A stretch of 64,000 bases of DNA from Selaginella moellendorffii (Eukaryota > Plantae > Lycopodiophyta). The position numbers were made by a program, and so were the translations under genes. A model generated the notes under the pieces. That model was not told the DNA's origin. It ran no database searches and saw only the letters and a list, made by a program, of their open reading frames with translations. The stretch is taken from assembly GCF_000143415.4 (NCBI RefSeq), contig NW_003314300.1, forward strand, positions 894,181-958,180, given 5' to 3'. Positions 1 through 64,000 of the stretch are shown in pieces. Position 1 is the first letter of the stretch. The number at the start of each line of letters is the position of its first letter.

Positions 1-414
1 GTCACATCGTAACAAGCACAAGGGGAATCATCAATGATCGATATAGTTCAACTCAAATCTAATAGGGACTCAAATTATTTAATATCGAACACTAATTCTT
101 CCTCTCGTGAAGTTAGCATAATTCACGACTAAATCATTTTTCAAGGAAAAGCTAAAGCTCAACCCTCTACAAAATAATCTCGTCTAGAACACAACTAACT
201 CAACTTGCCACTCAGTTTGTTTGAACGTCAACACAGTTGCTAACTAGCAAATGCACAAATGCCAACAACACAAAGCTATAGCCAAATCATCAACTCTATA
301 TTCATCAAGACTAATGAAACTCAATATCAATCCTTGGAAGGATATCTCATTTCACTCAGATCTCAATATCAACAATGTCAATGACAAAGCATCACTTTAA
401 TGCCATCAACACCA
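1..414. repeat. AC-rich dispersed repeat (degraded TE-derived)
   Basis: Aligns by eye with 9070-9495 (direct) and with 61750-62090 and 62280-62510 (inverted), e.g. shared AATGCCAAyAACACAAAGCTATAGCCAAA. Confidence 0.7.
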
Positions 415-497
415 AGGTTGTGAATGAGACTCCTCCAAGTGGTCAGAGGTGTGGTTAAGTGACTAAAGTAGAATGGAAAAATTAGTCGCTTACAACT

Positions 498-509
498 TGG
501 TATCGGAGC
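498..509 (+). other. Primer binding site (tRNA-iMet type)
   Basis: TGGTATCGGAGC 3 nt after the LTR end TTACA. Confidence 0.75.
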
Positions 510-3500
510 TGTTCCTTAGTCCGACTTTTATTGGTGCTCAAGTATATCACCACTAGTGTTGGCATCGGAAGGTCCGAGGAGTGGGCCTATCCTTGAGGAG
601 TAGCAAGTCAGGAAGACATGGCTCTCCATTACAGTTCATGTATGAACTTGTAGACGAGGTGGTGGATAGAAAAGGGCCAATAATGGAACGACTTTGGGAT
701 CTTGGGAACAGTGCAAGGTTTTCCTCATTGAGTTGAGGATGTGATCCGAATGAGCATTTGTCTCAGCAAATTGGCTAAGGTTGTTGTGGTAAACAACTAA
801 AGTTGGGATCACGGGAAAGATAGAGACTCCAAAACAATAAAGGAGTCACGAAATTATCCTCATATAGTTGAGGTTGGTGCTCATGAATGTGAGACCAGAG
901 GTAATGACCGTGGGAGGTCAAATACGGAAGAGGACTCAAGTCCTTGAAATGGTAGCCAGGGCTACCTTTAATAAATGCTGGAACAACCCAAGGAGTTGGG
1001 GGGTGTACTTAGGGATGAGTTGGTGTTCTCATCACATGGACAAGTAGTCCTAAGGGGTAAAGGTTGCCCCCAGAGAACAAAATCAAGTGTCGGAGTAACA
1101 CTTGTGAAAATAGTCCTTTTGAGTAGGACAGGAATGCAAGAAGTGTATTCCAGTGAGCTAGTGCCTCACAAGTAGGACCTTACGGGTCTGTGGATTAACT
1201 AAGTCCAAAACTGCTGGATGACTCAAGTAGAGTCAACGGATGGTCCTAAAAGGACTGATGGAAGCATTTGGACTGAGGTGTGTTGTACCCCACAAAGGAT
1301 GGGAGGGGATCATAGGATCCAAGGATGAGAACAGAGGGTATCTCATCGATGGCAAAATGTGCCATGCTAAAGTTATGGGAAAGGTGTTCCCAGAAGAAAA
1401 CAACTTTGACATAAAGTTGTGTGTGACCTCTATGGTGCAGTGCTAACGGATGGTTGGCATGAGAAAGAGCGGTGTTGGTCTTGGCAAAGACTTAGACACG
1501 AAGGGGAAATGTCATAGAGGTAGGCTCGTGGAGCCGATGGTGTGGAGACACCAAATGTGCCAAGGTGTGATACCTTGAGGCTATGTTGGTGGGTTCATGA
1601 GAACCCCTTGCCAAAGGAATCCCAATGGAAATGGGAATAGCATAGCCTAAGCTGCAGAGCATGCAGTTGGAGTGTGGTGACCCAGATAATGATGGAGGTG
1701 TGGAAGCACTAGCAATGAGTTGTAGGACTTGACAACTACAAGGCAACTAAGCAAGAGGTGCAAAATAACTGGTTAAACGGGTAGAAGGTAGCTACCCAAG
1801 ACTTCTTAATAGCATAGGGAAGTTGGATATACCCTTACGGGGGATAAGTTGCTTGTGTTGCGATATAGTAAGTCAATGTCATAAAAGGAAATACTCATTG
1901 TCAAGAAAGCCATTATTGGGACACCCGAACACTCTAGAACACCAGAAGGTGGTGTTTGATGTCGCGAGGGCAATGGATAAAGCCCAAGGGACTAAGTCCC
2001 TAGCGAATGATGGATAGAAGGTGCTATCCAAATGTCCAAGGTTGCGGAGACAGGAGAGGACTGTCTACCCGAGTTGGACAAAGCCAAAAATGGAATTTTG
2101 GCAAGGCTAGTGATGGGCATGTAAAGGCCCATAAGCAACAACGTAATCCCGGTGTGTGGGATTATAGGGTGAGCATACCTGGATTGAGGAACCACTCCCT
2201 AGGCTATTGGGTAGATTCATCCCTAAGAATACTTGCTAAAGCATGATAGAAAGTGCAAAGCTATCCTCCTGGTCTGGAGGAGAATGACCAAAGGAAAGGT
2301 GTGAAGCCAAAAAGCAAGAAGTAAGGGGATAGAACCGAACCGTAGGAATCAAAGGGCATAACCAAGGTTGGTTATGCCAGCTGGGAGTGGAGAATCAAGT
2401 GGGGGCTCGAGGGTGTTGCCGGTAGCAACCGTGATGCCATGGAGAGTCTAAAATATGGAATTGTCCATGTTAGACTATGTGGCATTTGGAAGGCTTGCAA
2501 AAAGGGAGGCCTTAGCAAGCTGAGGGACAGAGTTCCTTCAAGGTTCCCAAAGACGATTCTAGGTAGCTTAGTACCTAGAAAGGCCAAGTGTAAATGGTTC
2601 ATGGAACGCGCGAAATCAGAGTGGCGCAGCAGAAGCGTGGTCTTGAAGCTTGCCATGAGGCAAGGCTATCAAGGTTAGGGAAGTAGTTCCTGAGTGTTCA
2701 AAGAGAGGGCTTTGAACAAAAGTCGATGGTCAAGGACTTTCACGCTTATGCAGGAACCATGTTACAGTGGTCGGAGGACTTGCCAAGCGAGATTGGCACG
2801 TCGGGGGAACAAATACCCTAGTTGAAGGTGATAACTTCAAAAAGGGTGGGCCATGGGGCCGAGCATGGAGGAGTCCATGCATGATCATAGACATGTCAAG
2901 TGAGAGGACTTGGCAATGTGGAGGAACTAGGTTCCTAAGCTGTGATCTGTAGCGCGCTTTAAAAATAAGTTGGTGCACCGGCGTGGGGAGTCACGCCAGG
3001 CATCTTGTGTGATGCCGTCCGTAGATGCATATACGGAGGTTGGGTTCGAGTCCCGACCCTCTAGTGCTTGGGTTCGAGTCCCAAATCACTAGGGCGTGGT
3101 GATGGTTTGGAATATGAGGACACTCATATTTCGGTGGTCATGGACTCTCAGTGGGGAGACTGGTTTGGGCACACCGCCAAGCGAGGGATGCCTCGGAGTC
3201 GTGATGCACGGTTAGATTGCTTAGTGTGAAAGCTCGGCATATCTAACTTGAACGCTTTGGTGCGAGTGGCACCAAGGACGTGGTGAGTGAGATGGGGACA
3301 CCTAATCTCAGTTGCTATGGACCCTTGGCCGGAAGGGCTGGCTTGGGCGCACCGCCAAGTGTGGGGGATGCCCCCGGGGTCGTAGTTAATAAATTAAAGG
3401 TCTGGAAGACCTAGTACCTATTAGCAAACCTGTTAAGGTGCCGAGGTGAGATCACTAGGTGATCTTGTGGCTAAATAAGGACAAGGTCCTTGTTTGGGTT

Positions 3501-4412
3501 AAGGAATAAGGTTCCTAGTTCAAAGTGTTGATTTGAACTATTGATGATGGTGTGGCTTGGTCAAGGTGATCAAGTGGGAAAAGCACCCTAGGGAAATGAG
3601 CTATGTCATTGCGATGGCATAGTGTGTCCAAGGAAAGTAGTCTCTAAAGAGACCCATGGGAGGGTCACAAAGTTGGGCCGTGGATAGAGCCCACAGCAGA
3701 AGATGCTAAAGAGACTTACTAGGGGCGAACACCCTAGTCTTAGCAAAATAGAGCCTTTGCTAAGGAATCACAAGAATACCTCAAGGAAGGAGGTAGAGAT
3801 TCGATGTTGCTTGGTGCAACAATCAACGGATAGGAGCAAAAGATGAGTGGCCAAGATAGGGCCGTGGAATCCCTTGGAAGGAATCCAAGTGACAAAGTTA
3901 GGCGAGGAACACTAATGTGTTGGACGCTAACAAATTCCGGAAAAGGAAGTGTGTTTCCAAGGATGAATTCCGAATTGCTCTGATTTGGCGAAAGTGGAAG
4001 CTCCAAGGGAGGGAGCGGTAAGGTAGCCAAATGATAGGGCCATGGACAGCCCTAGCACAAAGTATGATAAATGGAACTTAGTGCCCAAGGTGGCACGAAA
4101 TAGAAGAGAAGATGATGGTGCCCTCAAGTAATGAGCTTCCTAGGATGGGGAAGTGGAGTTGCACAATCTGTGCAATGCAAGGTGTTGGAGACACCTAGGA
4201 AATTGACTTCCAAAAGTCAAAAGAGTAAAAGTTCCAAGGTGCAAACGTTCAATAGATGGAAATTGAGACTACTTGAGAAGGAGTAGTGGGATTGACTTAG
4301 AGAAGGGTCTCTAAGAGGTTTAGTGAGAACTAAACCAATAAAAGGAGAGAACCACTACATGTGGTCCAATCAGTCTCTAAGTTGGAGAGACTACCCCCCT
4401 TAGAGGATAGGT

Positions 4413-4545
4413 AAGGCATGGTGAGCCTTTGGTGTCAAACCATTGAGGAATATGCAAAAGGCATGGTGAGCCTTCAATGGCAAACCATTGACGAATATGG
4501 AGAAGGCATGGTGAGCCTTCAATGTCAAACCATTGACAAATATTG
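4413..4545. repeat. 3x ~45 bp tandem repeat
   Basis: AAGGCATGGTGAGCCTT...CAAACCATTGA occurs three times. Confidence 0.8.
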
Positions 4546-4647
4546 GCTAGGTGCCAAGGATGGAAATGGTAACACATGCGGGTGTTACTTTATAAAATGG
4601 TTTACCGTTCAATGAGGACATCGAACTTCGTCTATGGGTGGTGGAGT

Positions 4648-6561
4648 TGTGAGACACAAAATCCCTAGGCCCCAAAGTAGAGCCGGAAAGGGCGCCACGT
4701 GGTAGTGGCCAAAGCGAGAGCCAAACGAGCGTAACACGTTAGGACCAAAAGCTCCGACTTGAAAAGTCAAGAGCGGGAGTGGAACTCCCAACGAAGTGCT
4801 CGAGGAACGAGCACGAAGCGAGCAAAAGGCGAGGCTCCAAAAAGGAACCCAAAAGGACCAACACATGACACGTGGGAGTGTCCGAGATGGACTCGAGTTG
4901 GAGTCCGAAGTGGAGTCCAAGATGGACCCGAGTTGGAGTCCGAAGTGGAGTCCGAGATGGACCCGAGTTGGAGTCCGAAGTGGAGTCCGAGATGAACCCG
5001 AGTTGGAGTCCGAAGTGGAGTCCGAGATGGACCCGAGATGGAGTCCGAGATGGAGTCCGAAGTGGAGTCCGAGGTGGACCCGAGATGGACCCGAGTTGGA
5101 GTCCGAAGTGGAGTCCGAGATGGACCCGAGATGGAGTCCGAGATGGAGTCCGAGATGGAGTCCGAGGTGGACCCGAGATGGACCCGAAATGGAGTCCGAG
5201 ATGGAGTCCGAGATGGACCCGAGATGGAGTCCGAGATGGAGTCCGAGATGGACCCGAGATGGACCCAAGATGGAGTCCGAGATGGAGTCCGAGATGGACC
5301 CGAGATGGAGTCCGAGATGGAGTCCGAGATGGACTCGAGATGGACCCAAGATGGAGTCTGAGATGGAGTCTGAGATGGAGTCCGAGATGGAGTCCGAAGT
5401 CGAGACCGAGACCGGGACCGAGACCGGGACCGAGACCGAGACCGAGATCGGGACCGAGACCGAGACCGAGGCCGAGGCCAAGACCGAGCCCGAGCCCGAG
5501 TCCGAGTCCGAATCCGAGTCCGAGTCCGAGTCCGAGTCCGAGTCCGAGTCCGAGTCCAGAGCCTGAGAGGGTGAAAGCCCAAAGCGTTCGTCTCCCAAAC
5601 CCTGGGGGGTTTCGTGAGCTCCAAAAGTATAGTAGGGGGAGGACTGCAGTGGAGCCAATTTGGCCAGGAAAGGCCAGTTTGGCCCAGGAAGGCCGGACCT
5701 AGTGTTGGGTGATGAGCTGCCCACTGGGAAGTCCAAGACTAGAGTGAACACGGACCGACAAGCGGGGTAGCTTGGTGAAGTGTTCAAGAGCCGGCTCTAG
5801 TTCCCCCGAGAGATCGACTAGCCGATGCTCCCAATCCAAGTGTGGGTGGCACTACCTACTTGGATACCTGGTGTGGCTCAACGGAACCCACTCTAAGCCC
5901 ATGGCTAGAGCACCCAAGGGCAGAAGGCGAGGAGAGTACCTAGGTGGCTCGCGTAAGGCCACGGTGTTCCGAAATGTTGTCCCAAAGGCCCAGACTGTGG
6001 AAAGGAAGAGGAGCAGTCCTCTAGGGTAGTGACCAAGGACACAGTCGTGTGGTGAGGAAGTCCCAGAGGACCGTGGGACTTAGTGGTCGGGCCTGTGGGT
6101 CTCGATCCAGTGGCAGTGTTGGCAAACACGGCCAGGGGCAGAAAGGGACTTAGTGGGGACTGACAGAGGGATATTGGGGAAGGCTATTCCCCTTGTCGGT
6201 GGCCATCCTAAGGATGCTAAGGAGTGGATCTGAGATGACCACTCACGGATGGTTTGCCTAGTCTTGGAGAGCCAAGACGGTGATGCAAGTGGTATTGGAC
6301 TACCAGTGTGGCAAAGGTGATTGGGCATGGCCTTAGCGTAACGGGCTGCTATGTCGGTGGTACCTTTGAGTGTCGGTCATGGGATCGGACACGTGGAGCA
6401 CTTGGACCAAGTGCAAATGTTGAGTGGCATGGATGCCATTCTCGGGGCTAGCAAGTCCCAAGTCCTGGATTGGACTTATGGAGGTTGTGAATGAGACTCC
6501 TCCAAGTGGTCAAAGGTGTGGTTAAGTGACTAAAGTAGAATGGAAAATTTAGTCACTTACA
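4648..6561 (+). repeat. 3' LTR (~1.9 kb) of the first element
   Basis: Starts TGT immediately after the PPT and ends ACA; last 80 bp match 415-494. Confidence 0.75.
4880..5558. repeat. Tandem array of 11/12-bp units (GGAGTCCGAGAT/GGACCCGAGAT) followed by 6-bp CCGAGW units, inside the LTR
   Basis: Directly visible; explains the overlapping low-complexity ORFs on both strands. Confidence 0.95.
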
Positions 6562-6686
6562 GAGTGATGGAACTAGACCATAGAGCAACTCCTAAGCATA
6601 CAGCCCAAAGAGTGAAGGGCCAGGAGCCCGGAACAACTTAGAACAGTCCTAGAGCAACCAACATCCCAATGCCAAAACTAGCACGC

Positions 6687-6967
6687 NNNNNNNNNNNNNN
6701 NNNNNNNNNNNNNNNNNNNNNNNNNNNNNNNNNNNNNNNNNNNNNNNNNNNNNNNNNNNNNNNNNNNNNNNNNNNNNNNNNNNNNNNNNNNNNNNNNNNN
6801 NNNNNNNNNNNNNNNNNNNNNNNNNNNNNNNNNNNNNNNNNNNNNNNNNNNNNNNNNNNNNNNNNNNNNNNNNNNNNNNNNNNNNNNNNNNNNNNNNNNN
6901 NNNNNNNNNNNNNNNNNNNNNNNNNNNNNNNNNNNNNNNNNNNNNNNNNNNNNNNNNNNNNNNNNNN
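6687..6967. other. Assembly gap (N run) followed by low-quality C/T homopolymer sequence
   Basis: 281 N characters. Confidence 0.99.
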
Positions 6968-9874
6968 CCCTCCCCCTTTCCCTTATTTTTTTTTTGGCCC
7001 CCCCCCCCACCCCCCCCCCCCCCCCCCCCCCCTTTCCATAAATAGCATTTGCGACCGAAATGAGACTAACACAAAGGGCATAATAGTGAGGTTGTTTGGT
7101 AGACACGGTAAGCTATCATTTAGCGATATTGATGGACTAGTCTCAATATGCGAGGGTTCTTGTCAAGCCAGTGCAAGACAAAGCAAAAGAGAACTAATAA
7201 GCGGGGCCAAGTATGCTTGGCTAAATAGACACTTGGGAATTCCTTCCTTATGCTCATCCGGCCAAGTGTAGATGCAAAGTCTAATTTACTAACACTTGAA
7301 CAAGAGGGACTAATAAAGGGTCTAGCAATATCGACCTCCTTCCATCATGGTAGTAAAGTAAAAGTGTCTATAAGGACTGGTTGATAGGTAACTTTCGATA
7401 CCCAAAGTCACATTCGCAATACTCTCCCCCCCTAGGGAAGATCAACGTCCTTGTCGATGCATACTTGAGTTTAGAATACCGCCAAGGAAACAACTCCAGA
7501 AAAAATTCACGATATTCACACTATGTGAGAAATGCACCAACTTAAATGAGTTAAAAGGCAACCTCTTTGTTTAACGTAGATGTGCTACCAGCTCAAACAC
7601 CTTTCGTCCGTCGCTGACAAGGAAATGACCAATAGAGTCAGCCACCCTTGCTGCTCTGGGAGTCACCTAGCTTACAAAAGTGTGATACGCCCCTGCCCAC
7701 AGGGATATAGAGAGAAAAGCCAGAGGCCCCAACCTTCCTGAACAAAGAAACCAAACTCGTCTGTCAGGTTTAGATAGACTACTGTAAATAGGCAGTTAGA
7801 GTTGTTTACATGGTCATGCCCTTTTAATGGAATAAGGAACATCAATAAAGAGGCAGGTGATGTGACCAGTCAACAGTAGCTACCCCATGACTATAGATTC
7901 CACCATGCATACGAAGTGCCGAAGCCAGTCTGCCTATACTGACCCAAACTCAAAGATTAATAGATGGACAATATTAAAGTCATAAACAATGATATCTGAG
8001 AGATTTAATTATCAATGAATAAATGTTAGATTAGAACACAAAAGTATTCCAAGTAAGTTATCATCCGATAAACTAGTATTATAGTATAGGACCACCAAGA
8101 TCATTTTGGAAAACATAGGATTCACCATCTAACAACATTTAATAGGTAGTGTATCATTAAGGGAACTCAATAATGAAATTTAAATACTGAAGATTTTAGA
8201 TAGCATGCTAAACAACTTACAAAAGACAACTAAAGGAAGATAAAGTATTATCAACTTGGCAAGCAAAATGCTCACGAATGTATTGCTTAAAGGAAATAAC
8301 ATCCAACTTATCAGAAGCAACAGTAACGATAATTAACAGAATAGCAAAACTAACAAACATTCATTCATGCTAACCATCGCACTAGCTAATCTGAATAGAT
8401 TATGGCCAACAATACGAAGGAACTCAAGTTTCTTAAGTGTTAACAATATCCTATTGATATCTCAAACCCAACAAACTAATCCAGAGCAAACCACAAAGAA
8501 CATATGGTATTCCGAAAAGCTATAATTTATCAAAGAGAACAACTAACCATCATGAAGAACATCAATCATCCCATCAATAGAGAAATGCATACTCATTATC
8601 AAAGAAAGAATTTGACATCCCAAAGAATAGCAAATCATTCTAAATTAACAATAATCAAGCAAAACCTTTGACAAGGATAATTAATTATCCTAAATGATAG
8701 TCAATCATCACCAATGATTGCAAGATGCTAATACTAACTTCAACACCGAAGCTATGAGCTAGAATGCCTTCTCCAACAACTTCTAACAAATGGAACAATG
8801 AGCATAAAAACTCAAGGAACCAAAAGCTTGGAGAAGTTTATAGCCAAGTCTTGCTTAATAATGATCACGAGTCTTGCATGAACTAATTTCAATGCTAAAG
8901 AAGAAATCACGGTACAACCTACAATATTCTCCTCAACACATCCATAACCTAAACTTCATAATGCCAAAGTTAATGAAAAGCATATCTACATCAATCCAAA
9001 GGCTAAACACAATGGTGTTATGCTCAACAAGTGATCATTAAACGATCCTTAATGAATCCATTTATAGCAAGACGTAACTCACTTCATAACAAGCATAAGA
9101 AGAATCATCAATGATCAATATATTTCAACTCAAATTCAACAAAGATTTAAACATCTTCAATAACAATCACTAACTCTTCATCTAAAATTAATGTTGTTTA
9201 TGACTAAATTACTTTGCAAAGAAAAGCCAAGGCCTAACCCCTACTAAATAATCTCGTTTAGAACACCACTAACTCAAACTTGCTACTCAACTCGTTTGAA
9301 TGGCAATATAATTGTTAATTAGCAAATGCATGAATGCCAATAACACAAAGCTATAGCCAAACTATCAACACTATCTTCATCGAGACTAATGAAACTCAAT
9401 GTCAATCTTACGAAAAGACATCTCATTTCACTCAAGTCTTAACATCAATAATATCAATGACAGAGCATCACTTCAATACTATCAACACTAGGACAACGCT
9501 AGAAGAAAGCAAAAGTGAATCACCACTCAAAACTCTTTAGCAACCAAGCTAACCAAAGTCAAAGATACTATACTTAGTATCTGAGACCAATCCTCCAATA
9601 ACACTCAGAAACAGATAACACATCATCAACAAATGATTCACCACATCTAAAACTCAATGAACAAACTAAACACAACTAAATGATATTGACAGAGGTAGAG
9701 TTGATAAGCCAATATGGAAAAACCATGTAAGTCTAACGACACGATCCTCCGCAACACCATTCAATAAAGCAAGTTTATCACTACTAAATCATCATTGAGC
9801 GCAGCAAGTGTTAACAGTCCTTGACGAAGTTTACAAGTAATCACTAGTTGCAAAGCAACTAACAATCACTTTTC

Positions 9875-10974
9875 TGTAAGGAACCGACTCCCCGAGGTGT
9901 TGTAGGCTAAAGGATCCCCGAAAGCATGACCGAAATGACAAAGAGTTCATCGGATGGGACCAAGTCGAAGATCGAGTCCAAGACCGACTCTGAGACCGAG
10001 TTCGAGATAGAGTCCAGGATCGAGTCCGAGGCCGAATCGGAGACCGAGTTCGAGATCGAGTCCGAAGTCGAGTCCGAGATCGGGTCCGAGATCGGGTCCA
10101 AGATCAAGTCCGAGACCGAGTTTGAAGTCGGGTCCGAGATCGAATTCGAGATTGAATCTGAAACTAAGTCCAAATACTAATATGGGTCAAGGGGTGAAAG
10201 CCCAAAGCATGCATCTCCCAGGGGGGGGGGGGGGGGGGGCTGCAGGGGGTTCCAAAAGTATAGTAGGGATAGTGAGGTCAAGGAACTAGTCTTGAAGGAA
10301 CTCTCTAGTGGTGCTTCCAAACTGACTTGAGGTTGATACTAGGGTCGAGGGGCCTTGGGTGGGAGTGAGCATGGGCTTGGGTGGTGCCGGAGGGGCCACC
10401 CAGGAAAGTGCTCAAGGGCAGCTCCCACTCCCGAAAGGGAAATCGACTGCGGTGGTCCTAGCTCATGTGGAGTGGTGCCCCACTTGAGTACCTTGTGGCT
10501 CATTGGTCCTCGCCCTTCCTAGGGGCTTGGGCCTTCCCTTCGGGATGGAAGTGGGGGGGTAGAGGTACCCATACCGGGCCGTTAAGCCATGGTGTTTCGC
10601 CCCGACGTCCCGAAGCAAGTGTTGCACCCAAGGCTTGGGATTTAGAGGGTCCCATGAACAAGTCTTGTTGTACTAAGGGGTGTTAGGAACCTGGAGGCTT
10701 AGTGTGCTTGGCTACTTGTGCCTGCGGGGAGTGTAGCCGAACCTTAAGTCCAGTCTAACCCGGGGAGGGGGATTGGGAGAGATTTGGGAATTCGTAGATG
10801 GATGGCTAACACTCTATTGCTCGTGCAGTGAGTAACTGAAACCAAGTAGGACCAAGTAGGAGCTGGTACAATAGGCGGGAACCTTGGCGAGGGAACTTAG
10901 CACAAGCCAAGGCAGTGTTGATCGAATAGACGAGCTAAGCTGGCAAATTGGAAAGGAAAAATTTGTGGCTTACA
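9875..10974 (+). repeat. 5' LTR (~1.1 kb)
   Basis: TGTAAG...CTTACA termini; the first part matches 30068-30828; contains a CCGAG-type repeat and a poly-G tract. Confidence 0.9.
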
Positions 10975-10977
10975 ATT

Positions 10978-10990
10978 TGGTATCGGTGCC
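10978..10990 (+). other. Primer binding site (tRNA-Met-like)
   Basis: TGGTATCGGTGCC directly after the LTR. Confidence 0.7.
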
Positions 10991-11114
10991 TTTTCCTCAG
11001 TTCTAGCAAAGGATAGAGGCGGATTGCTGGGAGATAGCAAAGGCAGGGCGTAAGTGAACCCAGGCGGAGACGGAACCTCCGCCAGAGCTAGGGCCTCCAG
11101 TCAAACAAGAGGCT

Positions 11115-13200
11115 ATGGATGAGGAATCTTTGCATGAGGAGGATGTAAGCTCCTGAGTTTGGACTTCCCGGGAGGTCACCCAGCCCAGTACTATTCAAAC
11201 CCAAGGACGTTTAACCCCAAATATAACAAGACCCTTAACCGATTGGAAAAGGGGGTGCACTCTTGTTCATGGGCCCTTTCCCTCTATATTTGAACCCCTA
11301 TGGATCGTCTCTCGAATTGTTCCCTTTGGTTGCTTACAATCCACCACGCTTCCCTACAAGTTCACGCCCTCGTGAACGGAAGCTGAGAGCCACAGCTCTC
11401 CAAAGAGCCCCGCTCTCTTGACACCCTACCCCTCGGGTCGAGCCCAGCGGGAGCAAACTGGACAAGCCAAATGTCAATCAACATATGGTGCGATTCCCCT
11501 AGCCAACCAACAGAGTCGGACCCGAAACCTGCTCTAATACCAAATGTAAGCTCATGAGTTTGGACTTCCCGGGAGGTCACCCAGCCCAGTACTATTCAAA
11601 CCCAAGGACGCTTAACCCTAAATATCCCAAGACCCTTAACCGATTGGAAAAGGGGGTGCACTCTTGTTCATGGGCCCTTTCCCTCTATATTTGAACCCCT
11701 ATGGATCGTCTCTCGAATTGTTCCCTTTGGTTGCTTACAATCCACCACGCTTCCCTACAAGTTCACGCCCTCGTGAACGGAAGCTGAGAGCCACAGCTCT
11801 CCAAAGAGCCCCGCTCTCTTGACACCCTACCCCTCGGGTCGAGCCCAGCGGGAGCAAACTGGACAAGCCAAATGTCAATCAACATATGGTGCGATTCCCC
11901 TAGCCAACCAACAGAGTCGGACCCGAAACCTGCTCTAATACCAAATGTAAGCTCATGAGTTTGGACTTCCCGGGAGGTCACCCAGCCCAGTACTATTCAA
12001 ACCCAAGGACGCTTAACCCTAAATATCCCAAGACCCTTAACCGATTGGAAAAGGGGGTGCACTCTTGTTCATGGGCCCTTTCCCTCTATATTTGAACCCC
12101 TATGGATCGTCTCTCGAATCGTTCCCTTTGGTTGCTTACAGAGGACTCCAGTGAGGAAACTTCCAAACAGGAGTTCGGTGGCGAGGTTCGGTCGTTCAAG
12201 GCTCGATTGGACGTTCTAGAAGGCCAATTGGCGCAGACCAATGCCCTGCTGGAGACTCTCATACGCAAGCTAAAGCGTGACGAGAAGCGGAAGCAAAAGC
12301 GAAAGACTGTGGATGCTGGCAGCGCAAAAAGTGCGGACCCTTTGGCAGGGACTGAGGCAAAACCAGACAAGGTCGAACATACCGAAGTGGAATCAGTCCC
12401 TCAGGCAATTCCCAAGTACAAACCAAAGCCCCCACCGGTCTTCAAGGGAGTGAACGACTATAAGGTGGTGGAGGATTGGTTTTACGATATGGAGGACTAC
12501 TTCCAAGCGTTGCGGTTACCGAGCTTGGAGAAGGTCCCATGTGCAAAACCATACTTGGCAGATAATGCCAAGTCTTGGTAGAGAATAACAGAGGCCAATG
12601 AAGAACCGGTGGCCACTTGGGAAATGATGAATGCAAGGATCCGTGCGACTTACGTTCCTCCAAATGCTACCCTGCATTTAAGGGATGAGCTAAGTAAGCT
12701 GAAGCAGACCAGAACCATTCAGGAGTATGTGAATGGGTTTATGGAAAAGAGGATACTTGTCACGGACATGGGGGATATGGATGCATTCCATGCCTTCATA
12801 TCAGGTTTGCAAACCTGGGCTCGCGGTGAGGTGATGCGGTGGAACCCGACCAACTACAAGGAAGTGTTGGATGCGGCCATCAAGGTGCATTTCAACGATA
12901 ACCTGCGAAAGGGGAACACGACATGGTCGGGATCCACGTTTAGTAAAGGGGCCAAACCAAGGGGAACGTATAGCAGGGGGAAATTCAAGAAGAGTTTCTC
13001 TAAGAATGAGTCCTCGGGGTTCCGGAAAGGCAAATCCGGTGGCCAGCGAGCGAGTACGTGGGGGAGTCAAGTGAAAAGAGACAAACCCACGGATAAGAAG
13101 GTCAGTGTTTCAGTAGCGTGGGAAACAACGTATGCTACAATTGCGGTGAAGCATGACACTTTTTGAGGGAATGTCCCTACCCGAAGAAGGCCAGAGCCAA
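11115..13200 (+). pseudogene. gag: gag, interrupted by the TRIM array and stops; CCHC knuckle remnant
   Basis: Removing 11144-12140 and one TSD copy restores MDEESLHEEDSSEETSKQ...; KPPPVFKG..EDWFYDMEDYF..LSKLKQTRTIQEYV gag motifs; CYNCGEA*H..ECP near 13130-13180. Confidence 0.85.
11144..12140 (-). mobile_element. Tandem TRIM array (LTR-int-LTR-int-LTR)
   Basis: Three 195-bp LTRs (11144-11338, 11545-11739, 11946-12140) with TGTAAGC...GCTTACA ends; two 206-bp internals with minus-strand PBS TGGTATTAGAGC and PPT GGGAAGCGTGGTGGAT; 5-bp TSD GAGGA (11139-11143/12141-12145). Confidence 0.93.
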
Positions 13201-13329
13201 TATGGCCATTAAGTCAGGTGAAGTCAAAACTAAGGTATATGATCCAGTCCCTAACTCAAAGTTACTCATTACACGAGCAACTTTGGTAGAGAGTCGTTTC
13301 GTGACATCTACTAACCCTCCGAGAGAAGC

Positions 13330-14891
13330 TCGGAGGTAGCTTTGTTAAAATCCTTATTGACACGGTGCTTCGGATAATTTTGTGGCTGCAGACATAGTCC
13401 GGCAAGCTAGACTAACGGTGTAGCGGCTAGGCGAACCAAGGACTATAGAGTTTATTCAAGGTAGCCAAAGCACCGATGAGGTACTTCGACAAGCGAGAGT
13501 CGAAGTAGGGACATGGAAAGTAGACATGGATTTCACCGTGTTGGACATGGCGGGATTTGACGTGATCTTCGGAATGGATTGGTTCAATCGGTTTGTGGTA
13601 GCCCTGCATGGACAAGGTAAGAACCTTGTGATACTAGCGAATGCCCAAGGAAGAAGATCTAAGGTGGAGGCCCAAGATCTAAAGGTAGGGCAAAGCAAGG
13701 CCAAAGATTCCTGCTTAAACCTGGTGTCCACAAGAAGACAACTCACTAAAGGAACTAAGGCAGCCTTTTTGTGCTTACTCTCGGTGAAGAGTGACAAAAA
13801 GACAGGAACGAAAGAAGTACCTTTAGTGATCCAGCGGGTGTTGGACCAATTCAAGGATACCATGCCGGAGGAGCTACTGGCGGGGTTGCCCCCTGCACGA
13901 CCGATAGAACATAAGATTGAGTTGGTCGAGGGTGCTGAGGCGGTGGTTTGTCCCCCCTATCGTTTGAACGAAAAAGAACTCAAGGAGCTCAAGTGCCAAC
14001 TAGAAGAGTTGATGGACAAAGGGTATGTTAGGTTGAGCAAGTCGCCGTATAGGGCGCTAGTGTTATTTGTGAAAAAGAAAGATGGATCTATGCGCATATG
14101 TATAGACTACTAGTTGCTCAACAAGTATACAAAGAAGAACAAGTACCCTTTGCCAAGAATTGAGGACCTGTTCAATATGTTGGGAAAGGCAAAATACTTC
14201 TCGAGGATTGACCTCAGGTCAGGATACTACCAGATCAGGGTTGCAAAGGAAGATGTCAAGAAGACAACCTGTCAAACCAAGTATGGGAGCTTTGAGTGTC
14301 TAGTGATGCCCTTCGGGCTATGTAATGTGCCGGCAACATTTTCGGTGCTGATGAACCACATCTTTATACCCTATTTGGATCACTTCGTGGTCGTCTATAT
14401 CGACGACATCCTGATCTATAGCAAGATGCTAAAGGAGCATGCCGAACACTTGGCGAAGGTGTTTGAGAAACTAAGGGAACACAAACTGTATGCTAAAGAG
14501 AGCAAATATGACTTTGCTCAACAAGAGGTAAAGTTTCTCGAGCATGTGGTGGGCTAGGATGGGCTCAAGGTGGACCCGGAGAAAGTCCAAGCGATCCAGG
14601 AATGGGAGCGACCATCGAATGTACATGAGTTGAGGGCGTTCTTGGGGCTATGCAACTACTACCAAAAGTTTATCAGACACTATTCGAGAGTAGCCCTACC
14701 CTTAACGGGCCAAACAGGAAAAGCGAAGATGGTATGGACAGCGGAATGCGAAGTGGCATTCGTCCACCTCAAAGGGAAGTTGAGGAAGGCTCCCATGTTG
14801 GCATTACCAGACTTTGGTAAAGACTTTGAGGTAGAAACGGATGCTTCAGACTTTGCGTTGGACGCAATTTTGAAGCAAGACAACCATCCAG
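13330..14891 (+). pseudogene. pol: pol 5' part: protease, reverse transcriptase, start of RNase H
   Basis: LIDT(G)[63 protein letters not shown]; in-frame TAG stops at 14111 and 14555. Confidence 0.93.
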
Positions 14892-15348
14892 AAGCTCTAT
14901 TTCGTTAAAGTGGGAATTGTCATTATCCCACTTGTAAAATAAGGTTTCCAAACCTTTATATAGTATATAAATATAACAAAATTCAACTGCATTGAGGCAC
15001 ATGCCATTTTATTTTAAACAAGGAAATGTCTACTCAATCACTTCTCCTCCCCCTGCCACTGCTTCACCTCTCTCTTCTCCTTGTCATCGTCGTCCAATTT
15101 CTTTCCATCCTTTTAATATTGGCTCAGTTGCTCCGAGTCTAGGTGGAGCCCAAGTCCCCATTCAATCTTTACTTTCCCCTTATTAATAAAACAGCTTCGT
15201 AGACTTCCAATAACATGCTGTAACACTTCTAGTATAATGCAAATCCTCTCAAAGAATTGTCTTTTAATATTAATACAATGGCATGGAACCCCATGCCATA
15301 ATAAGTTACATTTTTAAATAAATACATGCCATCTCAGACTGTTATTTT

Positions 15349-16196
15349 TTACCTCCAACGCCTATACAATAATCTTGGAATTTCATCACTCTCCACACTA
15401 TCAGGATTTAAACCCAATAGTAATGCCATCTCTTCTCTAATACGTCCACGCTCATGTTCAGTGGTCGAAGAACCCATCCGGTTGAGCAAATTATGGAGAT
15501 GCGGATAGTGCTTGGCTAGACAATATACATGCCATAAATGATGACTGGTGTCTGCCCGATCAAATGGCTTCTGATATACTGTTCCATCTGCCATTTGGTT
15601 GATTTCTGCAGCCACCTCCTGGACTGGCCGGTTCTCTATCACCATCGCTCCAAGCCGTTTTGCAAGGTCCCCCAGAACATACGGTTTCTTCTCCCTAGTT
15701 TCCATACTGCAAGAGATGGGGTGCACTGCATATGTGTGCGTGTTCGCTGCAGTTTTAATCGGCGAGTCATCGATGATGAGGATTTCACTTGACCTAGCAG
15801 TCCAGTTCATCACTACAGCCTCTGGCTTGACGAAGATGGGCTTGCTACCCCTCACATGGACCATAGTCAAGCAATCCTCCTGCGTTAGGAGAAAGTCAAA
15901 TGGTAATATTACTCGCGTCTAATCGTGCATCATCTGTAGCAACGTTAATGCATTGTAGCGCATCATGGATGTCCAAACTCCCAATTGCAAATTGAACCCG
16001 GCCCTCTGTTTTAAGTGTCGCATGGTCATTATTAGATCCCACAGTTTCTCCCGTGTGATTAATGTGAATCTGTCTCTTTTGACCAACTTGCGACCGCAGG
16101 CTTTGGAGGGTGCAGTGACATTCGAGGACGAGCCACGCTCATGGGAGAAAAGGACACCGTTCAAATCAAAAACGATACAGTACCTTCGCCGTGACT
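15349..16196 (-). pseudogene. FCP1/NIF-like HAD phosphatase domain exon (one internal stop)
   Basis: CIVFDLNGVL (motif I), LGVWTSM (motif II), FLLTQEDC, FVKP, ILIIDDSPIK..N (motif IV). Confidence 0.8.
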
Positions 16197-19100
16197 CTGA
16201 AATGAAATGCGTCAGCATAAAAAATGGTACAAGTCAATTTTACCATCTACAATATTAGCGAATGGTGCTCCCCATGGTCGTTGAGAGGGTTTTGGTCGAG
16301 GAAACGTGAAGGGCGGAAATACTCTCCTCTGCAATGTGGGGTCAATCGCATCCGATGGCGTGTGGGCACATGCCATTTCAGCTGTAGACTCTAGTACAAC
16401 TGGCTCAACAGTGGCATGGGGTGGTTCCGATGGCGTGTGATCACACGCCATTTCAGCTGGTGCCTCCATTGGCAAAGTGGACATGACCGAACAGGCAGCA
16501 GGGGCGGTGTAGGGAGGTTCCAACGGCGCGTAGTCAGACGATTGGGCACACGTTGAGTCCGTTGGAAATGAGGATACGACCGGCTCGGCGGCTGGGGCGG
16601 CCTCATGCGGGTCCAATGGCGCCTGGTCACCGTCAGTTGGATACGTGGACAAGATTGACTCAGTGGTATAGGCAGCATCAAGTGGAGTGTGGTTAGCTTG
16701 CTTGGCGTTGATATGGATAGTAGCCTCCACCAGCTCTGATGACTCTTGCAGGCAAGTAGAGTCCACTGGCGGATCCATATGCATGTCCAAATATCTCCCT
16801 TCGATTGAGATGGTATCCTCCCTACTGGCTACTAAAAACAAACTCATTAGCACATTGAATTGACTATACTGTATTTACCATCAACTGCTATTGAGGAACT
16901 AGGACCGATATCACTTGGGCGCACTGCTGATTCTGAAGGATTGGACATACGTTTCGACCCTTGCTTGGCACTATCCTTCCTCGACACTAAAGGCTAGAGT
17001 TTGTATCTTAATTCAACTGAATAATCTCTACTTACCATTTGCTCTGCGACCTACATGGACAATGTTAGAAATGGTAAAAGGTTAGGAATGGATGTACTAT
17101 TATTTACCTGATGGTTTGTCTTGTATGACCTTCCTCCACTGCTCTTTGGCCACCTCAGGCTGGCCATCATTGTCATCATTGTCGTCGTCGTTATTGTGAT
17201 CGTCACCATTGTGAGGACCATCCAAGTCCTCTTCATCCTCCTCTTCTTCGTCCTCCTCTTCTTTGTCCTCCTCTTCGTCCTTCTGCTCTTCCTGCTCATT
17301 ATCTTTCTCTGGCTCCTCATCCCCCTCTTGCATTTCTTCCATAGGCTGCTCAGGCTGGATGGCTTGTTCTTCCAGGACCATCTTGGGAAAATCATCTGGC
17401 CGAGTCTCCATCTCAAAATACAAGACATCCATAGCCTGTTTTAGTGCGTGACCTAGGACCGTATCCTCACCCGACTGTCTTAACATGGTTTCTGCACGTT
17501 CTTGCACCCTTCGAAGACGACGAGATGAGAAAAACGTGGCCCTGACTTGAAAAGCATCCCTCATCCATTGTACCTCTCCATTGAGATTGGGGAAGGGGAG
17601 TCCGCCATAGGAATCTGAGTCAGGAGGTGGTGACTGGCTGCTTTCACTCAGCCCTTGATCTGCAATGAATGGCATGAGCACACACGCCATAACCGCGAGG
17701 CATTACCTATCATCTTTTCGTTGCCCTTCTTCCTTTTCGAATCAAACACCTCTGATCCCGACGACTGTCCAACGTGCTTTCGCTTTTTATGACCACTGTC
17801 AGTTTGAGCTTGGCTGGTGCTTGCTTGTTTTGCCTTTGAAGAAGTGTCTCCTGCAAGGAATGGCATGAGACCACACACCATTGCAAATATAATTTGTACC
17901 TCCTTTTTTCCTATTGCTTGTCTGTTTGTCCTTCTTCGACGCGCCACCAGTGCGCTTTTTAGTCCTCGTGTCTGAATATTCACAACGATCTATAATCAAA
18001 ATGGCGTGAGGCCTCACGTGACCTTACCTTGTGCAGGTTGTGAGCTCGGCCCAACATGGGTATCTTCAATAGTAGCTGTTAACGCCGTTTCAGCATTTGG
18101 GGGTGGCCACGCTCCTGCATACAGAGCTTGTGAGATAACATTTAAACTTAAAGTGCGTACTCACCAAGTTCGCAAAAAAGATACTGTTTTTCTTTGGCAA
18201 CTGTAATTATATGCTCCATTGAAGTCACCTCTTCAATGGAGTTTGTCACTGCAATACACGGGACACCCTTGAGTAGTGCGGCTTGAAAGAATAGTCCACT
18301 GCAGTTGTACTCGACAACGCATTTGCCCTTGGAGTCGGAAGCAAGTGACCCACCCGCTATTGCGTTAAAGACCCAACTGAGCATTTCCCATGCTGCACCT
18401 GGAGCTTTCTCTGGATTCGAAAGCTCCATAGCCGTCTTCAGTTCCTCAGGCACGGGTAAATTGACCTCCCTCAGATCAATTCGATCGGCCTTGTCGAACA
18501 AAGCTGGGAAGTCACTCCAGTCCCACTCTGCTGCAGGACCAATAACAAGGGCGAGTGTGAAGATGCGGACATTCGTCAGTATCTTCTTCTTAGCCATTAT
18601 CCCATGGATCTCCCGCATCTCCTTGCCTTTTAACCGAGCCTTCACCTCGTTCAAGGCCTTCCAGAACTTGTGATAGGATTCGGAGTCGTAGATCATATAG
18701 TGGACTGAAGATTCCACCTCCGCAAGTCCCACCATTAAGTCAATGATGGAGCTAACTTCATTTGCATGAGTGATCTCCTCGTTTGTGAAGTCCATCACAC
18801 AAAAGATGTTCTTGACCTGCTCATCTCCGCGGGAAACGATGCTCCTTCACCTTTGATCCTCATCCGAATTCACGTATACCCGGTAAGGTTCTCGATAAGC
18901 CTCTACTGCAAGGTCGAGCTGTTTCTGAAGCTGGCGGTCGACATCCCTCTTAATGAAATTTGGATACTGATCCAACTTCTCAGCTTTACTTTTCGTGGCA
19001 TCCCGCAGCAGATCGATGAACTTGGGGGCCCCCTTCACGTACTCGTCGATGTCTTCATTTGACAACTCCAGCTCTTCCATCATCTCTTGCGTGGTGTCGA

Positions 19101-19599
19101 TGCTCACCCTCTCCACGGCCACTTGCTCGAAGATCCAATCCTTCAATAGCGCACAAGCTCTCAGAGTCGTGCACAAGTTCTCGTATGTCACAATATGGCC
19201 GGGAGTCATTTTGGTCTTGTTGAAGACTACCTCACCACGTAGAAGAGCATTAGCCACTGTCAGAAGGTCGTCGTCGTCTAGAGACCACGAGAAACGCAAG
19301 GCGTTGAGCTTCAAATCATTGGGCTTCCGGCCGTCCTCCACACCCATTGAGTTTAGCAACTCCCCGTCATGGTACCTCCTCAACACATTTACCCATTTGT
19401 CAAAAACAACTTTTGTCGCGAGTAGAATGTTATGGATGCTGAGTGTGTCATTGACCCCTAGTGTTTTTGAGAGAAGACTCGAGAATTCCTGCAATGGAAA
19501 TGGCGTGAGGCCACATGCTATGCCACATGCAACGAGGCTTACCTGCCAGGTGCTAGTTGCTAGTGCACGTCCTTGTCCTGGTTTTTGTGGCTTCTTCAG

Positions 19600-20060
19600 T
19601 TGAACCCAGAGCTTCCGTGTTCGTGCCAATGTCTCGTGCAGACCCGATTTGTAGCATGTTTCTTGCTTGACATTCTGCGCGTGGGAGATGTATATGATAG
19701 ATCGGAGGGGCGAGTTGCCTTTTATCAGGCGGACAACTCTTGTCTTGAAGACTTTCTTCACCTCCTTGCCCACCATAATATCCACAACTATCTCTTGCAT
19801 CGCCAAGCTAGAATGCTGCCCGGGGACGGCATAGAACCGGATGTTCTGATCGTCCAACACCTTCCTATTGATCAAGTCTGGAAACCTCGTCTCGCCCTTC
19901 ATTGTTCGGTAGTAGGGGATCACGTCTACGATGTTGGGTGTTACTGGACTTGCCAGCATCTTCTGCTTCAGTTTCTCCACCCACTCATCAGATACTAGCC
20001 TATGGTTGTATTTGCTTTGGATGTCGATACGGCTCACGTCGATTGTATATACTTTGTTGG
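19600..20060 (-). other. ParB/Srx-like domain within the cargo gene
   Basis: IDVSRIDI..YNHRLVSDEWVEKLKQKM...FYAVPGQHSSLAM...VRLI...ISHAQN resembles the ParB R....V..L..S / DGxHR / final N pattern; recognised by eye only. Confidence 0.6.
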
Positions 20061-21964
20061 AATAGTAACAAGTACTATTATCTGCGACGATTTTTGCTGC
20101 CTCTTCTTGCTTTTTCTGCTCTTTGCGGCTCTTCTTTTTGGTGGGTGTAGTGTTCGAACCCGAGGCAATGGCATCACCGAGTAGCTTCTTTTTTGGAGCA
20201 GGAGAGTCGGACGTCGGCTTGAGATTGACCACCCTTTTCTGCTTCGGGGTAGTTTCCAGATCGACCCCCTTCCCCTTCGCTTCGCGAACTGGAGGCACTC
20301 TCAACGGCTCAATGTTGGAATATAGTTTTTGAACATCGCCGTAGGTGAGGTCCGTGGATTCCATGTGATCTTCATAAACCCGCAGCGTCTTTGAAATTGT
20401 GGGCCTCCTGGACAACCTCTCCCTAGCTCCCTCTAGGAATTCCTCATAGCCGCTGCCCCCCTCCGGGAAGCCGCTAGGATGTGCAAGGTGGATCTTGAAG
20501 GCGGACGTTGTCTCTACCACAAGTGCCAGTCCATATTCTTGCATGGAACTGCATGGAGTGTCTGTCACTTGGATGAGGATCCCCATGCATTCTTTTCTCC
20601 CACCATCTGTGTTGTACAGCCTCAGATCCTCGCCTTCCATCCCGAAAGTCCAACTGGTGAGCTCTTCCCCCTTCTCTGCATCCACATTGACAGTGGCTGG
20701 AAGAAGAACGCAATTCCTTGCTTGTTCAGAAATGCACAACAATTAGAGCTGACAGATGAAAAGCTAGCAACTGGAAATAACATGAGGCCACACGCCATTC
20801 ACAACTGCATCAGATGTCTTGAGGCTGCATCCTAAGATGGCGTGAGGCTACACGCCATCTGTAATCGGACTGCACTTGAGAGCCCAATCGGTGCATGCCA
20901 ATGTTGCTACTGAATGGCATGTGGCCTCATGCCATTTTCTAAAAGACTTACCATTTGAAGCCGAATGGAGGCGTGACAATCGAGGCCGGACTCGCTGGCG
21001 AATGTGCACTGTGTGTGTAGCGGATCGTAGCAACAAGGCTACTTTGCCACTTACAGTTGGAGAGTGGCGCTGAAATCTCCCGGGACGCCAAGTGGGCTGC
21101 GTGTGGGTGGCGGAGTGGGCGGCGGAGTTGGCGGCGAAGTTACAAACTGGGTGTGTCTTGAAGAGGACGCCGATGCACACGAGCGCGAGTGTGATGCGAG
21201 TGCGAGTGGACGCTGATGCATACGAGAAACCTGTAGAGAAGGTAGATGAGCGCGAATGTGAGCGTGATCGCGAGTGGGAGCGCGATGCGAGCGCGAGTAC
21301 GAAACAAAATGCAAAACCTAACCTCACACGCGCGAAATGTCACGACGGTTGGTAATCCCGCAACGTCATCATTCCTCGGACTTGAGTGCCACCATTAATT
21401 TCTGGATCGCCGCGCACATGCATGCACGTGAAATCCAAAAGAAATCCGCAATGTCATCATTCCTCGGACTGCATGCACGCGAAATCCAAAAGAAAGATCA
21501 TGATTGGGATATCATTTAATACCCTCGCTATATTTATACCATGCATGATTGGATATTCCAAAGCATCTTGTATTTCCAAAAATGCCAGATGTTCAGCTAA
21601 ATAAAGAATGGTATACAATGCCCTTCTTGATGACCCTGCAAAGAAGCATCTCGATCGGACACCACATGAGACCACACGAGCCTTACAATGTTTCAGGGGC
21701 ATTTGCCATAGATCCGACCGTTATTTTGCTCCAAGATTCTACAGTTTGGTGTGCATTGACCTTTCCATCAACACTGCAAAGGGACATCACAATCAGATGT
21801 GGGATCACAAGAAACCAACTTCACTAACTCTGGTTTCACCAAAATCTACGTAAGGAGTTATGAAATGAAAGGACCCTCTCTATTGAAATGTGTTTATGGT
21901 CCTGACATATCAAAGGATTTTGCATCAAGTTCTGTATTTGCATGTTTATCAAGCTACTGAATTG

Positions 21965-21990
21965 CTAAACCCTAAACCCTAAACCCTAAA
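21965..21990. repeat. Plant telomere-type repeat (CCCTAAA)x3+ / telo-box
   Basis: ctaaac cctaaac cctaaac cctaaa. Confidence 0.85.
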
Positions 21991-23289
21991 TATGTGGCAA
22001 ATGCTGCGTGAAGAAAGATGCCCTTTCTGGGCAAATGCTGTAAGAGGCAGATGCCAAGCAGATGTATCTCAGGCTAGCAAAGGGGACAAACGAAAGCTAG
22101 CTAGCTATAAACATGACGGGATGCAAATAGATTACTAGGCTGGTCCTGCGAAAATCAAAAACCATAATTGAAAACATTGAAAATGCAAAAAGAAAGGTTT
22201 ATAATATTTTTGAATTTTAAGCAACCAAAGGAATGTAAGTAGGGCATGTGTTTGTAAGTTTAAAAATGCCTCAACCACTTAAATTCCCAAGTAAATAAAG
22301 CTGTTTCTATTTTTGGTACAGGTAAACTTTATAGCGTGTGGGCTCATGCAATTTTGAACCCAAAAATGCACCAAAAAATGCTCGACTAGCATTATTCTTT
22401 GAATGGCGTGTGGCCTTATATTGCCATAAATGGACGTACACACATAGCATAATTATTCCTTTACACGGCGAATAATCTTGGCGCGGATCGCTAACATGGC
22501 ATGGCAAAGTTCGAATCACTGACATGGCACAGCTGGATCAAGGCAAAGACATGATGTAACAAAGTTCAACCTCCGATAGCAAAGTCTAGAAGCTACTCAG
22601 TTTGAAATTTGTCAGAGGAATCATAAGATCTGGTTTGTCAGAGGATTTGATGTGACGTTCAAGCGTGTGTTATTTTTGAATTCTCAAACTCATTCCTAGG
22701 TCTATCATTTTTGTGCGCCGTGTTCTTGGTTCCGCTGAGCGCAGTGAGCGCTACTTGTGTAAGCGGCGTTGTGAGCTGTGGTTTATGCGTCTACGAGCGG
22801 TTGCGGCATTGCGAGCGCCATTGCAAGCGGTAGTTTATGCGAGTGGCAGTTTGTGCGAGCAGTGCTACGAGCAGTTGCGGTGTTGCGAGCGGCGCTACGA
22901 GTAGTTGCGGTGTTGCGAGCGGCACTGTCTTTGCTGTGGCTACCGCTTCCTCTTGATATTCGGCACTTGTGCTTCCTGGTATGTTCACCATGGAATGGCT
23001 TAGGACCACATTTAGAAATGGCATGAGGCCACATGCCATCTTGGGCCCTTGCAATTTCATGGCTAGCATATTGTCATGTATGTTTTTACTTGCCTGCAGC
23101 TGTATGTATATCAAGATGGCATGAGGCCTCATGCCAATTTTGTGAATGCGAAATTTCACGTGGGTGTCAATAGCATGTTTGAATAATGGCATGTGGCCTC
23201 ATGCTATTGAGGTTGTTTGGTATGTTATGATTTAGGCCATTCTCCAATCATTTTTTGTATGGTCTTAACTTCTTTTCTGCACTTTCAGA

Positions 23290-26115
23290 ATGGCCTCCGC
23301 AAGTGCGACGCATGTTCCCTCCGTGGATCTTAAGAACCGTGCTACATGGATTCAGGCAAAGGTGTTTCTAAACAACCCCGAGGGGGAGGTGGTAGCTGAG
23401 GGCTTAGCCACAGTTGTCGATCCAAGAGATGCGGTTGCTAATCAAGAATTGGGCTGGGATGATATTGGAGTTGTGATTTTAGAGGTTGTTGACACAGAAG
23501 AAAACAGTCTGACTATTGGAAGCATTGTGCGGTGGAAATTGAGGCACTTAGTGTTTGAGAAAGTGAAGGATTCACAATCAAACACCACTACAACTGATGA
23601 CAGAACATCTCTTCATGGGAAAAGAAAGTACACCTTCCTAAAGCGCAGCCAAAGGGATCTAAGCAACGAACCGAAAAGGCAGAAAATGGCGATGGAGGTT
23701 CGAATGGTCTCGACAGTTGCTTGTTGCAAGAGGAGGTGCTGTCAACATGTTGATTGGGATACTATTGAAGAGGAGAGAGCAAGATACAAGACATTGTCCT
23801 GGAAGGCAGCTCGCAATTTTGTGTATGACGCATTACGGTCATCTGTTGATGCTTCAGAACATCAGGTGGGGGGCATGGTCTTCCAGAGGGGTTTGGTCTG
23901 CATGAAGGCATGGAGAATCATTTATGGAGTCCCTCGAACCACATTCTACAGAATCAAAACTGAGTTCGAGGAACAAAGGGTTCAACAAGCAGTCCATGGG
24001 AACGACGGTACTCACAAAACCAGGGGTCATGTTGTATATGGAGAGGCAATCTTCAAAATGTTTGTCGAGACATGTAGCGAGCAGCAACCACATAAAACCC
24101 GCCTCTTGGAAGATGGAACTCGAGACACCCAACGAGTTCTCCCTTCCATGTATACCAAGGGGGCCATATTGGAAGATGTGAATCGGGAACTCTAGAGTAA
24201 TGGCTACAGGAAGCTGAGCCAATCTAGATTTAGTAGATTGTGGAGCAACAGGTTCAGGGATGTGAGTATAGGAAAGTACTCTATCTTTTCAAAGTGTGAC
24301 GAGTGCACTGCTATCAAAATGGCTTTGTCGAAGAATTCTTGCATCGCTCAAGAGCGAGAGACGTTGGTTAGAAGGCGGCTCGACCACAACATTGAGCAGA
24401 GAAGCTGCAGAACTGCATATTAACATAACAGGATTCTCTCCATGGAGAGACCTGACTCTTACCTATGCATCATCCACGACAAAATGGACCAGAAAAAGAC
24501 GTGCTTACCTCGACTCAATCCTGCCCCCAAGGCAATCTCTTCATCCATGCAGCTGCCTGTGTCTCTGTTTGGCATAATCGCTCATGGGCATGGTGCCCAG
24601 AACTATGGGAACTTCTTTGTACCTCTATGGGGTGGCAGGGGTGCAAACATGATGATTGCGTCCCTAGCAAAACACTTAAGGTCTCTGCAAAGTGCGCAGA
24701 CTGAGCTGAATGGCCAACCCTTGCATAAGGCCCTTGTCGATCGAACCCCATACAGGGTTCAGCTGGAGTAGGAGCAAAGGCTTGCAGTATCGCGTGGGGC
24801 CCCATGCCATCCCAGTGAATATGTTGGCCGTCAGATTGTAGAGCTATCACGTGAGGCCTCATGCCATTCCGACGAGGCTAGTCGCCCGGTGAATGCACAG
24901 CCTCATCCAAATGAAGCAGAATCTCAAGGAAGTTCTTGCGGCCGATGTGGCCTTCCACCCCATCTTCTGCTCCAAACAGACAATGCTGGCAGTGAGAATA
25001 AAAACATGTACGTCTTCGCGTACTTGGCGATGCTTGTTGCCAAAGGCATATTTGAAATGGTTACACTTGGCTTTCTCATGGTTGGGCACACTCATGAAGA
25101 CGTCGATGCCATGTTCAGTCACCTGACAGAGTCCCTCCAGCGATCCAATGTCCTCACCCTCCCACAACTCTACGATGAATTCCAAAATTGCATCAAAGGC
25201 ACTGTTGAAGCTGCACTTGTGACAGAGGTTCCAGACTTTAAGGGGTTTGTAAGAGGCTACATCAGGGACGGATCCGAAACGTTGATTGGCCACTCCAAGG
25301 CTTTTCAGTTTCATTTCAGCATGCGTGACGGTGCTCCAGTGATGAGGTACAAGATGAGAGAATGGGACATAGTGTGGCTGCCAGTGGACGGCATTGAACT
25401 CTTCAAGAGAGATCCCATAACTGGGGAACCTATGATTCCTCAAGGTTCCCCACGGCCGATGCACCCGGATGGACTCAAAAACCAAGAAAGTATAGTGGCC
25501 GGGATTAGACAGCATATTGCCTTCTGGAAGAGGGGGTTGGTGTTTGGTGGAGAATCCTATTTTCAGAGGTGCAAGCCTTTGATCGAATACTGGGAGAAGA
25601 TTATATCTGCTATCCAAAATGGGCCGGTTGTATATGAAGAATTGGAAGAGTCCTTTTGGCCAGAACCCAGAGCACCAGATAGTAGCGGAACAATGTCCTC
25701 TGGAAATGCAATGACAGATAACGATGTTGAGGATCACTATTGTGGGCCGAGGAACAAGAAGCCGGATTCAGCATTCAATCCAGTACAGGTCTGCAAAGGA
25801 ATGGTCGTGCTTGTCAGACCCAGTAATAAAAAACAAATGATATGGGTGGGGCGCTGCATCACTGATGCAGAGGAAGACGCGGAAACTAACTCCTTCAATG
25901 TAACTGTGGAGTGGTTCAAGCCAAGTTCCGGATATATGAAGGATTGCCTAGAAAAAAGATGGGTGTTGAATCCAAGGGATCCCAGCATAAGCATATCGGT
26001 GGATAATGTTGTGCATGGTTGGATGCGGAAGCAGAGTGCCACCATCACCTTGCCAGACCATACAAGAGATGCAGCAAGAGCATTCATAACCCGGGTTCAA
26101 GGTGAGATTCATTAA
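23290..26115 (+). pseudogene. DD(D/E) transposase, Sola1-like; single frame with three in-frame stops
   Basis: ORFs starting 23290, 24238, 24442 and 24889 share one frame with stops at 24193, 24421 and 24769; motifs CCKRRCC, VCMKAWRIIYGV, FSKCDEC..H, IIHDKMDQKKTCLP, LLQTDNAGSENKN, FLMVGHTHEDVDAMFS. Confidence 0.8.
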
Positions 26116-27746
26116 TATTCCTTTACTAAGTTTCTAATGTATTTTATTTCAAGGTGAACAATCCGAATTTGAATCAGAGGAGGCGTGATGGCATGTGGCC
26201 TTACGCCATTCTTAGGTGAGATGATACAAATAACAAGTATAAATTCTTAGTTGTTCTAGCAAATCTTACTTAAAGTTCAAGGTGAACAAGCCGAATATGA
26301 ATTCATCGGATTGTTATAACAAATTGCGAGGTGATGGCATGAGGCGATACGCCATTTGAGAGTGGTAGCCATTCCTATATGAGGTGAGTGAAATATTTAT
26401 TAGAAATACCTCATTCAATTGTGCACTTCTAAGTCTTGGTCCACTCAGTACTGTTTGCATGTTTTTATTTTAATTCTTTCTCTAAAATGTTATTTAGCAT
26501 GTGGCTTCATGCCATTGCTCTCCACAATCATGCATTGAATTTTTCTATCCTTGCATAATACTTCTCCATATATATAGCATGTGCGCACATGTGATATGGT
26601 TCATTAGGCCTGATATAGTGTGTGAGGTAAAACAAAGATGATGTGACATATGCATTTACCAATCACACGTGCATAAATCTAATAATATGGCGTGTGGCCC
26701 ATATTAATGGCACATAAACCCATATTGTGAGCTTACGTGCTTTATGTACCATCATTCCCTTGCAGCGTGTGTGTTGGTTTCCTTTTATAACACAACGAAC
26801 TCCATATTTTAGGGTGAAGAGCGTTCTCATGGCAAGCACAAAATCTGTAAGTGAGGCAGAAAAGGAGACGGAGAAGGAGATAGGTGAAGATGTAGAATAT
26901 ATAAGTCTTCCAAACTCCCCGTACTATACTCCAGGTGATCATTTTTCTGAACAAACGGCAACATTAACAACTATCGAGAACACCCCAGTAACGTTAGAGA
27001 CAACAATCCAAAGCAAAACAACTGACCCGAAGAAGGATGATAGTACCGCTGAGAGTACCAAAAAGGAGGTGTCCACTAGCGCTTAGGCTTATAATGGCGT
27101 GTGCCCTCATGCCATTTACTTTATCACCAAATACCTTTTTCCCTTTGCACTAGTATATTTTAATACCGGTTTGAGAAATAGAATGGCATGTGCCCTCAGG
27201 CCTTTTACTAAATCACCTTTGAAAGAAATGCAAGCCTCTATGTCGTAAAAAAAAGGTACTAGAGAAATTCCTTAATAATATGAATGTTATTTAGTTTCAT
27301 GAAAATACACTAAGGGTCAAATGAGTTAAATGACTTCTCCAGACTAGCAATGCCTCTTGCTACACCTTCACAATTAGATTCGTTAGAAAAAGATAACATT
27401 GAATAATACCTAAATGTTCTCACCATTAAGTTATATGTCTGGCTAATAGGAATGACGTTCATCTTGGAAAGCTCACCACACGCTCAATGAACAAACAAAT
27501 AGTGTGTGCGCGCATGCCATCGCTCTTCTTTAGCTTCAGATTCGGCTTGTTCACCTTGACAATGAGATTTATTATACAACCAGATAGACTCAGTCTGGAC
27601 ACAAAGTCACCGCGCTAGTCACCATGCAGCAGATATGTCTAGCCCCTGGACAAAAAACATATAATTTCACGTCATTTTCAAATACTTGAAAATTTGTACC
27701 TAGTCCCATTTTACTGAATAAATCCCACTTTAACGAAATAGAGCTT

Positions 27747-29630
27747 CCAGTAGCGTTCTTCTCAAAGAAGTTGGACAAGGCTCAAAGGAAGTGGCCTGCC
27801 CATGAGAAAGAACTGTTTGAGGTGGTCAAGGCATTCAAGGAGTGGCGACACTACCTTGGGAGACACTTCAAGGTTTACACGGACAATGTGGCAACGAAAC
27901 ACTTCTTGTCACAACCCGACCTGAGAGGGAAACAGGGTCGGTGGGCCAATGCCTTGGCCGAGTTTGATTGCGAGATTTTGTACAAGCCTGGGAAGAGCAA
28001 CATCGTGGCAGATGCGCTGAGTCGAAAAGCAAGCTTGAAGTGGGCGATATCCAGTGCAACATCAACCTTTTGGGACGATGTGCGGACAGCATATGAGAAC
28101 GATGGTCTAGCACAAGAAGTGTTGCTGAGGAATCTAGAGGCACGGGAAGCTCACCAGAGGGGTGAGCTGCCAACGGAAGAGAAAACGGGCTATGCGGAAC
28201 GCAACAGACTCATCTATTACAAACAAATGAGGGTGTATGTTCCAAAAGGGGAACTAAGGGAGGTAACCTTAGAAGAGTGTCATGACGGACCTCTTGCGGG
28301 ACACGGCGGAGTGCCCAAGACGATGGGCTTACTCAAGAGGAAGTACCATTGGCCAGATATGGCTAAGGACGTCCAAGACTATGTAAAGACATGTCCAACA
28401 TGTCAGCAGGTCAAAGCCGTGACTAAGGCTAGTGGGGGCTTGTTGCAAAGCGTCCTAATTCCAGATCGTCCCTGGAAATATCTTACGATGGACTTCATCA
28501 CGGGACTCCCCCCAAGCGAGGGGTTTGATGCGATATTCGTGGTGGTGGACCGATTTTCGAAAATGACACATTTCATACCCACCACAACGGAAGTGGATGC
28601 AGAAGGTGTGGCGAAGCTGTTCTTCAAACAAGTGGTTCAAGTGCGGGGAAGGCCAGAAGAGATTATCTCAGATCGAGATAAGATCTTCACTAGTAGGTTC
28701 TGGAAGACTCTCCTGGAACAGTATCGCACCAAGTTGAAATTCAACACAACCAATCACCCACAGACAGGTATTGGGTATTAAGTCAAGTTTGATGGCACTA
28801 ACACTTCTTGACAGACGGACAAACGGAAAGGGTGAATAGGCAGCTGGAGGATTATTTGTGATGCTATGTCTTGGGAGACCAGACCGATTGGGTAAGTCAT
28901 TTGGGACTTGCGGAAAACGTGTTATAACAACTCACCACATTCGAGTATCGGGGTGAGTCCATGGGAAGTCATCAATGGGCAAGCTATTGAAGGTCCTGTG
29001 GAACTCGGCGTGGCCGAGTATCATGGAGAGCTACCCGCAGTGGAGGCATTCACGGCAGAAAGACTCAACATTTGGAATCTAGTGAGGGATTCCTTGGAAC
29101 GGGCTCAACAAAGGCAAACCAAGTACGCGAACCAGAAGCGCCGGGACGTAGAGTTCCAAGCTGGGGAGAAGGTGTGGCTGAACACCAAGAACCTCCGGCT
29201 ACCAAGTGGGATCAGCCGAAAGTTGACCCAAAGGTAAAAATGCATGTATTCATGTAAATGAATTGATCTTGAGTTCTTTAAGCAAGTTCGCAGGGCCTTA
29301 CGAGATTGAGGCACGAATCGGTAAAGTGGCTTACCGACTCCAATTTCCTCGAAAGATGGGGAAGATGCGCCCAGTGTTCCACGTGAACTTACTCAAGCCG
29401 TACTTTAAGGATCCGCTTCAAGGACCAAATAAGACCTTTACCTGAGGTTATCCAAGGGGAAGAGGAATACGAAGTCGAGGCCATCCTCAATGCGCGCAAG
29501 AGCAAGCGACAAGGATGCGAGGTGAGAGAGTTCCATGTGAAGTGGAAAGGATTTCCACACTACGAAGCAATATGGGAACCGGAGGAGAACTTAGCGAATG
29601 CGCGAGATTTAGTGGAGGAATTTTTGCAAT
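27747..29630 (+). pseudogene. pol: pol 3' part: RNase H, integrase, chromodomain
   Basis: HEKELF, VYTDN, VADALSR, HD.PLAGHGG...CPTCQ, TMDFITGLP, VVDRFSK, ISDRD, HPQT/DGQTER, GPY, and YEVEAIL...VKWKGFPHYEAIWEPEENL at 29461-29630. Confidence 0.93.
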
Positions 29631-30067
29631 GTAGAACTCTATGTACTTATGCAAAGTTCAATTAAAGTATCAATTTGTAAAAGTTGAGCAATGGCATATG
29701 TTGGGACCCGAAGGCACGCCGAAGGTAAGCTAATTAGCATGGGTTAGCTAGGTCGACCAGGTGTAGGGCACTACGCCCGACTCCCCATGGGGATGTCGAA
29801 TTCGTAGACGTATTCTACGGAGGTTGGGTTCGAGTCCCAACCCCCTAGTAAAGCAAGGCTGGTTTCAAGTCCCGACCCCATACTAGGGCGTGGTGAGGTG
29901 AGGGGTATAGGGACACCTATACTCCATTGTCATGGGCTCTTGGCCGGGGAGGCTAACTTAGGCACACTGCTAAGTGGGGGGATGCCCCCGGAGACATGGT
30001 TAACAAGTCGTAGGATAAAAAGAGACATTCGATGTGGGCATCAAACTTCTTCTATGGGTGGTGGAGT

Positions 30068-30828
30068 TGTAAGGAACCGACTCCCCGAGGTCTCGTAGGC
30101 TAAAGGATCCCCGAAAGCATGACCGAAATGACAAAGAGTTCATCGGATGGGACCAAGTCAAAGATCGAGTCCAAGGCCAACTCTGAGACCGAGTTCGAGA
30201 TAGAGTCTGGGATCGAGTCCGAGGCCGAATCAAAGACCGAGTTCGAGATCGAGTATAAAGTCGAGTCCGAGATCGGGTCCGAGATTGAGTCCGAGACCGA
30301 GTCTGAAGTCGAGTCCGAGATCGAATCTGAGACCAAGTCCAAATACTAATACGGGTCAAGGGGTGAAAGCCCAAAGCGTGCATCTCCCAGGGGGGGGGGG
30401 GGGCGCTGCAGGGGGTTCCAAAAGTATAGTAGGGATAGTGAGGTCTAGGAACCAGTCTTGAAGGAACTCTCCAGAGGTGCTTCCAAACTGACTTGAGGTT
30501 GAGACTGGGGCCGAGGGGCCTTGGGTGGGAGTGAACATGGGCTTGGGTGGTGCCGGAGGGGCCACCCAGGAAAGTGCTCAAGGGCAGCTCCCACTCCCGA
30601 AAGGGAAACTGACTGCGGTGCTCCCGACTCATGTGGAGTGGTGCCCCACTTGAGTACCTTGTGGCTCATTAGTCCTCGCCCTTCCTAGGGGCTTGGGCCT
30701 TCCCTTCGGGATGGAAGTGGGGGGGTAGAGGTACCTATACCGAGCCGTTAGAACAAGGTATTTCGCCCCGACATCCCAAAGCAAGTGCTGCACCCAAGGC
30801 TTGGGATTTAGAGGGTCCCATCAACAAG
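30068..30828 (+). repeat. 3' LTR (truncated)
   Basis: Starts TGTAAGGAACCGACTCCCCGAGG after the PPT; homology to the 5' LTR stops at ~30828. Confidence 0.9.
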
Positions 30829-30844
30829 GTTATTTCTTTAACAA

Positions 30845-33800
30845 TGTCTTATTGAAATATTTTGATAAGGTTTTGTTTTGGCCAATGATTGTTGTATTGT
30901 GAGAAATTTGACACATGTGACATGCATATTTGGGCAAGAATCAAAATGGCACTTTTTGCTTCCTCAATCTTAATTCCACTCCCACTAAACATGGCCACTT
31001 CCTCAATTCTAGATGGCTTGGAGTGAAGGTTAAAGTTCTTGATTTAGGCATGGGGATTCATGCAAGATTGATGGTGCTCCATGGATTTGCAAACAAAGTT
31101 GTGAATTAAAATTTAAATTTTGACCACACAAAAATGCATTAAGGTGTTGGCTTGTGAAGAGTGCTAAACAAAGTTGGTGATCAGATTCCAAAGGTATGTG
31201 TCAATCTCTATATGAACTTAAGGTCTATGTTTGAACTGGGAATTTCTTGGTAGTGGGACAGGAAACAAGATTGTTAGCTCTAGCTAAAATATTGTCCAGT
31301 CTTAAGCAAGCTGGGCATGTTATTATTACACTTGCTTTTGCCAATTGCCTCCATGAATAACTATGCTATGTTTTCTACTTGCTGCCTCAAGTTGAGCTGC
31401 TATGACACAGGTTCTTAAGCTTAATATCAACACTTCAATGGCAGGAGAAAGAGTCCCAAGCATATATATGCTTTTAACACTTGGCTAAACTCATAATCTT
31501 TAATTTACTTGCTCCAGCTCGAACTCAATATCTAATTTATAATTTATCAGGATGTGAACATATAATTGATTGTAAAAGTCATTAGATCATTCATAGTCAT
31601 CTTACAACTTTAATTTGGAAGGATATTGGGGCAAAGTTTGCCCCTTATATGCAAGTTGCTTGGTATGGACAATAGTGAGGTGTTGCAAATGGTGACAATC
31701 TAGGTTATGAGGATATCATGATGTGTTTTATAGTTTTAAAGGCATTTCCTCCAAACTTAATACTTGCTATATGCAAAGCCTGAACATCACAATTAGTGGT
31801 AGAAAAGCTATGTGCATTTGGATGCTACCCTAGAGATCTAGTAAGAGATTTGATAATATGTGGATCAAATAAAATTTGCCAACCAGGCAGCTTATGCTGT
31901 GCAATGAATAGTATTATGCATGAAGAATATATACTCTGAAATTTATAATATTTTGCTAGCAACATTTGTTTTGCTTTAGTCTTTTTTATGTAAATGGATA
32001 TGGACCATGAAAGATGCATTGTGAGAGATTGATTCCTTTGCTTATAGAGCTTTAGTTATATAGGGCAATTTCTTAAGTCACTCTTATAAAACTATAAAAT
32101 TTATGTATGGAGAGTCCAAGCCTTGATCATGGTATCTAAAGCAAGCAAATAGACTTCACAAGCCTACAATTACAATATGTCTATAAATGTGAGTTTGGAT
32201 TTAAAAGAGATTGTTGCAAACATTGGATAACTTAGGTATAAGGTTTGTGTTGCTTATGGTAGAAAATGGGGCAAAATTATCTTTTGTATGCAGTGTGGTA
32301 TGGCAGGCAAATTGATCTATTTCAAAACTAGTAGATCATGTAGAAGCAAGTAAACCATTGCCCCATTTTTTACAAGATCAATTGTCTTTTATTTTTTTGG
32401 CTTAGCTAGGTTAAAGGCTTTCTTATTGATGATAGGTGCAAATGGTTTTGGAATGCTCATGAAGCTAAGATATGGTTAGAACAAGATTAGGGCCCCTTGA
32501 TAAGTTATCCAATAGAGGTGCTTCATACCTTCCAAAACTTTGATTGTAGCATACGTGGTTTTCACCTTTACCATATAGTGATTTACCATAAGATAATTAT
32601 AGAGTGGAATCTAAACTTTTGGATAAGTGAGCCAAAAGCAGTAAAGTGGAACTTGAGTTTCAAGGCCTTGGGCATTGAACGAAGGATGGAGCCAAACACT
32701 TGAGCATATAGCCAAAGAGTAAAAGAATTAAAGCATAAAGTGACTTATAAGCATAGAATGGACAGAAACATAAAGTGACTTGGTATAGTCCTAGAGCTTC
32801 CAACATCTTAATGCCATGACTAACACACAAAACATAATCAAATGGAGTTTAATGTTATTTTAGTATATTAGTGGATTAATGAAAGGATATAACTTCATAA
32901 ATTAGCATAGTATAGACATTAGACTTAGACTTAAGATAAATGTAGAACAAAGAAGTGGGAGCTAAACTATGCCTTAAATTAATTAACCATTGTTGACCTA
33001 CACACTATCTTACCCTTCACCCTAATCCCAAGAGTTAGTCTTTGGGATAATCACAAAAACTTATTAAATATGAAATGATGTTAGATTGTGAATTTAGACA
33101 TGAGAATAATATGTGAGACAACTAAGACTCAAAGTAGAGCCAAAGGTGTGCCATATAATAGTGGTTGAATCAAGAGTTTAACAAGCATAACATATTTAAA
33201 CTAAACTTGGAAAGTTAAAAATAGGAGTGGAAATGCTCAAGGAACAAGTACCAAGCAATCAATGAATGATCACTTTAACTTTCATAACTTTAGCTCATTT
33301 CACTATTAAAGACTCTAAAAGGAATATAAATATAAAGTTATGTGCTCTTTGCATGCTTCTCTGAGAATCCTATTGGTGCATCGTTAGTTTGTGGCTCCAC
33401 ATACCAGACATCGCAAACAAATACCCAGGATGTCATCAGCCTCAGCTAAATGGGGAAAAAAACTTAAAGTCAATCAAGATGAAAAGTATAGACTTAGCGT
33501 GGACAATTATCTTGCAGGGCAGACAGTGAAATCCAGTTCAAATGCAATCTGCAGAATCGAGTGCAAGGAAATAAGAACTGCCTGGAGAAACTAGGAAACA
33601 AAGAACCTGCTTGAACATCACATTGTCCTCCTTGTTCACGCAAGTCCCCTCTGCAAAAATGAGCAAAATAGTGTCTTCCAGATCGCTTGCGTCCCTCCTG
33701 AAGCTTGGTTTTACTTTCCAGCTTGCTTTTCGTCTCAACTCCATTGCTACGCACAGCAATCCCCTGCAGATGATCGATCACAGCCTTCCACTGCTTTTCT

Positions 33801-34092
33801 CAATCAAGAAGTTTGGATCACATTGTCACGCTCTCACATAAACCTGAGTTTATGTACCTGGAAAACACTCAAAAGAAAAGATTTATAGAAGATGGTTAGC
33901 TCACCATCCCAAGCTGGATACTTTTGCATGATCATAGCAAAGGAGTCATCTGTGAAGGAAGTGTTCTAAAAACTTTTATCATTGTGGAACCAAATCAGAT
34001 GTTCTGAGCCATGGGCATTAATGCCAAATTCCCTATAGAGGTAATCAAGAAACTCCAACAATTTTTGAAAGATATCCATCGCGGAAGAAACC
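30845..34092. repeat. Duplicated block: AT-rich repeat plus degenerate gene-like segment
   Basis: Collinear with 45290-47497; its right part recurs at 37600-38335; the AT-rich part recurs inverted at ~53560-54390. Confidence 0.85.
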
Positions 34093-34149
34093 TTGGGAGA
34101 AGAAACAAACGTTAGCTACTGAAGAAACAAAGCACGATGAAAACCTGCC

Positions 34150-34710
34150 TGCAATTTAGCTAGAGCATCATCGACGTTTCCTTGAAATGACCAATTCACC
34201 TGTTGCTGTTGATCCGGTTCTTCTCCTGTTCACGAAACCGTGGAATTAGTATAGAAAAACTCATTCCAAACTGCTAGACGTCTCACATTTCAAAGATCGT
34301 GACAAACTGTTTGAAGCAGCTTGTTCCTCACTTGGAGAGAGAGCCAATGCGCGTTCATCACATTGAATCGCATGTCCACTTTCATGTTCACTGTCGAACA
34401 AGAAAAAAAAAAGTTGATCACCAAAGTCCCAAACACCAAAAAAATCACACCTTTGTTCACATTTTGGCCGCCAGCACATCCACTCCTCGCAAAGATCACA
34501 GTCACATGATCTAGAACGAAAACCTCAGCCGAAATCCCTTCCCAGCTCCAAGAAACTCACCGATCGAGAGCCGAGGGATGGCTGATTGCCATAATCCGCC
34601 TCGGCCGCTGCCTCGCGACTGGAGATCATCTGCTGCTTCTGGACGAACCGCGCGGGCGCTTTCTTCTCCCCAGCCTTGCAAAGAACCGAGCGACACAAGC
34701 CCGGCCATCG
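34150..34710 (-). pseudogene. ICT1/ArfB-type peptidyl-tRNA hydrolase (GGQ) gene fragment
   Basis: Exons DHVTVIFARSGCAGGQNVNK | VNMKVDMRFNVMNAHWLS..VRNKLLQT | EKNRINS..ELVIS/GNVDDALAKLQ; frameshift and deletion in the third exon, C-terminal basic tail absent. Confidence 0.75.
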
Positions 34711-34805
34711 CGGCCAAGCATCGATAAAATATATTATACAAACGAGACAACGTAGTAACTTAAAAAAATCTTCTCTTCTTCCATGTGATCTTTCTTCTCG
34801 AAATT

Positions 34806-36851
34806 TTACCGGCCATTGAGACGATTACTGCTGTTGGTGTTGGCATTGATCTCACTGGAACTCGTCGTGTCCGAGCTCCAAAGCAACCCAGCCCGCCGCC
34901 TCTCCATCTCCATGCTGCTCATCCCTCCACTGCTCGACACCGAGGGATCACTCGTCGGCGGGCCACTGTGTTCGGAGCTCCCGTGTTCTTGGCTTCCAAA
35001 CACCACCTTTTGGAACCTTTTCATGTCCGAGGCGTATTGGTTGCTATTGTAGTCCGCACTCGTGAAGTTCGAGCTGTGGCCTGGCTTTACTCCTTGGTTG
35101 AGGTTGGAGATATCGCTTTTTAGAGCGGGGACAACCTGAAAGAAAAATGCAAGGAGTTTAGTGGTTGCTCGAGAAAACAAAAGATGCAAACAAACCTCTG
35201 CCATCCTTGGGCGTTCGCTGGCTGAGTGTCGAACGCAGGCTGCAGCTGCCTCGACCATTCGTAGCATCTCGTTCTCGTTGTAGTTTGCTAGTCTTTCGTC
35301 GACTATGCCGTCGAGGTCGCCATTCTCGATAGCCTGCATGAGGTATGGTCGAGCCTGAAACAGGCAATAAGTTTTAGCATGTCCAAGGTTGAGGTTTTGC
35401 AAAGATTCACCCATTCGACCAAGCTCTCTTTTCCCACAGGTTGCGTGGTATCTACAGGCCTCCTTCCCGTTAGAAGTTCCAATAGGACGACTCCGAAGGA
35501 GTACACGTCTGACTTCTCCGTCAGTTTTCCTGTGGAGGCGTACTCAGGCGCAAGGTACCTGGAAGTTTGAAAAATTCATATGGGAAACTGATATATTTGG
35601 TTGGTAATGTCCTTACCCGAAGGTTCCCATAACTCGAGTAGTGACGTGTGTGTAAGTGTCAGAAGCGAGCTTCGCAAGCCCAAAGTCAGAGACCTGTAAT
35701 GGACAAGCGTTACAATTGAAAGCAAGTGAGCAAATATGTAACAACAAACCTGAGCGTCAAAATTATTATCCAAAAGAATGTTAGACGACTTTATGTCCCG
35801 ATGAATGATTCGAGGATGGCCTGCAAGAACGAATGACTTTTAGATTAAGTTCCAACGGAGAGATAGAAATCTTACAGTCTTCATGAAGATATGCTAGTCC
35901 ACGAGCAGAACCAGAAGCTATTTTCAATCTCGTTGGCCAATCCATCACGGGTCTACCTTTACCTGAAAAAAACAAGAGAGAAAACGAGACTGAGAACAAG
36001 GAAAAACACGGACAAAAACTTGTACCGTGCAGGTGATGCTCCAGCGTTCCATTTGGCACGAAATCGTAAACCAGCAACCTCTGAGCATCCGCAATGCAGT
36101 ATCCAACCAGCGAAACCAGATGCCTGTGATGAACTCTGCTGATAATCTCAACCTCAGCTCGAAACTCACGCTCTCCTTGCCTGCTTCCAACTCTAAGCTG
36201 CTTCACAGCTACAACTTGACCACCATGGAGAAATCCCTTGTATACACATCCAAACCCACCCTCGCCGAGAAGATTGGCCCTGGAGAATCCAGCAGTCGCT
36301 GCCTCAAGTTCCTCGTAAGTGAACAACGACCTGGAGCTACCCATGCTCGGGCTCATACCGGGCGGTGGTGGTTGCCCCCAGGAATCCTGTCTTCCCGAAC
36401 TACTGTAGTGCGGTGGTGGCGGAGGAGGCTTGTGGTCATTGTGGTGGCGGAGGAGGCTTGTGGACCAAAGATGAAGAAAAGCACGCAAGCAAAAGAGAGA
36501 GGAAGAAACTTTACCAGCTTTGCATTGCCCTGATCCATACTCGTGGTCATGTCGTCTATACATCCTCTTGGACTTCCTTCGGAGGCAGTAAACCACCAGC
36601 GCGAGCACGATCAAGATCAAAATCCCGGCCGCGGCAATCCCCACAATCGCGCCAGCGGTAATCGAGCTACTGCCGCCGCCGCTGCTGTCGCTAGTGGGAG
36701 GAGGAGGAGCTCCACCGCCGGATGATCCATCGGCTCCGCCAGCGTCAGGGGGAGGAGCAGGTGGTCCATCGGCTCGGCCAGCGTCAGGGGGAGCTGGAGG
36801 TGATCCATCGGCTCCGCCAGCGTCAGGGGGAGGAAGAGGTGATCCATCCAT
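34806..36851 (-). CDS. PERK: Proline-rich extensin-like receptor kinase (PERK family), multi-exon
   Basis: Pro-rich N-terminus without signal peptide, [101 protein letters not shown]; short GT-AG introns; no disruption seen. Confidence 0.9.
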
Positions 36852-38566
36852 TGATGTGGTTGCTGTCGCTGTTCTTTGCGACCTAAAAATAGCCTGTTCT
36901 TTAGAATAAAGGCATGGTAGCGAAGGATAGTCTCCTTGAAATTTTCGTCGCGATATTTCGGTCACAGAACGATCGATCGATCGATCATCGCCCTACCTCT
37001 AGTCGCCTCTAGCCGTAGTGGCGACGAAGAGCTCCTCGGTCAGCACACGGCAGAATTGACTCCTTGTCAGATTGCCTGGGAAGCCATAATGCCGGGACCA
37101 AACCATGTCACGTCAGGACCAAAAACAAAATTTCTTACAAGCGCCATAGCAAGGCGGTACGGTGGCATTCTTGCACGTTGTACGAAGAGTTTGGGCCACA
37201 GTGGCCAAGGCCGTCACCATTTCGATTCCCATTATCAAACGGTGCTTGACTCATGTGTGCTTGACTCATGTGCTTGACTCAAACGAAGAATGAACACAAA
37301 CGTCGCAAGCGCGTGCGGAGAGGAGCGGAGATTTTTTATTCGGCATTGACTTTCTTCGAAATAAAAAGAAAAACAAGAAAAAAACCACGTCGATCATTCC
37401 ATGAATTTGTCTTTGTTCGTAATCTTCTTAGCATGGTCTAGGGGAGTTTCTGGCCCGTGGAGGAAAAACGCGTAGGCTACAGGCTTTCACGCAAAATTTA
37501 GAGAAAACAAAGCAAGAATCTTACATTTTCCAATGGCACCACGTTGAGCTGTTCTTCTTCTGTGAGTTTCGAGATTGGACGTAGTATTTCAAGCGACTTT
37601 CGTAACTTCAGCTCGTTTCGCTATCGCAGACTCTGAAAGGAATATAGAATATAAATAAGAAGAGTGCTCTTTGCATGCTTCTCCGAGAATCCTATTGGTG
37701 CATCGTTTATTTGTGGCTCCACATACCAGACATCGCAAACGACTACCCAGGACGACATCAGCTTCAGCTAAACGAAAAAAAAAACTGAAAGTCAATCGAG
37801 ATGAAAAGTATAAACTTAGCGTGGACAATTATCTTGTTTTACTTTCAGAGAAACGGGGCAGACAGTGAAATCCAGTTCGAATACAATCTGCAAAATCGAG
37901 CGCAAGGAAATAAGAACTGCCTGGAGAAATCATGAACCTGCTTGAACATCACAATGTCCTCCTTGTTCACGCAAGTCCCCTCTGCAAAAATGAGCAAAAT
38001 AGTGCTTTCCAGAACGCTTGCGTCCCTCCTGAAGCTTGGTTTTACTTTCCAGCTTGCTTTTCGTCTCAACTCCATTGCTATGCACAGCAATCCCCTGCGG
38101 ATGATCGATCGCAGCCTTCCACTGCTTTTCTCGATCAAGAAGTTTGGATCACATTGTCGCGCTGTCACATAAACCTGAGTTTATGTACCTGGAAAACACT
38201 CAAAAGAAAAGATTTATAGAAGACGATGAGCTCACCATCCCAAGGCGGATACGTTTGCATGATCATAGCAAAGGGAGTCATCCGTGAAGAGTGTTCTAAA
38301 AACTTTTATCATTGTGGAACCACATCAAATGTTCTGCATTAACGAAACTTTGCCAGCCTGAGAGTGCTCAGAGATTTCTGAGTTGGTTTTCCGCCAAACA
38401 AGCGCTACAGTTGCCCTGAGTGGGCAAGTGCCAGGTGAGAATATCTCACACGGCATTCGATTGAGAATCCCTCGCTGGGACGTAAAGCTGCAGCATTGAA
38501 GGGAGTTCAGTTCCCCTCGATTACAGACTCAGGCGAAACACCACCTCCGCAAAAGGAGTTCAGATT

Positions 38567-39664
38567 TTGTGCCTAAAAAAGAAATTGCCCTTGCCACGTA
38601 TAAAACGTACCAACCCTGAAAGGAACCCTATGGCAAAGAACCCTATGGCAAAGAGGAAGAGGAAAGAGTCTGAAAGGAACCCTATGGCAAAGAGGAAGAG
38701 GAAAGAGTCTGAAAGGAACCCTATGGCAAAGAGGAAGAGGAAAGAGTCTGAAAGGAACCCTATGAAAGAGTCAGACGAGGGCAAGGAAGTGGGAACTTCT
38801 CGGGCTGACAGGAAAGTGGGATCTTCTCGGGCTCACAGGGAAGTGGGATATTCTTGGGTCGACAGGGAATTGGGTTTCTTTAAATTCGAGATCACGCAAG
38901 TTAGGTCCTTCGAGGAATTCTTTGGTGAACCACCATGCACTGTCTTTGCAGAGGAAGTTCAAGAGTTTTTAGATCTGGATCTTATAGACGTTTACTTGAG
39001 CTCATCTAGTGCAGAGATCTCATTTAGGTCTCGTGTTGTAGAATTACTTGTGAAGGACATCATCTCTGCCAATAGAGCTCACCGGAGACGTGAGTCTTGT
39101 GCCATCGATGTGGGTAAGAGGTTGTTGGAGTTCTTAGATTATGACAGGAATGGCTCCTCTATAAGGACTAGGGTCACCATTCCACTGCAGATGTTAGACG
39201 GCCAAAAGGAAGTAAGTTCAGATTTGTGTGTGGAAGATGAAGTGACCATGGTAAAGATCATGGTAGCTACTGAAGACAAAACCTCTGATGAAGACATAAC
39301 CTCTGATCATCTTCAAGATAATCCTGAAGCTCAACTCATGGCAGAATCCATAGCTGCAATGCAAGATAATGAAAGGCTACATGAGCTCTATGACCTATGT
39401 GTACCACTGGAAGATATTGTATTTCCTGGAATCGTTTTTGTGGGAACTCTTCCTTGGTTTTATCTCATCAGCATGAGAAAAACTTTGGCTGATTGCGTCA
39501 AAGAAGGTAAAAGGCCTACATTTATCACTAAGGTGAAGAAATTCCGTTCCAAAAAGTTTCTCTGTGCCGACCCTTCAGATGCATTGTTTCTTAAGGATTC
39601 TAGACGTTTCATCATACAATCCCTTATTTCTTTTAAAAAGTTTCTTGGACAATATAAAATATAA
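38567..39664 (+). CDS. Intronless PD-(D/E)XK restriction-endonuclease-fold-like protein (start codon uncertain)
   Basis: 365-aa ORF with ES..DV..RLLEFLDY, SDLC...TEDK, NPEAQLMAESIAA, PGIVFVGTLPWFY; family recognised from memory. Confidence 0.55.
   Translation: MCLKKKLPLPRIKRTNPERNPMAKNPMAKRKRKESERNPMAKRKRKESERNPMAKRKRKESERNPMKESDEGKEVGTSRADRKVGSSRAHREVGYSWVDRELGFFKFEITQVRSFEEFFGEPPCTVFAEEVQEFLDLDLIDVYLSSSSAEISFRSRVVELLVKDIISANRAHRRRESCAIDVGKRLLEFLDYDRNGSSIRTRVTIPLQMLDGQKEVSSDLCVEDEVTMVKIMVATEDKTSDEDITSDHLQDNPEAQLMAESIAAMQDNERLHELYDLCVPLEDIVFPGIVFVGTLPWFYLISMRKTLADCVKEGKRPTFITKVKKFRSKKFLCADPSDALFLKDSRRFIIQSLISFKKFLGQYKI
38609..38765 (+). repeat. 39-bp coding tandem repeat (ERNPMAKRKRKES)
   Basis: About three copies visible in DNA and protein; basic, NLS-like. 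Confidence 0.85.
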
Positions 39665-39724
39665 ATTTTTAATAATATTTTTTATTTTAATATTTTTTAT
39701 TTATTAATTTAATTAATCAGATGG

Positions 39725-42700
39725 TGTGAGAGCCAAGTGTATGGCTACGATGCCGTATACTAATATTAGCGTAGTGGGATTTTGGTAGCCATCGGATTGC
39801 TTTTAATCCGGACCACTTACTCCTGTATATAAGCTATGGTTTTTGGGATAATTGATATGCACATTTCTGTATTCCCTTTCCATATTCCATGCACTCACAT
39901 TGGTGGAGGTGAGGGGCACTTTTGATTGTCCCTGGGGAGTGCTTGGATTTGGGATTTTGGTTTGGATCTAGCTTTTGCATCGTCTAGATCTAGCTTTTTC
40001 CATTTCTTCAGGATTTTGGTTTAGATCTAGCTTTTTGCATTGTCTAAATCTACCATTTCCTTCCAGCTTTTTGTCATTTATCTTCTTTTGCTCTTTCTTT
40101 GTTCGTCTTCATGGCAGATCAGCAATCTCCTCCTTTGACTTTAGAGCAGCAGTTGGTACAATTGCTTGATGCTAATTGAAAAACCAAACTCAGTTGATGG
40201 TGGCGTTCACGGCACGTGGTACAACTCCTCCTACTCTTGGTGCCAATCTTTGCGTTCGGCTAGAGTTCTTTCGTGGGAATCTTGGGGATGATGTGTACCA
40301 TTAGTTCGATCACTTCATGGTGATTGCCACATATCATTCTTGGGATGATGCTCGACGTTTGCGTAAGTTTCCCACGTGTCTTCAAGGGACAGCATTGCAG
40401 TGGTACAATGGTTTGAGCGCAACCACTTGTGGGGATTGGAGTGTTCTCCCGGACGTCTTCAAACGTGCCTTCGGACATGCCAACGACTATGACGATGCCT
40501 TCCAACAATTGCATTGTTTTTGCCAAGGGCCATTTGAGTTGGTGATGCAATTTGGTGTTCGTTTCTGAAGTCTTTTGCTTCGTGTGGAGCCAAATATGTC
40601 GAAACGGATCAAGCTAGGAATGTTGTGACCAGCACTTCGTCAAAATCTTGTTGGACTTGTGCATGCACTTGCTCCTGCCACCCTTGATGATGCTCTTTGC
40701 TTGGCATAACGTTATGAGACATCACCTCTTCCACTTCTCGCTGCACGTCCTTTAGCTCCACTTTTTGTGAGTGATGGTCATGTTCCAATGGAGGTTGATG
40801 CTACTGCTGCTCGAGTCCAAGGCCAAGGGCGAGGATGTGGTCGTGGCCGTGATGTTCGCTGCTGGGCATGTGATGAAGTTGGTCATACTTATCGGCGTTG
40901 TCGGCATTTTCCGGATTGGCAACCTCCATTTCCTGGGTGGAGACCTTGGCGTCAGCAACGTCCCGTTGGTGCTGCTGCAGTGGAAGGTTTGGACACCGAG
41001 ATGCATCCGGGAAACGAGGAGTCACGTGAGTAACAGAGGGACCTTGCGCAAATAAATCAGTGACCCGTCCATCTTTCTTTCAGGAGTATCATCAAGGGGT
41101 TCACTCGGCACTAGTTCATCCAGTGTTTACTTTCCAAGCTCATCTTTATAACAAGAGGTCTCCTATTATTCTCTTTGTGTTAGTTGATACAGGTTTGAGT
41201 TTATCTTCTATTGCTCGACCTGTTGCCACACGTTGTCGTCTACACTTGCGTCGTGCAGCGGAACCAGTTTTCATTCTTTATGGCAATGGCCGTACACATA
41301 TATGTGCACGGGATGAGGTAGACCTGGTTGTCACGTGTGGGTGATCTCGAGCTTGAATTGCAGTTGTTGCGGGTGGTGCCAAGTCAAGCTTTTGACCTCA
41401 TTCTTGGTATGGATTGGTTGCAGCGCAATCATGCCAAATGTGACTTTGAGGCTTCTTCCCCTTATCTCATACTTTCTTATGTTTCATCCATTCCTCTCAC
41501 TTTTGTACCTCTTCGTCCCTCTACTTCTACCTCTGCTTCCATTACTTTTGTTCCCCCACTTTTTCCTCTTGTGTTTCCATCTTATTCTGCTCTTCCCTTT
41601 TCCGATCCCTCCGACGATCTTTGTGTTGCAGTAGTTGACCGGCTCATGAAGGAATATTCTGATCTCTTTGACTTTGACCTATCGTCTGGAGCCAAGATTG
41701 CCACACATCATCTGATTCCAACTGGGGATGCTCATCCAATCAAGGTTCTTGTTCGTCGTCGGTCACCAAAGGAGATCAAGATTTTACTTGCAAATGTCAA
41801 GGAGATGTTGGAGAAGGGTGTTATTCGAAAGTCGCAGAGTCCTTGGGCATGTGAACCTCATCTTGTGACAAAGCATGATGGGTGTATTTGTTTCTGCATC
41901 AACTATCGTCCGTTAAACGACGTAACGATCCCAGATGTGTACCCTCTTCCTCACACTGCTGATCTCTTGGATCGTCTGGGGCGAAGTCGTTGGTTCACCA
42001 AGTTAGATCTTGTTTCTGGGTACTGACAAGTACCGATGGTCGAAGAAGATATTCCTAAGACTGCTTTTAGTACACCATTTGGTTTGTACGAGTTCTTGGT
42101 CATGCCATTTGGTTTGAACAATGCTCTAGCAACTTTTCAACAGATGATGGACGAGGTTCTTTACGATATGCTAGAGGTGACTGCTGACTTCATTGATGAT
42201 GTCTTGATCCACTCGGAGGGGATGTGGGAGGAGCACATTCGTGATGTTTGTAAAGTGTTGAATCGGCTACGTGACGTTAGTTTAAAGTTGAAGCGGTCGA
42301 AGTGTGTGTTTGGATCCAAGGACACAACTTATTTTGGGTATCATATCTCTCGTGAGAATTTGCAAGTTGATCCTGACAAACTTGTGGCTGTTCTAAAGTT
42401 CCCTACTCTGAAGTGTGTGAATAATGTGCAGCGCTTCTTGGGCAAGGTGCAGTATCTTGAGCGTTTTGTGGATCATCTTTCTGATCGCACTGTACTATTG
42501 CGAGCGTTGCTGAAGTCATCAACGTCATCTTTCATCTGGCCTCCGGATTGTGAGCGAACGTTCGGGGATCTCAAAGAGTTATTGACAACTCCTCCGGTTT
42601 TGGCATATCCTGACTACACTCGACCTTTTATTTTGCGCGTGGATGCTTCTGACATTAGTCTTAGAGGTGTGTTAATGCAAAAGAGCTCGAGTGTGCTTGG

Positions 42701-44702
42701 TCAGCGCCATCCCATTGCATATATAAGCCATACATTACAACCAGCGGAGATGAACTACTCCACGACAGAGAAGGAGTGTTTAGTAGCAGTCTGGGGTTTC
42801 GAGAAACTTCATGTATATCTACATGGTTCTTGGACGTTACTTGAAGGTGACCATACTGCTATTACTTCATTATTAAAGCGAAAGAACCTAGTTGGTCGTA
42901 CTGCTCGGTGGGCTTTGAAGCTTCAGATATATGATTTTGATGTTGTTCATCGCCTAGGGAGTTCTATAACTGATACTGATGCCCTTTCTCGAGCTCCTCT
43001 TTCTTCTTCACTCTCTTCTCATGTTTCTGACGAGCTTGTTGTTCCAGCATCTGTGGATTTTTTAGACAAGGATTCTGTACCGTCAGCAGTTGTTGTACTT
43101 GACGTTCAGTGTTCACAAGGTGCAAAGCAAGATCTACCTTCGCTTGATGAGGTTCGCATGGCTCAAAAGATTGAGCCATGGATTCGAAGGCTTCGAGATG
43201 GGTTTGAGAATCCTACATCACTTGCTGATGACTTGCCTTTCCGGCATTTACATTCTCAATATTGTCTTGAAGATGGCCTTCTTTATTTTGTGGGGATAGA
43301 TCCTGATGATCATTTACGGCTAGTGGTGCCTTCTATCTTTATTCCGCGATTTTTCCATGCCTACCATGATTCTCCTATTCTAGGTGGGCATATGGGACAT
43401 TGTTGTTTATAATTGAAAAGCTACGCAGGTCTTTCTATTGGCTGGAGATGCGATGTAATATTATCTGGTATGTGCGTAATTGCGTTTGGTGCCAAGCTCG
43501 TAATACTCCCCCTTGGGCTACGGAAGGACGATTGGAGTCAATTGCAGTTTCCATCCGTTTGAGTTGGTGGCGTTTGATCTTATGGGACCTTTTCCACGGT
43601 CGACTGCTGGCAATGAGTATGTTATTATTACTTCTGACTATTTGACTTGTTGGGTGGAAGTTGGTGCTCTTGCTAGCGCCTTTGCAACTGCTGTTGAATA
43701 CTTCCTCCTCAATCGAGTGGTGTTTCAGCATTCTTGTCCAGAGCGGATTCTTTCGGATAATGGTCCCGCACTTATGGTTAAGGCATTTCATGTTTTGACG
43801 TCTCGGTTGAGGATTCACCACACTTTCATGAGTGCTTATCATCCACAATTAGATGGTTTGGTGGAATGGCTCGTTTGGACGTTCAAGGGGATGTTTGCGA
43901 AGTATGTGAACTTTCAGCATTCGGATTGGGATGGTTATTTGCCGTCTCTTTGGCATGCATATATCACTGGGGTGCAAAGTTCTATTGGTGCTTCACCATA
44001 TAAACTCCTATATGGTCATGATCCAATATTACCAACGGAGCTAGGTTTACCTTCGCGATTGCCACAAACTACGGATGCTAGGTCATGGGATCAATATTTG
44101 ACAAGCATTCTTCCACTTGTCCGAGCGGAGTTTGCCGAACACTTCGCGTACAAGTGGGATAACAACGGTGTTACAACTCCCATCATCACCCACCTGCAAA
44201 GTACAAAGTGGATGATTTGGTGTTAGTCCATTTTCCCCATCTTACGGTACGTGGTTTATCTAAGGGTCTCTTTGCACAGTGGAAAGGACCGTATCAGGTG
44301 TTGCAGCAAGTTGGACCACAAGTTTATGAGGTTCGGCATGATGTCTAGCAGGCCGATCCTCCAGAGATTGTGTATGTGCAGCGGTTGAAACGCTTCATAC
44401 AAAGGGATCAGGAGTGGTTAATACCATCTACAGATCCACCGATGCCTCCTCCTGATGTTCCTCCAGATCCCGGCCCGTCTACAAGAGAACCCTGATGGTC
44501 TTCCATTATTCCGAGAGGAGGGGATGATGTGAGGGCCAAGTGTACAGCTACGATGCCATATACTAATATTAGCGTAGTGGGATTTTGGTAGCCATCAGAT
44601 TGGTTTCAATCCGGACCACTCGCTCCTATATATAAGCTAGGGTTTTTGGGCTAATTAATATGCACATTTTTGTATTCCCTTTCCATATTCCATGCACTCA
44701 CA
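39725..44702 (+). mobile_element. Complete but inactive Ty3/gypsy LTR retrotransposon, no chromodomain seen
   Basis: 175-bp LTRs 39725-39899 and 44528-44702 (about 14 mismatches by eye); 4-bp TSD ATGG; PBS TGGTGGAGGTGAGGGG (tRNA-Ala-like); PPT GAGAGGAGGGGATGA. Confidence 0.93.
40110..44430 (+). pseudogene. gag-pol with multiple stops and frameshifts
   Basis: CWACDEVGHTYRRC, LVDTG, DLILGMDWL, VMPFGL, FIDDVLI, VDASD, YHD..LGGHMG, DLMGPF, ILSDNG, YHPQLDG. Confidence 0.9.
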
Positions 44703-45289
44703 ATGGAAGTTTATTATTATAAATATGTTTATAATTTTTATGTGTTGTATGTAGCAATGCTTGGTTTGCTTAATAGTAATGTTATACTTACTTATTAATC
44801 CAATTGATCAAATAAAAGTTTATAATTTATAAACACAAGATTAATCTTATTGCAAGATGGTAGAATAAAAAGAATATACTAGAAAGTGTTTAAGCAAGTT
44901 TATAATTTATAAACATATTTATAAATTATAAATAAAAAATTAATCTAAATGAATAACAACTGTTAGATGGTAGAATATTTTTAGGTATATCAATTACCTT
45001 GCTTAAGCAAACCAAAAATAAATAAATCCCATTTGATGGTAGAATAAACTAGAATATACTAAGAAATCTTTGAGAAAATATATAAATTATAAACATATTT
45101 TATGTATATCCACTCACTCCCCTTACAGATTTGCTTAAGCAAACAAAAAATGTTGGCAATAATTAGTATGTGGAAACTATAGTTAGTTTAACTAATAAAT
45201 ACTTTTTATACCTGGCACTAAAGAGAGATGAGTTGCCCAGCTTTTTAGGCCATTAAATCCAAATGATTACTCTGATTTCTTGAACTATG

Positions 45290-48200
45290 CCTTATTGAAA
45301 TATTTTGATAAGGTTTTGTTTTGGCCAATGATTGTTGTATTATGAGAAATTTAACATATGTGACATGCAGATTTGGAAAGAATCACAATGGCACTTTTTG
45401 CTTCCTCAATCTTAATTCCACTCCCACTAAACAGGGCCACTCCCTTAATTCTTGATGGCTTGGAGTGAAGGTTAAAGTTCTTGATTTAGGCATGGGGATT
45501 CATGCAAGATTGATGGTGCTCCATGGATTTGCACACAAAGTTGTGAATTAAAATTTAAATTTGACCATACAAAAATGCATTAAGGAACAGGCTTGTGAAG
45601 AGTGCTAAACAAAGTTAGTGATCAGATTCCAAAGGTCTCCATATGAACTTAAGGTCAATGTTTGAACTAGGAATTTCTTGGTAGTGGGACAGTAAACAAG
45701 ATTGTTAGCTCTAGCTAAAATATTTTCCAGTCTTAAGTGAGCTGGGCATGTTGCTATTACACTTGCTTTTGCCATTTGCCTCCATGAATAACCACACCAT
45801 GTTTTCTACTTGCTGCCTCAGGTTGAGCTGCTATGACACAGGTTCTTAAGCTTAATATCAGCACTTCATGGCAAGAGAAAGAGTCCCAAGCATATATATG
45901 CTTTCAACTCTTGACTAAACTCATAGTCTATAATTTATTTGCTCCAGCTCGAACTTAGTATCCAATTTGTAATTTATCAGAATGTGAACATATAATTGAT
46001 TGTAAAAGTCATTAGATCATTCATAGTCATCTTACAGCTTTGATTTGGAAGGATATTGGGGCAAAGCAAGCTGCTTGGTATGGACAATAGTGAGGTGTTG
46101 CAAATGGTGACAATCTAAGTTGTGAGGATATCATGATGTGTTTTATAGTTTTAAAGGCATTTCCTCTAAACTTAATACTTGCTATATGCAGATCCTGAAC
46201 ATCACAATTAGTGCTAGAAAAGTTGCGTGGATTTGGATGCTACCCTCAAAGTGGACCTTGAGCTTCAAGGCCTTGAGCCACTGAACAAAGGACAGAGCTA
46301 AACACTTAAGCATATAGCGAAAGAGTAAAGGAATTGGAACACACAAAACATAATCAAATGGAGTCTAGTGTTATTTCAGTATATTAGTGGATTAATGCAA
46401 ATATATAAATACTCCACAAAATAGCATAGTATGGATATTAAACTTAAACCCAAGACAAATGTAAAACAAAGACATGTATACAAGTGAAAGTTAAACTATA
46501 TTTTAGATTAGTTGGCCATACTTGACTTACACACTATCCCTATTATATGGGACAATCATAAAACTTATTAACTATGAAATGATGTTAGATTGTGAATTTA
46601 GATGCAGAAACAACATGTCAAACATAAATCTCTAAGACCAAAAGTAGAGCCAAAAGTATGCCATAAAGTCAAGAGCAAAAGTGGAAATCCTAATGAAGTA
46701 GGAACAAGTATGAAGAGATCAATGAATGATCACTTTAACTTTCGTAACTTTAGCTCATTTTGCTATTGCAGACTCTAAAAGGAATATAAATATAAAGTTA
46801 TGTGCTCTTTGCATGCTTCTCCAAGAATCCTATTGGTGCATCGTTTGTTTGTGGCTCTGCATACTAGACATTGCAAACAAATACCCAGGATGTCATCAGC
46901 CTCAGCTAAACGGAAAAAAAAAACTTAAAGTCAATCGAGATGAAAAGTATAGACTTCGCGTGGACAATTATCTTGTGGGGCAGACAGTGAAATCCAGTTC
47001 GAATGCAATCTGCCAAATCAAGCGCAAGGAAATAAAAACTGCCTGGAGAAACTACGAAACCAAGAACCTGCTTGAACATCACATTGTCTTCCTTGTTCTG
47101 CAAAAATGAGCAAAATAGTGTCTTCCAGATCGCTTGCATCCCTTCTGAAGCTTGGTTTTACTTTCCAGCTTGCTTTTCGTCTCAACTCCATTGCTACGCA
47201 CAGCAATCCCCTGCGGATGATCGATCACAGCCTTCCACTGCTTTTCTCGATCAAGAAGTTTGTCGCGCTCTCACATAAACCTGAGCTTATGTACCTGGAA
47301 AACACTCAAAAGAAAATATTTATAGAAGATGGTTAGCTCACCATCCCAAGCCGGATACTTTTGCATGATCATAGCAAAGGAGTCATCTGTGAAGAGTGTT
47401 CTAAAAACTTTTATCATTGGGCATTAACGCCAAATTCCCTATAGAGGTAATCAAGAAACTCCAACAATTTTTGAAAGATATCCATCGCGGAAGAAACCCT
47501 GCCGGCCTGAGAGTGCTCAGAGATTTCTGAGTTGGTTGTTTCCGCCAAACAAGCATCTGGCGCGCTACAGTTGCCCTGAGTGGGCAAGTGCCCAGGTGAG
47601 AATATCCCACACGGCATTCGATTGAGAATCCCTCGCTGGGACGTAAACCAAGGAAACGATGTCCCGCTGCAGCATTGAAGGGAGTTCAGTTCCCCTCGAT
47701 CAGACAAGTTCACCAGCACAATGAGTTCCTAGCAAAAAGAACTCCATCTTCGCTAGTGACAGACCACGAAACACCGTACCTCGGCAAAAGGAGTTCAGAT
47801 TACTGGAGTGGATTGTGCCTATAACAGAAATTTGCTCAAACCCTGAAAGGAACCCGGAAAAGAAAAGAGTCAGACCCTGTGGCAAGGACGAAAAGGAAAG
47901 AGTCAGGCAAGGGCAAGGAAGTGGGATCTTCTCGGATTCGAGATCACGGAAGTTAGGTCCTTCGAGGAATTCATTGGTGAACCAGATCCAGATCTAAAAA
48001 CTCTGCAAAGACAGTGCATGGTTATAGACGTTTACCTAAGCTTATCTACTGAGATCTCATTTAGGTCTCGTGTTGTAGAATTACTTGTGAAGGACATCAT
48101 CTCTGCCACTAGAGCTCACCAGAGACGTGAGTCTTGTGCCATCCATGTGGGTAGAGGTTGTTGGAGTTCTTAGGTTATGACAGTAATGGTTCCTCTATAA

Positions 48201-48680
48201 GGACTAGAGTCACCATTCCACTGCAGATGTTAGACAGCTAAAAGGAAGTAAGTTCAGATTTGTGTGTGGAAGATGAAGTGACATGGTAGCTACTGAAGAC
48301 AAAACCTCTGATCATCTTCAACTCAGAAGTCATAATCCTCAAGCTCAACTCATGGCAGAATCCATAGCTGCAATACAAGATAATGAAAGGCTACATGAGC
48401 TCTATGACCTGGGACGTGTACCACTGGAAGATATTGTATTTCCTGGAGGAACTCTTCCTTGGTTTTATCTCATCAGCATGACAAAAACTTTGGCTGATTG
48501 CGTCAAAGAAGGTAAAAAGCCTACATTTATCACTAAGGTGAAAAAATTCCGTTCCAAAAAGTTTCTCTGTGCCGACCCTTTAGATGCATTGTTTGATAGA
48601 TGTTTCCCTTATTTATTTTAAAAAGTTTCTTGTACAATATGAAATATAGACTTTAATAATAATTTGTTGATTTAATAATT
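45290..48680. repeat. Segmental duplicate of 30845-34092 plus 38350-39680
   Basis: Collinear sequence similarity visible throughout. Confidence 0.85.
47830..48650 (+). pseudogene. Pseudogenised copy of the 38567-39664 gene
   Basis: Near-identical MVATEDKTSDHLQ..NPQAQLMAESIAA..; frameshifts, stop and a small internal inversion. Confidence 0.85.
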
Positions 48681-50599
48681 TGTTTGCTTAATATAAAATT
48701 TTCTTTCATAGGAGTGGCTGTAAGGCTTGATGCTTCCTGTGCTCCTCTAAAAATTAAAGCCTGGTAGAACATTAATAAGATTTATATGTAGACGATACTT
48801 AACTCCATATAAAAAATAAATGGATTTTGGCTAAATTTTATAGACCCTGCAAATACATCTGAAAAAATTAATTGAAGGTAAAGTAACTTAGAAGTTATAG
48901 TGATCCTATTTTTCCCCTACTAGTTTGTTGTTCTTCCTGTAGCAAGACAAATATGTTGACAATAGTAGAGAAAAACTGAATTTCACAATTAATGAAATTG
49001 AAATGAAACACTTCTGAATTTTAAAAAAATTATAAGAGATTTCACATTATTTCACTGCCGATGTCATATTATTAATTGAATTTTAAATCTCTCAATTATA
49101 AGCACTGGGTTGCACTTGTCACAACTAAAGCTGGATCAGCCATGGCTGCGGCTGGAGCTAGATCACTACTTGCTCATGGCTAAACTGCTATATTGCTGGA
49201 TGGAGCTGGATTGTTGCTTGCTTGTGGCTGCACTGCTGAGTTGCTTGCTGGGGCTGGATTTCTGCACTGTTGCATTGCATCACTACTTGCTCGGCTGTGG
49301 CTGCTTGAGTGGTGCTCAGTGCTGCTCCAGTCTGGTTAGTCTGCTGCTTGTTGAATGTGCTGCTCCTAGAGATCAGTGAGAACAAAAATAGCTTTTACAA
49401 AAAGCAATAAGAAGTAGGAACTCTTACAGGATGAAAAGGTTACTCTAGCTGGCTCGCTGGCTCTGTAAGAAAAAGGCTGATTCAAAGAAAAAATTAAAAG
49501 TTCCTGATGCAATTTTTGGGTTTTGGTTTTTAAAAACGAGTTTGGAAATGAAATTCTTGACTACCTTAGCACAGAGACAAAGTTCCGGACATCTTTGCTC
49601 ACCGCAGCTGGCATTGCAAGGCATGTACTCAGCACAACATACATATCTACAGTGATCAAAAGCGAGAGAGAAAAAAATAGTTTAGAAAAAACCAACAAGG
49701 AAAAGACATGTGAAGGGCCCAATTTCTGAAGAGATAAGAAGCACATGACACACTGTAGAGAAGATCAAAGAAACAAAACAGAATGGAGAATTGAGGAAGA
49801 GAACAGCAAAGCAGAAAATTGAAAGTGCAATCACTGCCAAATATCAGCAGAGAACCAGCATTTGCAAGTAGAAAAGAGAGAATCGATTGAAAGCTTGCAT
49901 GGACAATCGTTGAAAGTGGAATGCGTGAGATCGGTTGCAGTAGGTGTTTTGCACCTCCATCTTATCTATATTCAAAGGATCTCATCCAAGAAAACAAAAA
50001 GAATTCTTGTAGATACGAGAATGGAGTTCTACCATAGATGAGATCCACCTCCAATCCATGCCATTGCTCCAATCTGCTGCTAAGAACAAAGAGATGATCG
50101 GTGGATCGCTCGATTGTGCGCAACCGGCGGTGGGCTGTATGATCGATCGACTGGTGAGGCAGATTGACTAACTTTGTATCGATCTAGATCTCCCCTTTGG
50201 GCTTCCCGCCCATCTTTTCGAGAACTCCCCTGGGATGTGCCAGCCCCAGCCCAATCTGCCTACGGATCGGAGCGGGCTGCTACAACGACGATGTACCGGC
50301 CCAAATTGATCCATAGGAAGGTGACGTGCGGTTAGAGGAAAGAAGGAGAGCTTCTCGGCGGGAGAAGAAGCGGGATAAAGGAGCCGAGTGTTCAATCACT
50401 GAACATGCCTCGTCTAGGCTTACGCCCATCTTAAGACTGCTACAACAACTCTTCAGTCTATCATCGGCAAATTCGTAGGTAAGAGATCAAAGTCAAATCC
50501 CCGATCCCGAGAGATAAGAATCATATTAACTTTTCATGTGTCCAGAGCCGCTCGGACAATCCCCTCCATGGTCAGCCCACCACAAATAACGTATCGCAG

Positions 50600-51380
50600 G
50601 CTCTTTCTCTCGAGCATCAGATCAAAGGCCTCGTTGATTTGCGCTAGCGGGAGGCAGTGAGTGGTAAACATTTCCAGAAAATCCGAAGAAATACATGGAG
50701 ACGCACGAAATTCTCGTATCTAGTAAATCCCTTGCCTTTGTCACGAATCTCTCCATGAGCACTGGAAGCTGCGTTACTCCCTTGAAACCTTCAAACCTTT
50801 GAGAACGCGTCATGCGAGAAAGTTTCTCGAGTGGATTGGGTGGCCGGGGATAATTCGTCCGATCACGCAAACACCACCACCCTGGATCAAAGAAAAAGCT
50901 TACAAGTTCTTGAGATGAAAAAAAAAAAGTTTAAACATACGTAGCTTTCAATGGGGGAGGGAACGCATTCAAAGCTGTAATCTGTGCCACCACCAGACGT
51001 GCCCTGCACGGCCTGACAGATGACGCTCGAACTAGGTAAAAGCTCGGAGCGAAAACCATCCTCTCCCAACCAAGTCGTGAAGATCATGATGTCCTGTGGG
51101 TGGTGTAGATGCCGGTGGCCTCCGAGCTCGACAACCAGCATCTTTAATCGCGGTTGCTTCATCCTCCACAGTGATCCGGATTTGCTTCTGTCTGGTGATG
51201 GGACATCTTCAACGGAATGGTGATTCTGCTCCTTACGGAGCCTGCCGTACGTACTCCAAAGATTGTCCATGAAGAAATCAGATTCTGGAAGTCTTTCGCC
51301 GAGTCGTTGAGGAGGTTCAATGACGAAGTACTCGATCTGGACCTAGCGACGGCCTCTTCTACCAAAGAGATCACGTTCAG
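50600..51380 (-). pseudogene. Degenerate distant paralogue of the PD-(D/E)XK-like family
   Basis: GSVRSRITIPLKM..EANPDHC.(E)DE resembles SSIRTRVTIPLQM..EVSSDLCVEDE; frameshifted. Confidence 0.45.
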
Positions 51381-51451
51381 ATAGACATTATAGGAAAAGG
51401 GGTGTATATTTCATTAGGGTTCATAGGACTTTCTGTGGCATCCTTAGGGAC

Positions 51452-52231
51452 ATGAGACGGGGCGAGATGGGCTTCTATGGCATCAACGTGGTCAGGGTAA
51501 GAAATTTCAAGGATTTCTTTGGGAAGGAGCCGCAGGAAGGAAGGAGCAGTGGCGATGGCGATGTGCTGGAATTTTTAGGTCTGGACCTGGCTCCTATAAT
51601 GCAGGCGTCTTTGCGGCCGAGCAGGATAGTATGCAGCTCCAGGGCCGTGGAGCTCCTCGTCAAGTCCATCACCTGCGTCACCAAAACTCACAGATTCGAG
51701 GAAGTGTCCGACATTGAAAACTTGTCCAAGTCACTCCTGGAGCTCTTCCGCCTCGATGTCCCTGGGATGTGCGTCGTCACACGGCGTAAGCTGGAGCTCC
51801 AAATTGACAACATAGCAGTGGATGCGAGCCCTGGTGTTGCAGTCGAGACGGAGGTGGATGATTTCATTCGCCTCGTTGTGCAAATTGATAGGAGCTTCAA
51901 GGACAGGGATCACGATCCAGAGGCGGAGATGATCGCCTCAGGGATTGCTGCGTATCAGGAGCTCCTGGACCGTGTTTGTGAATCTCCTCCGCAGGAGCTT
52001 CTTTTGCCTGGGATTGTGATGCGAGGCACTTGCCCAACGTTTTACCTGATGAGGCTGAGCAGGGAGATGGTGGAGTGCGTCAAGCAAGGGCGGCGGCCTG
52101 GCTTCTCGACGAGAGTCGACCAGTATGTGCTTCCAGGCCTTGTTCCGCCCAGCTCCTGGGATGCGATCATAGTGCCGGAGCACCGCGCGCACATCGCACA
52201 GTGCCTCGAGTCTCTCAAAAGCTTTATGTAA
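51452..52231 (+). CDS. Intronless paralogue of the 38567 family (putative catalytic motif altered)
   Basis: 259-aa ORF; FKDFFG, VELLVKSI, SLLELF, DPEAEMIASGIAA, PGIVMRGTCPTFYL. Confidence 0.65.
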   Translation: MRRGEMGFYGINVVRVRNFKDFFGKEPQEGRSSGDGDVLEFLGLDLAPIMQASLRPSRIVCSSRAVELLVKSITCVTKTHRFEEVSDIENLSKSLLELFRLDVPGMCVVTRRKLELQIDNIAVDASPGVAVETEVDDFIRLVVQIDRSFKDRDHDPEAEMIASGIAAYQELLDRVCESPPQELLLPGIVMRGTCPTFYLMRLSREMVECVKQGRRPGFSTRVDQYVLPGLVPPSSWDAIIVPEHRAHIAQCLESLKSFM

Positions 52232-54492
52232 AGTGAAGAGATGATCAAATGGACTGGATCTGAGCTCGTCTTCGCTGGAAACAATGAGATGGCGTGCTGG
52301 CAAGCTGCCTTCGATCCAATGCTGCAGCGGGACATGGTTTACGTCGCGTGGAATCAATTTACGTCGCGTGGAAGCAATAGGAGTTTGGCACAGCTTAAAT
52401 CAATGCAAGCAAAGAAGAGATCGCAACGCCTGTCATATGCTAACTTTCAAGTTGAGGTGGCATTTTGTGGGAGGTAGGGCGGGAAAGCATTTATGGAGGC
52501 GCTGGATCGCTGGATGTGGGAGACATACTGTTTTCCTCTCTATTTCCTGCTCAGAACTGGGTCTTTGAGATGGTCTGATGGAGGTGGTGATTCCTCATAG
52601 TTGGCAATACACTAAGACATCTTACTCTGTCAATGAAATTGGCACCACATATGCAGACGAGTGGATGGGATGGCCACTTTTCTTGCTTCACTACTTTGTT
52701 ATTGTGTCTCAGCTGAAAAAACTACTTTGTTATTGTGTCTCAGCTGAAAAAACTGTTCATGCTTAATTATCAAATCCAGAGAAGCTGGTAAGGTAGTTGA
52801 AGCTTGCTCTCCATCCTCGGAGGAATGGAATCGTTGGTATTAGTAGCATTTTTCACAGCTGGCCTTAAAGTTTTCTTCCTATTATCACTAGACTATAGAG
52901 CTATACTAGCATGTTGTATAACTCAAGAGAAAAACCAGGCAAAACATTGGCAGTGCTTCAATAGGGGTAATTAACAGCCTGTCCATGCTCACACTCGAAG
53001 GAGGTTTCAATTGCATGATAAAAACCCAGCACTGGTAAAAACCATTTCTAGTAAACATGATAACAAAAAAATAGGATGTAAAACAGTTTGAGCCGCTGTG
53101 TCTCATGACGCATACAACCAGCCAGATGATAACTTGCCCATGAACACTGGAATGACGTGATTGCTGGGCTTGAGATCCAACACCCCCTCGCAAACGCTCC
53201 TGGGCACACAGAGCAAAGAGAAGGTATTTAGGTTTTCGCCTCCTTAGATTCGTGGGAAAACCTCCACCTGTGGAGAAAGAGAGAGAAATCTCCAAGTCAT
53301 CAGTCTGCAAAATACTTTTGGTTTTCTAAGCTTTTGGTAAATTAACTTATGCATTATCCATTTACATAAAAAAGACTAAAGCAAACCAAATGTTTACCAA
53401 CAATAAATTATAATAATCAAAATAGTTTCATATGTAATACTAAGCTGCCTGGTGGGCAAAATTTTTTTGATCTACATATTATCAATAATCTCTTCCTGAT
53501 CTCTAGGGCCATGCAGCTGTTCAATTGTGACATTCATGATCTGCATATAGCAAGTATTAAGTCTGGAGGAAATGCCTTTGAAACTATAAAACACTTCACA
53601 ATATCCTCACAACCATCCTTGCCATTCCAAGCACATTGCCATTGTCCATACCAAGTGGCTTGCATATAAGGGGTGAACTTTGCCGAATATCCTTCTAGAT
53701 CAAATCTGTAAAATGCAATTGTATGATCTACTATCTTACAATCAATTGTATGTTCACGTCATGATAGACTGCAAATTGAACACTGAGTTTGAGCTGGAGC
53801 AAGTAAACTAAAAATTAGGAGTTTAGCAAAGAGTTGGAAAGCACAAGTATACAAACATTGCTTGGGACTCTTTTTCATGCCACGAAGTGCTGATAAAAAT
53901 TTTAAAAACCTGTGTTGTAGCAGCTCAACTCAAGGCAGTAGGCAGAAAACACAGTGTGGTTATTTACAGAGGCAATTGGCAAAAACAAGTGCAATAGCAG
54001 CATGCCCCAGCTCACTTAAGACTGGACATTATTTATCTTCTTTACTGTCCTACTACCAAGAAACTCCAAGTTCAAACATTGATCTTAAGTTTTTATGGAA
54101 ATTGACACATGCACTTGGAATCTGATCACCAGCACTCTCTTCACAAAGCCAATGCCTCAATGCGTATATGAAAGTAAACTTTCACATCAATGTTGCATGG
54201 ATCCCCATGCCTCAATCAGGAGCTGCATGCAGGTCCTCATCTAGATTGAGGGAGCAGCCCTGCTCAGAAGGAGGGAGCAAATTTGATTCTTACCCATGAT
54301 GTCACACATGGCAAATGTCCTTCTTCTCTCACAATAGCCAATGGGCACACAAAACATCTATTTATCAAAACATTTCAGTGTTACATGGTTAAAGAAATCA
54401 CCCTTACGATGATTGGCTGGATCGACCGGCCTAAAACGTTCGGCAACTCATTATTATAGATGCTCCCTTTTAAGGTTTCATTCAGGGTTGAC

Positions 54493-55281
54493 ATGAGGCG
54501 GGGCGAGATGGGCTTCTATGGCATCAACCTGGCCAGGGTAAGAAATTTCAAGGATTTCTTTGGGAAGGAGCCGCATGAGGGCAGCAGTGGCAATGGTGGC
54601 GATGTGCTCGAGCTTTTAGGTTTGGACCTGGCTCCCATCATGCAGGGGTCTTTGCGGCCGAGTAGGATAGCATGCAGCTCCAGGGCCGTGGAGATCCTTG
54701 TCAAGTCCATCACCTGCGTCACCAAAACTCACAGGTTTGAGGAAGTGTCCGACATTGAAAACTTGTCCAAGTCGCTCCTGGAGCTCTTCCGCCTCGATCT
54801 CCCTGGCATGCGCATAACACGGCGTAAGCTGGAGCTCAAAATTGGCAACACTAAAGTGGATGCGAGCCCTGGTGTTGTAGTCGAGACGGAGGTGGATGGT
54901 TTCATTCGCCTCGTTGTCCAAATTGATAGGAGCTTCAAGGACAGGGATCACGATCCAGAGGCGGAGATGATCGCCTCAGGGATTGCTACGTATCAGGAGC
55001 TCCTGGATAAGTATGAGAACCATGTTTGTGAATCTCCTCCAGAGGAGCTTCTTTTACCAGGGATTGTGATGCGAGGCACTTGCCCAACATTTTACCTGAT
55101 GAGGCTGAGCAGGGAGATGGTGGAGTGCGTCAAGCAAGGGCGGCGGCCTGGCTTCTCGACGAGAGTCGACCAGTATGTGCTTCCAGGCCTTGTTCCGCCC
55201 AGCTCCTGGGATGCGATCATAGTGCCGGAGCACCGCGCACACATCGCACAGTGCCTCGAGTCCCTCAAAAGCTTTATGTAA
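54493..55281 (+). CDS. Recent duplicate of 51452-52231
   Basis: Highly similar intact ORF; ATG at 54493 corresponds to 51452. Confidence 0.65.
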   Translation: MRRGEMGFYGINLARVRNFKDFFGKEPHEGSSGNGGDVLELLGLDLAPIMQGSLRPSRIACSSRAVEILVKSITCVTKTHRFEEVSDIENLSKSLLELFRLDLPGMRITRRKLELKIGNTKVDASPGVVVETEVDGFIRLVVQIDRSFKDRDHDPEAEMIASGIATYQELLDKYENHVCESPPEELLLPGIVMRGTCPTFYLMRLSREMVECVKQGRRPGFSTRVDQYVLPGLVPPSSWDAIIVPEHRAHIAQCLESLKSFM

Positions 55282-55994
55282 AGTGAAGGTGGAGTTTTAT
55301 CCATCAGATCACAGCTACTTAAAAACATTTCTCCAATTACCAAGCAAATAAAAACCGTAGGAGTGCTAAGACGTTCTTAATCTTGTTAGCATGCTCTCAG
55401 CGAACTTCTGTTGCACAGGAATCCCGTAAGCTACAGCCTTTCCACAGCAAAACTGAAGACAAGGCAGGCATCTACAGCTTGGATGGTATACCGTATTTCA
55501 GATATCCATCCCCCTTAATTTCAGCTCGTTTCGCTATCATATTGCGAACTCTGAAAGGAAATATAAGGATCAAAGAAGATTGCTCTTATATACGTCTCTG
55601 GTGTCTTGTTGGGCTGACAACGCATCAGCCTCAGCAAGTGCATTGTAAACGATTGTCTGTCATGAAAAAAAGAACCTTGAAGTCAATCGAGATGAGAAGT
55701 GAGAGCAATCTTTTGCTCACTTATTGCAGAGGGGACATGCTGAACAAGGACTGCCTTGTCGTTTTGTGGTTTGCTACAGGTTCTAAATTGATTGTGCACG
55801 CGAACTGGAATGCACTGTCTGCAAAACAAGATAATTGTCGACGCTAGTCGCAAGTCAAGACTTTACTTATCATCCCGATTGACTTCAAGATCTTTTTTTG
55901 GACATACAAGTCCTGGGCAGTCGTTTGCGATCAACGAGACACCAAATTCGTGATATGATAGCGAAAAAGAAGAACATAGGAAAATGTAACGTGC

Positions 55995-56900
55995 TAGTAT
56001 CGCATAGAAGTTGACGATGGCGGTTGCCACGGCAGTTTCAGCTGAAAGGCCACACTCGTCACTGTAACCACGAACTCTTCTCCCTTCTCAAAACCCCGGC
56101 CTTGGTACAAGAGTTGAAGACCATGAGCAGTGTGATCTTGTCGATCGAGATCCCCGACTGGAGCATGGATTGGAAAGTCCGTAAGGATTGGCCGCCGCCA
56201 CCAGTGCTGTCCACGGAGCAACGTCGTCGGAAGAACAAAGCTCTATCAAGCTCCTGCACTTGAGATACATGTCACGGCCGAGCCGCCGGCTGTGCGTGGA
56301 GTTTCCTGCCTTCCATCAGAGCCTTATCGTTGCCGCATCGCCGGAGCAGCCGAGAGTAGTTGAAAGACGCATTTCCCTCCATCCGGCCAAGTATTGGCGC
56401 CTTGCAGAATCCTTACTAAATATGAAACAAAAACTGGCATTGATCTATCATCTATCCACACTGCTTAAATCCACCATCTCTCTCACTGCTCATGGCTCTT
56501 GATCTCCTCCATCTGAACGGCAGTGCCGGATTTCTGGTGAGCCGCGCAAGTCAGATTAGTCACAGTTCTGGTCTCGAGCACCGATGCCTTGAACAGCGCC
56601 GGGGGGAGCATCCCCGCGAGGCCGAATTCCAATCCATTCACGGTGTTGGAGCCACGTGGTGTACAGGCCCTCCAGTTTAAGGTTCTTAGTTTTTCTTTGC
56701 CGTTTCCTGAGAGCCATCCCAGAGGGAGTATTCTCTGTTTCTTCAGAGCGCTACAGCATCAAGACGAGGCAGTGCTCGGGTATGGAATCAAAGATGCGCT
56801 TGGCATCGGCAGTGCTCTGGGATCGCGCCAGGCAGCATAGCAGCGTCGACCAGGAGATCAGAATTCTCCCTACCTGTGCTCGGCACACAAGATCGTGCTC
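55995..56900 (-). pseudogene. PLS-class PPR gene remnant
   Basis: ADAKRIFDSIPEHCLV, EGRKLHAQ, MYLKCRSLIE, DVAPWTALVAA, SLRTFQSMLQSGISIDKITLLMVFNSCTKAG in mixed frames. Confidence 0.7.
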
Positions 56901-57719
56901 GGGCATTTTTTGCTCGATCCAAGTCGGAGAGGGCAGTGAAAGGCTTGAAATAAAGAGGCCAGGCGGGGAAATTTATTTGGTTGAAAACTATTTCCTACCT
57001 GTGTCAGCTAAAACACAGTTTCAAGTCTTTGTTATCCAGTGGAAGAGTACTCTAGGATGAGTTGCTTCGGGTGGCTCTAGTTTTAGGAGGCAGGGCTTTT
57101 TGTACTTGAGGGAGTTTTGTTTGAGAGTTTCACTTTATACTTTTTACTCAATCATGTTAAGTATTTATGTGTTTCAATATTTTAAAATTTATTAAAACCT
57201 TAATTTTTTTAACATAAGTTTCCTTTGTAACACTTATGGTTGACTGTATTGTTTTATATTGATTTGTGCTAAGTTGAGCTCAACTTTGGACTATCTCTAA
57301 TTTTTTATAGGCATGATTATGAATGGATCAATCAAAATTATAAAGATTAGTCTGTTAATTCAAATAGTCAATGCATTACTCTATTATATTAAATTGGTTT
57401 GAAGACAGTGCGAATACAAATTTAAGGCTTAGTTAAAGTTGAGTTCGAAAAGATAGTTATCAAGGATGAAAAATCAAACACAAAAAACATTTTTTCTTTT
57501 TCAAGAGATAATTTGCAATGAAGTGTGATTTCATTGCTCATGTTCACATCATGCAAAAAAAAGGTTCTTATTTCAATTCATGTGGGTTATGATAATCTTA
57601 CAAGGAGTCGATGAATTGTTAAATCATTTAATTTAAGCTTGCAATTGGAGCAATTTAAAAAAAAATTAAGCATTTTATAAGATGCAATTGGAGCAAGGGA
57701 ATTGGATCCTGTTGGAATG

Positions 57720-58900
57720 AGCATTGGAATGAATCTTCTTCCATGTGTCAGGGAGCTTCAGCTCATAACATCATGAAAATTTTATAAGATCTCAAAGGGA
57801 CCAAAAATAGCATAGCCACAACTTAGGATAGACACATAATGATGCAGAGCTATCTACACCAACACTTTATCACCAGATAGCGGTCAGCGTATTTCTTTTG
57901 TTGTTCTTGAGCATGCATCAACTTATCCCTCATAGCCATAAGGATAGCAGTCATTTCATCAACCACCTGATTGATAGTCTCCACGCAAGACTTAGCCAAC
58001 CAAGTCTGGACTTCGAGGAATAAAGCCATAAGCAGCATAAAAAGGAGCTATGCCAATCGAAGCATGGATGGAACTGTTATAAGCAAATTCCATCAAAGGC
58101 AGATAGTCCTCCCATGCACTAGGGCTTTTATCTGCATAGCTTCATAACATATCCTCCAAAATACGATTTGTTCATTCAGTTTGGCCATCGGTTTCTGGAT
58201 GATAGGAGGAACTTCGTCCTAAAATCTCAAATAGACTAGTCCAAAAATGGCTAGTAAATCGGGGGTCTCAATCAGATACAATTGAACGAGGGAGATCATG
58301 AATCTTGAACACATCCTTGATGAATGCCACTTGACTGCCACTGACAGCCTTCTTGCAGGGACGGAAATGAGCAAGTTTGGTCAAGCGATCAACAATAACC
58401 AAAACTGCATCATTCTTTCGCTGAGTACGTGGTAACTCGGTGTTAAAATCCATCAAAATGGATTCCCATCGTCCTTGTGGAATTCCTAGAGGATGTAACA
58501 ATCCAGCAGGGCGCTGTGTATCAAGCTTCGTGCGTTGACACTTCAAGCATCCTTGTACATACATTGTGCATCACTCCTCATGCAGGGCCAAAAATATAAT
58601 GCTGCCACTCGCTCATAAGTCTTAATATCATGAGCTTCCCGCAAGATTAGAGTGCGCGTCTCCTTACAATAAGGTACACACAATCGGTCATGAAAATATA
58701 AATCATCATGGAGAGAATAGTTTTGATAAAGCGAAATCTCAACAGGAGTTCTTTTGTCCTTCTTCAAGCTTTCATAGCATACTTCACTAGAAAGGAAGCT
58801 GTAAAATTCGTGATAGCCACTGAAATGGCATTCACACATGCTCGTCGACTGAGACCTCTCCAAATCAAGCTGGATGATCAATCCGAAGTTTTAAGTTGAA
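57720..58900 (-). pseudogene. Ty3/gypsy integrase remnant
   Basis: [63 protein letters not shown]. Confidence 0.85.
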
Positions 58901-61272
58901 TTATCTTGTATAGAGAACAAAGTACCACCATCTCACACCAGGTCACTTAGAAATTCTTCATTCATCTCTTCTGTACCTTCTGCAAGGGATCGCTCAGGAC
59001 GGCCTTTCAAGCACTCTCTTTGGGAGAGTAGTAGTGGCAGTAGGTCCAGAGAAAGGTCTCAAACTTCTTGTGGTGTGCATGGTCCTCTCTTGCAACAAAC
59101 CCTCAACCCTAGCTGAAGGAAGTTGTAGAAGGTTTATAAAATGTCTTGTTTGTGATGATCTAGGTTCCTGGAATCCTTACATTCCGCTTGTGGACATGAG
59201 GAAAAGTGCAAAAGCTCACATTTTGGTAGTCTAGAAAGAGAGTTTTTTAGGGCACTACTTTGCATTGCAAAGAGCCATTTTCCACCCTTGAAATCGGAGG
59301 TCAAGGAAAAGCTTTGTTGCTGTGCCCAAGAGTAAGGTTTGCTTCTTTTTTTTTTTTTTGTTTACATTTAGGAAATATTTATTTGTAGAAGATTTCATAC
59401 TTATGCTCAACTTACTCCTGGAAATGCCTTGGCTATGGCAGCCCCAAGACATTGCAGCCATGCCCGGGATTGTCTTGGCTCAAGGGAGGTAAGTGCCACC
59501 AAGCATCCTAGCCATGGCTGCAGTTGGCATGTGAAGGCAATCCCCATTGCATCCTAGTCATGGTTGCTAGCATTGCATTTTGGGCTGTGTTAAGCACTAG
59601 GTTAGGATAAAAGGATAAAGAAAAGGCTTTGCAATCAAATGATCACCCCTTTAGCTAGTTAGTTTAACCTTCTCTATAATTGTAGCACATTTTATTTCTC
59701 TTTCCTTAAGCCAACTAGAAAAAAGACAATTGCTTGATAAGAGTGTAGCACATGTGATTATAAAATGAGATTTGGATATACTGTCATTGTAGATTCTTAA
59801 AAATTTGGGGGATATATGGGGATAAAATAGCCACTAAGGGCTCTCTCATTAAATAATTACCCCTTTTCCAGTTGTCTTAAAAGGAAAAAGATAGGGTGCA
59901 CTACATTTTGTATCAGAGGATATGTCTCAGCGAGTACTATCCAATGAGATTGGGCAACTAGTCTTATTATATACGCAAAGATGAAAATGATGATCTAAGT
60001 GGGTATATATTTAAGTGCTATGACTTCACAATCGTTCCTTGAGTATAAAATTTGGTTACCTTTCGTACTAGATTGTATGAGCTTTTGCTTGGGCTCATAG
60101 GATGAATTGGAGATGTTCCGTTTGCATGAGTTTGCACTTGGGCTCGTGAAAGAGGTACATTAGCAAATCAAGGTTACACTTTGAGTTGGCAGAATTAATG
60201 TTAGCTTATTGATAGTTTCATGAGTTGTTCCATGTACCATGGGACCTTCCTTGGGTTTGCTATGAGTGGCAAATAGGCTGATCCGTAATTGTTTAGCACG
60301 GAACCAATGGATCTTTCCTATGCATGATTATAAGTGGATCAATTAGGACTATAGAGATTAATCTATTGGTTCAAGTAGTCATTACCTTGCTCTCTTATAA
60401 ACTTTTCTTGGATTAGATTGAAGGTAGTGTGAAATCAAGTTTGAGGTTTGGTCAAAAGATGAAACTGAAAAGAGAGTCATTAGGGATGAAGGATTAGACA
60501 TGTAAATCATCTTCTCTTCCTGGAAAAATGATTTGTAACGAGGTGTTAATTCATTGCTTGTATTCATATTATGCAATCAAGAGTCCCTATCTTGATACAT
60601 ATTGGAAATGGTCTTACAAGTGGTGAATCATTAGATGGATAGTGGTGAAGCACTAAACCATTTTGTCTAGGCTTACTATTAGAAGACTTACAATGCTAGG
60701 TTACAATGCTCAATTCTTTTCCAAGAAAGAGCTATTGCTCATTGAGTAACTTAGTGTTAAATTAGTTTTGAGTTTGGTTAGAAAGAGAATGACATGAGCT
60801 TGTCCGTATTGTGAACAAAAGTTAGTGATGTTAGGTGTTATAAATTTCTATTGGTGGAATGTGGTATTTATGTTGCATTTTGTTGAATTTAGTTGACACT
60901 TAATACTCACATAAACCTTGAAGTAATGACATAAGCATTGCTCATGGTATTGCTCAATTGATGATTAAGTCATTGTGATTTTTATATCATATCCATGTGG
61001 TGGTCCGGTGCTTTGGCTAAGGATGATGATATTCAACTTAATTGTTTGAAGTTGAGATGTTAGTACCTGTACTATAGTTTTGTCTATGAAGAGGTTATGT
61101 ACCAATATGAGTCCATCTCGTGGTCTTTATTTTAGTTTCAACTAAGTGTTGATCATGCATAGCTAGCCTTTTCAAGGCATACTCAGAGCTGTTGATTAAA
61201 TGTATAAGTGAGCTTATTGCGGTTGAGTTGAATTTGAGTGGTCATTTAGTTTGTGCTTGTTTATGAACCTTT

Positions 61273-62510
61273 AAGCAAGTTTATCACTGCTAAATCATCA
61301 TCGAGTGCAACAAGTGTTAACAGTCCTTGACGAAGTTTATAAGTAATCACTAGTTGCAAAGCAACTAACAATCACTTTTTATCTTGCCTTCACTATAACT
61401 AAATAATAAACTCGTGTCATCGAGTCATATACTTGTCCAACATGAACATAATACCCCATGTATGAGATGGTGTTGTGGAGGATCGTGTCATTAAATTTAC
61501 ATGGTTTTTCCATATTGGCTTATCAACTCTACCTCTGTCAATATCATTTGGTTGTGTTTAGTTTGTAATGTTGGATTTCATTGAGTTTTGGATGTGGTGA
61601 ATCACTCGTTGATGATGTGTTATTTGAATCTGAGTGTTATTGGAGGATTGGTCTTAGATACTAAGTATAGTATCTTCGACTTTGGTTAGCTTGGTTGTTA
61701 GAGAGCTTTGAGTGGTGATTCACTTTTGCTTTCTTCTAGCTTTGTCCTAGTGTTGATAGCATTGAAGTGATGCTCTGCCATTGATATTATTAATGTTGAG
61801 ACTTGAGTGAAATGAGATGTCTTTCCGTAAGATTGACATTGAGTTTCATTAGTCTCGATGAATATAGTGTTGATAGTTTAGTTGTAGCTTTGTGTTATTA
61901 GCATTCATGCATTTGCTAATTAGCAATTATATTGGCATTCAAACGAGTTGAGTGGCAATTTTGAGTTAATGGTGTTTTAAATGAGATTATTTAGTAGGGG
62001 TTAAGCCTTGGCTTTTCCTTGAAAAGTAATTTAGTCGTGAACAACATTAACTTTACCAAATGAAGAGTTAGTGATTGATATTGAAGATGTTTATGAGTAT
62101 TACCACATATTCACTCCTCATATTACCACATCCACTCCTTGATGATATATTATCTATAGTTGAGTATTATTGAAGGATTAGTCTCAAATATTGAGTAAGG
62201 TATCTTCGACTTTGGTTAGCTTAGTTGTTAAAGAGTTTTGAGTGGTGATTCACTCTTGCTTTCTTTTAGTTTTGTTTTGGTGTTGATCGCATTGAAGCAA
62301 TGTGTTGTTGTTGACATTGTTGTTGTTAGGATTTAAATGAAATGGAATGCCTCTCCGTAGGATTGATATTTAGTTTTATTAGTCTCGATGGAGATAGTGT
62401 TAGTGATTTGGCTGTAACTTTGTGTTATTGGCATTTGTGCATTTGTGCATTTGCTGATTAGCAACTATTTTAACATTCAAATGAGCTAAGTAGCAAATTG
62501 AGTTAATTGT
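61273..62510. repeat. Copy of the 9070-9874 repeat (mostly inverted) with partial tandem duplication
   Basis: 61273-61379 matches 9767-9873 directly; 61466-62090 is the reverse complement of ~9150-9760. Confidence 0.8.
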
Positions 62511-64000
62511 TAATTTGAGTTGGCCATGGTAGGGCTGAGATGGTGGTTTAGTGGAGCTGGTTATGGTAGTGTAGGCAGCAGGTTAGAGGCAGTCTTGCAT
62601 CAGCATATGTGTTAGTGGCCGTGTCAGTCATGTGCAACAATGTTGTGGTGTGGGGATGTTCTTGTTGCTTACTGGGCTCCACTCTCACGCCAAAGACTCT
62701 CATGGAATGAGTGGAACCCTTATCATGTGGAATATCCCAGGAATCAAGATGTTCTAGCTGTCTCTGCACGTTTGGAAGTTGGTATGTCATGTTCATCCCA
62801 GTGATCCGGTATGCTCATGGGAAGAGTGTGGTCTGTAGTGTCTGGTTGGGGTGTCAGTCTTGATGGGGAGATTTTTGCGTAGTTTGGCTGTGTTACGTGG
62901 GCTGAGGGTGCTTGTGAGAAGAATGCTTGGATGGCCTTGCGACGAGCTCTTGCCATTGAAGTTGGTTGCTGTGTTGTGTAGTTTGAGTTGGCCGTGGTAG
63001 AACTGAGGTGGTGGTGTAGTGGATCACAGGCAGTAACTCAAAGCAGTGGCAGTCTCCAGTGGTGTGCAACAATGTTGCAGTGTGGGGAGTAGCTCCTTCT
63101 CATCCTTCAAGCCACTCTTCGGCACCGATACTTACAAGAGGATTACACTGTTGCAATGTCCAAGTTATTGGTGGATGCAGCAAAGAGGTCCTGGACATGT
63201 ATATTCATCCCAGTGATATGGTATACTTGGCTCAAGAACTATCAGTACATGTTACATCCCAATATCTCACAAATCCATGCAGGGCGCATTCTGCTCATCC
63301 AAAGTGAAGCCGCATCACCTCATTCCCTTGGCAAGGCTTCACGTCCCAGCAAACGAAGGCAAAGCTGTAAATGCTCGAGACACTCATTCTCTTATGTAAT
63401 GGTGGTCAGATGGAGCAGTTCATGTAAATGTTGTCCGATGTTCAGAATGCTCAATGGTGTAGCTTGGCAGTCTTTGCATAGGCTAAGGGTGCCCAGTGAG
63501 GAGAATTCCTGATGGTCTGGTAATGATGAAAGTTGTGTGATATTCTTGTGGTCATGTTTAATGGAGTTTAAGTTGTTCATCGTCTGGAAGAGAAATTTTT
63601 TATGGCTTTGTGACCTGTAAAAGCTGGTGTAGTTTGAGTTCGTGCAGCTCCACTACACCGCCACCACAGCCCTCCACAGCCAACTCCCCCAAGCTAGACT
63701 AGGGAAAAACCAACCTTGAAAAAAATATAATTAATAAAATTCAAGAGCAAAATTCTAGATGCCCATACTAGGGATTGATGGAGGATCATTCCTTAAAATG
63801 CCAAAATGCAGGAGAGAAGGAGAAATATAAAAAGAAAAAAAAAAGATACAATGGACTAGCTTTTGACCATGATCTAAATGCACAGTTGAAAACTCAACCC
63901 ACTAGTGTTTGTCTTATCCAATTCCCAAAATCATGGAGCTCCACTCATTATCGCCACGAGACAACAATGTTCTTTGAGCTAAACACAAAAAGACAAAATG

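Follow-up and report, generated by a model that had tools for sequence, protein, structure and literature searches.

The window analysed here, a stretch of 64,000 nucleotides (64 kb) of Selaginella moellendorffii DNA (contig NW_003314300.1, positions 894,181 to 958,180), holds a single old LTR retrotransposon between approximately 9.9 and 30.8 kb, and the integrase that is the subject of this report belongs to this element. All parts of the retrotransposon read on the plus strand. The 5' LTR is represented by its 3' part only, at 9875-10662, the upstream part being missing or replaced; it was recognized by blastn against the aligned part of the 3' LTR at 30068-30828, the true start of which is probably near 29.7 kb. 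The two LTRs are 90.7% identical by blastn over 788 nt, a length that corresponds to the alignable part of a pair in which the 5' member is truncated. Each carries a poly-G tract, which is 19 nt long in the 5' LTR (10221-10239) and 14 nt long in the 3' LTR (30390-30403). A leader (10663-12101) separates the 5' LTR from gag, and is followed at 12102-14891 by decayed gag (Retrotrans_gag, CCHC), protease, reverse transcriptase (RT) and the start of RNase H, as identified from three-frame translation and from the Pfam domains RVT_1 and Retrotrans_gag. This coding stretch contains several in-frame stops and one frame change, and its RT region, at approximately 13.8-14.9 kb, lies in one frame.

The RNase H region is split by a nested DNA transposon of 12.9 kb (14892-27746), which was delimited by its junction sequences and is not part of the retrotransposon. 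This transposon has perfect terminal inverted repeats of 24 bp, is flanked by a 4-bp target duplication, CCAG (14888-14891 and 27747-27750), and contains an ORF (24889-26115) assigned by Pfam to DUF7869; across it the gypsy frame reads QDNHP/VAFFSKKL. The coding region resumes with an exon (27751-28767) in which the remainder of RNase H is followed by the H2C2 zinc finger and by the integrase core with two catalytic Asp residues, and which ends in the residues HPQT (Pfam RT_RNaseH, Integrase_H2C2, and rve over positions 3-102 of 102). After the stretch described below as intron 1 (28768-28814) comes a middle exon (28815-29233), defined by translation, which runs from DGQTE, containing the catalytic Glu, into the beginning of the SH3-like domain. 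Intron 2 (29234-29285) is followed by the last exon (29286-29665), which holds the rest of the SH3-like domain (SH3_Tf2-1, positions 24-63 of 64), the chromodomain (Pfam Chromo) and the stop codon. The order of Pfam domains, namely Retrotrans_gag, RVT_1, RT_RNaseH, Integrase_H2C2, rve, SH3_Tf2-1 and Chromo, together with the pair of LTRs, is that of a Ty3/gypsy chromovirus.

The leader contains three tandem copies of a 401-nt unit (11143-12244, with 98% and 70% identity) that overlap the start of gag, and each unit restates this start (MDRLSN..SLWLLT). A candidate intron-like pattern is also found in the leader at 10718-10781; such patterns are common by chance, with approximately eight clusters in 4.2 kb. 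Outside the element, a minisatellite with an 11-12-nt period (4847-5417) resembles a repeated stretch inside the LTR (30160-30340) and, together with the stretch at 3020-3392, seems to be a piece of a further, related LTR. An assembly gap of 281 N is located at 6687-6967. No second copy of the coding part of the family was found in the window by tblastn or blastn.

The first-pass annotation had described a 47-nt insert of the form GTATTG...CTAAC that interrupts HPQT/DGQTERVNR in the integrase, and the sequence at 28768-28814 bears this description out. Intron 1 begins with GTATTG and ends with GACAG, having GT at 28768-28769 and AG at 28813-28814, the termini of U2-type GT..AG introns, and it contains a branch-point motif, CTAAC, at 28798-28802 that agrees with CTRAY and whose branch A precedes the 3' end by 13 nt. 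The reported presence of GACAG on both sides is likewise correct (28763-28767 and 28810-28814). With intron 1 retained, the upstream ORF (27771-28781) reads ...NHPQT and then GIGY followed by a stop, which is the predicted stop before the glutamate of the DDE motif. With intron 1 left out, G28767 joins A28815-C28816 to form a split GAC codon (Asp) and reading continues as DGQTERVNRQLEDYL, restoring the motif in frame as had been claimed. The catalytic Glu of the integrase is located four codons past this split codon, and intron 1 is thus positioned after the second catalytic Asp and before the Glu, within the D,D,E triad. Its composition is 34% T and 38% GC, compared with 13-21% T and 44-46% GC in the flanks, and the 47-mer occurs once in the 64-kb window when up to three mismatches are allowed.

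Splice-like signals by themselves are not rare, because the strict pattern GT..CTRAY..AG with a length of 40-70 nt has approximately eight occurrences in 4.2 kb of the upstream sense strand. Within the 1.95-kb integrase part, the sole matches to this pattern are two overlapping registers with a shared acceptor, and they are located at the frame break.

The frame is broken a second time at KLTQ-R/FAGPYEIE. Intron 2, which is 52 nt long (29234-29285), begins with GTAAAA and is located 419 nt downstream of intron 1, and its removal gives the join KLTQR/FAGPYEIE. It splits the SH3-like C-terminal domain of the integrase, and the Pfam match to positions 24-63 of the 64 positions of SH3_Tf2-1 starts exactly at the next exon. 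The composition of intron 2 is 36.5% T and 27% GC, compared with approximately 54% GC in its flanks. Considered together, the two introns have 34-36.5% T and 27-38% GC and their 52-nt exon flanks have 11.5-21% T and 44-54% GC, so both introns show the U-rich, GC-poor composition of plant introns. In the window copy, intron 2 ends in AA where AG would be expected, and its branch region has the sequence ATTGATC, compared with ACTAATC in family DNA (loose end at 29239). This AA end and the altered branch region are decay of the window copy; judging from the RNA junction 29233/29286, the acceptor of intron 2 in the family would be AG. A 49-nt model of intron 2 (29234-29282, ending in TTTAAG) was also considered and was dropped, since the RNA-type contig described below skips 52 nt.

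The family of the window element is most likely SM1-Galahad of S. moellendorffii, a very abundant Ty3/gypsy chromovirus, the comparison having been made with the published description and not with its nucleotide sequence. According to that description, no intact copy of SM1-Galahad was found and a 7.5-kb element was reconstructed (PMC3350952, 2012). Its ORF1 of 3,885 bp ends in the core integrase and is followed by two short ORFs, the last of which has a group I chromodomain; the LTRs are longer than 1 kb, contain poly-G tracts of 11-25 nt and are 90.2% identical, and there are hundreds of copies at approximately 95% similarity (PMC3350952). The ORF layout in the window, comprising the end at the core integrase, two short ORFs and the chromodomain, agrees with this description, and the poly-G tracts of 19 and 14 nt are within the published range, although LTR length could be compared only over 788 nt. 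SM1-Galahad also has a 13-bp primer binding site complementary to tRNA-Met (PMC3350952); in the decayed window copy, a search with an initiator-Met motif gave no match at up to three mismatches.

The window element therefore resembles SM1-Galahad in its ORF layout and in its poly-G-bearing LTRs of approximately 90% identity, whereas the published account is one without introns: the paper contains neither the word "intron" nor "splicing," and the breaks are treated there as separate ORFs and as a lack of intact copies (PMC3350952). The published layout of ORF1 plus two short ORFs is the pattern that the two introns produce. The closest relative of SM1-Galahad, SM2-Galahad, has a single uninterrupted ORF of 4,731 bp (PMC3350952). 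When the exon that ends at HPQT was used as the query of a protein word search, 1,556 matches were obtained, the best of them with 47% identity and none from the family of the window element, and nearly all relatives that reach the motif read HPQTDGQTE uninterrupted. Because these relatives are uninterrupted, the introns are a derived feature of the family of the window element. In addition, a second gypsy integrase in the window, at 58.1-58.6 kb (58100-58600) on the minus strand, is decayed, belongs to a different family (39% identity) and has no insert at the homologous position.

Reads were aligned to positions 28400-29600 of the window from a DNA run (X1), from an RNA-type run that was classed as RNA by guess only (X15, as contigs) and from two raw RNA-seq runs (X22 and X23; 2026). 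From X1, 13,434 family contigs were aligned, and both inserts are covered at undiminished summed depth, which is approximately 0.99 million in 28769-28809 compared with 0.77 and 0.94 million in the adjoining bins. Contigs with 12-14% mismatches to the window copy cross intron 1 without a gap. Intron 1 is therefore family-wide and old, and not private to the window copy. The first-pass annotation had considered that the insert might be unique to this copy, as a copy-specific insertion with a target-site duplication, for which the GACAG on both edges is the argument. However, this explanation is refuted by the presence of the insert at full depth in the DNA of the family (approximately 13,400 contigs) and in copies diverged by approximately 13%, and ACAG at both ends is largely the consensus of exon end and intron end at splice sites; we consider that it has virtually no chance of being correct.

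From X15, one contig was aligned (2,500 nt, depth 11.2), in segments 28400-28762, 28810-29233 and 29286-29598 that are contiguous in contig coordinates. This contig lacks exactly 47 nt and 52 nt, and, given the GACAG repeat, the 47-nt gap equals 28768-28814; at intron 2 it joins 29233 to 29286. Intron-bearing fragments are absent from X15, although a genomic library would hold thousands of them, as X1 does, and this favours the RNA nature of X15. In X22, which comes from another study, one 150-nt read matches approximately 41 nt on the upstream side of intron 1 and 107 nt on its downstream side, and the depth within the intron is zero. The possibility that the insert is never spliced, also raised at first, is contradicted by the absence of the 47 nt from both the X15 contig and the X22 read. 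Thus, the introns are present in DNA and absent at exact boundaries from RNA-type data, with one contig and one read as the RNA support. Furthermore, about three reads in X22 and X23 extend approximately 25 nt into intron 2, indicating that unspliced RNA is also present. Expression of the family is very low in the raw RNA runs, at 5 reads (X22) and 3 reads (X23) per approximately 9 million records each.

Joined RNA of this kind would also be seen if one or a few transcribed intronless (processed) genomic copies were its source and the intron-bearing copies were never spliced. A single-copy variant of this type could escape the listed joints or be dropped from the contigs, but no 47- or 52-nt skip appears among the listed, best-supported joints of the approximately 13,400 X1 DNA contigs, contigs being prone to drop rare variants, and the boundaries fall exactly at GT/AG-type sites in two independent runs. 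Moreover, for an intronless copy to exist, RNA of the family would have to have been spliced at an earlier time. We therefore regard a processed genomic copy as a quite improbable source of the joined RNA, and splicing of the intron-bearing transcripts as the better explanation.

The window copy is an old, dead relic, as its LTRs are only approximately 91% identical, a DNA transposon is located in its RNase H region, it has one stop and two frameshifts, and its intron 2 acceptor is AA. The stop is a TGA at 28859-28861, where most of the family DNA depth has C at 28859, and the frameshifts are caused by an additional A at 28914 and by the loss of 2 nt after 29418 (CG in the X15 contig). Because of this TGA and the frameshifts, the window copy would be unable to make integrase even if its RNA were spliced. 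The X15 contig has C at 28859, no extra base at 28914 and CG after 29418; being open at all three break points of the window copy, it is derived from a better-preserved copy. C at 28859 is also found in the X22 read that skips intron 1. At 27 positions the window copy departs from nearly all of the family's DNA, and at 19 of them the change in the window copy is G-to-A or C-to-T, which agrees with decay by deamination in an element that is methylated and silenced. These changes include the TGA stop at 28859, and the presumed loss of the G of the intron 2 acceptor would belong to the same type.

LTR retrotransposons replicate via RNA, and a sense-strand intron is expected to vanish in one round of replication. 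Our preferred reading, to which we assign a probability of roughly 0.78, is that both inserts are genuine, spliced, family-wide U2-type introns, that unspliced RNA is copied, and that fully spliced RNA encodes the complete integrase. The unspliced RNA would give Gag-PR-RT-RNase H and an inactive integrase that ends four codons before the catalytic glutamate, and only RNA from which both introns have been removed would give the complete integrase, which includes the DDE glutamate, the SH3-like domain and the chromodomain. The introns are carried by essentially all DNA copies, and it must therefore be unspliced RNA that is packaged and reverse-transcribed. The spliced RNA would serve as a messenger for full Pol that is not copied back and is kept out of particles; splicing would be needed for transposition, and its efficiency could set the dose of integrase. 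One possibility for the exclusion of spliced RNA is a packaging signal that is lost on splicing, in a retrovirus-like manner. The first-pass annotation had suggested just such a division, in which unspliced RNA is packaged and spliced RNA makes integrase; this suggestion fits introns that are retained in DNA and absent from RNA, which is the pattern from which we still infer it.

A different explanation, which we think unlikely but worth weighing, is that a defective master copy passed on the inserts as old insertions, that the family does not supply its own integrase and is mobilized in trans (e.g., by SM2-Galahad), and that splicing is incidental and without a role. The unbroken 4,731-bp ORF of SM2-Galahad (PMC3350952), the frequency of GT..CTRAY..AG patterns by chance and the rarity of spliced RNA in raw reads would all suit such a history, whereas it does not readily account for two separate inserts that are bounded exactly by GT-AG-type sites, have the composition of plant introns and are precisely removed from RNA. 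In addition, the downstream exons in the majority of the family and in the X15 contig are without the stop and frameshifts of the window copy, which suggests that they have been kept open. For these reasons we retain the view that the inserts are functional introns of the family.

On this view, two integrase mini-introns are retained in a family that numbers hundreds to thousands of copies, and, since they are retained family-wide, full Pol must be encoded by RNA molecules other than those that are replicated. The introns would also explain the absence of an intact SM1-Galahad in 2012, and ORF-based tools would call such intron-bearing elements defective. The family would provide a natural system for studying how a plant retroelement sorts its RNA between translation and packaging, and for studying intron gain.

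A more tentative proposal, possible but not one on which we would insist, is that SM1-Galahad gained its introns de novo in pol after the split from SM2-Galahad. In this proposal, host splicing would dose integrase relative to Gag and RT in the way that frameshifting does, and packaging would exclude fully spliced RNA, e.g., because a leader intron contains the packaging signal. If true, this would represent a retrovirus-like split between genome and messenger in a plant chromovirus, together with a datable intron gain in a retroelement, possibly via an insertion that left the GACAG repeat.

In retroviruses, unspliced RNA is the genome and spliced RNA is the messenger; the packaging signal is located in the leader intron, and only unspliced RNA is packaged. 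The window element's family is similar to retroviruses in that its introns would survive as part of an unspliced genome RNA alongside a spliced messenger. It differs in that the spliced RNAs of retroviruses give env and accessory mRNAs and their Pol comes from unspliced RNA, and the packaging signal is hypothetical in the present case.

Among plant elements, the closest comparison is with Ogre, in which the intron is located upstream of RT. The first-pass annotation had called introns rare in the pol of LTR retrotransposons, and they are indeed unusual there, but they are not unprecedented, as Ogre, BARE1, copia and EVADE demonstrate. Plant LTR retrotransposons are generally without introns, with Ogre and EVADE as exceptions (2025 review, PMC12786077). 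As far as the citing accounts describe it, a single larger intron lies between ORFs in Ogre, a Ty3/gypsy element of the Tat lineage in legumes (Steinbauerova, Neumann and Macas 2008, as cited in PMC12786077 and PMC3735527). To that extent the two are alike, each being a plant Ty3/gypsy element with a stop-bearing pol intron that is retained in genomic copies and with splicing of part of the transcripts that joins ORFs, whereas the single larger intron between ORFs described for Ogre differs from the two mini-introns (47 and 52 nt) within integrase domains seen here. The window element does not show the features of the Ogre lineage: its RT region is uninterrupted, its introns are in the integrase, it has a chromodomain, and it belongs to the Galadriel/Galahad group in a lycophyte. 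The family thus resembles Ogre in its mode of operation but stands outside the Ogre lineage.

The Ty1/copia elements provide a second comparison. In BARE1 of barley, the intron is 104 nt long, plant-intron composition was used as a criterion, and the spliced form has no counterpart among DNA copies (PMC3735527). Splicing in BARE1, Drosophila copia and EVADE yields Gag-only or subgenomic gag RNA (PMC3735527; PMC12786077). These elements share with the present family a small intron that is kept in DNA and spliced in a fraction of the RNA, giving separate RNA pools for translation and replication. However, their splicing removes pol and leaves Gag only, whereas splicing here would complete Pol, which is the opposite polarity. 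The present family differs from Ogre, BARE1, copia and EVADE in having two mini-introns inside integrase domains, one of them within the D,D,E triad.
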